A stretch of DNA of 64,000 nucleotides from Paramoeba atlantica (Eukaryota; Protista; Discosea). This document shows, piece after piece, positions 1 to 64,000 of this stretch. How positions within the stretch are numbered: the stretch's first letter is position 1; every line of letters begins with the position of its first letter. Under the pieces are notes generated by a model. It was given only the letters and a program-made list of their open reading frames with translations, was not told the DNA's origin and ran no database searches. The DNA is taken from the NCBI GenBank assembly GCA_977017575.1, contig CDRNVI010000059.1:248001-312000 (forward strand), written 5' to 3'. Made by a program: the position numbers and the translations under genes.

Positions 1-3000
1 GACGTGTCTAACCAAAACAAAAACCTGTCCCTGAAAGGCACTCCCACAGACAGGGTTGCAAAACCTGCTACCCGAACCGTCCAGGCTCTCATATCCCAAA
101 AGAGCAATGAGTCCCTTACCAGCGACACAGGAGAAGCACCCCCAGCTCCATGCAAACATCCTTGTAAGGACAAAAGCACCTGCGGACACCCCTGTTGCAA
201 GCGGGGTGTAACGCGGCCACATATCCTGGTCACTCCTCACACAAACGAACTTCCCCCTCACCCCGTCCCCCCCACCACACAACAAACGGTTCCGGAATGC
301 AAACACCGCTGCAAGGACAAAGCTCACTGTGAACACCCATGCTGCAAACGACACCTGGTACGCGTAGCAAAACCGGATACGTACAACAATAAGAGAAGTG
401 ACGCACCGGTGGATGCAAGAGAAGACGTGAAGGTGATCACGGCTGTGAGTGTAATGCCGGTACAACGTAGCACACCCTGTAAGCATGTCTGTAAAAACAA
501 ACAGACCTGCGGGCACCCATGTTGCAAACGTAATCTTACACCAACAACATACGAACTCACGAGCACTACGGCGAGCGGTCAAGAATCCGGGCCCAAAGAA
601 GCTCCAAGTACGCGACAAAGGGACGAAACGTCACCGCCATGCACGCGTGACCGCGTAACACAGGATGTGAAAGTACCGAAATCAAGCAACCTACTTGGCA
701 TGGCAGCGCGAGCTGCAACACGATATCTGTTTTCAAGCCGCACTCAACCGTACGCTAACGGCACTCCCTCAACCCCGGCGGTAACCGTACGACCTCACAG
801 CAGCACCGGACAGGATCGCTTGTCGTACACAATAGCACCCTGTCCAAAAGACGAACACGATTTACATGTACCCCCACCCAAGGAGGTTATTCCCCATCAA
901 AAATCACCCACTGTTACCGTCGGTCGTGCCGTCGCATCAACTGCCTGCTCGCTTGCCAAATTCCTACTTTTCAACGGCGTTCCATGTCAAACTCCGGACT
1001 CCCAAAGCCTCCCCAAACCTAAATCTCAAACACAACTTCAGGTCCACGCCTTAACTAGCGTATGCAAGCATATCTGCAAGAGTAAAGATCAATGTAAGCA
1101 CGTGTGCTGCAAGCAAGGCCTAGGCCCCGCCTCCGAACAAGCAGACCGTGTCGAGCCCTGTAAGCATAAATGTAAGAACAAAGCAGGGTGCGGCCATCCT
1201 TGCTGCAAACGCACTGGCACACCGTTGACTTCGCTTGACACACCGATAAGCAAACTGGATGGGCAGGATACTCTACCCACCGGCCCATGTACCCTTCCCA
1301 AGAATCTCGTCACACCGTCCCTAAACGCAACCACTACGACAGCTGACCGTGCCGTTGCCAGGGAACCAACCATCCCGACTCCCAAAAACAAGGCACCGGA
1401 AAGTATCATTCTCTTGGTCTCATCTTCCCCAGCACACCAACACAGTCCGCGGAATGAGAATGGCGATGACGAAGTCCCATCCTGGGTTTTCCAACAAGCG
1501 CACAGCGTAGGGCGAATACAAAGCCCGCCGCTTGAACAAGGAAGCCTCTTACCCCCATCACAACTGGACACCCATTTACATTCGGACGAATCCGAGGGTC
1601 CCCAGATTCCCATACAAACTCCCGACAGCCCGTCACAGTATCTCCCGCCGCCCCAGGACCTCACGCATCCCGTAACCCATAACCGACACAAGCAACGTTT
1701 CCACTTTATCCAGTCCCGGTCAAAACCTGTCAAACTCCGCCTCGTCAACGACAACACATGGAGATATTTCCCGGATGTGCATGCAGCATGCGTAAGCCAA
1801 CTTGTGCGTAGTCGTATCCCTTCCCCCCAGGGGGCTGAAGCCGCCCTGTCCAAAGCGCTCAATGGGAAAAGTGCAGCACACGACATCGTCGTAGAAACGT
1901 GTACCGTAGACGAACTTATGGAAAAGAGAGCGTGTGACTTTTTAGAAGTTAGTAGAGTAGACTCAACAAGTCACATTTCTCGCCACGCGAACTGGGTATC
2001 TCTTTTTCACGACAGCCGCCTGGAATTATACAACCACTACGCATCACCTAGCTCAATGGGTAAAGCGGTAAACAAGGTACTGAACGGGAGAGCGGTCCCT
2101 GGGTTATCGGCGTTTCGGATCGTTCTGCTCCTTCGCACCGACGACAAAGAAGAAGTACAGCCATCAAAGCCCCAAACGGTCCCAACACTTCCACCATACG
2201 AGATTATTTCGCGTGACCACGCCTCCTCCTTGAAGCGGACGCACCCATGCCAACATCGATGCATAAGTAAACTCAAATGCAGCCATCCATGCTGCAAAAT
2301 CTATGGACCATCCCTCGATCAGGGAATCGAAGGAGACTCTGAGGGGAGCCCCAACGCAGGACAAGAGCAAGAACACCCCGAACTTAACCCCCCCACTTCC
2401 GCTTCCTCTCCGAGACTACTCGACGAGACGGAGTACCTTTTCCGCACGGCACGATACATCCAGGGGGGCAAGTTAAACATAAACTTGGCTGACGCGCACT
2501 GGCACGAGGTGGAACGTAGGGCCCTCCACAGATGCAACACCTTGCTCACTGTCTCTGGCGACGCACTCTCCGCCGTCCATAACGCAGAACTACTGAGTGC
2601 AATACTAGCGGTGTCGGCATATGAAGTGGCGCGAGACGTCGACTCCAGGAAGGGTTTCATTATCCGAACGGCTCGAGGACACATAAAGGGGAAAGTCCGT
2701 CCATTAGAAAGCGAAAAAGTTGCCTTTTCCTTCTCTCGACATGTAAAACAACTACAAATGAAGCTGCGATACACACACGGCAAGGCTCCCCGCATGGCGT
2801 TGAAACAAAAGATTAAGGAAACCAAAAAGGCGGAACGTATATACAGCGCAGAAGCCATGGCCCAAAAACGGGAACTGGAAAGTCGCTGGGCACTTCAACA
2901 ATTCAACCGCAATCCATGGACGGCTGCGAGTCAAACCTTGAACAAAAGGACAGAAGCAGAAAGTGTACCGGCCTATCCGACTTGCAATGTACAGAAAGTG

Positions 3001-5483
3001 GAAAGTGTGTTCACAACATTACTTACGGACCCCACTACAGTGCATCACTTACCACCCCACGACGTCCTCGGAAACCGTCCTCTGGCAGAAATGACCTGGG
3101 ACGAACTGGCTTCAATCGACATTTCGAACGCTCTCACATCAAAGAAAAACAGCAGTGCTCCAGGCCAGGACTCCATTACGTACCAGACTCTAAAGCGATG
3201 CCACAGCTCCCACACCCACATGGCAAACGTCTTCAACGCGCTAGTGCGCTTCAGCACATGTCCGACGTCGTGGAAAATATCCGTCACTCGCCTCATTTAC
3301 AAAAAAGGGGAGCCTGACAACCCACAAAACTGGCGTCCCATCGGCCTGACTAGCGTACTAGGGAAACTCCTGCATTCCATCATCAGCCGGAAAATGACGA
3401 AATTCCTACTTGAAGCCTCTGTCATTGACCCCAAGATACAGAAAGGCTTTCTCCCCGCCATTAACGGTACTCTCGAACATACGCAATCCCTCTCAGAGCT
3501 CCTACGCCACTACCGGAAGAACAAGTGGAACTACTGCATGGCCCAGCTAGACCTCAGTAACGCCTTTGGTTCAGTCCCCCGCAACATCATCTTTGAAGCA
3601 CTGGAATGGGCGAGAATCTCCCTAAACATTATTAAATACGTCCAATGCTTATACACTGACGCAAGTACCCGCATTAAATGCTACGAAGGTCTGTCCAGCG
3701 CGATCCCAGCTAAACGAGGTGTCTTACAAGGTGACACTCTCTCTCCTACGCTCTTTCTGGTGATTATGGAGCTAGCCCTACGTTACATGGCAAAATCGTT
3801 TCCCTCATTTGGATTGAACCTCCCTGGATTTCCAAAAAGCTTCCTAAAAGCGTACGCCGACGATCTCACGGTCCTGACGAATAGTGAAAAAGAAATGCAA
3901 CTGGCTGTTGAAACACTATCCACGGTACTCAGTTCGCTTGGCCTTTCCATCAACGTCAAAAAGTGCAGAGTCCAATATATGGCGTCCAAGAAAAATGATG
4001 AACACCCCGCCTACATGACACGACGTCCCCAAATTTTCATCAAGAACGAAGCTATACCGCATATATGCGACGAAGGAAGTACGTTTCTTGGCATGAATAT
4101 TGCCCCCGGTTCTCAACAATCCCGAGCCCTTTTCACGAAAGTTAGGCCCTTATTGAAGCGATGGCTTCATAACATTGACCAGTCGGCCCACGACCTCCCA
4201 TCAAAAATTTGGATATATCAACACGCAATCATCTCTCGGCTACGCTTCACCTTTACTATACACCCATGTATCACGCTCAACTTTATTTTACGCCTTCAGA
4301 AAATGTGTACTCACTCCCTGAAACGGTGGATCAATGCGGCTAGAACTACATGCAGCGAAGCAATCTACTCTCAGCGTGGATGGAACATCTGCAGCTTGTC
4401 CAGACTCTGGGAGGACTGTACAGCTGATCTTCTCTGTCAAATGAAGCGGTCCCGAGACCCGAACGTTACGTCCGCACTGCAGGAAAGAATACGGGCTGAA
4501 GAACATAAGCGCAGGAAAGGCCAAATTCGACCAGCATGTGACATCACACACATACTGGAGGATCGCGACCTCGCAAAACGAACTCTTCTTGAGCTTAATG
4601 AGGACCGAATGATCAACGCACTACGCCGCAGGTCAACGTTCGCTATTCAGTGGTGGGATATAGCCTCCGAGGAAGAACAGGCGAAAGATTTCAGCGCCGC
4701 GATAAACGGACTACGTAGCACTTCCCTTAGCCGCTTCGCAACTTCTTTAATGGTACAAAACACTCTCCCTACTAGGACAATGCTGAGGACATGGGGAATT
4801 CACGGCACAGATACAGTACAATGCCGAATTTGTAAACAAGAACCGGAAACATTACGACACCTCTTATCCTCGTGCAAGGTATCACTAGAACAGGGACGTT
4901 ACACATATCGCCATGATTGTGTACTCTCCACCTTTGCAAACGCGATACTCTCTTCCCCCCATACCGCAGAGGCACATTTTGATCTCCCACACCTACGTCA
5001 ACTACCCGCATGGTGGTCCGACCTGGAAACACAGCTTCGCCCAGATGGAATCGTCAAACTCAACGACGGAACTGAATTTATCGTTGAGTTGACGATGCCC
5101 TGGGAGGAAAACGTACACGAAGCCCACTGCCGAAAAGTAGAAAAGTACATAAATATTCTACACCGACGAAAAATAAGGTACTCAGACTGCCACTTGATAT
5201 GCTTTGAAGTTGGAGCTAGAGGTCTCCCTTCTACGACGCTGCGTCACATCAACCGTCTCTTTTTGGGTGACAAGGCACTCTCAGATAAGTGCCGTGTCGA
5301 AGTCATCCGAACGGCGATCCGGAGCAGCTTTCAACTCTGGCTGAAAAGGGAATCCCCTTTATGGGACAACCAAAGCTTTGGTTAGCAAATGGTCTAGCAG
5401 GCGACGTCATATGCGTACGTCCTGTTAGACTTTATTACTCTACAGGTAATGCCCTGTATAGATATAATTATAATTAATTATTT
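1..5483 (+). mobile_element. RLE-type non-LTR retrotransposon, HERO-like clade; 5' end outside the window
   Basis: Single ORF with RT followed by CCHC knuckle and restriction-like endonuclease; ~100 bp 3' UTR with hairpins (e.g. TACAGG-taatgc-CCTGTA) ending in an AATT-rich tail that abuts an LRR gene fragment. Confidence 0.92.
4..5385 (+). CDS. Retrotransposon polyprotein: 6 CxHxCxxKxxCxHxCC fingers, RT, CCHC knuckle, RLE endonuclease; reading frame open at the 5' edge
   Basis: RT motifs SAPGQDSI, NWRPIGL, QKGF, DLSNAFGSV, GVLQGDTLSP, AYADD; C-terminal CRICKQEPETLRHLLSSC, QGRYTYRHDCVL, LRPDGIV, ELTMPWEE, RKVEKY, EVGARG, LWLKR resemble the HERO consensus. No internal stops in 1793 codons. Confidence 0.95.
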   Translation: MSNQNKNLSLKGTPTDRVAKPATRTVQALISQKSNESLTSDTGEAPPAPCKHPCKDKSTCGHPCCKRGVTRPHILVTPHTNELPPHPVPPTTQQTVPECKHRCKDKAHCEHPCCKRHLVRVAKPDTYNNKRSDAPVDAREDVKVITAVSVMPVQRSTPCKHVCKNKQTCGHPCCKRNLTPTTYELTSTTASGQESGPKEAPSTRQRDETSPPCTRDRVTQDVKVPKSSNLLGMAARAATRYLFSSRTQPYANGTPSTPAVTVRPHSSTGQDRLSYTIAPCPKDEHDLHVPPPKEVIPHQKSPTVTVGRAVASTACSLAKFLLFNGVPCQTPDSQSLPKPKSQTQLQVHALTSVCKHICKSKDQCKHVCCKQGLGPASEQADRVEPCKHKCKNKAGCGHPCCKRTGTPLTSLDTPISKLDGQDTLPTGPCTLPKNLVTPSLNATTTTADRAVAREPTIPTPKNKAPESIILLVSSSPAHQHSPRNENGDDEVPSWVFQQAHSVGRIQSPPLEQGSLLPPSQLDTHLHSDESEGPQIPIQTPDSPSQYLPPPQDLTHPVTHNRHKQRFHFIQSRSKPVKLRLVNDNTWRYFPDVHAACVSQLVRSRIPSPQGAEAALSKALNGKSAAHDIVVETCTVDELMEKRACDFLEVSRVDSTSHISRHANWVSLFHDSRLELYNHYASPSSMGKAVNKVLNGRAVPGLSAFRIVLLLRTDDKEEVQPSKPQTVPTLPPYEIISRDHASSLKRTHPCQHRCISKLKCSHPCCKIYGPSLDQGIEGDSEGSPNAGQEQEHPELNPPTSASSPRLLDETEYLFRTARYIQGGKLNINLADAHWHEVERRALHRCNTLLTVSGDALSAVHNAELLSAILAVSAYEVARDVDSRKGFIIRTARGHIKGKVRPLESEKVAFSFSRHVKQLQMKLRYTHGKAPRMALKQKIKETKKAERIYSAEAMAQKRELESRWALQQFNRNPWTAASQTLNKRTEAESVPAYPTCNVQKVESVFTTLLTDPTTVHHLPPHDVLGNRPLAEMTWDELASIDISNALTSKKNSSAPGQDSITYQTLKRCHSSHTHMANVFNALVRFSTCPTSWKISVTRLIYKKGEPDNPQNWRPIGLTSVLGKLLHSIISRKMTKFLLEASVIDPKIQKGFLPAINGTLEHTQSLSELLRHYRKNKWNYCMAQLDLSNAFGSVPRNIIFEALEWARISLNIIKYVQCLYTDASTRIKCYEGLSSAIPAKRGVLQGDTLSPTLFLVIMELALRYMAKSFPSFGLNLPGFPKSFLKAYADDLTVLTNSEKEMQLAVETLSTVLSSLGLSINVKKCRVQYMASKKNDEHPAYMTRRPQIFIKNEAIPHICDEGSTFLGMNIAPGSQQSRALFTKVRPLLKRWLHNIDQSAHDLPSKIWIYQHAIISRLRFTFTIHPCITLNFILRLQKMCTHSLKRWINAARTTCSEAIYSQRGWNICSLSRLWEDCTADLLCQMKRSRDPNVTSALQERIRAEEHKRRKGQIRPACDITHILEDRDLAKRTLLELNEDRMINALRRRSTFAIQWWDIASEEEQAKDFSAAINGLRSTSLSRFATSLMVQNTLPTRTMLRTWGIHGTDTVQCRICKQEPETLRHLLSSCKVSLEQGRYTYRHDCVLSTFANAILSSPHTAEAHFDLPHLRQLPAWWSDLETQLRPDGIVKLNDGTEFIVELTMPWEENVHEAHCRKVEKYINILHRRKIRYSDCHLICFEVGARGLPSTTLRHINRLFLGDKALSDKCRVEVIRTAIRSSFQLWLKRESPLWDNQSFG

Positions 5484-5774
5484 AGTATGAATGAGTGTAG
5501 CGGATCACTGGATTTAACGCGCTTGCCCCCTACTCTTAAATCCCTATATCTCGATGATAATAGATTCAAAGGTGAAATTGATCTCACGTGTCTTCCGTTG
5601 TCGATACGCGAAATCTCCTTGTGCTACAATGAGCTATGCGGTGAGCCGGACGTCACGAAGCTTCCGGAACATGTATTCGAAGTTGACCTTTCTCACAACC
5701 ACTTTACATGGCATGGAGACGTACCATCAATAGTTATTATTTGGGATGAAGAGGAGACAAAAGCAATCGGTTAG
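5484..5774 (+). pseudogene. 3' remnant of an LRR gene interrupted by the retrotransposon
   Basis: AGTATGAATGAGTGTAGCGGATCACTGGATTTAACG aligns with AGTATGAATCAGTGTAGTGGATCATTGGATTTGACG at ~11950; downstream protein is a close paralog of 11836-12210. Confidence 0.85.
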
Positions 5775-6135
5775 GTGAGGGTAAAGCACTTGTAGATCTT
5801 TGAAGTTTTGCTATAAAAACGGCCTTTTCAGTTTTGCCGACACATTAGTATCAATGCAATGTCTACCATTCTGTACTATACATTATAAAAGGCTACATAC
5901 GTTTCTCCCATTCAGCCGGTCATTAATCTAATCAGATCAAATTGATTCAATCGTTCTGAAATGCATTTTTCTGTCCCGAGGACCAGTGGCGCACTTCCGC
6001 CGCGATTGACACAAGCAGACAATACTTTGCAACAAAAATGACGAAAACTGATAAAAGAGGCGTTGAATTTCTCAGTATGGAAAACGTTTTTCAAACACAA
6101 GTACGAAAAAACCAATTTCCTTTTTTTTTGTTTCT

Positions 6136-6888
6136 TTGCTTTGCTTGCACATGTATCTGACGTCTGCAGCTGATATTCCACGTGCAGTACGCGCGGGTAA
6201 GGTACGTGGAAATTTGGGTCAGGAATATCAACTTGAACGATTTGTACATAATCTGACACAGCGACATCCATCATGGACCTCAGAGACTCCCGCGTGTAAG
6301 TGGTACGGAGTCAGTTGTCGAGACCAAGAAGTATTTTCGATTGATTGGGAAAAGGAAAAATTACGTGGTAGTTTTGAGTTTTCGGGTTTGCCTCCGAGTA
6401 CAGCACGATTTTTGTGTTCTAAAAATCGTGTCTTTGGTTTTTTGCCACTTCTTGAATTTCCTTCCTCTCTCTTGCGAGTTGTCGTTGCGGCGAACCAGTT
6501 TTCGGGCCTCTTAAATTTGAATGACTTGTGGTCCACAGTTATTTATTTTGAGGCACACGTAAATGTGCTTTCTGGAGCTCTAGACTTTTCTACGCTCCCA
6601 CTTGATTTGCGGGAATTGCGTTTAGCTAAGAATAACTTTGACGGCGAGCTCCACCTGGTGACAGGACGCGTGTTACAAAATTTGCAAGTTCTTGACCTCT
6701 CTTATAACTCATTCAATGGTGCGCTTCGTTTAAATGGACTGTGGGCGCCTGCTTTACAACTTTCACTACAAGGGAATCATTTTATTGCTGCACAGGAACT
6801 TCGTAATGTTTCACTTTCCCGTTTGAAGGTAAGTAATTCGCTAAGAAATCTCGTACGATACTCTTCCATGCACGTAGAATACGAATAG
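6136..6888 (+). CDS. LRR family protein; start codon uncertain
   Basis: Cap PSWTSETPACKWYGVSC, then LxxLxLxxNxFxG repeats. Confidence 0.8.
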   Translation: MLCLHMYLTSAADIPRAVRAGKVRGNLGQEYQLERFVHNLTQRHPSWTSETPACKWYGVSCRDQEVFSIDWEKEKLRGSFEFSGLPPSTARFLCSKNRVFGFLPLLEFPSSLLRVVVAANQFSGLLNLNDLWSTVIYFEAHVNVLSGALDFSTLPLDLRELRLAKNNFDGELHLVTGRVLQNLQVLDLSYNSFNGALRLNGLWAPALQLSLQGNHFIAAQELRNVSLSRLKVSNSLRNLVRYSSMHVEYE

Positions 6889-7420
6889 GAGTTCGTATAG
6901 TTTGCGTGTACAGTATTAGTAAATTTGGTTAGACTGAAGCAATGTGAATACAATGTCTTGTAAAAATTATAATCGTCTTTATAATCGTTTTGTAATCTTT
7001 ATAATCGTTCCCCTAGTTTTTCCTAGTTTTTGGACCCAGAGAGCACAAAGTTGTGTCTTTTTGTGTACCAACCTTTTTGTGTCCACCGTCTTCCACGATC
7101 AGTTTGAATTGCATTGATTGCCTTTTACACAGCCTCACGTAGTCCATTCTGATCCTCGGGCTCAAAAAAATATCGGCCTTAAAAATACTTGATTTCCTCT
7201 AGTTACAAAAAAAAATCTCCTATGGAAAATTATCAAAATAAAGCAAAACCGAATAAAAGTTTAATCTTTAGAATTTCATGACGCAGACTGTATATTTCAT
7301 AAAAAGTGTATGATTTTGTTTTTACCGATCAAAATTAGCGTTCTAAACGGAATTACATATGTAGGTGGCAAGAAGTATGACATTCCAGAAAGATAGCACG
7401 CGACACCTTTAGTTCTTTTC

Positions 7421-9484
7421 ATGTACCGCGCGTTTTCCATTACTCACAAGTCCTGGTCTTCCTCCTGCGGGACGACTTCCTCACATGCGTCCAGTCGATA
7501 CCACCTCACGGGTATGGCACAGCCCTTAGCCAAAATTCTACACGCCAAAGCTACCCTTCATCGTGAAAGGATTCAAAAACTACGAAAGGAGAAGGGCAAT
7601 GAGAGTCTGGGACCCATCACAGTTGACTCGTTGTATAACGGCGCACGTGGGCTCACGTGTCTTCCCCATGAGCCTTCGACGTTGGACCCTCTGGAGGGCA
7701 TTCGCTACCGTGGTATGAGCCTTGCGGCGTGCCGAAACAAACTGCTAGATTGCTCCGAGATTGGCACCGAGCCGCGGCCGGAGGCGTTGTTCTGGCTCCT
7801 GCTCACAGGAGAACTCCCCCATGCGGATGAGCTGCGTGAGCTCTCTGCGGATCTCCACGGGCGAAGCACCGAAAGTACCACACTACCCTCGGTGCTGTCC
7901 TTTCTCGAGACCCTCCCTCGCTCCATGCCCCCGATCACACAACTCACCATCGCACTGCTCGCGCTCCAACCCCACTCCTTACTCGCGCTCGCCCAAACGG
8001 AGGGCAAAGCCACCAAACGAAACACCCCCGATTTCATGCTCGAGGACGCCCTTAACTGTGTGGCCTGGGTCCCCGTCCTGGCCGCCGCGATCTACCGCAG
8101 GCACTGCGCTCCTGTGGATTCCAACGACACCCTCCCCCCTTCCGAACCAACCCACAACACCTCCTCAACAGAATCTCCCCTCTTCGAGACCACACCCTAT
8201 TCTATTTCAAACCGTGAAACCCATGAGGGGGAAACCCATGAGGGTAACAACAATAACCATACGAACAACGCTACTCCTCTAAACCCCTTCCCCTCTTTAT
8301 CCCACCCACGACCTCAAAATCCTCAAGACCACAACTCTCTTCACCTTCACGACAACACCTTGGAGAGCTCACAAAACACACGACCCACGAGTCGTACTCC
8401 AAATTCGTCGGCTCTCTCCTCCGATCCCTCTTTGGGGTCTTCTTGTGAGTCTTCGTGTGAGTCTTCTTGTGAGTCTTCGTGTGAGTCTTGTGAGTCTTCC
8501 GAGGCTCTGGGCTCGGACTGGACCGCGGCCTTTGCCCGTGGACTCTCTCTCCACGGTTCTGGGGCCCACGACCTGCTCCGGCTCTTCCTCTTCGTCCACG
8601 CCTGCCACGACGGGGGGAGTCTCTCCACCCATGTGGCCTCGATGGTCGGGGGGGCGCGGGGGGATGTGTTTCTGTGTCTCTCCAGCGCCTGTGCCGCCCT
8701 GGGCGCCCCCGGGCACGGGGGGAACATGGCGCAGGGGCTGGAGTTTTTACACGCCCTGCAGTGTACGTTGCGGAGGAAGAATAGAGGGGTTGGAGGGGGA
8801 GGTTTAGAGGTTGGGGGATTTGCCCCGCATTCGGCTACGAAGAGGGTAAATGCCTCCATCTCTTCTTCCTCCTCTTCTTCCCCTCTTTCTTTTTGTTCCT
8901 CTTCTTCCTCTTCTTCTTCTGTTTCCGGGGACGAGGGTCTCCGTTCGATTCTCTCCGAACTCACGTGGGAGTATTACCACAACGGAGCGGACCACATCCC
9001 CGGCTACGGCCATGCGGTGCTTCGAGGCCCCGATCCGCGATACGATCTGCTCTATCGCTTCGCCTCGCAGCACTGTGGGGGTAACCCCTACTTTCGCATT
9101 CTCCAGCAGATCCACCCGATCATGCCGGAGGTGTTAGCGCGGCATGGGCGCGGGGGTAATCCGCATGCCACATCGGATGCCATCTCGGGGCTGTTGTTGG
9201 CCCATTACGGGATGAGGGGAAGGCAGTCGTTGTCTTCTTCATCTTTTTCTTCATCTTCTTCTTTTATTCACTTCTTTCCCGTGCTGTTGGCCGTAAGCCG
9301 ACAGCTCGGGATTGTGAGTGGGTTGGTTTGGGACCGCATGGGTCGACGCCCGGTGGAACGGCCGCGGTCGGTGTCGGTGGGGGAGCTGGGGCGGCGGTTT
9401 CAAATCACAGAGAGGGGGGAGGGGAAAATGGGGCAGAGGGGGAAAATGGGGGAGAAAGGGGAGAGGGGGGAGAAAGAGGGGTAG
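7421..9484 (+). CDS. CS: Divergent eukaryote-type citrate synthase with low-complexity insertions
   Basis: LDPLEGIRYRG, PEALFWLLLTGELP, PGYGHAVLRGPDPRY, SDAISG, VSRQLG, ERPRS. Confidence 0.88.
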   Translation: MYRAFSITHKSWSSSCGTTSSHASSRYHLTGMAQPLAKILHAKATLHRERIQKLRKEKGNESLGPITVDSLYNGARGLTCLPHEPSTLDPLEGIRYRGMSLAACRNKLLDCSEIGTEPRPEALFWLLLTGELPHADELRELSADLHGRSTESTTLPSVLSFLETLPRSMPPITQLTIALLALQPHSLLALAQTEGKATKRNTPDFMLEDALNCVAWVPVLAAAIYRRHCAPVDSNDTLPPSEPTHNTSSTESPLFETTPYSISNRETHEGETHEGNNNNHTNNATPLNPFPSLSHPRPQNPQDHNSLHLHDNTLESSQNTRPTSRTPNSSALSSDPSLGSSCESSCESSCESSCESCESSEALGSDWTAAFARGLSLHGSGAHDLLRLFLFVHACHDGGSLSTHVASMVGGARGDVFLCLSSACAALGAPGHGGNMAQGLEFLHALQCTLRRKNRGVGGGGLEVGGFAPHSATKRVNASISSSSSSSPLSFCSSSSSSSSVSGDEGLRSILSELTWEYYHNGADHIPGYGHAVLRGPDPRYDLLYRFASQHCGGNPYFRILQQIHPIMPEVLARHGRGGNPHATSDAISGLLLAHYGMRGRQSLSSSSFSSSSSFIHFFPVLLAVSRQLGIVSGLVWDRMGRRPVERPRSVSVGELGRRFQITERGEGKMGQRGKMGEKGERGEKEG

Positions 9485-9953
9485 GGGTAGGTGGGGGTGA
9501 GGTGGGAAAAGGGAGTTGTAGCAGGATAGAGGAGGGAAAATAGATTGTTGTTTACGAGTAGAAGATGCAATAGAGGACAAGTGTTTGCATCGCTACAGGG
9601 GTCATTATAAATTTGTAGTTGGGTGGGGACGTTTAGACAAACTTATGGATAATGATAGGTTTTTGAATTCACTTGTTTTTGTTATGATTTCTTGTCCAGA
9701 TCCCTAGTAGTAGTATTAGGAGTTGAGTTTGTTGTATTTTTTACATGATTTTTACTGTTTTTCAATGCAGCAGGATATTTAGACAGATCCCCATTGAATT
9801 CCTAGTCTTTTTAGATATCACTTTGTTTTCCTGAAAAATTATTATAGCGTTGGTTTTTTTGAAAATCTATTTAACCATTCTTTTCGCTAATAAACTTCAC
9901 AATAAAAAATGAATAGTTTGAATCCATTTCCTTAACAAGCTTATTCTCTTACT

Positions 9954-10385
9954 ATGACGAAAGCACACGGAATTAACGCGGGACGTAAACTTGTTCGTCT
10001 GCGTCGTGAGAATCGCTGGGCCGACAAGAAATACAAAAAGCGTCACTTGGGCACCGCATTGAAAGCTAATCCCTTCGGAGGGTCCAGTCACGCCAAAGGG
10101 ATTGTCCTGGAAAAAATTGGTGTTGAAGCCAAGCAGCCCAACTCTGCCATCCGAAAGTGTGTACGAGTCCAACTGATCAAAAACGGAAAGCGTATTATCG
10201 CGTTCTGTCCCCGCGATGGATCGCTGCACTTTATGGAAGAAAATGACCAGGTCCTCGTCGCGGGTCTCGGACGTAGTGGTCACGCTGTCGGAGATATTCC
10301 CGGGGTTCGATTCAAGGTTGTGAAGGTAAGTTCCGTGGGGCTCTACTCTCTCTTCCGTGGCAAACGTGAGAAGCCACATCACTAA
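9954..10385 (+). CDS. RPS23: 40S ribosomal protein S23 (uS12)
   Basis: 143 aa; [37 protein letters not shown]. Confidence 0.99.
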
Positions 10386-10550
10386 ACAGAGGACTTTCCT
10401 GTAAGAATAAAGACGAAGAAAGTTTTGAGAATGGTAGTTTATACATAAAGTTAAGCGTAAAGTCATTCAAATCGCGTTATTAGTTCATCCGGAGAGTAAC
10501 AACATCCACGCAAACATTTTTTAATCTCGACTCCTATTTTTACCATTTTA

Positions 10551-10601
10551 TTTTACCCTTTTATCCCTTTTTTATCCCCTTCTTTTTTTCTTTTTCCTTA
10601 G
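10551..10601 (+). promoter_or_regulatory. Polypyrimidine tract + AG, probable trans-splice acceptor for MBF1
   Basis: ttatcccttttttatccccttcttttttctttttccttAG about 60 bp before the ATG; similar tracts precede dynamin (AG 16673-74) and SAR1 (AG 37509-10). Confidence 0.55.
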
Positions 10602-10661
10602 CTTTTTCCATCCCCCTTTATCTCTCCCCCCCCCCAAAAAAAATAATTAAATAAACCAACC

Positions 10662-11132
10662 ATGCCCCGCCCCAAACCCTCCGCTGGTTTCTCCCACCAA
10701 GACTGGGCCCCCCAAGCCGCCCACCCCGCCGCCGCGGCCTCCGCGGTGCACAAAACCCACAAACCCGCGGAGATTGCCAGAGCCCAGCAAGCCAACCAAC
10801 CCGTCACCGTGACCACGCGGCACGATGCCGGGCACAACCGCCAGCACGGCGCCTCCGAGCACTTACATATGAAAAAGATCGAAAACGAGGAGGACGCCTA
10901 TGTGCACAAAACCGTGGACCGCTCCCTCGCGGTGAACCTGCGACGGGCCCGGGCGAAGAGGGAGCTGACCCAGGCCCAGCTCGCGCACGCGATGAACGAG
11001 AAGGCCGCGGTGATCCAGAGCTACGAAAGCGGCAACGCGATCCCGAATGGGTCGCTGATTGCGAAAATGGAGAAGGCGCTGGGGCTAAGGCTGCGGGGGC
11101 CACAGGCGTTGGAACCGCTGGGGAAGAAATAG
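10662..11132 (+). CDS. MBF1: Multiprotein bridging factor 1
   Basis: HQDW N-terminus; HTH region RAKRELTQAQLAHAMNEKAAVIQSYESGNAIPNGSLIAKMEKALGLRLRG. Confidence 0.96.
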   Translation: MPRPKPSAGFSHQDWAPQAAHPAAAASAVHKTHKPAEIARAQQANQPVTVTTRHDAGHNRQHGASEHLHMKKIENEEDAYVHKTVDRSLAVNLRRARAKRELTQAQLAHAMNEKAAVIQSYESGNAIPNGSLIAKMEKALGLRLRGPQALEPLGKK

Positions 11133-11558
11133 AGACAGGGGAGGGGGTGAAAAGGGAGTGAATAGAGGAAGATATTATAGACATAATATAGATACCCTAT
11201 AGAAAACCCTATAGATATAGGGTTTTGCTACAGGAAATGTGAAGAAGTGAGATCAAAATGAAATTTTTGGGAATTCGGTGTCGCTTTGCAGCCCTCCGTT
11301 GTTGTACAGACTGACGCTGATGGCCCATGGTCCATATTAAACAATTTTAGCCCTTACATATCGTTTCCTTTTTATCTGCTTTATTCAGCAGTATTTTCGT
11401 TTGGTGACTCCTTTAAAAGAAGTTTGTTTTTTGAAGGTTGTGGAAATGGCTACGGCGCTGCTAGGATGGGCTGAGGTTGATTCTTATGCAAACAAGATTA
11501 TATCTTTTTCGACCACACATTACTACTGCTTTATGATAGTATGTTTACGTTACATTTT

Positions 11559-12210
11559 ATGTCCTGCTTGAATTTTCATACCGCTGACTCGTCCTCTCGA
11601 TCAGCAAAGGTGCGAGGTGCTGTTTTACCGCAAGAATTCACGCTGTCACAATTGGTGAGTGTTCTTTCCTACAACTCCTAAGCGTCCTGGACGAATGACA
11701 CTCCTGCATGTGAATAGTCGTACGTCCAGTGTAACACTGAACAGAAAGTAGTTCGACTATTTTTGAGATTCTCGGGCCTATGGTTTTGATTGTCCCACAC
11801 TAGAAGAGGAAGATTATCCCACACTAGAAGGCGAATTGTTGTGGAAATACTTGTCGCCTACGTTGTTATACTTTGGTGCTTCGTCGCAGTCCTTGAGCGG
11901 GCTTGTGGATCTCTCAATTTTACCTCCCGATCTTAAAAAAATCAATATCAGTATGAATCAGTGTAGTGGATCATTGGATTTGACGTGCTTGCCCTCTACT
12001 CTTCAAGCTATGTACCTCGATAAAAACAGATTCAAAGGTGAAATTGATCTGACATGTCTTCCACCATCGATCCGCGAAATCTACTTGGGCGAAACTGAGC
12101 TATGTGGGGAACCGGATTTCACGAAGCTGCCCGAAGGGTTACAGGTACTGGACCTCTCTTTCAACAAGTTTGGTTGGCGTGGGGATATACCTGCTCTAGT
12201 AAGAATCTAG
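11559..12210 (+). pseudogene. Degraded LRR gene
   Basis: 5' part reads SAKVRGAVLPQEFTL...SYNS*ASWTNDTPACE*SYVQC (in-frame stops), then frameshifts into the open LRR segment 11836-12210. Confidence 0.8.
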
Positions 12211-13327
12211 ATTAAGATGCGTCAACAACTGTTTGCCATGCATGATTAATGCACTTTACTTTTTGTGATTTTCTTTTCGAAGAAATAAATTGATTAGGTT
12301 TTCCTAAGAACATCGTTTACCATATACGTTATGCGCCACACTCCTACATGAACCCCCAGAGAGTCACTTGTAGCAGGAAAAAAGTACGCCCAGCACTATG
12401 ACCTGATGATGGTCAGGATCAGGCTTGGGAGAAATCTCTAGTGACACAGATCACTATGAATAAATGAATGGCGTAGATTAAATTTGGTTTGTAACTCGAC
12501 GCAGATGAACTTCCAACTTAAACGGTTTAAATACTTCTATTCATGCATTCTTTTGGTCATTGTTATTCCTTAACCACGTGACGGGCTGCAGCTGTTTCGC
12601 CCAAGATCGGGATCGCGGTTTCTATTTTATAGTCCCCATCTTTCGGAGCTACCTTAGTTTAACTAAGTAACTAAGTTACTGTCCCGCTGCTCAATCTTTT
12701 TACTCTTTGCATTAATGGTTCTCCGAGGTTGGAGCCGATTGCACTGGACAAAATTCCGCTGAGGAGGAATATATCGTGACCCAAAGCGCTTGTCGTTGTT
12801 TTGATGTGCCGAATAGGTCGAATTATGTCCACCAAACATTCGGAAATTTCCCGAGCCTCTTCCTCTTTGGGCGTTGTGCTTTCTCGCTTTCGCCATTTCG
12901 ACTGAATGGCCGCACTCGGAACACTCACTTGGGTGGCTGTTGGGACGAGACACACGCTTTCTCGGCATGCTTCCAGGCACGGCGCTTTGGAGGCAGCTGA
13001 ATAATTTGCATTATATGCAAGAAATTGGGCAGCCAGATCCAGTAAGAAATGGTTAGCAGGCACCTGAGCGGCAAGGGGACGATGATGGGGACGATGAAGC
13101 TAACGAGCTCCGACTCCTGCTTTCCAATTTCGTCAGTACAACACTACGCATGACCATTCTCCTAAAACTAGAACAGAAAAACAAATAAAAGTTTCGCTTG
13201 TAACTTTTTTAAAATTTTCAAGTTATTTTGCGAAAAGGTGACAGATAAATAGGGGCGATGGTGGATAAAAAAAAATTATTAGAAGCGCTGAAAAGCGACA
13301 TATAACTAGGGGGGTGGGAGTGACAGG

Positions 13328-13496
13328 TACTATCCCCCCTATCCTAGCGTTGCCTCAGTACCTCCCTCATAGCGTTGCTTTTTAGACTGTCTCTTCAAGA
13401 CTCTCTTGCCGCGAAGCGGCGATTTTTTTTCTGACCCCCCATCCTAGCGTTGCTTTTTCTCAAAACCAGGCAACGCTAGGATAGGGGGGGATAGTA
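13328..13496. mobile_element. MITE-like element with ~28-bp terminal inverted repeats
   Basis: TACTATCCCCCCTATCCTAGCGTTGCCT ... AGGCAACGCTAGGATAGGGGGGGATAGTA (one indel); internal TAGCGTTGC repeats and a GCCGC-GAA-GCGGC hairpin. Confidence 0.75.
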
Positions 13497-13780
13497 ACTA
13501 GGGGGGGTACAATACATCATATACGTCAGTCCAAACGAGAGAAAACAATCTCCCACAAAAACAATACTGTTTCTGTAAACGCGAGCTTACGTTTTGCATG
13601 TAGGAATCTCCGTTAGACTTGCGCTTACACAAGGACAATACTAGCAGATAGTGGTAGCGAGATAATTTGCGACGCGAAAGATAGATTGCGACGCGAAGCG
13701 GTGTAAGATTTTTTTTCCTAATTTTCCTCAAAATTTGTAACCATCTTATTTAAATGTTCCTTTTCCTGAAAAGCGGTGAC

Positions 13781-13846
13781 AATTGAGGGGCTGCGGGTAT
13801 GATCTCACGTGATCTCGTCGTGGGCCTCACCCGCAGCCCCTCAATT
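13781..13846. repeat. Perfect 18-bp inverted repeat with 30-nt spacer
   Basis: AATTGAGGGGCTGCGGGT (13781-98) / ACCCGCAGCCCCTCAATT (13829-46). Confidence 0.9.
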
Positions 13847-14364
13847 AAGTAGGAGGGTACAGTATTACTTCTCACAAGTTCAACACAGTTGAAGTATAAA
13901 GGGGGAGTCACAGTAATCCGTGCAGTTCTGAATCTTCGTTTCGAACTGTACGCGGGGGAGCCAGCTGGCCGTCCGCTGGCACGTCTTCGAACGTGGAGAG
14001 GGAGCAGTGGCGGCAGTGCACAAAACTACTGGGGGTGTACTGGCACCTTTACTCTTACAAAAAGGAGACAAAGAAAATGCTACTTATAGAACTGCGTTCT
14101 TTGGTGGGTCGCCCAATACGGTATTCGAGTGAGGTATTACACCTGACCGATCGGTAAAATATGGCAAGATTAGCTGTTCACTTCCCTCTGAATTGTTATT
14201 TTCACGTGTACCAGAAATTCATAGTTTCGACTTGTGCACAAAAACAAATTTTTTGTTTTCGTTTAATTTTTCTATCTGCATATTATCGTGAGAGCGCCAG
14301 TGTTAAAAGGTTAGTAAAAGTTTCCCTCTGCTTCTCCATGTCTCATCCCCTCTAACCCCTAACC

Positions 14365-14979
14365 ATGACGGATCATCTCTGCTCCACCCACTTCCCCCCG
14401 TTAGTATTTTTCATCGTCGGGGGACCGGGCAGCGGGAAAGGAACAAACTGCACGCGATTCGCCACCGAGTTTGGTTTCGAACACATCAGTGCCGGGGAGC
14501 TCCTGCGCGTGGAGGCCACAAAAGATACCCCCCGGGGGCGGCACGTGTCCTCTATCCTCTCCTCCGGGCATATTGTCCCCTCGGAGATTACCATGGAGCT
14601 CATGCAGCTGGCTGTGGTGGGGACCAAACAAAGCCAGACCTCCCCCTCCCCTGCAGGCTTCTTAATTGATGGGTTTCCGCGAAAACGGGACCAGGGGGAG
14701 ATGTTTGAGCAACGTATCGGTCCCGCACGAAAAGTAATCCATTTACGCTGTAGTGAGGGGGAAATGCTGCGTAGGTTACGGGAGAGGCAGGGTGCTCGCA
14801 GGGATGACTCCCCGGAGGTGATTTTGGAACGGCTTCGGACCAACACGTTGCAGTGTGTTCCAGTGCTGGAGCAGTACCGCAGGGAGGGGAGGGTGGATGT
14901 GGTGGACTGTGATACGGGGTCCGTGGAGGAGGTTTACCAAAGGTTTCGGAAGTGTGTTCTACAACATGCGAAGTTGTAA
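14365..14979 (+). CDS. UMP-CMP / adenylate kinase family
   Basis: GGPGSGKGT, HISAGELLR, GFLIDGFPR, RRDD. Confidence 0.95.
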   Translation: MTDHLCSTHFPPLVFFIVGGPGSGKGTNCTRFATEFGFEHISAGELLRVEATKDTPRGRHVSSILSSGHIVPSEITMELMQLAVVGTKQSQTSPSPAGFLIDGFPRKRDQGEMFEQRIGPARKVIHLRCSEGEMLRRLRERQGARRDDSPEVILERLRTNTLQCVPVLEQYRREGRVDVVDCDTGSVEEVYQRFRKCVLQHAKL

Positions 14980-15420
14980 GCAAAAATTTGGAGTGGGATT
15001 TGTGATGGGCGGAACTGGTAAAAAAAAATCCATTTAGAGCCACATTTTATAGATTCTACGAATTTCCTAAAGCACTATGTAGGAGGACTACAATATGGCA
15101 GTACAATATAATTTAGCGTATATTTTAGCATATGGATTCATTCCCGTGTGCGATCCCCACATACTATTTTGAAGGGCAGTGTTAAATTTTATACTTCGTC
15201 CATAAGACAACAAGTACAGCTCGACCTGTGATTATTGAAAGAAAGTGAACAAATTCCCTGCGAAATTGAGAGTAACACACAATAAAAACGGCAAAATAAA
15301 AGGCGTTCCGGTGATCTAAAATCGGGCAAAAGGAAATTGGAAAACAGTGGCATTAGGGCCCCTTATGATCCACGTGAAAATCCTATATAGAAATCCGAAT
15401 TATAATTTGAAAACAACTTT

Positions 15421-15555
15421 CACCTCCCTATCCTAGCGTTGCCTCGGTACACCCCTTATTAGCGTTGCTTTTACGACTTAACTCTTGCCGCGATGCGACA
15501 ACTTTTTTTACGCCCCTTAGGGTTGCTTTTTACTAAACGGAAGCCCGGTTTAGTA
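15421..15555. mobile_element. Partial copy of the TAGCGTTGC MITE family
   Basis: CCTATCCTAGCGTTGCCTCGGTAC...TAGCGTTGCTTTT...CTCTTGCCGCGATGCG is colinear with 13338-13420. Confidence 0.7.
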
Positions 15556-15667
15556 TACCTGTGAGGTTTAGCATGCCTGTGGAAGAGAGTATATTAGAAG
15601 GACAGTCTTTCTTGACGTTGACTAGTACTTTTTACACAACTTTTGCTAAGCGTGTTAGGTAATTTTC

Positions 15668-16330
15668 ATGAATTCCACAAGTACGACCCCGCATCTTCGC
15701 ACTTCGAAGGTCCGTCACACCGAGCTACCGGTAGAGTATCGGATGATGCATCTCATTAAAGATATTGAAAACCCACACAAGAGTTGGTCTGAAGACACAC
15801 ATCTCTGCAATTGGTCTGGCGTGAGCTGCAACCGCACTGCTCTACCCCTCATAAGTATCACGGAAATTTTATGGAGAGGTCGAAATCTAGCAGGAAGGCT
15901 TCGCTGGGAATTTCTACCCCCAACAGTACGAAACCTAGACGTCGGCCTCAACACGTATTTTGGCTGGCAGCAGAATATGCTTAAAGGACCACTTCCACTG
16001 TACGATATGCCTACACAGTTAAAGAAAATACTAGTCGGGTACAATCAATTGTCGGGGGAACTAGCTCTTACGTCGCTTCCCTCTAACCTTTGGATGCTCA
16101 ATGTTTCTTCGAACGATTTCGAAGGAAATGTAGACTTAACAGCATTACCTCGAACGTTAGAATTTTTGCAGATGGATACGAATCCTGGACTACGTGGTCC
16201 CACGGACCTTTCTTGCCTTCCACTTTCATTGTGCTCGCTAACAATGATTCAGACGGGGTTATATCCTTCTGATACTCAGCATGTTCCACGATTTGTGAAA
16301 TGGTCTAATAAAACCGCGTATGCGAGGTAG
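15668..16330 (+). CDS. LRR family protein
   Basis: KVRHTELPVEY motif, SWSEDTHLCNWSGVSC cap, LRR repeats. Confidence 0.85.
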   Translation: MNSTSTTPHLRTSKVRHTELPVEYRMMHLIKDIENPHKSWSEDTHLCNWSGVSCNRTALPLISITEILWRGRNLAGRLRWEFLPPTVRNLDVGLNTYFGWQQNMLKGPLPLYDMPTQLKKILVGYNQLSGELALTSLPSNLWMLNVSSNDFEGNVDLTALPRTLEFLQMDTNPGLRGPTDLSCLPLSLCSLTMIQTGLYPSDTQHVPRFVKWSNKTAYAR

Positions 16331-16688
16331 ATACAACCAAAATGCGGTGGTTGACGGAATGGTTGAAGGGTACTTAAATTATCAACGACCATGAATAGTT
16401 GACCGGTAGTTGCATTCGGTAGTTGTACAAATACGCGCGTATGCGTAGCAATATAAACAATCTCATTTTACACGAAATTTTACACAAGGATCATTTACAT
16501 TCTCAACGTATCATTATTTTACAAATGTATTTATAAAACATTTACAAACCGTTTTAGAAAGGTTTTAAAAACTTTTCAATTAAAATCCCAGCGGTGTGTT
16601 TGCTAGACAAATGTAATGTTAGTTCATTTTTTGAAAGACATAAGTTTTACTTCCGATTTTCCTTTCTCATACAGCTTCTTCACTCCCA

Positions 16689-19178
16689 ATGATGGAAAAT
16701 CTTATCTCTGTCATGAATTCCCTTCATGACGTGTTTTCACGCATCGACATGGGTGGCACGCTGGCTAAGTCTTTGGAATTTCCTCAAATCGCCGTTGTGG
16801 GCTCTCAAAGCTGTGGAAAAAGCAGCGTCCTGGAGGCTCTCGTGGGACGTACCTTCCTCCCTCGTGGTCAGGGCATCGTGACCCGGCGACCGCTTATCCT
16901 ACAACTCCATCCCGTCGATGCGCATGGGAAACCCAAGTATCAATCCTCCTCCTCGCTACCCCTCGGGAGTAGTGCAAAATACCCCTCGGGGTCGGATTCG
17001 GTTCTACGCGGGGCATTTCCTTCCCCTCCCCCTTCTTCACGATCTAGGGGATCGGATTCCGAATTACTAAATGAGCCCAGGAGCTCACGACCGACCCTCT
17101 CCTCCAAGACTCCCTCCTCTCATAAAGTAGAGCTGCTCTCCTCTCTTCCCGAGGTGCCCCCGAGTCGTCCGGACTCACGCAGCGGGGAGCAAAGCTTCTC
17201 CGGAAGCCTCGAGGCCATGGAGGAGTTAAATGGGCGACCGAGCTCACCGGGAAAAGAGGATAACGGGGTAGCAGGCCCCTCCTTTAATAAGGAGGATGGA
17301 GGGACACGTCCAACCGAGTGGGCGGAGTTTCTACATCTTCCGGGGGTAAAATTTACCAATTTTGATGAAGTCCGGCAGGAGATTGTGCATGAGACCGAAA
17401 AGGTGGCGGGACGACAGAAAAATATTTCCCCAGTGCCGATTGTGTTGAAAATTTACAGTCCCCATGTGCTGGCGCTTACCCTGATTGACCTTCCCGGGTT
17501 GGTGCGCAACCCTGTCGCGGATCAGCCGAAGGATATTGATCGACAAGTGCAAGCCATGGTGTTGGATTACGTCACGCAGCCCAATACACTCATCTTGGCC
17601 GTCTCTGCGGCTAACGCTGATATTGCCACCTCGGATGGCATTCAGCTCGCGCACCGTGTCGACCGTGAGGGAGTGCGCACGCTTGGGGTGCTGACAAAGA
17701 TTGATATTATGGACGAGGGCACCGATGCGGCTGACATTCTCGAAGGCCGCGTCATCCCTCTTCGTCGCGGATTTATCGGGGTTATGAACATGAGCCAGCG
17801 GGATCTCGATTTGGGAAAGAATGTAGGGGAGCACCGAAACGCCGAAAGAGAGTTCTTTGCTACCCATCCTAAATACCGGCACATGGCTGAGCGCTGTGGG
17901 ACGGCGTACCTTGCCGAGACGCTGTCCTCCATGTTGCTGCAGCATATCCAATCTACCTTACCTACTCTACGGGGAAAGATCGAGGACTTGTTAAAGTCCA
18001 CCAAGGCGGAACTTGCGAAATACGACGAGGGCTCGCCCTCCTTACTCCACGCAGGATCAACGCAAAACGCAGCCCAGTTGTTACATCTCCTCACAGCCTA
18101 TGCGAACGCCGTCTCCGAGTCCATCTCTGGACGAAGCGAGGATAGTTCCAAGGCCCGGGAGCTCTACGGCGGGGCGCGGATCAATTTTATCTTCCACGAG
18201 CGTTTTGTGCCGTACATCGCCTCCCTCTCCCCCTCCAAGGACCTTACGGATGAGCAAATCCGCATGGCGATTAGTAACAGCCAAGGCAACCGTACCGCGC
18301 TGTTCCCCTCCGAGCCCGCATTCGAGACCTTACTGGTGGCACAACTCGCGCGGCTAAAGAAGCCCTCTTTGCGCTGTGTCGGATTTGTCTTTGAGGAGCT
18401 GGTCCGGATCGCGGACCAGTGTGCTCACAAACTCGAGCGCTACCCGCTGCTCCGTCGTCGTGTGTTTGAGGTCACCGTGGAGCTTTTAAATCTTCACCGC
18501 CCCATGGCCGAGGAACATCTTACGGTTAACCTCATGGCCGAGCGGCTCTATATTAACTCCAACCACCCCGATTTCGGAGACTCCTCGGCGATTTTACAAG
18601 CGGCCTATGGTGTCAGTGGGGCACACGCGCCGAGTGAAATACAGCATGCTGCGCCTCCCGCTAGCGCTCAGCTGCGTACGCGTGCGACGACCACAGCCGT
18701 AAACCCCAATGTTGGAAATCAAAATGTCGCCCCCTCCACAAGCTCCATGTTTCCTCCCGCTCCGGTAATGGAGGGGAAACCAACAATAGAGCGTGTGCCG
18801 TTTCCCGCTCACGGGTTTGACACCATCCCGGATCAAATTACCCACACCGGGCCATTAAGTGAGCGCGAGGGCAGGGAGCACTTTGCGCTACGCAGCCTCA
18901 TTGAGTCCTATTTCCGTGTGGTGAAAAAGACGGTGCAGGACCAGACCCCGAAGATTGTGACCTATTTTTTGGTCAAGCGGCTCACGGAGAGGCTGCGGAA
19001 TTTTTTGGTCGAGAAACTCTACAAGGAGGGGCTGCTGGAGGCGCTGTTGCAGGAGAATGAGGAGGTGGTGCGTCGGCGCTCCGCGGCGCAACGTATGCTG
19101 GCCTGTTTGAACGCCGCAAAGGAAGTCCTGGATAGTGTGAATGACGGTTCCTTTGCCGCAGCCTATCGTGGAAATTAG
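16689..19178 (+). CDS. Dynamin-related protein (Drp1/Vps1-like)
   Basis: GSQSCGKSS, VTRRPL, DLPG, TKID, RELYGGARI, GED; S/P-rich insert in the G domain. Confidence 0.96.
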   Translation: MMENLISVMNSLHDVFSRIDMGGTLAKSLEFPQIAVVGSQSCGKSSVLEALVGRTFLPRGQGIVTRRPLILQLHPVDAHGKPKYQSSSSLPLGSSAKYPSGSDSVLRGAFPSPPPSSRSRGSDSELLNEPRSSRPTLSSKTPSSHKVELLSSLPEVPPSRPDSRSGEQSFSGSLEAMEELNGRPSSPGKEDNGVAGPSFNKEDGGTRPTEWAEFLHLPGVKFTNFDEVRQEIVHETEKVAGRQKNISPVPIVLKIYSPHVLALTLIDLPGLVRNPVADQPKDIDRQVQAMVLDYVTQPNTLILAVSAANADIATSDGIQLAHRVDREGVRTLGVLTKIDIMDEGTDAADILEGRVIPLRRGFIGVMNMSQRDLDLGKNVGEHRNAEREFFATHPKYRHMAERCGTAYLAETLSSMLLQHIQSTLPTLRGKIEDLLKSTKAELAKYDEGSPSLLHAGSTQNAAQLLHLLTAYANAVSESISGRSEDSSKARELYGGARINFIFHERFVPYIASLSPSKDLTDEQIRMAISNSQGNRTALFPSEPAFETLLVAQLARLKKPSLRCVGFVFEELVRIADQCAHKLERYPLLRRRVFEVTVELLNLHRPMAEEHLTVNLMAERLYINSNHPDFGDSSAILQAAYGVSGAHAPSEIQHAAPPASAQLRTRATTTAVNPNVGNQNVAPSTSSMFPPAPVMEGKPTIERVPFPAHGFDTIPDQITHTGPLSEREGREHFALRSLIESYFRVVKKTVQDQTPKIVTYFLVKRLTERLRNFLVEKLYKEGLLEALLQENEEVVRRRSAAQRMLACLNAAKEVLDSVNDGSFAAAYRGN

Positions 19179-19540
19179 GTTTGAATTTACTAAAAACGTA
19201 TGTGCATTTTTGCGTTTTGTTTTGAAATTGATTTGTACAAAGCTCCCACTTCTCGAAAATGGGAGTACTTGAAAACCTGATCGAATACAGTTTGAACTAT
19301 GGAGTCATGGCCAAATGTGTTCCACGGTGAAATAAGAAGGCATTGGCATAATGCTGTAAACGAATACCCAAAACAATATTATCCTTGATTTATTTAGGTG
19401 ATATTCTTGAATTCTAACTGTTTCTGGTAAATAGAGGTTTTTACTCCAAAGTACCAAGAGTTCTATTATTTGTTCGAAATCTGAACACAGACCATCTCTC
19501 CTTTCTTTCTACTCAAAGACGTTGGATTCTTTCTATTTCC

Positions 19541-22162
19541 ATGTCAACTAATCCATCGCCAACCCCTTCGGAGAATCGTCCTAGTGATCCACTATGTCTG
19601 ATTAATGAAGACTGTATTTTTACATCAACAGAAAAGTTTAATCAGTTCCTGGCTTTCGCTGCACACACATCGGAACCTGCAGCGGAGACATTTCCCCCGT
19701 CGACTGAATACAATATCATTGGAATCCTCGGAGGTCAAAGTACCGGAAAATCGACTCTTCTCAACGCACTATTTGGGACAACCTTTCCTGTGATGGACGA
19801 GGACGCGGGAAGGTATCAAACCACAAAAGGGTTATGGCTTGCGCACGCACACTCATCTTCGACGAAAACTCCTTTGTTTGTAATGGATGCAGAAGGCACC
19901 GATGGTCGTGAGCGGTTTGATGACCAAACGTTTGAACGGCGCGCTTCTTTATTCTCTCTCGCCACTTGCGACCTACTTGTGATTAATCTTTTAAGCTCTG
20001 AAGTGGGACGATACAACGCCGCGAATCTGAGTTTGCTGCGCTGTATTATGGAGCTCTATCTCCAGTTGTTCTCGAAAAGTGTGGAGCACACCAATAATGG
20101 CGGGGAAGAATCACAACTAGAACACACGGAGGAAAGACAGTCTGAAGAGACTGAGAAAGTTACGGAGCGCTCTAACGAATTTGATGCGTCTACAGAGATT
20201 AGAAATGAGACTCCTCGAATTAATGAAGAAACACCTAAGACTGAGCCCAAGGTTCCGGTAAGCGGCCACCGTCGTATGCGGCTTCTTTTCATTCTTCGCG
20301 ACCATGTCAAGACTTCTTTTGACACCGAAGTAACTGTCCTGGAGAAATCATTGCGTCAAGTGTGGAGTGGTGTCTATCGCTCAGGAAACGCAACACCGAA
20401 TGTTACGCCTCAGCGAAATACCGATCGCTCGAATGTCAGCACCTCGAAACGCAGCGCCAAACGACGTAATCGCAAATTTCATGCACACAAATCTCACAAC
20501 TCGGGGTTGGCAGAATCATCGGGCCATACCCACGAGCTCCCTACAGATAGCACTTTCGAACCCGAGCACATGTTTGAGGATTACTTTGATGTCTCTTATT
20601 TCGCTCTCCCACACTACCAGTTGCAACGTAGCGAATTTGACCAGCAAATTGAAACGCTAAAACACAAATTTCGTTTCGACGCGGCGTGTATTCTTCCCTC
20701 GCTCCCACTTCGTGCCGCACGTCCATGCGGCCGAGGTCTGGATGTCCCCCTCGAAGCGCTCTACATTTATATGAGTAACTGCTGGGCTACGATTTGTGAC
20801 AACAAGGAAATTGACATTCCTTCTCAAAAAGAGCTGATTGCGGTGCACCGATGTGCAGAGCTTCGTCGAGACACCCTCACGGTGGTCGAGAAAATGCTAT
20901 CGGAATGGAATGCGCAGCTTCGGGATAAAAAGCCAATCCCGCGTTTGATGGCACAAGTCCGTTCGTTAGCCCACGCCCACGAGCGACAAATGCAGCACCG
21001 CGCGGAGCTCTACCCCCGTCATACGGTCTCCAAACTGAGCCATGAGCTGCATGAGGAGATTTTACGGCAGGCGGAGCCCATTTTAGAGGCGCAGTTACAG
21101 CTTGTGCTCAGCAGCGCTCAATCCTCGCTAGAAGCTGAACTCTTTCTCCCCCTGGATCGAATTCTCCAAGCTGGTTTACCTGTAGAAACGACATGGCCTC
21201 AAATTCGAGAATTACTCCAGTCCTTGCGGAAAGGTCTGATTCTTCGTTTTATTCGGTTACAGGAAAAGGCACAAACATTAGATGAAGCGCTGAGCGACTC
21301 TGCAATTTCACGATTGGAGCTCAATCTTGAAATCACGTTTGATCGACGACTACGCGCCTTAGCTCGTGATGCGCACAAACACATGGCTTCTCTTTTTGAG
21401 TACGCGTTGCATCACAAAAAGGATGGCGCCCTACGGGTCTACCCCTCCCTTGCAGGACTGATGAAGCGTGCGAGTGTGGTCGAGAAACTCGGGGTGCGGT
21501 ATTTGGAAAATGTCTGCTGCAATCGGTTAAAAAACAGAGAATGGGATTCAAGTGTTGGTATAAAAATCGAGGGCCCGAATGTTCATTTATGTGTGCCGTT
21601 AAGTAAAACCTGGTCTAGTGATGTGGAGAAAGCTTTGCAGGTCATAAAATCGGGTGGAGAAGTTTCGGAGGATAAGGCGAATACGGAAGAGATTGACCAT
21701 GGAGATGTCGTACCGTTGATCTTACAAGAGTGGGAGCTACAACGTGCCTACGAGCTTTATAAGCAGCAAACGCAGTTCACGGTACAGCTTTTGCAGAGGA
21801 CTATGGAATCCCCTTCACGGACGCACATTCCGCTTTGGTTTTGGGCGTTGTTTGCTTTTTTCGCATTCGACGATGTTTGTTATATGCTGACGAGTCCTCT
21901 GTGGTTGATGCTTGCGCTTACGCTGGGGTATTTGTTCCTACATGAATGGATCTCAGAGCGTTGGGAAAAACTAAATCGAATCGGAGATCTACTGCAACTG
22001 CAAAACGTCCTTAGTTTCTTGCAACCCCTTTCTGGAGACCTTAAAACGCGTAAAATGGACACTCCGCCAGATCGCTCTACGAAGGATAAAGCAAATAAAA
22101 GGATATCATCCAGCACAGATTCCCTTAGTAATGAAGAGGGCACGAAAAATGATTCGTATTAA
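19541..22162 (+). CDS. SEY1: RHD3/Sey1 ER-fusion GTPase
   Basis: GGQSTGKSTLLNALFGT, QTTKGLW, MDAEGTDGRER, FILRD; C-terminal hydrophobic hairpin IPLWFWALFAFFAFDD. Confidence 0.95.
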   Translation: MSTNPSPTPSENRPSDPLCLINEDCIFTSTEKFNQFLAFAAHTSEPAAETFPPSTEYNIIGILGGQSTGKSTLLNALFGTTFPVMDEDAGRYQTTKGLWLAHAHSSSTKTPLFVMDAEGTDGRERFDDQTFERRASLFSLATCDLLVINLLSSEVGRYNAANLSLLRCIMELYLQLFSKSVEHTNNGGEESQLEHTEERQSEETEKVTERSNEFDASTEIRNETPRINEETPKTEPKVPVSGHRRMRLLFILRDHVKTSFDTEVTVLEKSLRQVWSGVYRSGNATPNVTPQRNTDRSNVSTSKRSAKRRNRKFHAHKSHNSGLAESSGHTHELPTDSTFEPEHMFEDYFDVSYFALPHYQLQRSEFDQQIETLKHKFRFDAACILPSLPLRAARPCGRGLDVPLEALYIYMSNCWATICDNKEIDIPSQKELIAVHRCAELRRDTLTVVEKMLSEWNAQLRDKKPIPRLMAQVRSLAHAHERQMQHRAELYPRHTVSKLSHELHEEILRQAEPILEAQLQLVLSSAQSSLEAELFLPLDRILQAGLPVETTWPQIRELLQSLRKGLILRFIRLQEKAQTLDEALSDSAISRLELNLEITFDRRLRALARDAHKHMASLFEYALHHKKDGALRVYPSLAGLMKRASVVEKLGVRYLENVCCNRLKNREWDSSVGIKIEGPNVHLCVPLSKTWSSDVEKALQVIKSGGEVSEDKANTEEIDHGDVVPLILQEWELQRAYELYKQQTQFTVQLLQRTMESPSRTHIPLWFWALFAFFAFDDVCYMLTSPLWLMLALTLGYLFLHEWISERWEKLNRIGDLLQLQNVLSFLQPLSGDLKTRKMDTPPDRSTKDKANKRISSSTDSLSNEEGTKNDSY

Positions 22163-22508
22163 CTCACGTAGATTGTAGCAGACTTTGTTACTAGGTGTAC
22201 GAGATGTGTATGTGTACTGGTTTGGAATGTGAGTAACTCCTTGCACAACAGCCTCTTTCTTAGCAAACGGTGGTCGGGGCTATGTTCCGACATATTTTTT
22301 AAATGACTCTTAGCAGATGCCTTCTCCAACAGATTGGTTTTTGTTGTACATGACTTTGCTTTTAGATTCATGTTCTTTATTTATTTTTCATCCCGAATGA
22401 CAAGTAACAACGTACTTTCCATTCAACACCTTTTTACCAGCTTTTTACCACACAAATTTTCAAATTCAAAATTCAGGTTTACCAATGTTTTTTTAATAAT
22501 CTACCTAA

Positions 22509-23393
22509 ATGGCGCCACACAATCTTACCCCATTCTTGCAATCTAAACTGCAAGAGTATCGTGGAATTAAAGATTTTGACCCATTGGCATGGGTTGACTC
22601 AAAATGTCTTGCCCTCAACCAATACATGACGAAGCATAACCTCTCCGGGTGTGTCACCTCCGTCTCCGGTGGTATCGACAGCGCAGTGACTCTCTTTCTC
22701 TGTGCTCGGGCAAAACAGATGCCGCAGTCGCCTATTCGTCGAAATATTGCGCTGTGTCAACCCATTGAAAGTAGCGACTGGGCCACGGAACGAGGGATGG
22801 AAAATGCAAAGGCCTGTGGGGCTGAAATCGTGCTGATCGACCAAACCGCATCTCATCGTTTGCTCTCGGCTAAGATCGAAACGGCAATGGGTGTCGAGAA
22901 ACCGAACACTTTTGCTCGTGGTCAACTTCGCTCGTACATGCGCACTCCGGTTAGTTACTACGTAGCGCAGCTTTTGGGTGCACAAGAATGTCCAGCGATT
23001 GTAATGGGCACAGGCAATCGTGATGAGGACGGCTATTTGGGCTACTTCTGCAAGGCAGGAGATGGGGTGTTTGACGTATCACTAATATCAGATTTACACA
23101 AATCGGAGGTGTACGCTGTGGGACAGCATTTAAGCGTGCCGCTGAACACCTTGAACGCCTCGCCTTCGGCTGATCTGTGGCCAAATCAGACGGATGAGGA
23201 TGAGCTAAACGTTCTCTATGACACTGTTGAGCTTTACACTGGATGGTTTCTGCAACTTGCAAAGGAGGAGCAAGATCAGTTTTTGTCCTCTATGGATGAA
23301 ACCTCTAAAAGCATTTTCTTGAAAGATGCCACTCAAATAGAAAGTTTACATAGGCGAAACGCGCATAAGCTATCGCCGTCCGTACTCTTGTGA
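22509..23393 (+). CDS. nadE: NH3-dependent NAD+ synthetase, single domain
   Basis: SGGIDS, GTGNRDE, ISDLHKSEV, PSADLWPNQTDEDEL, HK; no glutaminase domain. Confidence 0.93.
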   Translation: MAPHNLTPFLQSKLQEYRGIKDFDPLAWVDSKCLALNQYMTKHNLSGCVTSVSGGIDSAVTLFLCARAKQMPQSPIRRNIALCQPIESSDWATERGMENAKACGAEIVLIDQTASHRLLSAKIETAMGVEKPNTFARGQLRSYMRTPVSYYVAQLLGAQECPAIVMGTGNRDEDGYLGYFCKAGDGVFDVSLISDLHKSEVYAVGQHLSVPLNTLNASPSADLWPNQTDEDELNVLYDTVELYTGWFLQLAKEEQDQFLSSMDETSKSIFLKDATQIESLHRRNAHKLSPSVLL

Positions 23394-23670
23394 GAGTAAA
23401 ATTTCTCACGCTTTGTGATGACGGGCCCTACTGTGCATCCATTTGCTCACTAACCGCAAAAACCTTTTTAACAAAAATCTTTCTCAAAGACGCACACAAA
23501 TCATTGTATCACTATACAACAAATACCACCATACACATGATTTTTATCCCTAAATTTATTCTTGTAACGAAAAACAAAACTCTTTTCTATCTTTCCTAGA
23601 CATCTCTGTTTTACTTACTGTAGATAGACATCTCTCTTTTTACTCCCCATCTCTCCCCCCTCTCCCCACC

Positions 23671-26600
23671 ATGGATTTCCTCAGCACCATTGATTTCGCC
23701 GCCGCTCTCGACGAGGAGGAGGAGGAGGAGGCCAAGAACCACGCCTCACGGTACGGCCGGCTCCACCCCTCCCAGCGTGGGCTTCACCCTTTCCTCCCCT
23801 CACCCTCTTCAACGACCACAACCCCGATGGCCCCGTTTACACGTCAAACTACCCAACCCAGTGGTTTCGGTCCCACACAGGATTCGGTGTATTCGCTCGG
23901 TACCACTCAAGAGGATACCCAAGATGATTTCAGTGATACTGAAGAAGACGAAGAAGACGAAAACTCCGAAGACCATGAAGATGAAGAAGAAAACGATGAA
24001 ACCCCAAACGGTGACCGCGACGAAAATCATCCCAGTGCGTTTGCTCTTCACTCTGCCTCTTCTACACTATTATCTCAAAATACGGAAATTCAATCCATTG
24101 CCCCTTCTGAGGTGAACAGCGATGAGAGCAGCTGTTCAAGTCTTGAGGAAGACGAAGAAGAAGACTATGAAGAAGGAAAGGATGGAAGGAAGGGGAAACG
24201 TAAAAAGGCCAACGGGGCCTTATCCCATCTCCCGGCCCATGCCTGCGCGTACTGTGGGTGTGGGGACCCGGCCGCGGTGGTCCAGTGCGGGGTGGGACGC
24301 TGCGGGAAGTGGTTCTGTAACGGCCGCGGCTCCACCGCGGGGTCTCATGCCATCCACCATTGCATCCGGAGTAAACACAAGGAGGTGGTGCTGCACCCGG
24401 AGGGGTTGCTCGGGGATACCACCCTGGAGTGTTTTGTTTGCGGCAATAAGAATGTGTTTGTGCTGGGGTTCGTGCCGAGTTGTACCGAGAGTGTGGTGAT
24501 TTTGCTGTGCCGGGATCCGTGTTTGGGAACGTCCCAGGCGGGAAGTGGGACGGATTGGGATCCGTCGACGTGGTTGCCGTTGATTGAGGATCGGAAGCTG
24601 TTGCCGTGGCTGGTGAAGTCGCCTTCGGCGGCGGAGATGGCACGGTGTCGGAAGATTACCACGGAGCAGATTGTGAAGCTGGAGGAGTTGTGGAAAACGA
24701 ACCCGCAGGGGAGCATTGAGGATTTGAATCCGGCGCAGGCTTCTCGTACCGGTCCGCTGGAGTCCGTTTGTTTCTTTTATGAGGATGCTTACCACTACCA
24801 AGCCGTGTTTACCCCTCTGATTGAGATGGAAGCCGCCTATGACGAGGCCATGAAGGCGTCACAAGCCATCACGAATGCGACAATATCGTGGACGCCGGGG
24901 ATTAGTGGAAAAACCATGGCCACGTTTGTATTTCCTCGCGCCGACAGCGACACACGGCTGGTCGTGGGAGACGAAATTCGTATCATACATCCCTCGGAAA
25001 AGCTCGCTGCTGAAAACCAAGGAAAGCTGTCCGGCGTTGCGAAAGACCCCACCTTGGGGGTTTTGTCGCGGGCTGTGGCATCAAAATCCGGAAAATCGAA
25101 ATCTATGTCGCTGCGTTCCTCGGGTGCGACCTTAAACGAATCCATTGCGCTGACGCTGGAGCAAAAGATTTTATCCCAGAAATGGCAGCAAGGGGCGTTC
25201 GACAAGAAGCCCGGCGACAAGAAGGAAAAGGGTGAGGACGAGGGGCTTGGGGTCGTGGGCACCGTCGTCCGCATCAATGTCACCCCCACCTCCACCGATG
25301 AGATCACCGTGGAACTCAAACCCACGGAAGCGCAAAAAGTCCACACCGAGCTCACCCACGGGTACATCTGCGAAATGGTATGGAAACCGGTCACCTTTGA
25401 GCGCATGAAACAAGCCATGCGGGTGTTCGCCGCCGACGAGAGCAGCGTAAGTGCCTACCTCTACCACCGTCTCCTGGGCCACGCCGTGGAGCACCACCCC
25501 ACCCTCCCCGTGGACCTCCCCAAAACCCTCCACGCCCCCTCCCTCCCCAAACTCAACCCCAGCCAGGCCGCCGCGGTGCGCAGTGTGCTCCCCCAGCCCC
25601 TGAGTCTTATCCAAGGCCCCCCGGGGACGGGGAAGACGGTGACCAGTGCCACCCTCGTCTACCACATGGCCTCCCTGAACAAAACCCAGGTCCTGGTCAC
25701 CGCCCCCAGCAACGTGGCCGTGGACCACCTCGCGGAGCGCATCGCGAAGACCGGGCTCCGTGTGGTCCGCATGTGCGCCCGGTCCCGGGAGAGCGTGCTA
25801 AGTGTAGTGGAGCCCCTAACACTGCACGCCCAGGTGGAGAGCCTAGCCACGAACAGCCCCCAGTGGAGCGAGCTGTACAAACTGCGCAAACTCCGCGACG
25901 TGCTGGGCCATCTCTCCACCGCGGATGAGCATAAATATGTCCATTTGTTGCGAAAAATGGAGAGCGAGCTGCTCCGGGGGGCGGATGTGGTGTGCACGAC
26001 CTGTGTGGGGAGCGGGGACAGCCGTCTCGGTCGGTTTCGGTTCAAACATGTGCTGATTGATGAGAGCACGCAGTCGTGTGAGCCGGAGACGCTGCTGGCG
26101 CTGGTGCGCGGGGCCCGGCAGGTCGTCCTCGTCGGGGACCACTGCCAGCTGGGGCCGGTGATTTTGTGTAAGGAGGCGACGAAAGCGGGGCTCGGGCGGT
26201 CGTTGTTCGAGCGGCTCGTGCTGCTCGGGGTGCGGCCGTACCGTCTGCAGGTGCAGTACCGGATGCACCCCGCGATCTCGGCCTTCCCCTCCGCAACGTT
26301 CTATGAGGGGACGTTACAGAATGGGGTGACGCAGGAGGAGAGGCTGCGGGAGGAACACCCGTTTCCGTGGCCCTGCCCCCATAAGCCGCTGTTCTTTTAC
26401 AACAGCATTGGGGCTGAGGAGCTCAGTGGGAGTGGCACGAGCTACCTGAACCGGGTAGAAGGGGCGCTGGTTGAGAAATGTGTCACCCAGCTCCTCCAAG
26501 TCGGGGTACTCCCCGATGATGTGGGGATTATTACCCCCTACGAGGGCCAACGGGCCTATGTGGTCCACTATCTACAACGAAACGGTACTCTCCCCTCGGA

Positions 26601-27348
26601 CCTCTACAAACGTATCGAGGTCAGCTCCGTGGATGCGTTCCAGGGCCGGGAGAAGCAGTACATTATCCTTAGCTGTGTGCGAAGTAACGACCACCAGGGG
26701 ATTGGTTTCCTCTCGGATGCGCGACGGCTTAATGTCGCGCTTACCCGAGCCCAGAGCGGGCTGATCATTATCGGCAACGGTCGGGTGTTAAGTCGCAGCC
26801 CTCTGTGGCACGCGCTGATCTCCCATTACAAGGCCATGAATCTGGTCGTGGAAGGGCCACTGAGTGGGTTAAAGGCTGTGAATCTCACTTTGCAGCGCCC
26901 CTATGAGATTCGCAGTGGGTTGTTTCGAACCCAGACCGAGTTGGTCGCGGGGGTCGGGGGGGCAAAGGAACAAACCGCAAATGTTGCTGTCCCCAAGACA
27001 GCGATGGAGGCTGCCCCTGAGATGTATGACACCCCGATCGATGGGTCCTACTCCCGGGCCCTGCGTGAGGGGGGGAGGGGGGAGAAACCCTCCGCGGCCG
27101 GCGGTGAGGGCGTGGGCGGTACGCGGGAGGCCGCACTTCCGGGGTTGAACAAGGGAAAGGAGGCAGCGGGTGGGAAAAACAATGAACAAACAAGCCCAAT
27201 GGCGACAGGAGCTGTCCCGTATCACCCTCGCATGACGCCCGCGGCTCAGGCCCAGTCCTATGTGAAGGCGCTGGAGACCCATTTGCGGAAGCAGCCGGTG
27301 AGGGAGTCGGAAGGTGGCAGGGGGGCGTTTGGGGGTGGGAGGAGGTAA
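23671..27348 (+). CDS. UPF1: Nonsense-mediated decay helicase UPF1
   Basis: CH domain (HACAYCG...KWFCNGRG...LECFVCG), QGPPGTGKT, IDESTQ, VGDHCQLGP, QYRMHP, VDAFQGREK, RLNVALTRA. Confidence 0.98.
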   Translation: MDFLSTIDFAAALDEEEEEEAKNHASRYGRLHPSQRGLHPFLPSPSSTTTTPMAPFTRQTTQPSGFGPTQDSVYSLGTTQEDTQDDFSDTEEDEEDENSEDHEDEEENDETPNGDRDENHPSAFALHSASSTLLSQNTEIQSIAPSEVNSDESSCSSLEEDEEEDYEEGKDGRKGKRKKANGALSHLPAHACAYCGCGDPAAVVQCGVGRCGKWFCNGRGSTAGSHAIHHCIRSKHKEVVLHPEGLLGDTTLECFVCGNKNVFVLGFVPSCTESVVILLCRDPCLGTSQAGSGTDWDPSTWLPLIEDRKLLPWLVKSPSAAEMARCRKITTEQIVKLEELWKTNPQGSIEDLNPAQASRTGPLESVCFFYEDAYHYQAVFTPLIEMEAAYDEAMKASQAITNATISWTPGISGKTMATFVFPRADSDTRLVVGDEIRIIHPSEKLAAENQGKLSGVAKDPTLGVLSRAVASKSGKSKSMSLRSSGATLNESIALTLEQKILSQKWQQGAFDKKPGDKKEKGEDEGLGVVGTVVRINVTPTSTDEITVELKPTEAQKVHTELTHGYICEMVWKPVTFERMKQAMRVFAADESSVSAYLYHRLLGHAVEHHPTLPVDLPKTLHAPSLPKLNPSQAAAVRSVLPQPLSLIQGPPGTGKTVTSATLVYHMASLNKTQVLVTAPSNVAVDHLAERIAKTGLRVVRMCARSRESVLSVVEPLTLHAQVESLATNSPQWSELYKLRKLRDVLGHLSTADEHKYVHLLRKMESELLRGADVVCTTCVGSGDSRLGRFRFKHVLIDESTQSCEPETLLALVRGARQVVLVGDHCQLGPVILCKEATKAGLGRSLFERLVLLGVRPYRLQVQYRMHPAISAFPSATFYEGTLQNGVTQEERLREEHPFPWPCPHKPLFFYNSIGAEELSGSGTSYLNRVEGALVEKCVTQLLQVGVLPDDVGIITPYEGQRAYVVHYLQRNGTLPSDLYKRIEVSSVDAFQGREKQYIILSCVRSNDHQGIGFLSDARRLNVALTRAQSGLIIIGNGRVLSRSPLWHALISHYKAMNLVVEGPLSGLKAVNLTLQRPYEIRSGLFRTQTELVAGVGGAKEQTANVAVPKTAMEAAPEMYDTPIDGSYSRALREGGRGEKPSAAGGEGVGGTREAALPGLNKGKEAAGGKNNEQTSPMATGAVPYHPRMTPAAQAQSYVKALETHLRKQPVRESEGGRGAFGGGRR

Positions 27349-28237
27349 AAGGCTTCGTGATTGAAGGAAATATAGGGAAACGAGATCTGTGGGTGGTGGA
27401 ATACGGCATATGATATTTTTCTGTATGAAAACATTACGAAACGATTATTTTTGTGAGCGTGTGTGAATGACAGTGCCTGAATGCGAGGGTATCAAAGAGG
27501 TGACAATAGCGAAATGTGGTGACTTTCGGACTTTTGGGAAAAGAACATCGTACTTTGCTTCAATGCGTGTTTCGCACATGTAATATTGCTTTTCCGCTTA
27601 CGATCAATGTGTAACCAGTAGCTTCCAAGACCCTAAAGATATGCGAAAGGTCTAACTCTTGGGAAACATCGTTCACATCCACAATTTTCGCGCATGGGCA
27701 ACTTACAGTAAACATACTGAAGTGCACGTGTCTGTGAAACCTATTGCTTCTCTCCCGATTATGGAACCTTTCAAGACTCTCAATTTCGATGCACGTGCTC
27801 TCAGAGTATTATCCCTTTGAAAAGTGTGCGCCACATTATTTATTTCTTACATTATGTATGCAATACTGTTTGCTAATATTATTTTTATTTTTTCTCAAGG
27901 TATTCTTCTGGTAGGGTGCTCAAGGTGAGAACTTCTGTCACTCTGCATTTGCTGCTATTCAAAGCATTTCGAATTGTAGTAAGAGAATACGTACTGTCGC
28001 TATGAGTAATGTCGCCACGATACGGTAGCTAGTGTCGCTACTTTGTATGAAATTGTTTTGGTGAACCTTGAAGAATCATGATGTCCTGCATTTATCAATT
28101 AATGATCGATTATTTTAAAACGAACCGTAAAGGCTTGGATTCTAAAATTTTGAAATACATTTCTCGGAGTAGTACTCCAATGATTTTAATCTTTACTCCA
28201 ATAGCAGACTCTTTTTTACATTGCACTCGTTCCAATT

Positions 28238-28726
28238 ATGTCGTCTTCCAACGCCGATCCTCATGATTACTTTACCCAACTCACTACAGAGTTGGCATCG
28301 CTCGACGAAATACCCCCGAAACTTCATCCCTTCTCTGTCTCCAGTGCTTTTCCTGAGACAATAACAGGATGCAAGGCTTTGCTACTGCTGCACTACAATC
28401 GTCTACTCGCCTATCGTGGCTGCGCAGTACTCACACGTGAGAGGGAACTAATGAAAGCCATGCGAAACGGTTCGGTTACCTCCCGAGATGAGATTCAACA
28501 ATGGGTGGAGAGTTATCACACTCGAGAGATTGACTCACAGTCCATGGAACAACCAGAGGTAGATGAGATTACACAAGCAAGCGCAAGGAAAATGGATAGA
28601 AATATCAACTGGGAAGTGCCTAAAACGTTGCGAAAAATTGATAATGCGCTTGCTCATCTCCGATACCTGTTAGATGCCGCAATTAAGCTGGAGGGGCCCA
28701 GAAAGGGGCTCGCGAAAAGCAAGTAA
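28238..28726 (+). CDS. Hypothetical protein
   Basis: 162-codon ORF co-oriented with the cluster; no recognised motif. Confidence 0.5.
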   Translation: MSSSNADPHDYFTQLTTELASLDEIPPKLHPFSVSSAFPETITGCKALLLLHYNRLLAYRGCAVLTRERELMKAMRNGSVTSRDEIQQWVESYHTREIDSQSMEQPEVDEITQASARKMDRNINWEVPKTLRKIDNALAHLRYLLDAAIKLEGPRKGLAKSK

Positions 28727-28975
28727 ACTAACTTACAGTGTCAAATCTGGCTTCATGCATAAATCCCGTCGTTGGTTGTTTGAGATTGTTTTTTTCGAAT
28801 CTCTTTTCTCCACTCTGTGAGAGCTCATCGGCGATAACTCCGCAGTTAACATCACATACCGACTTCCAACAGCTATATTGAATTAAAAGATCATCTCCTA
28901 CAACCGCATCCTTCTTATTTTATAGATGCTTTACGAGCCTCCTTTCTCCCTAACCCCTCTTACCTCCTTCCCCCC

Positions 28976-30265
28976 ATGTTCTCTCGCTTCCTTCGTCATC
29001 TGCATTCCCCCTCCATTTTTCCCGTACTCCCCTCCCCTCTCCCCATTTACCCCACCCTCCCCGACACGGACCCACAAAATCCCGAACACCTCGACGGCGA
29101 CGACGATATTTTTTCTTACGCCACAAACTCTACTGCGTATCTTCGCGAGTCGGATGCTAAAATGTCGTCCCCCTCTTTTTCTTCTTCTTCTTCTTCTTCT
29201 TCCAGCGAAAACAAAAATGCAACCGGAAAGAAAAAATACAATCCTCTCACGGCGCGTCTTCAATGGTACGCGGCGCTTAACAACGCTGAGGACCTTGTAA
29301 CGCCTGGGGGAATCCATCAGTGCCTTGAACGTGCAGAAAAGAGGCCATCACTGTCGGGTTCCGAGGCCCATCACACGGAATACGGTAACCCCCATCCGTT
29401 TCCGCACTATTACGGCATCGATGGGTTTACCTCTCCGGGGTTTTGTATTGCCGAGACCCACGCGGACCCCAGCCAGGGGTTTTGTCTCTCGATGGCTTAT
29501 CTCCCGAAACAAGCCACCGTGGAGATGCGCTATTTGCCGCAGAAAGCAAAGTTCGCCCCCGCAGTGGGGCTACGGAGAATACAAGACGACCGTGGAGAAC
29601 GGTTTAAGGAGGACAGTGAAGCCTATCTGGGGAGGGGGGAGGAAAAAGGGAGAAACGCCTGCGAACTTGTGATTGAACCCAGCGATCCCGGAGCCCCCGA
29701 ATTTGACCCGCGACGGATGATGTATAAAAGAATTCATCCGATTTGTGTGGCGAAAATAATAGCGGTGCTGGAAAATCGCATTCCCGAGATGGAATTTCGG
29801 AACTTCGATAAAGAGGTTCGTGTAGCGTTTTGGAAGATGAGGGAAAACGGTTTCGCGCTGTTTCTGGCAGGGAACCAGATGCGACTTCCCGGAGCGCCTC
29901 ATATTGAGACCACACTGACGTTTGAAGGCGAACATGTCACACAGTTACATCAGTTTCTAATCAATGCGCTCATAGCTAGTTTTAGCCGATCGGAGGGTGG
30001 GGTAAAACTCCCAGAGCTTCGCACACGCGCACAGTTGCGGCAGTCCGCAATGGAAAAATTTGGATCTTGTCTGTTTTGTAAGGCGAAGGGTCACTATGAG
30101 AGCATGTGTCCGATACGAGAGAGAGTTCACAAGTGTGTGTATTGTTCGCAGGAAGGGCACTACGAGGCGCGCTGCCCTAGATGTAAGATATGCAGTCACT
30201 GTCGGCAGCGGGGTCACGGGTCACAGGATTGTCCGCTGAACGTGTGGTTCGGCGCAGCAAACTAG
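28976..30265 (+). CDS. MRP1/gBP21-like mitochondrial guide-RNA-binding protein with three C-terminal CCHC knuckles
   Basis: Matrix-type presequence MFSRFLRHL; FCIAETHADPSQG, YLPQ, DPGAPEFDPRR and FLINALIASF recall MRP1 (from memory FEIHDVRDDPAEG, YPQ, DPNDLSPQFDADRR, FLESALDESF); three CxxCxxxGHxxxxC motifs. Confidence 0.7.
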   Translation: MFSRFLRHLHSPSIFPVLPSPLPIYPTLPDTDPQNPEHLDGDDDIFSYATNSTAYLRESDAKMSSPSFSSSSSSSSSENKNATGKKKYNPLTARLQWYAALNNAEDLVTPGGIHQCLERAEKRPSLSGSEAHHTEYGNPHPFPHYYGIDGFTSPGFCIAETHADPSQGFCLSMAYLPKQATVEMRYLPQKAKFAPAVGLRRIQDDRGERFKEDSEAYLGRGEEKGRNACELVIEPSDPGAPEFDPRRMMYKRIHPICVAKIIAVLENRIPEMEFRNFDKEVRVAFWKMRENGFALFLAGNQMRLPGAPHIETTLTFEGEHVTQLHQFLINALIASFSRSEGGVKLPELRTRAQLRQSAMEKFGSCLFCKAKGHYESMCPIRERVHKCVYCSQEGHYEARCPRCKICSHCRQRGHGSQDCPLNVWFGAAN

Positions 30266-30719
30266 TACACCGACGTACCGTATCAAATGCAATCATTATG
30301 TAACAGGTTGCGTTACGGGAACCCGTCAGTGGTATCGTGCGGTGCAATCCGGTAATACAATATGGGACGCCGTATTTTACCTTCAGTGGGATAGTTTCGG
30401 CAATCACCCTGGTTGACCCCGGTTGTGTCCAGAGTAGAAAAGTCCGGATCAAGGTCGCATTTTGAGTGAGGTCTCTCCCTCGTGGTCTCTTTTTTAAAAT
30501 CGTGGTGTGTGTTCTGTCCTTCATCCGGGCGTCTTCCTTGAACATCTCAACTACATAACTTTGTCCATATGAAACTCACAAAATATAGTATATTTTTAAT
30601 CTCACACAAGATGCTGAGCACAATGAAACAAAAACTTTCTCATTACCATCTCAGCTCCACAAAAACAAAACTTTCTAGGCCTTTTTATCTTCCTCCTCTC
30701 CCTTCCCACCAGCCCCCCC

Positions 30720-32645
30720 ATGTTCTCTCGCTGCCTTCGTCGTCTCTGCGCCGTCCCCCTGGACCCCTCCTACACCGCCATGAATTTTCTTCAAACACCC
30801 AAAACGCTTTGCAAAGGGGCAAGAGCGGCCAAGGAGGTCTGCACCCAGCTCTACCAGCTCCTGGAGAAGCCCCTAACGCCGCAGCACCGACACGACGTGC
30901 TGGACTCCATGTCGAACACGCTTTGCTTGGTGCTGGACCCATGTGAGTTTGTGCGGCACATGCACCCGGGGAAGGCGTATAAGGAAGGCGCCCAGGAAGC
31001 GTTCTCAGAGGCCCACACGTTCATGTGTGAACTCAACACCAGCGCGTTTCTCTACGAGCAGTTGTTGATTGTAACCAAGCCTGAGGCGTTTGCCACGCTG
31101 GACTCAGAATCGAAGAAAAATATTGTCCAACTGAAACGGGATATGGAATCCAATGGCATTCACCTCCCCGAGAGTCAGCGTAAAGAAGTGATGGAGTTGA
31201 ATTGTGAGCGCGAGGAGATCGCGGCGCTTTTTCTACAAAAAGAAGGTCAGCAAAATCCCATAGGGACGTTACGGAAGCTGCTGTTGTGTCGTCGGGCCTT
31301 AGCAAAGCGGCTGGAGTTTGATAGTTTTGCGGCGCAACAACTGCGGGGCACGATTCTGGACTCCCAGGAGAAAGTGTGGCACTTTTTATGTGCGGTCTCT
31401 CATAAGTATTGGCCCCAGGCGTTAAAGGAGATTGAATTTCTTCGCACGCTTCAGGGAAATGCGAAACGAACCCAGGAGTTTACAGATGACGCCCGAGCCA
31501 TGACTTCGCATAGCTATCGACGCCGGGAGGATGCTCTTCATCTGGAGGAATACTTTAGCGTGGCGAATTGTTGGAAAGGGATTGAGATTCTGTGTGCAGA
31601 GGTTTTCGGGCTCACGTTACGTGAGCTGCCGATGCCTGTCCATGAGCGGTATCACCCGGAGGTGCAAAAATTTGCCGTGATTCATGACACAGAGGGGTTT
31701 ATGGGGACCATCGTGGTTGATTTGTTTAGCCGCCCGGATAAAGGGTGTCAGGCTGGGCATATGACCGTACAACTGGGTTGTCGCCCACACGCAGGGGTGA
31801 TGGAACAAATTGGAGTCAAGGTCCCTCCTCGACAGTTTCCAATAGTGGTGCTAACCTGCAACGCAGGTAGTGTCTCTCTACCCCAGCGTAATCCCGATGG
31901 TACCTGCAACCGGGAGACCACTCGGATGCACGCCCATGAGGTGACAACGCTGTTTCACGAATTCGGCCACGCCGTGCATAGTATCTTTGGTCAAACTACG
32001 GTGCAGAACCTCGCGGGCACCCGCAGCAGTATTGACTTTGTCGAGACTTTTAGTCAGCTGTTTGAGCTTTTTATCAGCTCCCCACAGTTTGTGCAGCGTT
32101 TCGCAAAGAATATGCAAGGGGAGCCGATTCCTCGAGAAAAAGTGGAGAAATACGCGGAGATACGAAACCAGCTCCGGGCGTGTGACATTATGGATCAAGT
32201 CGTGATGTCGGGGATTGACCAGGCCGTACATGGGCCACAGCCTATCGCGACGTATTTCCCCAAGCCCGGGAGTAGAAAAGGGGAACTTGCGAAACTCGTT
32301 ATCGGCCATTTTGATGATTTTGGGGAGGGCATTTTGGATATGGCAAAGTTGATGGTGCAGATCGGTAAACCACTGAGCCCAATAGTCCCAACCGAAAAGG
32401 GTGTCCTGCGTTCCCTGTCGACCGAGCACATGGCGTCCTATCCTGCGACTTACTACGGTTACCTCTACAGCGCAGTATTTGCACGACGTATCTGGGATAA
32501 GTTTTTTAGTCGCAATCCTCTAAGCCGAGAGGAAGGCGACCGGCTACGTAAAGAGGTACTGAGCTACGGAGCCGCTTGCGATCCACGACAAACTCTACAA
32601 GAATATCTGAAGGAGGATTTGGATAATTTGGAGGTTTGGGTGTGA
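30720..32645 (+). CDS. Mitochondrial intermediate peptidase (M3 metallopeptidase)
   Basis: TLFHEFGHAVHS, NLAGTR..DFVETFSQLFE, YPATYYGYLYS. Confidence 0.92.
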   Translation: MFSRCLRRLCAVPLDPSYTAMNFLQTPKTLCKGARAAKEVCTQLYQLLEKPLTPQHRHDVLDSMSNTLCLVLDPCEFVRHMHPGKAYKEGAQEAFSEAHTFMCELNTSAFLYEQLLIVTKPEAFATLDSESKKNIVQLKRDMESNGIHLPESQRKEVMELNCEREEIAALFLQKEGQQNPIGTLRKLLLCRRALAKRLEFDSFAAQQLRGTILDSQEKVWHFLCAVSHKYWPQALKEIEFLRTLQGNAKRTQEFTDDARAMTSHSYRRREDALHLEEYFSVANCWKGIEILCAEVFGLTLRELPMPVHERYHPEVQKFAVIHDTEGFMGTIVVDLFSRPDKGCQAGHMTVQLGCRPHAGVMEQIGVKVPPRQFPIVVLTCNAGSVSLPQRNPDGTCNRETTRMHAHEVTTLFHEFGHAVHSIFGQTTVQNLAGTRSSIDFVETFSQLFELFISSPQFVQRFAKNMQGEPIPREKVEKYAEIRNQLRACDIMDQVVMSGIDQAVHGPQPIATYFPKPGSRKGELAKLVIGHFDDFGEGILDMAKLMVQIGKPLSPIVPTEKGVLRSLSTEHMASYPATYYGYLYSAVFARRIWDKFFSRNPLSREEGDRLRKEVLSYGAACDPRQTLQEYLKEDLDNLEVWV

Positions 32646-32962
32646 GCGTTTCAGGGGGCTACCTTTCCGTAATCTAATCTACTTTTCTATATTAGAATGA
32701 GTATTTAAAAAATCGTTCAGGAAAAAGTGGGTTTCTTCAAATGATTTTTTCAGCTGCACTCCGTTCAATACATTCCCTTTTTTATACAAATAAGGATACG
32801 AGGAACATTCACTTTTTCAAACCCTTTTCTCCAACACTCTCATAATTTCGTCCTCTCTTTACCCTAATCGTCATCTTTCCCTCTCTTATTTCAAACTTTA
32901 AAACCAAGCTTTCCTTCTTTTTTATCCAACGCTCTCTTCCCTCTCCTCCCTCCCCACTCCCG

Positions 32963-33799
32963 ATGGAAATCGAGTGCAAAGTGATTCTCCCCACCGCCTC
33001 CGACGTCTCCGCCCTTCTCACCCTCCTCGGTCAACCTCTCGCCGAGGAGCGCCAAGAAAACCATTTCTTCGACTCCCCGGACGACTCGCTTCGTAAAAAC
33101 CACAGTGCGCTACGGCTGCGGCGGGTCCACGGCAACCCCCTGGCCGAGTGCTCGCTCAAGGAGGACTCCGAGACCTCCCACGGGACGACACTGCGCTGGG
33201 GGACACGAGCCTCGGTTCCCGAGACTCTCGCGAATGAGATTTTACAACATCCCGATCGTTTGCTATGGGAAGAGGCCGAGACCCAAACCGAGAAACCAAA
33301 AAAGGTACAAAGTACGAATAAAAAAGAGACCGACGTGGAAGGCAGTAAGGAAGCACAGCATGAGGGTAACGAACAACAGGTTGAAAAGGACAGTCTGAAG
33401 CAGAAGCGTAGTATGGCTGCCGTGCCTACCCAGAATCCGGTCAGCACGGTGTTACGTTCCAAGTACCAGATCGAGACGCTTCACTACCTTGGGGGGTTTC
33501 GTAACTACCGTCGGGTGTTTGCGTACCCCAATCCGGTGGTCCAGCCCCACGGGTTGTTAGTCAAGCTCGATGAGGTCACGTTCCCGTTTCACACTTCCCT
33601 GTTCGAGGTGGAGGTCTCCGGGATTGTGGTCCCGATGGGAGATGTGTTGGAGGAGTTTTGTACACGGCTCCAGGAGGCCAACGTGGGGTATCGTAAAAGT
33701 GAGGGGTCGAAATATGAAACGTTTGTCAAGGGAAAGGCGAACGCCATGATGTCGTGTGATATTCGGAACACGGAGACGTCGCAAGGGGCAACGAAATAG
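32963..33799 (+). CDS. CYTH / triphosphate tunnel metalloenzyme
   Basis: MEIECK (ExExK), QENHFFD, ALRLR, LDE, FEVE, SKY. Confidence 0.9.
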   Translation: MEIECKVILPTASDVSALLTLLGQPLAEERQENHFFDSPDDSLRKNHSALRLRRVHGNPLAECSLKEDSETSHGTTLRWGTRASVPETLANEILQHPDRLLWEEAETQTEKPKKVQSTNKKETDVEGSKEAQHEGNEQQVEKDSLKQKRSMAAVPTQNPVSTVLRSKYQIETLHYLGGFRNYRRVFAYPNPVVQPHGLLVKLDEVTFPFHTSLFEVEVSGIVVPMGDVLEEFCTRLQEANVGYRKSEGSKYETFVKGKANAMMSCDIRNTETSQGATK

Positions 33800-34374
33800 G
33801 GAAGGGGTCTACCGATTTATGGGACAATGATCTGGATAGGAAAAATAAAGAGGAGGCTTTTCAAAGATTTTGCAGAGAGTCTGTATTATACTTTTTATGT
33901 GAGAAAAAAGGTACGGAAATAGTTGAAGAACACTATATTTTTTTGGAGAAACGAGTTTGTTTCTTTTTAAAATTGGCGTTACAATGCACAAGAAATATCA
34001 AAGCGCACAACGAAGTTGCGTGCTTCTACATCAAGCTTCTATGTACTGTATGTGTTGCACCGGAGATACACATGAGCTTGTAGATCTTGGTGACATCATT
34101 TTGCAATGTATCAAACGCCAGAATGTTCTTGAAGGAAGCATATTAAACAAATAATACGCTATAGCACATATTTTATGTCCATGTTTCAATGTTTGAAATA
34201 GGAGTATGTTATAACTGCTTTATACAGGCGGGGGCACGGAAACGGACAAGGTCCGCATTTTAGTGTCCTGGTGCCGTTTGAGCTATTTTTTGTTGCAAAC
34301 GAGAGATCTGGTTCTGAACATCGTGTCTACGCTATTTAGAGCTCGTTTCTACTAATTATATTTTAATTAATTTC

Positions 34375-34434
34375 CACGCCCCTCCTAACGTTGCTTTTTA
34401 CCAAAACCGGGTAACACTAGGATAGGAGGGGAGT
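34375..34434. mobile_element. Right-end fragment of the TAGCGTTGC MITE family
   Basis: CCTAACGTTGCTTTTTACCAAAACCGGGTAACACTAGGATAGGAGGGGAGTA aligns with 13443-13496. Confidence 0.7.
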
Positions 34435-34877
34435 AAATAAATTATGAGCATACTTTCTAAACCACTGACCGGATTAATGTTTTCATAGGCTCGTAGTATT
34501 TCTACCAGAAATATCAAGTGTCCCAATGGTGCTTAATATTACTACCCCCTGCTCGACGACTACCCGCATCTCTACTTCAGCTCCATACATTTTCGACCCA
34601 TAAATTCAAAATAAAATTGTGCTTTTCATGTTAGAATGAAGTTAAATGCATGAAAAGACCCAAAAATAGAAACAAACGACCATAAAAGGAGCGACGTTTT
34701 TTGATCGTTTTGTTTCTAATTTTTTAATGTTCCTATACCTCGTAATATTACCATACACTCTTAATATTCCTTCCAGGAATATTAACCCGGACAGTGTCTT
34801 ATATTCGAAGTAAAATTGTTTAGTATCTCATAAGTCACAAAACAGTTGCAATAGACAGCGAAACAATTATTGTTTTT

Positions 34878-36160
34878 ATGGATATCGATTCATCAACCAC
34901 GAAGCTTGGAAAAGCAAAAGGCTGCTTACTTCCTATCGAATATAATCTTGTCCGCGTCTTTGAGAAAATAAGAAATCGCGATCCCTCATGGAGTTTGGAA
35001 AATCCGCCATGTATGTGGTCAGGATTTGAATGCAACGCAGAACAACAGCTTATTGCGTTTCGCTGGAATGAATATTATTCTCTTGACGGACCATTGATGT
35101 GGGAATTCGTGCCGACTACACTTCAGACTATTAGTATCAGTTGTACCTTACTTAGTGGCAGTATACCGTTTGAACAACTTCCTCCAAGGTTGGAAGATTT
35201 AAGCCTCTACAGTAACAAACTTGTAGGCAGTATTGATCTGACTAGGTTGCCTGTGACACTCTTCAACCTTTCTGTACCTTGTTGGTACTTTTTCCTTAGT
35301 TAATCCTTTCTTTCCCCGGCAACGGGCATACTCTTACTGTATTTTTATGCCCGTTGCCGGCCGGAACTAAGGTCGGAACTGTCCCTCTTGTCGCTGAAGC
35401 AGGGGACGCGCTTTCACCCCTTCACCCCTCCCCGACTCACTACCCTGGAGTGAGTGTGCTTCCCCCTCTCGGCTTTTTTCGACTTGTCTTTTTCCTCTCC
35501 GAGAGGGACATGCGTCACGGTGGCCTCCCTTGAGGACCACTAGACGTGTCCTCCGCCGACGAGACTCGGTTCTCTGCACCTGGCGGTCGCCCAGCTCTCC
35601 GCACCTCGGCTCTGTCGCAGCTCTCTGCACCCGGATTGCCCCCGAAACTGTAATATGGGGATTACGCATCCGGCTCTCTGCACCTGCACATGACAACCGA
35701 GCTCTCTGCACCTGGGACGTCAGCTCTCCGCACCCGCACACCTCCGGCGAGGACGAAACCTCACGTGATCCACCCGTCGTATGCGGGATAAGGACATGGT
35801 GAGTAAATCTCTGCACTATAAGTGCATGATAAAACAATGTGTTCAAACTCCTTCTCCGGAGCGGTAGTGTTGAACGCTCTTCCTCCTCGGCTATGCCAAC
35901 TGGACTTATCTGGAAACGATTTCTCGGGTGCACTTGATTTACGAAACCTTCCCGCTTCATTATCCGAACTCTACTTGCACAACAACAAGTTTGGGGGATT
36001 CTTACACTTTGACAGGCTTCCAGTGGGTTTGAATGCTCTTACGTTGGGAACGAATGAGAATTTGACAGGTACCATTGATGCTGCGCTGCTTCCCGCATCA
36101 CTCCCTATCGGCGACATTGACTACAGTGAGACTGGAATTCAACTTCTACTCGAGGGATAA
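34878..36160 (+). pseudogene. LRR gene split by a ~563-bp insertion
   Basis: Joining 35272 to 35836 gives RLPVTLFNLSMCSNSFSG, an exact LxxLxLxxNxF repeat in one frame. Confidence 0.88.
35269..35836 (+). mobile_element. SL-RNA-headed SINE-like element, copy A (5'-truncated in the SL exon)
   Basis: Begins TTTCTGTACCTTGTTG/GTAC; colinear with 39118-39390 and shares the terminal hairpin + TGATAAA; interrupts an LRR ORF. Confidence 0.75.
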
Positions 36161-36270
36161 TACTCTTAATAGTTCATGAAGATGTTTCCATACGAGTAAA
36201 GGAAGAACTTACAATTTCTTTCAAATTTCGCGAATATAGAAAATCTTATACTACAGATATAAATTTGGCA

Positions 36271-37112
36271 TACAGTCAGCAAAAAAAAACCTTTCGAATG
36301 TTTTGATTTTTTTTCTTTTGTATACAGCCATTGATTAAATATCACTGTTGCGCTGGTAATGTGTGCTAAGTAGTGTAGGCATGAGTGTCATCCAACAGCA
36401 CCCATAGATAGTTCACCTCAGTTCGTTCTACCCAAGAATTAAGAATGAATTTAAAAAAATGTAGCCTTCGAAAGGTTTTTTTGCCTAACATAAACCAAAC
36501 CTAACATAAATCACGTACCCGCAAGACCCCTAGCAAGATACAGTTTCTGTACCTTGTTGGTACATTTTGCTAGCCCTTCCTTTCTTTTCCCGGAAAACTT
36601 CCGACCACACAACTGGAGACCAGTTGTGCGCTGTCCAGTGCTCATGGGCCGTGGCAAAGTCCATCCGAAGCTTGCGATGGCGCTTGGACAGGTAGAGCTT
36701 TCGGACACGCTTTCTACCTTTGTGTCCGAAACGGTGCATCGAAACTCGGATAGACTGAGGAACAACATCGGCAACGCTCTCGAGGCGCAGCTGAGATGAA
36801 ACCTCTCGCGCAGAATTGCCAGAGAACACAAGTCGTCGCACACGGCGTGTGCACGGCTCGGAAAGCTTTCGAGGGCGTCCACCCTGCAGAGAGTATCAGG
36901 CCTTTCTTGTTTTAGTATCATAGAAATTGTTGAGATGCTTAAGTTAACTGTATCAGAGATGGACCTCATAGACACGCCGCTGTCGTACTATTAGGTGACA
37001 CTCATGCCTACACTACTAGCACACATTACCAGCGCACCGATGATACTTATTCAATGACTATATACAAAAGAAAAAGAATTGAAACATTCGAAAGGTTTTT
37101 TTGCTGACTGTA
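36271..37112 (-). mobile_element. Internally deleted Tc1/mariner transposon
   Basis: TA|CAGTCAGCAAAA ... TTTTGCTGACTG|TA; ~125-bp imperfect TIRs; frameshifted transposase (SMRSISDTVNLSISTI HTH; GRKRVRKLYLSKRHRKLRMDFATAHEHWTAHNWSPVVWSE) broken before the DDE core. Confidence 0.92.
36535..36596 (+). ncRNA. SL-RNA-like fragment (exon 3' part, GT donor, intron start) inside the Tc1 element
   Basis: 62 bp identical to 39109-39170. Confidence 0.75.
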
Positions 37113-37541
37113 CATGTGCACCTGCAGGTACGCCTGAGAATTATTTTTTACCCGAGAATTATTTTTCTTAAAGTTCCATAATGAATGGGGATTTCAAAAA
37201 ATAATAGAAAAGTTTTTATTGGGTTAGAATACGTATGGTGCACTAACTGTAAACAAACTGCGATAAGAATGGCGGTATACTGGTAGAGCTGTATGATATA
37301 AAGGGCTACATGTACTGAGAAACACAGGTCTTCGAAAGCTAAACCACAGAAAATAAAGCTTATGTTAATGCATTTCGGTTTTCGTTTAATAAGCAGTTTG
37401 CAAGCCAAAGTGGGAACAGAAGAATACTTTCCACATGGCGAATACATGATGTAGAACAGCGAGAATATGTTTTTTTCTTTCCTTTCTTTCTTTCTTTCTT
37501 TTCACTGTAGTTGGTACTTTCTTTCCCCTCATCGATTACCC

Positions 37542-38135
37542 ATGGGACTTTTCGACTGGTTCTGGGACCTCCTCTCCTATCTCGGCTTTGGCGGCAAGGA
37601 GGGGAAGATTTTATTCCTTGGCCTAGACAACGCTGGCAAGACCACGCTGCTGGGGAAACTCACCACGGATGAGATCCACATCCACCGACCCACACTTCAC
37701 CCGAATGTCGAGGACCTCGCGCTTGGGGGAATTAAACTCAAGACATTTGATCTTGGAGGACACGCCGAGGCCCGACGTCTGTGGCGGGATTATTTCACGC
37801 AGTGTGACGCTGTGGTGTTTATGATTGACGCCGCGTGCCCGGAGCGCTTTCCGGAGGTCCGCGCGGAGCTGGAGCAGCTGCTGCAGGCCGAGGAGCTTCT
37901 AACGGCCCCGTTCCTACTTCTGGGGAATAAAATCGACATGGTACATCGTGCGGTGAGTGAGGAGAGTCTGAAACAGGCGCTGGGAGTTACGGGGTTCACG
38001 ACCGGAAAAGCAGTAGGTGTGGTCTCGAAAAGGAGCGGGATACGTCCCGTTGAAGTTTTTATGTGTAGTGTGGTGAAACGGACCGGGTACGGGGATGGGT
38101 TTCGCTGGCTGGCGCAGTATTTAAAAAACGTGTAG
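37542..38135 (+). CDS. SAR1: COPII small GTPase Sar1
   Basis: MGLFDWFWDLLSYLG, GLDNAGKTT, FDLGGH, GNKID; ATG at 37542 follows the pyrimidine tract and AG. Confidence 0.97.
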   Translation: MGLFDWFWDLLSYLGFGGKEGKILFLGLDNAGKTTLLGKLTTDEIHIHRPTLHPNVEDLALGGIKLKTFDLGGHAEARRLWRDYFTQCDAVVFMIDAACPERFPEVRAELEQLLQAEELLTAPFLLLGNKIDMVHRAVSEESLKQALGVTGFTTGKAVGVVSKRSGIRPVEVFMCSVVKRTGYGDGFRWLAQYLKNV

Positions 38136-39090
38136 TGCGGTGGGGAAGTGAGTAGGTCTGGAGATAGGGGGTAAATAGCGGGAAGAGAATCATTGGTCAG
38201 GCTTTCCGGAGTGTTTAAAGGAGGCACCCGGAGTCAAGGTATAAACATACGAACCGACTTGCGCTGAACAATGAGTTGTTAATGTTGCTATTTTATGCTA
38301 ATTGGGTTTTATACATGTGCTTAATTTTATTTGGGTCTCTTTTTATATCCAACGTTGTGAGAACGTCGCTTGTTCCTGGGTTTGTTTTTATAATCTAGTG
38401 GCTTCGTTAGACGCGGTGATTGTTTTCAACGTAGAAGTCATTGCAGCTACGCGTTTCGTTGGGAAAATTACCTCCACCTGAACGGAGTGACTAAAACATG
38501 GGCAAGAGAAGCGGAACCACGGGTATTTGAGCCAAAAGTAGGATCAAAGTTAGTATTGTTAAGGAATCGAAGTATCGATTCATATTGCCCTTTTGGGCAG
38601 GTGAACATACATAACATACCCTTATGGGTCTCAGGGGTCCGGACCCACCCGGTCCCAGGTCCGTGCGTATCCGGACCCGGGCACACCATAGAGACGTTTC
38701 TCATACACCGTTTCTCATACAGAGTGCACATGTATCTCGCGTATCGAGAGTGGGTGAAGTAGTTGAAGGACTTCTGCAGTACTGGTATAATGTAATACAT
38801 TGTACCACTAAGGTTGTTCACTACTAAACTACTACACCACTAAGGTTGCTATACATTGTATAGCACATGTGCATGTTTTCACATTATGGGCATGTTATGG
38901 TGCTACAGGCATGTTAACTTTTTGAACCTTCGTTTGAAAGTGATCGCACAAAAAATGGTATTGACCTTAGTGTGAAATTAAACGCTACAAAACTTTGCTT
39001 TAAACTTTACAGCTTTCGAAACTCACTTACTTCCTCAGGGCTTCCATTATTCCTGACTTGCACTTTTGAAATCCACTTTTGTATAGTGCA

Positions 39091-39688
39091 AACATAGGCT
39101 CCTCCATAAAGATACAGTTTCTGTACCTTGTTGGTACATTTTGCTAGCCCTTCCTTTCTTTTCCCGGAAACGGGCATACATTTTCCTTTTAAATGCCCGT
39201 TTCCGGCTGACGGCTAGCGGAAACTGTCCCTCTTTGTCGTGGACGTAGGGGACGTACTTCCGACTTTTCACCCCTCCCCGGCTCACTCCTTGAGTGAGTT
39301 TTCTTCCCTCCCCGGCTTTCTTCTTCTCGCGCCTGTCTCTTCCCGGGAGCTATGCGCCATGGTGGCCTCCCTTGAGGACCACCGGGCGTGACTCTGCCTC
39401 GCATTATCGCGAAGCAGCGGTCGGTTGCAGTGCGCCCCTCCGGCTGCGTAAAGAGATGGTGAGTTGCCTGGACCACCTCTACCGACTGGGACCGAGTCGG
39501 TTGCAGTACGCCCCTCCGGCTGCATAAAGAGAGGGCGAGTTGCCTGGACCCCCTCTACCGACAGAGTCCGTGTCGAACCCCCTTTGGCGACATCCGTTGT
39601 GGGCGGATTATGTGCCGATGATATCGGCCGTCGCAGTAAGGGGATTATCTCTGCGCCAAAGAGCGCATGATAAACAAATGATAAACAA
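39091..39688 (+). mobile_element. SL-RNA-headed SINE-like element, copy B (longer SL head; could be an SL RNA gene unit)
   Basis: AAGATACAGTTTCTGTACCTTGTTG/GTACATTTTG, four shared stems, internal 76-bp duplication, terminal hairpin, tail TGATAAACAAA-TGATAAACAA. Confidence 0.7.
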
Positions 39689-40049
39689 GCGGGTCTGTTG
39701 GTACAGTTAGGCTTGGTAAATTAATGACGCTGTTGCTCCACGCAGCTACAGCTCCATGCGAACCATCGACTCCAATCTTGTGAATTAAGTGCTGCACGAA
39801 CGCTGCAATTAAGGACAACGAAAGTAATGCACTTCTTAGTAGGTGTAGAAAAATTAATTAGATAATAGTCCATTAGGTAACAAAAGCGAAGTTTTATCGA
39901 AAAAGGAAGAACTACACTATACAGAATTTCGGGGGGAAAAATTCCCTTTTCACCTTATTTCTTTACTATCTAGTAGCATGTGGATGAGAAATTAATTCTT
40001 TGTAGGATTTTCTTCGTCTTAAAATTTAGTTGATGTTCGGGTACTCCAC

Positions 40050-40811
40050 ATGGCAGAGACTTTGCTGCGACAAAATCGCTTAGGAAAAGCGCGAGCCAAA
40101 CTGCCAGACGAATACCATTTAGCTCAATTCCTACAGAAAATTGACAACAAACATCCCTCCTGGACTACGAATACTCCCGTATGCAAATGGCATAATATAG
40201 AGTGTGATGCCAACGGTGAAATTTTTCGAATTAATTGGACAATGCTCTCTCTCGAAGGAACACCACATTGGACCCATCTATCAAATATAAAGTGCATTTT
40301 CATATTCCTTAACAGTAACAAACTACTGGAAGAGATCGTGTTGAAATGGTTACCCCCGAACATTAGACTTTTCAATGGTAGCGGCAACAAGTTTGGTGGC
40401 GGTTTAAATTTGAACGAACTGCCGAAACAGATAGAAAGCCTGCAATTAGATAGCTGCCACCTACGCGGGACCATTTCTCTACACGATCTGCCCCATGGAT
40501 TTCAGTCGCTGCAGTTAGGGCAAAATCAGCTCTCGGGTTGTCTTGACTTTCGAGCGTTACCTGTCTCAATCAACTTGTTGGGTTTCTCATACAACAACTT
40601 TTCAGGACCTGTAGATTTACATATTCTTCCATATTACATCCTTTTATGGTTAGACAACAATCCGAATCTCTGCGGAGAGTTTGATCCAATACGCTTCGAA
40701 CGCAGCATTAACACTTATGGTACACAAATCAAGAAACTCCCGCCTCGCGGTTCTTATAGTTGCTTTTTGTCTCTGCGATACGTTTTTGATTCCGATATCT
40801 GGAGGTTTTAG
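40050..40811 (+). CDS. LRR family protein
   Basis: RLGKARAKLPDEY motif, PSWTTNTPVCKWHNIEC cap, LRR repeats. Confidence 0.87.
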   Translation: MAETLLRQNRLGKARAKLPDEYHLAQFLQKIDNKHPSWTTNTPVCKWHNIECDANGEIFRINWTMLSLEGTPHWTHLSNIKCIFIFLNSNKLLEEIVLKWLPPNIRLFNGSGNKFGGGLNLNELPKQIESLQLDSCHLRGTISLHDLPHGFQSLQLGQNQLSGCLDFRALPVSINLLGFSYNNFSGPVDLHILPYYILLWLDNNPNLCGEFDPIRFERSINTYGTQIKKLPPRGSYSCFLSLRYVFDSDIWRF

Positions 40812-41670
40812 TAAAACGAATTTTTTTACCTATGCTACTCTATTAATCTGATTTCCCAAAATCTTTATAAGCCAAAATTCGAGTTATTGTCCCTAGAAGG
40901 GACAATGAGAAAGAAAATCCTAACCAGTAAACGATAAAAAATATACTCAAAGATAATTATGGAGATAGGGCTTTTTCAACTGAGTTCTTAAAGGACAACC
41001 TATCATAACAGTCCCACCCTTTAACTTTAGTTCAGGTGGAGTTCAGGAGTATACATGCCTTACATGAGGGTAGGCGAAAATGTCGGGGTGTTTGAATCGA
41101 AAATACTAAGAATAATAAAGCGTCGTAGAAGCCTAATAGAGGTTGAAATGGGTTTTTTTAGGGTGGAAAATTTTCAGACCCCCCTTATACTTTAGATTTC
41201 CCCAAAACAAGTGAAGTACAAAGGGTCACAGTAATGCCACTCTGCCCTCGATTATCGAAAAACATAGGTGAGCAAAAACAGTTCAGCAATAAAGAGGAAC
41301 ACAACAATACAGTTCGCGTTTTATTGATACATCCCCCCCCCAGGAAATTGGCGTTTCTTGTCCATTTTTGCTTATTTTGTTGTAAACGAGAGATCTCGTT
41401 CGCATATGACGTTTGCCGTAGCTCCCCCTGGAACGTAGTTAAGAGTGTCTGACTTACGTGTGTCTCACACAAGACAAAACATGGTAAAAAAAATTAATTC
41501 GTCTCTTTCTGGGAGATGTGTGCGAGAAAATTTATGTATGATGGTGAGATTTTTATTCCTTTGCGCTCCATGTAGTTATACCACCGCAATTATAAATTTA
41601 AATACACTATATCACCTATTAGATGCTCTTCTGGCATGGTACACTTATCTGATGCACACCATATGAATAC

Positions 41671-43428
41671 GTGTCTTATGGAAAAGCCTACATTCCTTCA
41701 CTGCAAAACCGTGACACGATTACATCTTCGCTGCACGTTTTAGGTCAAACTATGAAATTCAAAACTATGTGCAGTGCACCTGGTAAACGGTGGTACCTTT
41801 CTTTATCGTTTCCCCAGCATCATGAAAGATTCATTTCCGTTCACTTACCTCTTACCGACGAGCGATTCAACCATTCTTTAGTTCAGTCCAATTCTTTACA
41901 CAGACTTCACGTTGTTGAGCACCTCTCCCCAAGCTACACAGCACTGATTTCTCCATCCGGATTTTCGAGATCATTCCCTCGGTTGGATAGCAAAGAGGCT
42001 TCCATAGCCTCACGCGACACGCTGAAACCTCCCCTTCTCGTATACCCTGTTCCTCGTTCAAAGCGAAATAGTATCTCAAGTAGCATTCCTTCATTATCAT
42101 CGAGCGTTTTTCCTCGTTGCACCACCTCGTTATCCATCCCTTTTTTCTTCCCTTTCCGGACCTACACCGCCAAACATGACACATCGCGTGTCCCCACTTC
42201 TCCACCTCACCCTCCTACACCACTAAATCCTAAAGCCCCGCACAAACAAACCCATCTTCAAAAATCAGAAAAAATGACTCCCAGTGCAAAGGAGGACAAA
42301 AGGGCTTCTCCTAAAAATCCAAACTCGGAAAAGGCTCCGAACCCGAAAAGCTCCAAAAAGGCGGAAAATGTACAACATGTGAAAACTACGCCTCACGCGA
42401 AAAGTCTTCCCCCTTCGGGCCTCCCTGAAACCCCACCCCCCTCCCCCCCTTCCGAGCCCCCCTGCGCCAGCCCGCCCCCCTCCCCTCCCCCCCTCGCCTC
42501 CACCGCCTCCGCGCTCGAGACCGACCTCGTGCTGGCCCACTCCGCGGCCTGCCTCCGTGCGGAGGGCCGGGAGCACCAGATCGAGCCCCTGGTCTGGGCC
42601 GAGGACACCCACTACCCCCCCATCCTCAGCCGCCCCGGGCAGCGCAGCGTCTACTACCACATGGACGACCTCCCCCCCCACGTCTCCCCGCTCTACCCCT
42701 ACCTCCACTCCCAGCGCCGTGAGTTCTTCCAAACCGAACGCAACAAACGGCCCTGGAGCCAAACCCTCTTTCGTTTCGGTTTCTTTTTTCTAAGTTTTAT
42801 TTTATTCGTTTATGCGCTGGTCGCGGCGGAGGTTTGGATTCACCAGCCCCGGGATGTGCTGCTGATGCGGGAGGAGATGCTACAGAACGCGTATGGGAGA
42901 GTGCTGGAGCTGGGCGCGGGGCAGGGCTCCAATGTGGGGCTGTACCCGTACCCCGCCCATGAGGTGTGGATGATGGATCAGGATGTGGTGTTGCTGCGAC
43001 GGTTGGAGGCTCGACTGCCGCGGACCTCGTTCCCGGCGTATCATATTTTGCAGCAAAAGGTGGAGGATTTGGAACGGATTCCGAGTGGGTCGTTTGATAC
43101 GGTGGTGGATTCGTATGGGTTGTGTCACTATCGGGATCCGGTGAGTGTGTTGCGGGAGGTGCAGCGGATTGTGAAGCCCACGGGGGTGATACTGTTGCTG
43201 GAACATGGACGAACGGAGTACCCCTGGGTAAATGCGTTCTTGGATTTTTATGCGGATCGGCACGCGGAGAAAACGGCGGGGTGTCGATGGAATCGACCGG
43301 TGGAGGAGTTCGTGAAGGAGTCCGGGATGGTGATAAAGGATCTGAGGAGGAAACACTTTGGGGTGAGCTTGTATTGCGTGGGGTATCCAACGGAGGGGGC
43401 GGGGGCAAGTAAGGAGGCAGGGGGGTAG
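41671..43428 (+). CDS. SAM-dependent methyltransferase, OMS1/METTL7-like, one TM helix; true start may be downstream
   Basis: VLELGAGQG, FDTVVDSYGLC, VKPTGVILLLEHG, CRWNR. Confidence 0.85.
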   Translation: MSYGKAYIPSLQNRDTITSSLHVLGQTMKFKTMCSAPGKRWYLSLSFPQHHERFISVHLPLTDERFNHSLVQSNSLHRLHVVEHLSPSYTALISPSGFSRSFPRLDSKEASIASRDTLKPPLLVYPVPRSKRNSISSSIPSLSSSVFPRCTTSLSIPFFFPFRTYTAKHDTSRVPTSPPHPPTPLNPKAPHKQTHLQKSEKMTPSAKEDKRASPKNPNSEKAPNPKSSKKAENVQHVKTTPHAKSLPPSGLPETPPPSPPSEPPCASPPPSPPPLASTASALETDLVLAHSAACLRAEGREHQIEPLVWAEDTHYPPILSRPGQRSVYYHMDDLPPHVSPLYPYLHSQRREFFQTERNKRPWSQTLFRFGFFFLSFILFVYALVAAEVWIHQPRDVLLMREEMLQNAYGRVLELGAGQGSNVGLYPYPAHEVWMMDQDVVLLRRLEARLPRTSFPAYHILQQKVEDLERIPSGSFDTVVDSYGLCHYRDPVSVLREVQRIVKPTGVILLLEHGRTEYPWVNAFLDFYADRHAEKTAGCRWNRPVEEFVKESGMVIKDLRRKHFGVSLYCVGYPTEGAGASKEAGG

Positions 43429-43758
43429 AAGGAGGATCGCTCTACAAATAGATATCCCATCAAAGGATAATACGGCTCCTGGTGGGTGTTTAAATCTGTT
43501 TTTCCGTTCGGCAGACTTAAATATTGTTTGAACAAAAGAAGTCCTTTGAAAGTGTTTTCGTATAAGACAGAGGTTAGTTACATGTAGTGTAGTCATGCTA
43601 TAATTAGCTTTTGGTTTGCTGTACGTATAGTATTGTTCAGAATACCGTTCCCCTAAGCATTCATTTATCGTTACTCTAAGAAGCACTTCATAGCCTCCTT
43701 TTTACGTCAAGGTCACGACTCAAAGTGTATATTGTACCTATAATATAAACAACTTTTT

Positions 43759-44823
43759 TTGTATTATTCACACAACGTACTGGTTGCTATGGAATCCCGT
43801 CTTGGTCGTCCACGAAAAAATCTGATTCTCCCTCCCGATGAAGCAATCCACCAATTTCTACGAAACACGACAGCACATCATCCAACATGGAGTAATGTAT
43901 ACCCCGTAAAGCATTGGACTGGATTTAAATTTCGCGCGAACGAATTGGACAACATTACATTGGATAGATCCCAGTGGCCGAGTTGGTCACCCAACCTATT
44001 GACGGGGACGTTAAGTTGGTCATTTCTTCCCCGTTCGTTGCTCTCAATTTCGATCATTCGTTTGCCGGTAGAAGGATTTTTGCCCACTGCTGATCTCCCC
44101 CAATCTCTTCAACGTTTGAGTCTCGTAAGAACAAGGCTTGGTGGGGATTTTGATTTCACAACATTGCCTCCAGGGCTCGTCCGGTTACGCGTGGTAAATT
44201 CTAATTTTGGAAGTTCATGTGATTTCTCTTTTTTGCCTCCTACACTCGAGTGTTTGAATTTTCAGCATAGTCGTTTAGAGGGAAAAATCGATTTGACTTG
44301 TCTCCCCGATGGTCTTCGTATCATTCGCTTGAATCATAACTTACTAAAAGGTTCCCTTCAACTGGGAGAATTGCCACCTAAGCTGCGATGCTTCGATGTG
44401 GAGGCCAATAATTTTACTGATGTACAAGGAATGTGTTGCCTACCCTACACTATGCTAACATTGAACCTTTCTCACAATCGTCTACAAGGACCCCTGGCGT
44501 TTAGGAATCTCCCCGCTACCTTGCATGTTCTCAATTTTTCTCATAATCACTTTACCGGAAATCCAATTCTTACGTATCGTCATATTCCAAAGGACTTGGA
44601 AGTTCTTGACCTTTCGGAGAATCCGTTACTTGCCGGATTTTTAAATACTCGTCTCATCGTGCCTCGCACGATAATACGCACCACGGGGACTCAAGTGCAC
44701 ACCGTACCCTTGCCTCGTACTTCTGTAGATATTCGAAAGGAAGAAAACAAGCAAACGGGAATTGTTCTTGCTGGCGCACTCGCTGTAATGGCAGTGGTTA
44801 TTTGGGGTGTTTATGCTCTATAA
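43759..44823 (+). CDS. LRR family protein with C-terminal TM helix
   Basis: RLGRPRKNLILPPDE motif, about 9 LRRs, GIVLAGALAVMAVVIWGVYAL. Confidence 0.87.
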   Translation: MYYSHNVLVAMESRLGRPRKNLILPPDEAIHQFLRNTTAHHPTWSNVYPVKHWTGFKFRANELDNITLDRSQWPSWSPNLLTGTLSWSFLPRSLLSISIIRLPVEGFLPTADLPQSLQRLSLVRTRLGGDFDFTTLPPGLVRLRVVNSNFGSSCDFSFLPPTLECLNFQHSRLEGKIDLTCLPDGLRIIRLNHNLLKGSLQLGELPPKLRCFDVEANNFTDVQGMCCLPYTMLTLNLSHNRLQGPLAFRNLPATLHVLNFSHNHFTGNPILTYRHIPKDLEVLDLSENPLLAGFLNTRLIVPRTIIRTTGTQVHTVPLPRTSVDIRKEENKQTGIVLAGALAVMAVVIWGVYAL

Positions 44824-46770
44824 ATTTTATAGAGGTTTTCGTTTTATAGTATAAAAAGAAGAGCAGTCTCAATAAGAACATTAATATTTTTTTTATGAAC
44901 CGTTCAAAGCTTCCCTTAATGTTTCTAATAAATAGGAAAAAGGGAATTACAGTATGGTGATAAAAAATGTGTGTATTTAATGCGTTCACATTCAGTGTGA
45001 TGGTACGATGTTTTCATGACTGTAACCTCTTTCAAGAAAAGAAAAACTGAAATCAGAAAGACACAACCAATTTTTTTAAACTCCGTTCCCCGATCAACGA
45101 CTCAAATAACATTAAAACTCAAATATGATATTATAAAAACTGCTAAAGCATATGCGGCGCGCATACAAGTTGAGATTTCTTTTAAGGTTATGATTCTCTT
45201 CAATAATTTTTGTAACGGCTAACATAACAAGGTTATGATTTCACGAAGGTATCAGTCTCCTATCGGACTTTATTTTAATCCTCTGGCCCAATTTCGCAGC
45301 GCAATTCTTTTTCCCTCCAGCTAAGATTACCACCCTCTAGATTTCCACGAATGAACTTCTGTGTCGCGATCGTATCTCAGTGAAGGAAAGCTTTTGTGTA
45401 TCATATTTCCAACCCGTAATACTGTGGTGTTCAGCGACATACCACCTACAGGTCTTATCTTTTGTCTTATCTCTGACTGCGCTGGGGGAAAAGATAGATA
45501 GATAGATATTATCCAGCCATTTGTCTGCGAACGCATGTGGCTGCCTCACTTCACGCGTAGGTCGCGTTGCCGGTACTCCACGCGGGGAGTAATCTTCCAG
45601 CACGAGAGCGGTTGGCTCGATATAAGAAGACACCGGACTTTAGACAGACATTACCCTAGTTATTTGATGTCTTGTTTGTTGGCATTGGGTAACCCATCTA
45701 CAGGAAAGGTACAGTGCCCTAGTTCTCTAACATGTTGTTCTATCGATGCCGGGCACCCCCTTCCGCAATAGCCTTTTCGCAAAAGCAATAGGCCCTCCCT
45801 ATAGGCTCAAAGGTGTCGCCCGTCACCCCTGAACGAAAACCCGCATTGTTCGTACGTTGTACGGATTGAAATAGGACGGGGCACTGCGCGCGAAAGTGAC
45901 CGATTTGTGACACTTATGACAAGAATCCGGATTTCGTAGACGTCTTCGTCGTGCGCAACTCGCGTAGCTTTTCATCAGCCCCGATAGAAGACAATCTTCT
46001 CCGGGGAGATCTTGACAAGTTTCTCTGCTACTTCCGTCTACCTGGCCACTGCCTTCCAGTATAATAGAATTGTCATTGCCTCGGAGTACCCTGCGTTCGG
46101 AGTTACCCTGCGGCATAGCTCTCTCAGAAGATAAGGCATCAGGGGTCTCATTTTGGCGTTGGGGCTTCAATCCGCCCTGCGCTTGCAACGCGTTTGCGTA
46201 CAGCTTTAGCGGGGTGTTTTCGGCATTTACGTGAGCGTAAATGGTCTGGAGATTTCGTGTGAAGGTCAGCCGAGTTCGAGCCCTGGGGGTAAGAGTTGTT
46301 ATCTTAGATAACTGATTCCCATAACAATGTTTTGGATCGCAGCGCACGGCACTGGATGGCAGTGGACAACTGCATAGTGTACCAGGACAGCTGTGTTTTT
46401 CGCATGGAAAGCCGATACATACATTTTTGTCATTCACCCAGGCACATACGTGTAATAAATTTATAAGGTTCATAAGAAAATTAATTGTGCTTACACATCG
46501 AAGAAAAAAATGTTTAGTTGGGGTTAATGATGTTTAATTGACCCGGAATTACGTTCAGTGCATGTGAAGGCTTGTGTCGTAACTAAATGTAGCTTTAATT
46601 TCTCCGAGATAAAAATGTTTGCATACTTTGTAGTAAGTTACTGCAACTTCAATGCAGGGTGTGAAGAAGAATGCAGGGTATGATGAGACTAACTAGAACA
46701 GCTAGATGTTGTGCAGCAAGACTGCATGAACAACAAGCAAGTTTAAAATATATATTGTATAGACGAAAGA

Positions 46771-47496
46771 ATGTATCATATTCGAAATATGTACGGATTA
46801 GAAAATCTGGTAAACGCAATTCTTGGTTGCTGCTTCTTATTTTTGGTTAGCGTCGCATATTTGGTAAGGTCGGCCGATCCTCACTTTCGTCAGAACTCCA
46901 CACAATATGTGTCGCTACCACACACAGATATTGACTTCGCCTTTTTTCCTTCTCTCTTGGTTGCATTCTTCACAGGTTGGTTTTTAGGTAATCGATGGAA
47001 AACGGATTATGATCACGAAGAAAAAGTTCATCAGGAAAAAAAAACAAGCGAAATAAAACAACCAACGAGTACCAGAACATGTAATAAGGAAGCAAAGAGT
47101 ATAGCGTCTCAAGCATCTTCGACAAAGATGGTGCTTCTTGTTCGCACAGATTTAGGTATGACTACAGGAAAAATAGCAGCTCAATGTTGTCACGCGGCGG
47201 TAGGACTTGTCGAAGCCATAGTTACGGAACAAAACACAGCCAGATTGAAAAAGGTACACTTTCAATGGTATAAATCGTGGCAACGCACTGCTTGCGCCAA
47301 AATTACTTTGCAAGTACCGCACGAGCATGATCTTCATAGTTTTGCCGATCAGGCAGAAGAGAAGGGATTGCCTTACTATTTGGTTCAGGACGCTGGACGA
47401 ACTCAAATTCCTACGGGTTCTTACACAGTACTAGGTATAGGCCCCGCACCTTCCGAAGCCATTAATGAGATATCAGGTGAACTCAAACTATTGTGA
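46771..47496 (+). CDS. PTH2: Peptidyl-tRNA hydrolase 2
   Basis: KMVLLVRTDLGMTTGKIAAQCCHA, QDAGRTQI, TVLGIGP; N-terminal hydrophobic anchor. Confidence 0.95.
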   Translation: MYHIRNMYGLENLVNAILGCCFLFLVSVAYLVRSADPHFRQNSTQYVSLPHTDIDFAFFPSLLVAFFTGWFLGNRWKTDYDHEEKVHQEKKTSEIKQPTSTRTCNKEAKSIASQASSTKMVLLVRTDLGMTTGKIAAQCCHAAVGLVEAIVTEQNTARLKKVHFQWYKSWQRTACAKITLQVPHEHDLHSFADQAEEKGLPYYLVQDAGRTQIPTGSYTVLGIGPAPSEAINEISGELKLL

Positions 47497-47796
47497 TCCA
47501 ATGCTTTGTAATGGCGACGCTAATTGTCTGTTTTGCGTTCGTTATGATATGTGCTATTTCAAATTTTGCGAACGGCCTTCAACTCTAAATAGTACTCGTC
47601 TCCACAACTGTGATTTACTGTTATGAAATGTTTTTAGATGTTAATACTGTTAACTCTGCCTTTACTTTTTCGTACTGCGTCAGAAAAGAGAAACAAGTTT
47701 TTTTGTTTATAATTAGTTCATCAGGAGGAACCAAAGATATCCATTTTTCTACGTAGCAATCCGATTTATTCTTACTCCTTTATATTCTGTCCCAGC

Positions 47797-48870
47797 ATGG
47801 CAGTCCGAGTCTTAGGTCTCCCGCATTCGATCACCACAGATCACCTTCGTCAAGTGTGTGCCTTTTACACCCCTTCACACAATTTAAAGGACATAACCCT
47901 CAAAGAGGAGACGAGACATGACAGTGTAGGAAACTGTGAACGTGTTGAAGAAAATTTTCAATCCTCAGAGGAGGATCAGAAAATACAAAATGCTGATCCC
48001 ATGCAAAGTACCCCTGCGGATGTTCGAGGAAAATCTGCTGAGATTTTCTTACGTCGCGGGGCCACACGTCTGGCTCAAGCGCTGCACCATTCCGAGTTTG
48101 ATGGTAAGCCCATATACACATGTGTGCTGGTCGAAAACAGTGAAAGTACCGAAAAAGAACCGGAGGAAAATGAGCTAAAAGGTGAAGATAAATACGATGA
48201 AGATCAATTTAGACATTCACCAGAACGAAGAGTCACAAGATCGTATAGAACACATCGCCGCAGCCCAAGTCCTGTCCCCCATCGTGATTCATATCGCAGA
48301 GGAGACTATCACTCGAGTCGGGATACTCGAGCGAGGTACAGCCACTCACGTTCGAAAAAACGACGAAGGTCTTGTCGTTCTCGAAGCAGAGGGAGGCATA
48401 GGCGAACGCGCAGAGAGGAATCCAGTGATGAGAGGGTCGAGTACCCCAGCAGACGTCGAGAGAATTCCTACATAAGAAGTCACCGTGTCCATGATTCACG
48501 TTCTCGACGTCGTGAAAAGTCTTATCGGCGTTCGTACCGAGACAGAAAAGATAGTTTGGAGAGAAGCAATTCCACAGCAAGAAGGAGACACGCCGATGAA
48601 TATGAAAGACGTTCTCGTTCGTACAAACGGAGACGATGTGCAAGTCGAGATAGAGAATGTTCTCGGCATCCTCTAGATTCCCATGAGAAACACAGATCGC
48701 GCGGTCGCAGTCATGGGAGAAAAAGGTATCGCAATGATTCGTACGAGAGACGTCGAAGTCCTAATTCAGAATACGGCAGAGATCGAAAACGGTCACCTAA
48801 ATACGAGGAAAGTAGGCATGCCCCTCTGAAAGAGTCCATATGGGATGTGTGGGATGCGCAGAATCGTTAG
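47797..48870 (+). CDS. RS-rich protein with split degenerate RRM (RNPS1/SR45-like)
   Basis: VRVLGLPHSITTDHL ... GKSAEIF ... FDGKPI, followed by a long RS/RD/RH-rich tail. Confidence 0.6.
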   Translation: MAVRVLGLPHSITTDHLRQVCAFYTPSHNLKDITLKEETRHDSVGNCERVEENFQSSEEDQKIQNADPMQSTPADVRGKSAEIFLRRGATRLAQALHHSEFDGKPIYTCVLVENSESTEKEPEENELKGEDKYDEDQFRHSPERRVTRSYRTHRRSPSPVPHRDSYRRGDYHSSRDTRARYSHSRSKKRRRSCRSRSRGRHRRTRREESSDERVEYPSRRRENSYIRSHRVHDSRSRRREKSYRRSYRDRKDSLERSNSTARRRHADEYERRSRSYKRRRCASRDRECSRHPLDSHEKHRSRGRSHGRKRYRNDSYERRRSPNSEYGRDRKRSPKYEESRHAPLKESIWDVWDAQNR

Positions 48871-49252
48871 ACAAGTGCTAAGACCGTTCCTTCTGGTAGA
48901 TTCGTGTCGTAATGTGATTTCTCTTCTTACTATTTACTGGTCTTAAGCGTTCACTAGGCAATCAATACTCAGGAACTGGTGTCTGCTCAATCCCCCGAAA
49001 ACATTACGAATATTTTGGAATCCGCATGTTGTGTAAAGCCCGTTATTTCGTTGCATTCTACACGATGCAATTTTATACTCACTTTCGTAATTTTTCTTAC
49101 GCGCAAACAAAAATAATTTAAATGAAGGCACTCCAATCAAGCAGTTGAAATTAGCTTCGGAAATTAGCCTTTCTACATTCGAAATCCATCTAACAGCTAC
49201 ATGTACTCACTTCTAGATCATCAAAATATTTCTTACGTTTCTTTACTGTACA

Positions 49253-52200
49253 ATGACGGATACCTTCTTAACTCCTCCCCCTCTTGTCTCTCACACACGT
49301 TACGGCACCCTACACGCCACGCTTCCCTTTCCGTTAAGTACGGAGGAGCTCAGCAACGCCGAGACCGCACTCAAGGATTTGCCCCGGGATGTTCACTCCG
49401 CAGACGCCTTTCTTCCCTTGACTCATCCGGATCATTTTACCCCATGGAATGCATCGGCCTATATGAATTCCCCTGGACATCGTGCTCCTCCTGAAACACC
49501 TTCACAGATTGCTGTTGGATCTGCAATCACAGAAATCGTAGAAAACACGCGGTCGCCGTGTGTGACCATCGTGCATGGTGGAAAAGGGAGTGGGAAATCC
49601 ACCTGGATTCCGCTGGCTCTCCTGAACGCTCATTCTGGAGCACGCGTCTTTCTGGTGTCCCCTTTTCCCGCAAGTTGCGCACTAGTAGCTTCCCGTATTG
49701 TGGAGTTAACAGGATGGACCATGGGGGTTGAAATTGGTATTCAAACCTCACTGATTGATATGGAGATTGCTCCGACTTCTCGTTTGGTTATTTGCACACC
49801 AGAGATGATGGTGAGACGACTACAAAATGGGTGCGACCCCCACTTGATCAACTCGTTGCTTGTGTTGGATGAAATCCAAACACGTCATCCGTATTTGGAT
49901 TTACTCCTCTTGCTGGCGAAGCAATTCGTACATGTGTTAAATCATTCTGTGGTTGTAATGGCAGGTCCGATGGACGCCAGCTCATTCATCTCTCGACTAC
50001 GTGCTTACATGGAATCAGGCACGGAGGGGAGCTGCTGTGTGGTAACAGTTGCAGATTCTCCCATTGGTGGGCATGAGGCTTTTCAGGAATCTTTACCTAC
50101 TGAACAAGCAAACGAAACCTCGGAAAAGGGGTTGAATGAAGACATCATTCGGGCAGTACACGCTTCTACACCTGAAATTTGGGACTTGGAGCGCCTACTG
50201 GGCATGGTTACCAAGCAGGATGACAACACTTCTCAACTTTTTGAAGAGCGCCTATCTTCTTTTTCGAATCTCGATGCAGATTTCACCACCATTTGTACTG
50301 AAGTCATTTCTCCCGTACTCACCACAATGCATTGTGATCTAGCCCATGACAACGGGGGCTTTATTGTCGTTTTGCCCGATGAGGCTTCCTGCACCTTGGT
50401 CGCTGAACATTTGCAATCCGCCTACATCCCCGCCTCCCAAGCACCCCTAACCGTGTTTACCCTACACGAAAATTCAACCTCCGAACATGCACAAGAAGTC
50501 GCAAACGCCACATTACCCTATCGTCAATCCTTTGCCACACCAAAATCCGAAACCACGACCCCCACACCACCCCGCCCGCGCCCCGTACTCCTCTCCACCT
50601 ACGCCACCCTCCCCACCCTCCCCATCCTCCTCTCCCCCACCGCCCTCCTCCTTGACACCTGTCGTCGTACCCTTCACCGTTACGACCCTATCGAAGACGC
50701 TGAATCCCACATCCCCACCTGGATTACCCTTGACCAACTTCAAGCCAGTGCACAGACCCTTATCGCCTCGAATCCCCGTCACTTTAACGCTGTCTCGTCT
50801 AGCGCCTCGAATCCCCATAGTCATCCTAACGCTACCTCTTCTACCTCTGCTTCTACCCCCTCTTCAGAAACCGCTTCTTCGGCTCCTCCTTTTACCAATA
50901 CCACTACCTCTTCTCCTTCTGCAACCCCCTCTCCATCCAGCGCTTCTTCGGCTCCTCCCTTTACCCGTTCCACCACCCCTTCTGCAACCCCTTCTTCATC
51001 CATCCCTTCGGCTCCCTTTACGAGTTCCACCACCCCTTCTTCAACCCCCTCTCCATCAAGCGCTTCTTCGGCTCCTCCCTTTACCCGTTCCACTCCCTCT
51101 TCTTCTTCCACTCCCTCTTCTTCCACTCCCTCTTCTTCTTCCGCTCCCTCTTCTTCTTCCACTCCCTCTTCTTCTTCCGCTCCCTCTTCTTCTTCCACTC
51201 CCTCTTCTTCTTCCACTCCCTCTTCTTCCACTCCCTCTTCTTCTTCCACTCCCTCTTCTTCTTCTTCTGCTGCTGCTGCCGCTGCCCCCTCTTCTTCTCT
51301 CTCTCCCCGCCCCCGCCACCTCCTCCTCCTCCCCTCCCCCGCCCTCTCCGCCACCCTCGCCCTCGAGTCCCCCTCCCACGACCCCATCCAGCACACCCCC
51401 CGCCTCCACGAGCTTATCCTCCAGCTCTACCTCCTCACCGAGGCCCTCCGGCAGCACAGCCCCGAGCGCGTCCTCTGGCAGCTGCTCCGCCCCCCGGGCC
51501 CCGCGGCCGTGGAGGCCGCGCTGCGGGGACTCGCCCAGCAGGGGCTGCTGACCCCGGGGGGGGCAGCGCTCGCCCCGATGGGCAGAGTGGTGGCCCACCT
51601 GGGGCTGCCGGTGGGGGTCGCGCGCCTGCTGGTCGGGGGGCTGGGGCTGGGGGTGGGGAGACCGCTATTGTGGTTGGCTGCGGCTGCGGGGATGCCGGGG
51701 TGTGAGGGGTGGAGGAAGGGAGGACCAAACCGCAGGGATGGGGCGCAACCCGGGGAGGGGGGTTCGATGAGATGTGACGCGGAGGTGATCGGGGGACTGG
51801 CGCAGCGGTACTTGGGGGAGATGGACCGTGTGGGGTTTTGTGCTCGTATGGGGCTGGAGGCGGAGGTGATGGGTCGGATCACGAGGACAGCGTCGCGAAT
51901 GGAGAGGTTGCTGCAGTCGTGTGGGTTGCTGGGGGAGAGTGCTGGGGTGTATGTCCCGCCACTGTCGAGGAGTTTTACCGGGTCGCTGGGGTTTACGGGA
52001 GCGGCGCATCGGGATCGGGAGGTGCATAGCCGGTTGGTACAACATGCTGTGGTGAGTGCGCTGTATCCCCGGGTTTGTTGTATCGAACGCGGAGGCTCTA
52101 CGGTGTTTTTTCCTCATCTTACGACGGAGAAACGGGAAGTAAAAGTATCGTTTGACACACTTGCTCATCTTTCTTTTACGGATGGCACGGTATTGGCTTA

Positions 52201-53650
52201 TTCTCGTAAAGTGTCTCACTTGGATTCCTCCGGGACTGAACACATTACGTTATCAGGCCTCTGTGAAGTTCCATTGCTCAGTCTCGTGCTGTGTAGTGGT
52301 AGTGCAGGAGTAGAAGAGACGCCCAGCTCAGAGTTGACAAGAGGAGCGATAAAATCAAATAGCCGAAAACCTCGACAATGTCGTGGGTGGTGGCCGAGTC
52401 CTTTCGATGCGGTCGATCCAGCGGTACAAAGCGTCGTGGCTCCGATCTCACGACACGCAACGTTATCCGAAAGGGAGAGAGAAACCGAAACCTCTCCGTT
52501 TTCTTCCTCTGTGAAAAGCACATGCCCCCGAAATCCTACAGTACCGTGCTACATCCTGGCTCGGACTACAGAGAAGGCTTGGATCCGACTCGACCATGCG
52601 TTGTTAATCGCGGTAGATGCGAGTGCGTTACGGTTGTTGTTTGCGTTACGCAGTACGCTCTATGCTGCCGTGCTGCACTGGCTGGCGTTCTCGCGCAAAC
52701 AAGCCCCCGGGTCGGTACTCCCGGCTCCGTTACGTGACGTGCTCCCGTGGCTGTTGTTTCTTACGCACCGTAACCCGAAAAAGCTTACAGAGTATTTAGC
52801 GGAAATTGGGTTTGTGAACAGTCGTCGACTTTTACAAGACGCCACCGCGCCGATTCATATTATGCCACGCTGGGGTTCGTACTTGTTACGACGGAAAGAA
52901 GAAAAACGTGGAGAAAAAACAGAAGAGCAGAAGGCTGTGGATGCCGCAGAAAGTCAGTCACAGAAAGGAGAAGGCTCTGCCGCGACGACGCGTGTGGGTT
53001 CAATGCCAGAAATCGAAACCGATTCCCTTTCCGCGCCCTTCCCCCAACTGCGTGCAAAAGAGCACGAGCTCATCCATCGCACCGTGGAGATTCTGGTCAA
53101 AAAAGGCACGAAACAATTCGAAATGGAGTTTCGTCGTCGGGTCGCGGACAACCCCTGTTTTCGTTTTCTGCAAGACCACAGCCCCGCCCACCCGCACTAT
53201 TTAACGCTCTATGCCGCGGAACGACGACACGCGGAAGCCAAGATGGATGGAGGCCTGGTTTATCCTCCTGTTGAGGGGGGGAACGAGAATCATCTTTCGG
53301 GGGAAGAACTTCCCCAAATCCAGCTGGAGTACCTCCCCCCTCATCTCGCAGCTGCGTTCGCGCTCACGGCGGTGTCGTCCTCTCCCGCTTTCGCGCATAA
53401 ACCCATGGAATACAATTTAGAGGGCTCCACACTGAATACGGTTTTGCGTTACTACAGTGTGGAGTTTAGCTCGGTACGGCTGCCGAATGCTGCTGTCCAT
53501 CGAGCGCTGCTGCTGCCTCGGAGTTTTGTCCCGATCCGTACCGCCGAGGGGAGGAAACGGGAGGTGCTGCGCGCGTATCGCACAGCGGGGCTGCTGGAGA
53601 GTGATGGGCTCACGGCACGACGCGCCGCGATGCGACGCAGGGGGGAGTGA
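49253..53650 (+). CDS. DEAH/RHA-like helicase homolog with degenerate motifs and a C-terminal SURP-like domain
   Basis: GGKGSGKST, LDEIQ, HA2-like LAPMGRVVAHL, AVVSALYP; LIHRTVEILVKKG.QFEMEF...NPCFRFLQDHSPAHPHY. Confidence 0.75.
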   Translation: MTDTFLTPPPLVSHTRYGTLHATLPFPLSTEELSNAETALKDLPRDVHSADAFLPLTHPDHFTPWNASAYMNSPGHRAPPETPSQIAVGSAITEIVENTRSPCVTIVHGGKGSGKSTWIPLALLNAHSGARVFLVSPFPASCALVASRIVELTGWTMGVEIGIQTSLIDMEIAPTSRLVICTPEMMVRRLQNGCDPHLINSLLVLDEIQTRHPYLDLLLLLAKQFVHVLNHSVVVMAGPMDASSFISRLRAYMESGTEGSCCVVTVADSPIGGHEAFQESLPTEQANETSEKGLNEDIIRAVHASTPEIWDLERLLGMVTKQDDNTSQLFEERLSSFSNLDADFTTICTEVISPVLTTMHCDLAHDNGGFIVVLPDEASCTLVAEHLQSAYIPASQAPLTVFTLHENSTSEHAQEVANATLPYRQSFATPKSETTTPTPPRPRPVLLSTYATLPTLPILLSPTALLLDTCRRTLHRYDPIEDAESHIPTWITLDQLQASAQTLIASNPRHFNAVSSSASNPHSHPNATSSTSASTPSSETASSAPPFTNTTTSSPSATPSPSSASSAPPFTRSTTPSATPSSSIPSAPFTSSTTPSSTPSPSSASSAPPFTRSTPSSSSTPSSSTPSSSSAPSSSSTPSSSSAPSSSSTPSSSSTPSSSTPSSSSTPSSSSSAAAAAAPSSSLSPRPRHLLLLPSPALSATLALESPSHDPIQHTPRLHELILQLYLLTEALRQHSPERVLWQLLRPPGPAAVEAALRGLAQQGLLTPGGAALAPMGRVVAHLGLPVGVARLLVGGLGLGVGRPLLWLAAAAGMPGCEGWRKGGPNRRDGAQPGEGGSMRCDAEVIGGLAQRYLGEMDRVGFCARMGLEAEVMGRITRTASRMERLLQSCGLLGESAGVYVPPLSRSFTGSLGFTGAAHRDREVHSRLVQHAVVSALYPRVCCIERGGSTVFFPHLTTEKREVKVSFDTLAHLSFTDGTVLAYSRKVSHLDSSGTEHITLSGLCEVPLLSLVLCSGSAGVEETPSSELTRGAIKSNSRKPRQCRGWWPSPFDAVDPAVQSVVAPISRHATLSERERETETSPFSSSVKSTCPRNPTVPCYILARTTEKAWIRLDHALLIAVDASALRLLFALRSTLYAAVLHWLAFSRKQAPGSVLPAPLRDVLPWLLFLTHRNPKKLTEYLAEIGFVNSRRLLQDATAPIHIMPRWGSYLLRRKEEKRGEKTEEQKAVDAAESQSQKGEGSAATTRVGSMPEIETDSLSAPFPQLRAKEHELIHRTVEILVKKGTKQFEMEFRRRVADNPCFRFLQDHSPAHPHYLTLYAAERRHAEAKMDGGLVYPPVEGGNENHLSGEELPQIQLEYLPPHLAAAFALTAVSSSPAFAHKPMEYNLEGSTLNTVLRYYSVEFSSVRLPNAAVHRALLLPRSFVPIRTAEGRKREVLRAYRTAGLLESDGLTARRAAMRRRGE

Positions 53651-54041
53651 AAGGGGGGAAGGGGTGGAGTGGAACAATGTAGTTTTATAGTTCAAAGAAG
53701 ATTCTGGGCACAGGATACAAAAGTGCATGTGTTAGGGGGATAGGTGAAAAGGGGATAAAGGATGGGTTAAAGTATAACCCTTTCGTGGCTTGAGAGGACC
53801 GCGGCATGAGTTTTGCATGAGTGGGGCGACACCAAGGCGCGCAAATCAATGCAGAAAAAACTATTGTTTGATGAATAAATTATACGCTTTCTAGTGGATA
53901 TGATAGCAATTTTAAAGTCCTTTCGGTTCTATACTTCTTTCAGCTTGTTTTATAAAATAGTGCTGTAGCGTAGATTACGAAGTATCGCATTACGAGTATT
54001 TAATCTATGATACCTTAACCTCTACACAATAATAGAAACCA

Positions 54042-54644
54042 ATGCAAGGTAATACAAGTATTGATACCTCGTTCCTTAAAGCCCGCCGACGTTTGAAAAT
54101 ACTAATACGCTCTGTCCCTCAAGACCGAACGGTTGAGCTTGAAATTGAAGCGATCTACAAGGCATATCCGAAACTTCAAGAGGAGATACCACGCCCTTCA
54201 TTGCAGGCAAGTGATGCGCTAAGGCAATGCCCATTCTTGAAGAATGAGCAAACTAACTGCACTAATAGTTGCTTTCCTCTGATATTAAATTTACTGAGCA
54301 TGATTTTAAATATACGGCAGTACCTCCTTCAGCTTCCTAGATACACCATTATGAGCGTGGCAGTCTGTTCGATCGCATGCGCAGTGTTAGAGCATGTTAA
54401 TTTCCTTCATGTGGATCTTTCTATTTTGAAGGAAGCATTAAGTGTATATCAGAACCACTTTTACTTCGTTGCTATTTTTCTTTCTTTTACTTTATTTTAT
54501 TTGCTTTGCACAGGATTGCACGGTTCGAGAATATCGTTTATCAGCCTCAAACATGTATCCTTTTTTGCTTTGTCGTGCATTGTTTTCGCATGCGTTAGGA
54601 GACTTGTGCAAGTTCTTCTCGGCATGTATGCGTTACCATTATAA
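54042..54644 (+). CDS. Hypothetical protein with hydrophobic C-terminal half
   Basis: 200-codon ORF in AT-rich DNA; no recognised motif. Confidence 0.4.
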   Translation: MQGNTSIDTSFLKARRRLKILIRSVPQDRTVELEIEAIYKAYPKLQEEIPRPSLQASDALRQCPFLKNEQTNCTNSCFPLILNLLSMILNIRQYLLQLPRYTIMSVAVCSIACAVLEHVNFLHVDLSILKEALSVYQNHFYFVAIFLSFTLFYLLCTGLHGSRISFISLKHVSFFALSCIVFACVRRLVQVLLGMYALPL

Positions 54645-54863
54645 CAAGAGTGGGAAGACGTTGTCTTTGGTGTTGCGACGTACAAAAAACATTCCATGTA
54701 CTACGACGAAGAAGGGGTACTACAGTGTATGGCCGAAGCGATAAGATAGAGAGATGCAGACTCGCTAATGTCCTTTCCCGGAGGGGTGAAGAAAAGAATA
54801 TGCAACAGTTACATAATCCCAAAGAAATAGTAAAAACGTGTACTGTGTTGTTTTTCTCTTTTT

Positions 54864-55781
54864 GTGGGAATCATGTGTGAGTTTTGTTACTACTGTGGAA
54901 AAATTACTTACATTGCAAACAAGAGAACTGAGATTCATCATTTTTTATCATTTATTCCGATGTTCGGCAGTACGATGCTGTTACGGGCCAGCTATGCTGT
55001 CGATGATCAATCGGACCTTCGGCGCGGACGCATTGAAAGTTCCCTTTTGCCCCAGGAGGTATTGCTCTGGCGTTTAACCGAAAATTTAAAAGTACGGCAT
55101 TCGAGTTGGAGGCTTACCAAAAAGAATTTCTTCCGTACCTCCAATGTGTCGCCTTGCACATGGGCGGGCATCGTATGCAACGACAACAAAAGCGTCGTAA
55201 CACTGGATATGTCTGCGGTGTCCCGATACAAAATGGAAGGCAATCTTACTTGGGAAAATTTACCACAAACAATCGTTCACGTCAATGTCGCAAATCAGGG
55301 TCTACAGGGCACAATGGACACACGCCTGTTCCCACCAGGTTTAAATTTTTTTTCTAGCATGGATAACTGGCAATCCGGTCCAATTGATCTCTCTCAGCTT
55401 CCAGTGGGAATCACTATCGTACGGTTTAATAAAAATGCACACACAGAGTATCTTGATCTAACTTCTCTGCCCGATACCCTTCGCCAACTGAACGTTTCCT
55501 CAAATTTATTTATCGGGGAAATCAATCTAGATTCTCTTCCCGCATCGTTACGTCGACTTGAGCTCTCCAACAACCGACTGTACGGAACTCTAGATTTTAA
55601 CGAACTTCACAGACGATATCCGTCAGACATCAGAAAAGATGAGAGTGAAAGACGAAAATTGAAGAACCGATTCGTGCCAACTCTTGCAGTTGACTTAAGT
55701 AATAATTACTTTTATAAATATGTGCCCGAGGGCGTCTTACCGAAGGGTATAACGTACGGTTATCAAAATTTCTCTAATTAA
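54864..55781 (+). CDS. LRR family protein; start uncertain
   Basis: RRGRIESSLLPQE motif, SPCTWAGIVC cap, LRR repeats. Confidence 0.85.
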   Translation: MGIMCEFCYYCGKITYIANKRTEIHHFLSFIPMFGSTMLLRASYAVDDQSDLRRGRIESSLLPQEVLLWRLTENLKVRHSSWRLTKKNFFRTSNVSPCTWAGIVCNDNKSVVTLDMSAVSRYKMEGNLTWENLPQTIVHVNVANQGLQGTMDTRLFPPGLNFFSSMDNWQSGPIDLSQLPVGITIVRFNKNAHTEYLDLTSLPDTLRQLNVSSNLFIGEINLDSLPASLRRLELSNNRLYGTLDFNELHRRYPSDIRKDESERRKLKNRFVPTLAVDLSNNYFYKYVPEGVLPKGITYGYQNFSN

Positions 55782-55842
55782 GACCAATTCAGAGGGGAAG
55801 GGTTGTCTAGATTTCTTACAGTATAGTACAGTGCATAATAAT

Positions 55843-55922
55843 CCTCTACCCCTTATCCTAGCGTTGCTCGGAGACCCCCTTAATTCACCATTGAGGGGAT
55901 TGACTCTTGCCGCGAAGCGGCA
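55843..55922. mobile_element. Left-end fragment of the TAGCGTTGC MITE family
   Basis: CCCCTTATCCTAGCGTTGCTC...GACTCTTGCCGCGAAGCGGC. Confidence 0.65.
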
Positions 55923-56039
55923 CGATATACATTTCGTCTCGACCCCCCCCCCCTGTATTTTGACCCCCTTCAATACTAGTAGTATTATTTGGGTATTTAA
56001 ACCTTCGCGTACGTGAATATGTGCATATTCACATATTTT

Positions 56040-56984
56040 TGACCAACATACCTCAAGGTAAGATGCACAATGCATACTGCCCCATAGCATTACCTTTGTA
56101 GGGTGATGAGTTCGACTCCTTGCAACTTTATCGTCGGGATTCTGTATCATTCGTATCGAATATCTTCGTTACGTGTATCATTCGTATCGAATATCTTTTC
56201 GTCAGAAAAGACTATTATTTTAGAACCACCACTCCAAGTGGAAGCAAAATCAACTCTGTTTTCCTTCTGTCGTGCACTCAAGGCCATTGTAATAGGCCTA
56301 ATAGGATTCGTTTCGAATCCGAGGTCCTTTTCACTCGTGGACACCTGTATCATACCTAAGCCGGAAAAAAAACTGCAAAAAAGTCGATTTTTTTTCACAG
56401 AGTACATTTTTTTCAAAATTGGTACACTTGTTGGTGATTCATGAAGAAGCACCGCCCCCTGTGCTTACCTTCCACGAGGCAGGAGCCTCGTGTGCCCCGA
56501 GATGCGCACGGCACTCGCGATCGATTGAGAGCGACTTACAAAAGTAAGTCCTATAAGACACTCGAAAAGTTTCATAAATTTAGCCCCGGGTCCATTATTG
56601 AAACTTTTCGCTTTTTTTCTGAAGATTAACCGGAAACGTTTAAGAAAGCCTTCCGGGACTATAGTAAACGTTTTCTTTTGGTCAAGGAGGCTAAAGTGCA
56701 TATGACTAAATACTAGAGATTACTTTGCACACCTTTTCCACGTCTTCTGACCTACTTTACTACTGTTCCTCATCCGAAACATTCAAAAAAATGAGCCCAA
56801 AAAAATTGTAATTAGCTTTTTTCACCCCTACCTGGCTAGGGGGGGTAGGGGGTCGCTCGAATGAAAAGGACCTCGGATTCGGAACGATTAGGTCGAAAAA
56901 CGGTGGTATACCAAATATTTCCAAAATCGGACAAAATACAAGACCTGTAGGGGGGGGGGGTAAAAGACGCTGAACACCACTGTA
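56040..56984 (-). mobile_element. Degraded Tc1/IS630-like transposon remnant
   Basis: Minus frames give RPITMALSARQKENRVDFA...IIVFSDEKIF and HHPTKVMLWG; right end reads CACTG|TA. Confidence 0.8.
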
Positions 56985-57131
56985 CAAGTATGTATACTGC
57001 TATGTACATGTGTATTTCTCATTAACATAAGATTTACAATTTATTTCACAGGTTTCCATTTTTTTCTGCTTATCTCGCTCCTCCCGACATAATTTCAACT
57101 GCTACTTCTCATTTACCCCCCTCTCATCCCC

Positions 57132-57926
57132 ATGTCTTCCAGCCACCTCCACCACCACACCCCCCACACCACCCAAAACCAAGGCAACGCCCTAGGCACA
57201 CGCTCCAGCATACGTCTCTGTACACACGGCAAATCCCAAGGCCATGGAGGTGCAATGAAAGATCTTCTCGGTCTCTCCTCCTCCGGTTCTGTCTCAAAAC
57301 CACCTACCCCCTTCTCTCATACACCCTATTCTAACGTTCAGAACGTATCCAGCAACAACAAAGAAGGAACTTTACCCCCGAAGAATACAGATATTGAAAA
57401 CATAAACACAATCTCTTCTTCTTCTTCTCATCCTAACGTGTTGAATACCACAGCAACATGTAGCACGACGCGGTCTCAATCTCACCTCCACCTGTCGTGC
57501 CCCAGTTCCACACAGAACCAGGGGAACGTGTTAGGGGAGCGTCCCTGTGTGAGACGCAATGTGATTGGCACCCGCCATGGTGGGGGGAACGCCATGAAGG
57601 CACTGCTGTCCAATGAGACACTGCAGTGGAAGGGGGAGGGGGAGGGGGAGGGGATGGGCGCGTCAAAGAGCTCCTCCGGGGAGTGGGTGGAGGGGTCGGA
57701 ACCTCTGTATGACCCGGAGGTGGAGGTGAGGAAGACCGAGGGGCGAGGGGCTGTGGAAGACCCGAGAGTTGCGATGGAGAAGGTCGCACGAGGGTTGGAG
57801 AAGATGAAGGATGTGATGCAGACCCCGGAGAAAGGGGGGCTGTCGCAACGGGTTGTGGATGAAGTGCAGAAACGACAGACTCCGGTGAGTCGTACGTTGC
57901 AGACAACGATGGAGTTCTATGGGTAG
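57132..57926 (+). CDS. Hypothetical low-complexity protein with two QNxGNxLxxR motifs
   Basis: TQNQGNALGTRSSIR...GGAMKDLL and TQNQGNVLGERPCVR...GNAMKALL. Confidence 0.65.
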   Translation: MSSSHLHHHTPHTTQNQGNALGTRSSIRLCTHGKSQGHGGAMKDLLGLSSSGSVSKPPTPFSHTPYSNVQNVSSNNKEGTLPPKNTDIENINTISSSSSHPNVLNTTATCSTTRSQSHLHLSCPSSTQNQGNVLGERPCVRRNVIGTRHGGGNAMKALLSNETLQWKGEGEGEGMGASKSSSGEWVEGSEPLYDPEVEVRKTEGRGAVEDPRVAMEKVARGLEKMKDVMQTPEKGGLSQRVVDEVQKRQTPVSRTLQTTMEFYG

Positions 57927-58378
57927 GCACTTATCAGTAGAAAGCGTGAAAAATGAACGTGTTAAAAATTATTGGAGGACGTGTGCATTTCCTGTAGATT
58001 GGCATATTTTTTCTTCAATTTAAATGTTCTAGAATATTGTCACAACTTACTTGTTTCGTTTATTTAGATATCGCTTCACAGACTATAGAATTCCATGAAT
58101 GATATGACTCGCACAAATTTTGAGTGTGTGTCCACTGAGGTTATGCAGGGGGTATAACTGATAACCTCTCGGCTCTGGATTTACATAGATTGCATTCTTA
58201 CTAACGCAAATTTTTTTGTGTGAAGCATTTGGAGTCCTGAAACAAAATCTAGTCTCCAAACACGGTTTGTTTGTTCAAACACTACTAATTTGTCTAATGT
58301 AAATATTTGAAGAAAATCATTTACTCTCTAACTTAATCTTTCACTCTGCTCCGCCTTTTCTTCTCCAGGAGCTTTACC

Positions 58379-60331
58379 ATGCAACGTGAGTTCGAACACA
58401 CTTTGACGAAATTTCACTTTCGTCAACTTACCGCCGCCTTTCCTCCACAGAATCAAGATCAAATCCCCACACATGACCAAAAATGCACCATAAAACCCAC
58501 GTCGCCTGTGGCAAAATCCACCGCTTCCCCCTCCTCCAGTCCCCCTGAGAGCTGTTTTGGCTACGCCCCTCGTGTCCAATCTACCGGTTCTCGATCTAAA
58601 CCTACTGCCCGCCTAACCCCTTTATCTTCCCTCACCCCTGCACTCTCAGGCGAGCACGTCGTGCTACGTGGTCGGGTCCACACGATTCGAGCAAAGGGTC
58701 GTCTTGCTTTTTTACTGCTGCGCTCGTTTACGGAAATCGTCCAAGTGATCTTTGTCGGGGGTGAGCACATCTCCAAACCTTTTCTTCGATTTGTCTCGAA
58801 ACTCCATCCGGAGTCGATTGTGGAGGTTACGGGAATGGTCTCGGTGGCACCGGTGCCGATTGCCAATACCACACAGCCCTCCGTAGAAATTTCAGGCCGT
58901 TCGGTGTTTGTGATCTCGGAAGCTCCAGCGGTGCTTCCTTTTCAACTCGCCGATGCCTCAGGGAGTGAGAAAATGGAAAAAACGGCCGGGACTACAGAAA
59001 GTCGGAGCCCCACCGACAACAAAGAGGAGAACAAAGTTTCGTTATCCGTAAACCCCGAGACCCGGTTGGATCACCGCTGGTTGGACTTGCGTACCCCGGC
59101 CAATCATGCCATCTTTGTGGTCGAAAGTAAAATGCAGCAGTACTTTCGGGAGTACCTCACAAACCCAGAACGGTCGTTCACTGAGATTCATACCCCGAAA
59201 CTGATTGGGACCGCCAGTGAGGGTGGCGCCTCGGTGTTTCGCCTGGACTACTTTGGTCGCAAAGTTTTTCTTGCACAAAGTCCTCAGCTGTATAAGCAGA
59301 TGGCGCTGCAAGGAGATTTGGGGAAAGGCGTGTTTGAGATTGGATCCGTGTTTCGTGCAGAGAACGCGAACACCTACCGACACCTGTGTGAGTTTGTCGG
59401 GCTGGATGTGGAGATGGTGATTCAGGATCACTATAGTGAGTGCCTGGACCTCGCTGAGGATTTGTTTCACACCATGTTTGCAAGGCTGGAGAACGAATGC
59501 GAGGCTTTGTTACGCACCGTACGGGCGCAATTTCCAGTCTCTCCGATAGCGTATGCGGTCCCGGAAAGTGTTATCCATTCACTGGGCGTGGGTATTCTTG
59601 AGGACGGGGTGGAGAGCACTGACCTTTACGGTGCGACTGTTCGCAGCGTAGCAATGCCTTCGCTACGTTTGTCATACCCCAACGCCATAACTCTGTTAAA
59701 TGAAGTCATTATTCGTGTAGAGAGCGCCAAATCATCCACCGAGTCAGAGTCCAAGTCGTTTCTTGAGTCATTAAAAGGTGTTTCCGATGCTTCACATGAT
59801 TTCGTCATTCCTCCCCCCATGGAGGTTACCGAGGACCTCAGCACCACACACGAGAAATTCCTCGGACGCGTCATTAAGCAACGCTACGGGGTAGATTTCT
59901 ATGTCATTGACAAATACCCCCGATCCGTGCGGCCGTTCTATACCATGCCAGCCGTAGCGCTAACTGAGGAGGACACTGACCGCTCGTGTGAGCCTAATTT
60001 GTCTCACGCGCCGATCACAGAATCTTTACAGGTTCAGCATCCTCCATGCTCACGACTGTGGTCCAATAGTTACGACATGTTTCTTCGAGGAGAGGAAATT
60101 TCCAGCGGGGCGCAGCGTATCCATGACCCGAGTCTGTTAACCGCCAGTGCGGCAGGTCGAGGGATTGACCCCAACACCATCGGGGACTACATCCAATCCT
60201 TTGCTCTTGGGGCGTGGCCACACGCAGGGTTTGGTGTCGGGCTGGAGCGCCTCGTGATGCTTTTTCTGGGCTTGAGAAACATTCGACAGACGTCGATGTT
60301 TCCTCGTGACCCCCGGCGGGTGGCGCCGTAG
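58379..60331 (+). CDS. DARS: Aspartyl-tRNA synthetase, eukaryotic cytosolic type
   Basis: LRGRVHTIR, RLDHRWLDLRT, LAQSPQLYKQM, FRAENANTYRHLCEF, EISSGAQRIHD, GVGLER, FPRDP. Confidence 0.97.
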   Translation: MQREFEHTLTKFHFRQLTAAFPPQNQDQIPTHDQKCTIKPTSPVAKSTASPSSSPPESCFGYAPRVQSTGSRSKPTARLTPLSSLTPALSGEHVVLRGRVHTIRAKGRLAFLLLRSFTEIVQVIFVGGEHISKPFLRFVSKLHPESIVEVTGMVSVAPVPIANTTQPSVEISGRSVFVISEAPAVLPFQLADASGSEKMEKTAGTTESRSPTDNKEENKVSLSVNPETRLDHRWLDLRTPANHAIFVVESKMQQYFREYLTNPERSFTEIHTPKLIGTASEGGASVFRLDYFGRKVFLAQSPQLYKQMALQGDLGKGVFEIGSVFRAENANTYRHLCEFVGLDVEMVIQDHYSECLDLAEDLFHTMFARLENECEALLRTVRAQFPVSPIAYAVPESVIHSLGVGILEDGVESTDLYGATVRSVAMPSLRLSYPNAITLLNEVIIRVESAKSSTESESKSFLESLKGVSDASHDFVIPPPMEVTEDLSTTHEKFLGRVIKQRYGVDFYVIDKYPRSVRPFYTMPAVALTEEDTDRSCEPNLSHAPITESLQVQHPPCSRLWSNSYDMFLRGEEISSGAQRIHDPSLLTASAAGRGIDPNTIGDYIQSFALGAWPHAGFGVGLERLVMLFLGLRNIRQTSMFPRDPRRVAP

Positions 60332-60835
60332 AAACAAGCGAAAAGGAGAAGACTTGCTTTGTAGGTATCCAGTTTACGATTTTCGAAGTGACGGGATCCA
60401 TAAAGGTTTTTGTGGCTGAATGAGCTGTTGGGTTGGGCGATTGTTCCGCCTGGGCGAGGACTTCGACGTTCTTTATTATGTCGTGTCTTGTATGCTTCGT
60501 CACAAAGTACTAATAGGAATTCGTATGGAAAGCCGCGAGTTATGTTTCATATAAAGTCGTCTTTACGTTGTCCGTGATTTTATGGTGCTCTCTTTCTTCT
60601 GAAACTCATATTAACCTCAATGTAATTAGGCTAGGATATATTTCAACGCTATTTAGAGCTGCACACATAGTATTTATTTTAACCTTATTTTAATTTTAGA
60701 GGCTTTTAATTGAAGCGAAAAAGTCTGGATCTGACGCATTGCCTTGCTATAAGCTATACATGTAGGAAGAATTTTTATACGGTAGCTACACCTCAAAAAA
60801 AAAGAATTATTTTTGATTGTTGTCAATAGTTAGTT

Positions 60836-63469
60836 ATGTATATTCAGCTTGTGTTTGGGATATCTTCCATTGATTTGAAGCCGTCGTCACCTAAAAAAGT
60901 TCGCGGCGTGAGTCTTCCTCAGGAATATGAACTCAGTCTATTTCTGCGCGACGCATCAGCGGATGATCCATCGTGGGGCACGCATAATGAGGCTTGCGCC
61001 TGGAAAAGGGTGACGTGCAATAGCAAAGGTTTCGTCGATCGTATTATTTGGACGAACAAAAACATTCGTGGAAAGATTCACTTGAGCGCGCTTCCCACAA
61101 CGGTGCGTTGCGTGTGGATGTCTAACAATGAATTGATCGGAAATATTTATTTAGATACCCTGCCCACCTCCATGGAACGCTTGTGTCTATCATCAAATCA
61201 CTTGGAAGGGACCTTAGACTTAACTTCGCTTCCCGACAATCTTCTCGCTCTTAATTTACATAGTAACAAATTTTCTGGGTCCATTCTTTTGAATCAGCTT
61301 CCTCCTTCTTTCCGCTGGCTATCTCTTCACTCCAATTGTCTCACGGGAGCGCTGGATTTGTTTCAATTACCCGCTTCATTGAAACATATTGAACTTCACC
61401 GAAACGGTTTTCATGGATATATTGAACTCCGTCACCTGCCTTCAAACCTTCAATACCTTGATCTTAGTTCGAATGAACTTTCTGGTGTCATATATCTCAC
61501 TCATCTTCCTTCAGTACTTCTGAATCTGGACCTCTCAATAAATATGCTCAGTGGGGATATTAGCTTTTGTGCACTGCCTCAGGCGTTGCAAACAATAGAT
61601 ATCGCCTTCAATGCCTTCACTGGCTCTCCACAATGGGATAAACTACCAAATAATTTAGAGGTCCTATATTTAATGGGCAACGAGCTTGTGGGAACCGTTG
61701 AGCTCACTCACTTACCGCAATCACTGAGAGAACTTCATTTGAGTAATAATAAATTTACAGGGCGCGTAGATCTTACACAACTTCCTGTGAGCTTAACTGA
61801 ACTGAGCTTATCGGCCAACAACATATCTGGACCTTTATCGCTTTCTCACCTTCCAGACGGTCTTGAGCAGCTAAAACTCTACAACAATTCTTTTTCTGGA
61901 AATATTAATTTTTCGCATCTTCCCGCCTCATTGACATACGCAGATGTTAGCTTTAATAACCTGACCGGTGAGCTAGATCTGAGGACTCTCCCACCCGATT
62001 TGGTTAAGCTCTTTCTTTACGAGAATAACTTTACGGGACCCCTAGACTTAACTTATTTGCCGAATACCTTACAAGAACTGATTGCCAGCGAGAATTTATT
62101 CAATCAGGATGTGTCACTCGTAGATCTACCGGTGTCTCTCACTCTATTGTCAATTTCCAACAACAATCTCAGCGGCGAGATCTCTCTTTTGAGTCTCCCG
62201 AAAAGTCTTCTAACTCTTGAGATTGATGGAAATGAATTTGAAGCAAACATTGATTTAGCCTTCTTACCAAATGCCCTGACCCGATTGAATGCCAGTCGCA
62301 ATAGATTCAGCGGGCCGCTTGATCTACTGAAGCTTCCAATCACTTTGAAGTACCTTTTGCTGAATCAAAATATATTGGACGGGTCTATAGATCTTGCAAA
62401 TTTGCCCCAAGATTTACAGTGCCTTGAAGTTTCCGACAATAAATTTTCCGGAGAACTAAACTTTTCTCATCTTCCCGGGAAAATTGAGGCTCTCTATTTT
62501 TCCGAAAATGAATTTGAAGGAACACTTCACTTATTTCAGCTACCGCCAGAATTGTGGATACTAGATGTGCACTGTAATAATTTTTCTGGGTCTATCGATA
62601 TTAATCATCTTCCACCGGGTATGGAAGAGTTAAACCTTTCCATGAATCACTTTGAAGGAACTCTGCAACTTTCACAGCTTCCGCTCTCTTTACGATCTCT
62701 TTCTGTGAGAAATAATGAATTTTCTGACGAGTTGGATTTGAGGCACTTACCCTCTCAACTCCGGGAGTTGACTCTCGCGTGCAACAGGCTAAAAGGAACT
62801 GTTTCTCTTCATCAACTTCCAAGCAGCCTTCAAGAGTTGTACCTTTCCGGAAATGAGTTCACTGGGAGCGTTAATACGACCGCTCTACCCAATTCAATGA
62901 CTGACTTGGATGGATGGAAAAACAGTTTCACGGAGGGAATGGACTTAACGCAGCTTCCTGATTCTCTCAGACTATTGTTATTTTCTAATAATATGTTTTC
63001 AGGGTCTCTTGACCTCACCATGCTCCCCCAATCTCTTCGTTTTCTTTTCCTAAGGGGGAATCAATTTTCCGGTCCAATAGATCTTTCTCAACTTCCTGCT
63101 GGAATGATAGAAATACACCTCAGTGAAAACCAATTTACTGGCTCTATTGTCTTAGTAGATCTACCTCAGTCGCTTATTGGAATACTTCTTGGTAATAATC
63201 GTTTATCGGGGAGTCTTAATCTGACAAGTTTGCCTGCTTCCCTCATACAGCTTGAGCTACACCACAATAATTTTTTCGGAAACCTTAATTTGGATTCCTT
63301 GCCACCATTCTTAGAGGGGCTTTCGTTGGAATTCAATAAGTTATCTGGAAAATTATATTTACCTCAGCTACCCCTAGGACTTCAGACTCTTTCACTTCAA
63401 AATAATTCGTTTATCAATGGCGATATAGATTTTTCCGAAGTCCCAGAAACAGTGAAGGTTGTTTACTAA
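60836..63469 (+). CDS. Long LRR family protein (more than 30 repeats of ~24 aa)
   Basis: KKVRGVSLPQEY motif, PSWGTHNEACAWKRVTC cap, regular LPxxLxxLxLxxNxFSGxxxLxx repeats. Confidence 0.93.
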   Translation: MYIQLVFGISSIDLKPSSPKKVRGVSLPQEYELSLFLRDASADDPSWGTHNEACAWKRVTCNSKGFVDRIIWTNKNIRGKIHLSALPTTVRCVWMSNNELIGNIYLDTLPTSMERLCLSSNHLEGTLDLTSLPDNLLALNLHSNKFSGSILLNQLPPSFRWLSLHSNCLTGALDLFQLPASLKHIELHRNGFHGYIELRHLPSNLQYLDLSSNELSGVIYLTHLPSVLLNLDLSINMLSGDISFCALPQALQTIDIAFNAFTGSPQWDKLPNNLEVLYLMGNELVGTVELTHLPQSLRELHLSNNKFTGRVDLTQLPVSLTELSLSANNISGPLSLSHLPDGLEQLKLYNNSFSGNINFSHLPASLTYADVSFNNLTGELDLRTLPPDLVKLFLYENNFTGPLDLTYLPNTLQELIASENLFNQDVSLVDLPVSLTLLSISNNNLSGEISLLSLPKSLLTLEIDGNEFEANIDLAFLPNALTRLNASRNRFSGPLDLLKLPITLKYLLLNQNILDGSIDLANLPQDLQCLEVSDNKFSGELNFSHLPGKIEALYFSENEFEGTLHLFQLPPELWILDVHCNNFSGSIDINHLPPGMEELNLSMNHFEGTLQLSQLPLSLRSLSVRNNEFSDELDLRHLPSQLRELTLACNRLKGTVSLHQLPSSLQELYLSGNEFTGSVNTTALPNSMTDLDGWKNSFTEGMDLTQLPDSLRLLLFSNNMFSGSLDLTMLPQSLRFLFLRGNQFSGPIDLSQLPAGMIEIHLSENQFTGSIVLVDLPQSLIGILLGNNRLSGSLNLTSLPASLIQLELHHNNFFGNLNLDSLPPFLEGLSLEFNKLSGKLYLPQLPLGLQTLSLQNNSFINGDIDFSEVPETVKVVY

Positions 63470-63660
63470 TACTGTGTGACCTTTTTTAAACTTCCTCCAG
63501 TTTCGGCAAAAACGAAGTATAAATGGGAGGACCTGAAATTTCCTCCTTTCTAAATACAGGCACATTCCGGCATCTTGTGTGCGTGAAAAATTAACCGAGC
63601 TCAAAATATTTCCTCTTTTAACCCGGGGTCTGACCAGGTGCGCTTAAACGGAGGGGGAAA

Positions 63661-63947
63661 ATTATTATTCTTTTCTTATATTTGCGACAGGATGCCCCCT
63701 GGAGCCCTTCAGGGTCCAAAATTGTTTAGACAATATTATTATTTTCTTATATTTGCGACAGGATGCCCCCCTGGACCCTCTCAGGGTCCGAAATTGTTTA
63801 GACAATATTATTATTTTCTTATATTTGCGACAGGATGCCCCCTGGAGCCCTTCAGGGTCCAAAATTGTTTAGACAATATTATTATTTTCTCATATTTGCG
63901 ACAGGATGCCCCCCTGGACCCTCTCAGGGTCCGAAATTGTTTAGACA
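63661..63947. repeat. Four-unit 71/72-bp tandem repeat with A-B-A-B higher-order structure
   Basis: TTTGCGACAG starts at 63681, 63752, 63824, 63895; units alternate GGAGCCCTTCAGGGTCCAA and GGACCCTCTCAGGGTCCGA. Confidence 0.95.
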
Positions 63948-64000
63948 CGTTTTGAGCCACCGGAGTCCCTTTTATATTTTTTCTTTTATTCAACTGCTGC

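What the first reader, a model, noticed from the sequence alone, without database searches (positions are those of the whole stretch)
35269..39688. Mobile non-coding element headed by the spliced-leader RNA: candidate SL-derived SINE
Seen: copies at 35269-35836 and 39091-39688 start with the 3' part of a kinetoplastid-type SL exon, continue through the GT donor (TTG/GTAC), share ~270 bp of colinear stem-rich sequence and a common hairpin + TGATAAA end, and encode nothing recognisable. Known: the exon core GATACAGTTTCTGTAC is conserved in kinetoplastid SLs; described SINE heads derive from tRNA, 7SL, 5S or snRNA; CRE/SLACS/CZAR insert into SL genes but are long autonomous elements. Inference: because intron sequence is retained, this is not a retroposed trans-spliced mRNA but an element built on the SL RNA transcript itself, dispersing SL 5' splice donors through a polycistronic genome. 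I know of no such described family.
Basis: partly seen in the sequence, partly recalled or inferred. Interest (0 to 1): 0.92.

Follow-up and report, generated by a model that had tools for sequence, protein, structure and literature searches.

The report
SL-headed retroposon and its partner LINEs
A 0.6-kb non-coding mobile element that begins with the last 28 bases of the trans-splicing leader is real and recently active, but the same 28 bases also head the protein-coding retrotransposons that evidently move it, so it is a dependent offshoot of spliced-leader-associated LINEs, not a SINE built from the leader RNA itself.

Summary
The window has three copies of an SL-like head (35269, 36535, 39106). 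Two belong to ~0.6-kb non-coding elements that share a 280-nt 5' domain and a 3' hairpin followed by ATGATAA. The family is dispersed: 17 copies or fragments in 264 kb of the same genome and about 14 more seen through spurious ORFs. Some copies are 98-99% identical. The 3' ends are constant, the 5' ends are variably truncated, and there are no target-site duplications.

The interpretation needs revising. The full-length 5' end is a fixed 28-mer that aligns without gaps to nt 12-39 of the 39-nt euglenozoan SL exon. It starts at the CRE/SLACS/CZAR insertion point (nt 11/12). The same 28-mer is the exact 5' end of six autonomous R2-superclade LINE copies (RT plus restriction-like endonuclease) from five families. 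In those LINEs it is followed by other sequence, not GT. These LINEs also share the SINE's 3' structure, a Y-shaped domain plus a terminal hairpin with covarying stems.

The element is therefore a non-autonomous partner of SL-headed RLE LINEs. Eight insertion events of the SINE, and one LINE, lie at one position of the leucine-rich-repeat unit. The organism's true SL gene was not found, so intron retention is unproven.

The parts
39106..39688 (+). Full-length SINE copy C, intergenic. Leader 39106-39133 (28-mer = SL exon nt 12-39), GT at 39134-39135, conserved 5' domain to about 39390, two 76-nt tandem units 39420-39571, LINE-like 3' domain 39585-39688.
39648..39688 (+). 3' terminal module of copy C. 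It has a lower stem AUC/GAU, an upper stem UGCGC/GCGCA, and then ATGATAAACAA written twice (39667-39677 and 39678-39688).
35269..35836 (+). SINE copy A (A subfamily), 5'-truncated inside the leader. 35269-35277 (TTTCTGTAC) also fits the expected host codons, so this is a microhomology junction. It splits an LRR gene.
36535..36596 (+). 62-nt head fragment B. It is identical to copy C over these 62 nt and stops at a Tc1-like transposase remnant.
34878..35268 (+). 5' half of the LRR gene interrupted by copy A. It ends ...LTRLPVTLFN(L).
35837..36160 (+). 3' half of the same LRR gene. It resumes (M)CSNSFSGAVVLNALPPRL...
1..5466 (+). 3' part of an R2-superclade LINE (family W), cut by the window start. 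ORF 4-5385 carries RT, a CCHC motif and RHD...E...RPD...E restriction-like endonuclease motifs. The 3' UTR ends in the same hairpin shape as the SINE. It is inserted in an LRR gene at the same part of the repeat unit.
36283..37102 (.). Tc1/Tc3-like DNA transposon remnant with 86-nt terminal inverted repeats (36283-36368 and 37017-37102). An HTH_Tnp_Tc3_2 fragment lies at 36599-36841 on the minus strand. It provides the context for head fragment B.

Best explanation
The element is a roughly 0.6-kb non-autonomous retroposon (SINE-like, comparable to an internally replaced or deleted LINE derivative). It is copied by target-primed reverse transcription using the RT/endonuclease of R2-superclade LINEs that live in the same genome.

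It mimics both ends of those LINEs.
- At the 5' end it carries their 28-nt hallmark leader, ATAAAGATACAGTTTCTGTACCTTGTTG, which equals SL exon nt 12-39, plus a GGCCTCCCTYGAGGACC hairpin motif.
- At the 3' end it carries their 3' UTR architecture: a closing stem enclosing two hairpins, a short spacer, and a terminal hairpin (AUCUC-stem-loop-stem-AUGAU) followed by about 6 A-rich bases where reverse transcription starts.

Shown: the shared ends, the covarying stems, constant 3' ends with variable 5' ends, extra bases at 5' junctions, absence of target-site duplications, recent activity, and sense-oriented insertion at one position of the leucine-rich-repeat unit.

Inferred:
- The SL-like head was inherited from, or is maintained together with, an SL-gene-associated (CRE/SLACS/CZAR-like) LINE lineage. 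The insertion point of that lineage, between SL nt 11 and 12, defines where the leader starts.
- The LINE protein recognises the 3' structure.
- Transcripts arise by read-through within the polycistronic unit or from an internal promoter.

How the RNA 5' end comes to lie exactly at nt 12 is not known.
For: Head identity. The 28-mer aligns ungapped with 19-25 of 28 matches to nt 12-39 of all twelve fully specified 39-nt euglenozoan SL consensus sequences tested, out of the 14 listed in PMC3795323. CZAR and SLACS insert between nt 11 and 12 (PMC5814959).

Fixed 5' end. Six sequenced SINE copies start at ATAAAG, and further ORF-inferred copies do the same.

LINEs. Six LINE copies of five families (48-54% amino-acid identity to LINE W or less) start with the same 28-mer: exactly in L009, L010 and L011, and with 1-3 changes in L010-minus, L012 and L013. 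The profile HMM of the SINE matches them over positions 1-28 only. These LINEs have RT plus CCHC/RHD/RPD endonuclease motifs and no AP endonuclease. Their best solved-structure match is R2 protein across RT and the C-terminus, E = 6.5e-30.

3' end. Eight terminal modules (4 SINE subfamilies, 4 LINE families) fold to one shape with different, complementary upper stems: GCAC/GUGC, GCGC/GCGC, GCAG/CUGC, AGUGA/UCACU and ACAGG/CCUGU. The upstream Y-shaped domain is shared with L009 and L010, with covarying closing stems.

Retroposition signature. 15 of 17 copies reach the 3' end, while 5' starts lie at HMM positions 1, 3-4, 6, 8, 10, 13, 136, 198, 209 and 528. The young subfamily is 98-99.3% identical. 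No target-site duplications are seen: own-flank longest common substring 3.9 against 3.8 in cross-controls.

Target. Eight SINE insertion events and LINE W lie between LPxxLxxL and xLxxNxFxG of different LRR paralogs, always in the sense orientation.
Against: - No LINE or SINE copy was seen inside an SL gene.
- The organism's own SL gene and mRNA 5' ends were not available, so 'nt 12-39 of its SL' rests on alignment to other species.
- Clade membership (CRE versus other RLE clades) was not tested by phylogeny.
- Features reported for CRE elements, namely a poly(A) tail and target-site duplications, are absent here.
- Outside the 28-mer and one 17-nt motif, the SINE 5' domain (nt 29-290) has no counterpart in the sampled LINEs, so simple internal deletion of a sampled LINE is not shown.
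- Primary-sequence identity of the 3' domains is only 35-50%.
- Covariation within the SINE 5' domain is weak, with 2 compensated pairs of 67.
- Which LINE family supplies the protein is unknown.
Confidence: 0.65

Rival explanations
1. The SINE arose directly from the SL RNA transcript (exon plus intron), as tRNA-, 7SL- or 5S-derived SINE heads do. The LINEs share the 28-mer by later capture or by coincidence.
For: In the SINE the 28-mer is followed by GTAC. The segment CUGUACC-UUGUU-GGUACA forms a stem-loop across the donor, like SL RNA stem-loop I, and an AUUUUG Sm-like string follows. The 5' 290 nt are stem-rich, z = -6.9 for the first 151 nt.
Against: No copy contains SL nt 1-11. Five diverged LINE families carry the same leader, cut at the same two boundaries, which a SINE-first origin does not predict. 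The post-exon stretch is partly alignable to the LINE 5' UTRs: SINE copy L3_1 aligns to L010 over 67 nt at 82%, a span that includes the 28-mer. A 14-nt deletion that removes the donor context still propagated to at least 4 loci. No Rfam SL or snRNA match was found.
Confidence: 0.15
2. LINE and SINE transcripts are trans-spliced like mRNAs. The leader is therefore added afresh from SL RNA in each cycle, and reverse transcription stops short of the capped, modified 5' end.
For: The shared block ends exactly at the exon 3' end. It is identical across families whose adjacent UTRs are unalignable. That pattern fits repeated re-acquisition.
Against: The base before the body is TG, not AG, so a genomic copy cannot be re-spliced at the same point. 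Splicing at internal AGs would give nested leaders, and none were seen. The one partial duplication, in L013, does not follow an AG. From general knowledge, the known cap-4 modifications lie at nt 1-4, not near nt 11/12, so a uniform stop at nt 12 is unexplained.
Confidence: 0.1
3. The units are ordinary SL RNA gene repeats or recombination-derived orphons, possibly permuted at nt 11/12. The 11-nt tail ATGATAAACAA plus the 28-mer add up to 39 nt.
For: 11 + 28 = 39 in copy C. Three head-to-tail dimers exist, in L003, L011 and by ORF inference. The unit length of about 0.6 kb is typical of SL repeats.
Against: Tails vary in length (10-13 nt) and in sequence, and none resembles AACTAACGCTA. Dimer junctions give 36 nt or truncated heads, and they join different subfamilies. 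Copies lie inside LRR genes with 5' truncations and constant 3' ends. No upstream sequence is shared between copies.
Confidence: 0.04
4. It is a DNA-level element: a MITE, a solo LTR, or a DIRS/VIPER-SIRE-type terminal sequence.
For: DNA transposons (Tc1, pogo, Harbinger) are frequent in this genome. Head fragment B lies inside a Tc1 remnant.
Against: The element has no terminal inverted repeats and no target-site duplications. Its polarity is strict, with only the 5' end truncated. Its ends are those of non-LTR LINEs.
Confidence: 0.02

Closest known systems
CRE clade of site-specific non-LTR retrotransposons (CRE1, CRE2, SLACS, CZAR) of trypanosomatids
   Same: The coding capacity is RT plus a C-terminal CCHC and restriction-like endonuclease, with no AP endonuclease (motif as quoted in PMC12857005). 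There is an intimate link to the SL exon: the elements here begin at the base that follows the CRE-clade insertion point, nt 11/12.
   Different: None of the 6 LINE copies or 17 SINE copies seen here is in an SL gene. They carry SL nt 12-39 as their own 5' end at ectopic sites. They have no poly(A) tail and no target-site duplications, whereas CRE elements are described with both (PMC12278014 and PMC3636483). Phylogenetic placement was not tested. No non-autonomous CRE derivative is mentioned in the trypanosomatid mobilome survey.
R2 elements and their short internally deleted non-autonomous derivatives (SIDEs; recalled from memory, Eickbush and Eickbush 2012)
   Same: The best structural-sequence match of the LINE protein is R2. 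Integration leaves no target-site duplication and gives variable 5' junctions with extra bases. The dependent short element keeps both ends of the LINE. There is a structured 3' UTR and no poly(A) tail.
   Different: R2 targets 28S rDNA and defines its 5' end with an HDV-like ribozyme. No ribozyme family was detected here. The SINE 5' domain is mostly unrelated to the sampled LINE 5' UTRs.
RIME, NARTc and SIDER with the Pr77 hallmark (ingi/L1Tc clade)
   Same: This is the kinetoplastid precedent for a short conserved 5' hallmark shared by LINEs and their non-autonomous relatives (PMC8190864 and PMC12278014).
   Different: Those are AP-endonuclease LINEs with poly(A) tails and target-site duplications. 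Their hallmark is a 77-nt promoter/ribozyme unrelated to the SL exon.
Classical SINEs (tRNA-, 7SL-, 5S- or snRNA-derived heads with a LINE-derived tail)
   Same: It is short, non-coding and dispersed. Its 3' module is shared with partner LINEs, and it has subfamilies with a modular body.
   Different: The head is not a whole small-RNA gene with an internal Pol III promoter. It is a 28-nt piece of a Pol II-transcribed SL exon that the partner LINEs carry too.
TcTREZO of Trypanosoma cruzi (site-specific for MASP genes; PMC5814959)
   Same: It is a kinetoplastid retroelement that prefers one site in a large surface or repeat-protein gene family.
   Different: TcTREZO is a composite element of different make-up and has no SL-derived head.

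Membership tests
Classical SINE | The head is derived from a small RNA gene (tRNA, 7SL, 5S, snRNA) carrying an internal promoter. | tested here: not met
   ARAGORN finds no tRNA. Rfam finds nothing even at E<=10 on copy C. The head is 28 nt of SL exon, nt 12-39.
Classical SINE | The 3' end is shared with a partner LINE of the same genome. | tested here: met
   The same terminal hairpin shape with covarying stems is found in 4 SINE subfamilies and 4 LINE families. The Y-shaped upstream domain is shared with L009 and L010.
Classical SINE | The element is short, non-coding and dispersed, with retroposition signatures. | tested here: met
   There are no Pfam hits. 17 copies lie in 264 kb; 15 reach the 3' end and the 5' ends are variable.
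CRE clade (SLACS/CZAR/CRE1/CRE2) | RT followed by CCHC plus a restriction-like endonuclease (RHD/N...E...R/KPD...D/E), with no APE. | tested here: met
   LINE W matches the motif. P0022, P0023 and P0025 align with it. No Exo_endo_phos domain is found. R2-like by PDB search.
CRE clade (SLACS/CZAR/CRE1/CRE2) | Insertion into SL RNA genes between exon nt 11 and 12. | tested here: not met
   All 6 LINE copies and all SINE copies have unrelated upstream flanks: LRR genes, a (GT)n run, AT-rich DNA. Only their own first base corresponds to nt 12.
CRE clade (SLACS/CZAR/CRE1/CRE2) | A poly(A) tail and target-site duplications. | tested here: not met
   Tails end in ATGAT(A/C/T)A plus a few bases. The longest common substring of own flanks equals the cross-control.
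CRE clade (SLACS/CZAR/CRE1/CRE2) | RT/RLE phylogeny groups the element with CRE1/2, SLACS and CZAR. | not testable with these tools
   No reference CRE-clade protein sequences were retrievable. The nearest named hit is a fish protein at 26% identity.
R2-type non-autonomous derivative (SIDE-like) | It shares both termini with the autonomous element. | tested here: met
   The 5' 28-mer and a 17-nt motif are shared. The 3' architecture is shared.
R2-type non-autonomous derivative (SIDE-like) | A 5' self-cleaving (HDV-like) ribozyme defines the RNA 5' end. | tested here: inconclusive
   No ribozyme family is found in SINE copy C or in the L009 LINE 5' UTR at permissive thresholds. A novel ribozyme cannot be excluded.
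SL RNA gene or orphon | A complete 39-nt exon starting AACTAACG, with a shared upstream promoter. | tested here: not met
   No copy extends beyond the equivalent of nt 12, and the upstream flanks are unrelated.
ingi/L1Tc-derived retroposons (RIME, NARTc, SIDER) | The Pr77 hallmark, an APE-type partner, a poly(A) tail and target-site duplications. | tested here: not met
   The partner LINEs are RLE type. There is no poly(A) tail and there are no target-site duplications. The Pr77 sequence itself was not available for comparison.

The most novel reading that the evidence does not exclude
The 28-nt SL(12-39) leader is not a fossil. It would be a working module that ties a whole guild of retroelements to the trans-splicing system. 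One form of this idea has master copies residing in SL arrays, so that the leader is refreshed from the target at every cycle, which would explain its identity across families with unalignable UTRs. The other form has the leader letting element RNAs pass as SL-bearing messages. The SINE alone keeps a consensus donor (TTG|GTAC), a stem-loop across it and an Sm-like site. It could then act as a rogue SL RNA, or as a dispersed 5' splice site inside polycistronic transcripts, and produce chimeric leaders.
Probability: 0.15. Interest if true: 0.85.

Novelty: new variant of a known kind. Interest (0 to 1): 0.62.

Why it matters
SL-gene-specific LINEs (CRE, SLACS, CZAR) have been known since about 1990 as residents of SL arrays. 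In this uncultured kinetoplastid-like protist, at least five related LINE families and a young SINE carry the downstream part of the SL exon as their own 5' end while sitting outside SL genes.

This gives a natural experiment on three questions: how restriction-like-endonuclease LINEs change targets (here to a leucine-rich-repeat gene family and to microsatellites), what their target-derived 5' leaders are for, and how non-autonomous partners arise in this superclade.

The system also inactivates members of a large LRR gene family at a fixed codon position. It scatters SL-type splice donors through polycistronic units, which could be tested directly with RNA data.

Tried and rejected
- Rfam at gathering score on the whole window gave nothing. 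Permissive thresholds on copy C and on a LINE 5' UTR gave only chance miRNA-like hairpins.
- ARAGORN found no tRNA.
- An exact-pattern scan of the JGI metagenomes gave one hit, which proved to be a chance match with unrelated flanks (L002). Two scans of the prokaryote genomes and one of the viral contigs found nothing.
- The organism's own SL gene was not found. No 28-mer preceded by an AACTAACG-type sequence occurs in 264 kb. Only one copy (L7a) has TAACG before the head, and I judged that coincidental.
- The idea that the unit is an SL repeat permuted at nt 11/12 (11-nt tail + 28-mer = 39) was considered and rejected. Tails vary, and the dimers are heterogeneous.
- A 'mini-intron' reading of the 14-nt deletion subfamily (GT...AG) was rejected. 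The real deletion is TACATTTTGCTAGC.
- A target-site-duplication search was negative.
- LINE W at the window start was first dismissed as a partner because its 3' sequence differs. It was rehabilitated once the fold proved to be the same.
- A MAFFT alignment of the 3' modules was too poor for pair counting. Individual folds were used instead.
- The original CRE1, SLACS and CZAR papers are not held in the library. The duplication sizes I recall for them (29 bp for CRE1, 49 bp for SLACS) therefore remain unverified memory.

Full report
**Observation**

The 20-mer TTTCTGTACCTTGTTGGTAC occurs three times in the window, all on the + strand, at 35269, 36544 and 39118. None is expected by chance.

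Their bodies then diverge, and they converge again on a terminal hairpin followed by GCATGATAAA.
It is a 62-nt fragment identical to C and abuts a Tc1/Tc3-type transposase remnant inside a pair of 86-nt inverted repeats.
- ORFs within the copies match no Pfam family. Rfam and ARAGORN find nothing.
- An independent assembly of the same organism (ENA ERZ24900291, contig ctg3982l, 99.8% identical) carries all three copies.

**Setting**

All long ORFs of the window lie on the + strand. They include ordinary eukaryotic genes: Sar1, UPF1, dynamin, a Sey1/RHD3 GTPase, citrate synthase, a tRNA synthetase and peptidase M3. Sar1 is preceded by a long pyrimidine tract and an AG. This is the layout of a kinetoplastid-type polycistronic unit.

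The genome also holds Tc1, pogo and Harbinger transposase genes. Trypanosomatids are reported to lack these (PMC12278014). The organism is therefore probably a non-trypanosomatid kinetoplastid or a close relative. I could not name it.

**The family is real, dispersed and young**

No public DNA collection that I could scan holds this genome. I therefore used the spurious ORFs that gene callers place on the minus strand of the element as probes. They led to 13 further contigs' worth of protein evidence and 11 fetched loci.

- A profile HMM built from nine copies finds 17 SINE copies or fragments in 264 kb.
- About 14 more copies are visible only as ORFs on other contigs.
- Fifteen of the 17 reach the 3' end (HMM position 585-586). 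Their 5' ends start at positions 1 (six copies), 3-4, 6, 8, 10, 13, 136, 198, 209 and 528.
- One subfamily is 98.0-99.3% identical between loci. The A subfamily has a second copy at 98.2%.
- Flanks show no target-site duplication: the mean longest shared substring is 3.9 against 3.8 for mismatched flank pairs.
- Several 5' junctions carry 2-12 extra bases.
- Copy A splits an LRR gene. Its two halves match the paralog at 40050-40811 with E = 3e-18 and 5e-14.

This is the signature of target-primed reverse transcription. It is not the signature of an SL gene array, an orphon or a DNA transposon.

**What the head is**

Full-length copies start with ATAAAGATACAGTTTCTGTACCTTGTTG, and in the SINE this is followed by GTAC. 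I compared the 28-mer with the 39-nt euglenozoan SL exon consensus sequences tabulated in PMC3795323, using the twelve without extra ambiguity codes. It aligns without a gap to their last 28 positions, with 19-25 matches.

It therefore corresponds to exon nt 12-39. It ends at the splice donor and lacks nt 1-11 (AACTAACGCTA in most species). No copy, sequenced or ORF-inferred, extends further. Upstream flanks are unrelated.

Position 11/12 is where CZAR and SLACS insert into the SL exon (PMC5814959). CRE-clade elements all use the same relative position (PMC12278014).

**The decisive result: LINEs with the same ends**

The window itself begins inside a LINE (family W; ORF 4-5385). It has RT, a CCHC motif and RHD...E...RPD...E endonuclease motifs, and no AP endonuclease. 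Its best match among solved structures is R2 protein, aligned from RT to the C-terminus, E = 6.5e-30.

A search with its RT-endonuclease region found five further LINE ORFs in the same assembly at 41-54% identity. I fetched all five.

- Each LINE starts with the 28-mer, at 77-660 nt upstream of its ORF. The match is exact in L009, L010 and L011, and has one to three changes in L010-minus, L012 and L013.
- The SINE HMM matches these LINEs over positions 1-28 and nothing else at the 5' end.
- After the 28-mer the LINEs read AATTATTTTCAATTT..., TTTTTTTTCTCTT..., T15 or, in L013, a 10-nt partial repeat. None of them reads GT.

The block shared by all families is thus bounded by the CRE insertion point on one side and by the exon end on the other.

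The LINEs also end as the SINE does. Eight terminal modules (SINE subfamilies A, C, Y and L4; LINEs L009, L010, L012 and W) fold to one shape. It has a lower stem AUC/GAU, a two-base bulge and an upper stem of 5-6 bp. The upper-stem sequence differs but stays complementary: GCAC/GUGC, GCGC/GCGC, GCAG/CUGC, AGUGA/UCACU and ACAGG/CCUGU. AUGAU(A/C/U)A follows.

Upstream of this module, the SINE (C and Y) and LINEs L009 and L010 share a Y-shaped domain. A closing stem, entirely different in sequence in each, encloses a hairpin with loop UYGURKG and a second hairpin.

A further motif, GGCCTCCCTYGAGGACC flanked by GCGC...GCG, occurs in the SINE at about nt 260 and in three LINE 5' UTRs at about nt 110.

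**Target choice**

Eight independent SINE insertion events lie in different LRR paralogs, in the sense orientation. They include tandem dimers of unlike subfamilies in L003 and L011. All lie between the LPxxLxxL and xLxxNxFxG parts of the repeat unit. LINE W lies 1-2 codons away in another paralog.

The young subfamily ends ...GATCAT(A/G)AC, and the host usually continues C-T-N-G. A few bases of overlap between the RNA 3' end and the target (RACC) are therefore plausible as the priming site; this is inference. Other SINE copies are intergenic or lie in a Tc1 remnant. LINE L012 sits in a (GT)n run, and L009 is followed by (TA)n.

**Interpretation**

The best reading is that the element is a non-autonomous partner of SL-headed, restriction-like-endonuclease LINEs. 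It keeps their 5' hallmark and their 3' recognition structure, and it is copied in trans by target-primed reverse transcription.

The SL piece is most simply a legacy of an SL-gene-associated lineage of the CRE/SLACS/CZAR kind. It starts at nt 12, as the sequence downstream of that clade's nick does. The near-perfect conservation of the 28-mer, next to UTRs that cannot be aligned between families, implies one of two things. Either there is strong selection on it, or it is continually refreshed from SL genes, for example if master copies still reside in SL arrays. I saw no such copy.

How the RNA 5' end is set at nt 12 is open. Possibilities are an internal promoter, processing of tandem or co-transcribed copies, or a ribozyme not represented in Rfam.

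**Rivals**

It does not explain why nt 1-11 are always missing, or why five LINE families share exactly the exon part. A subfamily lacking 14 nt just after the head has also spread to at least four loci, so that segment is dispensable.
- *Re-acquisition by trans-splicing.* It explains the exon-end boundary and the identity across families. It fails on the missing AG acceptor and on the uniform start at nt 12.
- *An SL repeat permuted at 11/12.* It is contradicted by variable tails, heterogeneous dimers and insertion into genes.

**Comparison and novelty**

In mechanism this resembles an R2-type LINE with dependent short derivatives. In history it appears tied to the CRE clade. As a member of that clade it fails three described features: residence in SL genes, a poly(A) tail and target-site duplications. 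The phylogenetic test could not be run.

I found no description of an SL-headed non-autonomous retroposon, or of CRE-like LINEs carrying SL nt 12-39 at ectopic sites, in four full-text searches. I rate it a new variant of a known kind.

**Limits**

- The organism's SL gene and transcripts were not available.
- Sampling of copies was biased by the ORF-proxy route.
- The partner family is not identified.
- Statements about R2 ribozymes and SIDEs, SLACS and CRE1 duplication sizes, cap-4 positions and T. brucei orphons come from memory, not from tools.

Noticed in passing
window 1-5466 (+), host gene 5484-5775: The 3' part of an R2-superclade LINE (family W) is inserted in an LRR gene whose paralog lies at 11560-12210. 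A 5'-truncated copy of the same LINE is at L003:4122-4449. The ENA contig ends at this LINE's 3' end.
   Followed up: partly
window 36283-37102: A Tc1/Tc3-like DNA transposon remnant has 86-nt terminal inverted repeats and a transposase HTH fragment on the minus strand. A third TIR-end-like string lies at about 36455-36487. Tc1, pogo and Harbinger transposase ORFs are common in other loci of the assembly, which is unexpected for a trypanosomatid-like genome.
   Followed up: partly
window 5484-5775, 11560-12210, 34878-36160, 40050-40811, 60836-63469: Several members of one plant-type LRR gene family, with an LRRNT-like N-cap, lie in a single 64-kb polycistronic unit. At least two are broken by retroelements.
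   Followed up: partly
L012:7895-7943 and 12637-12700; L009:10348-10400: LINE L012 lies in a (GT)n microsatellite, and LINE L009 is followed by a (TA)n run. Different LINE families of this group may each have their own repeat target.
   Followed up: no
L013:4691-4735: The LINE head has CTGTACTTTGTTG, closer to the canonical SL than the usual head, followed by a second TACCTTGTTG. This is a partial duplication of the leader's 3' end.
   Followed up: no
L007:10256-10260 (minus strand): One SINE copy is preceded by TAACG, the sequence of canonical SL nt 4-8, between the host codon and ATAAAG. Other copies have unrelated extra bases there.
   Followed up: no
all element 5' ends (e.g. window 39134-39165; L012:7944-7958; L011:9361-9375): A T- or T/C-rich run directly follows the 28-mer in every LINE family and in the SINE. 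Its function is unknown.
   Followed up: no
L012:12665-12700: Directly after the L012 LINE tail comes a stretch (CCCCCTCTACCGACAGAGT...) that matches the body of SINE subfamily C. It suggests a nested or adjacent truncated SINE.
   Followed up: no
window 63663-63947 and 50834-51307: There is a 71-72-nt tandem repeat of four units near the window end. There is also a TCT/CCC-rich coding repeat inside the 1465-aa ORF 49253-53650.
   Followed up: no
window about 38886: This is the only sizeable difference between the window and the ENA contig. The latter has about 32 extra bases here. Elsewhere the two differ at 0.05-0.2% of positions, as expected of two haplotypes or isolates.
   Followed up: no
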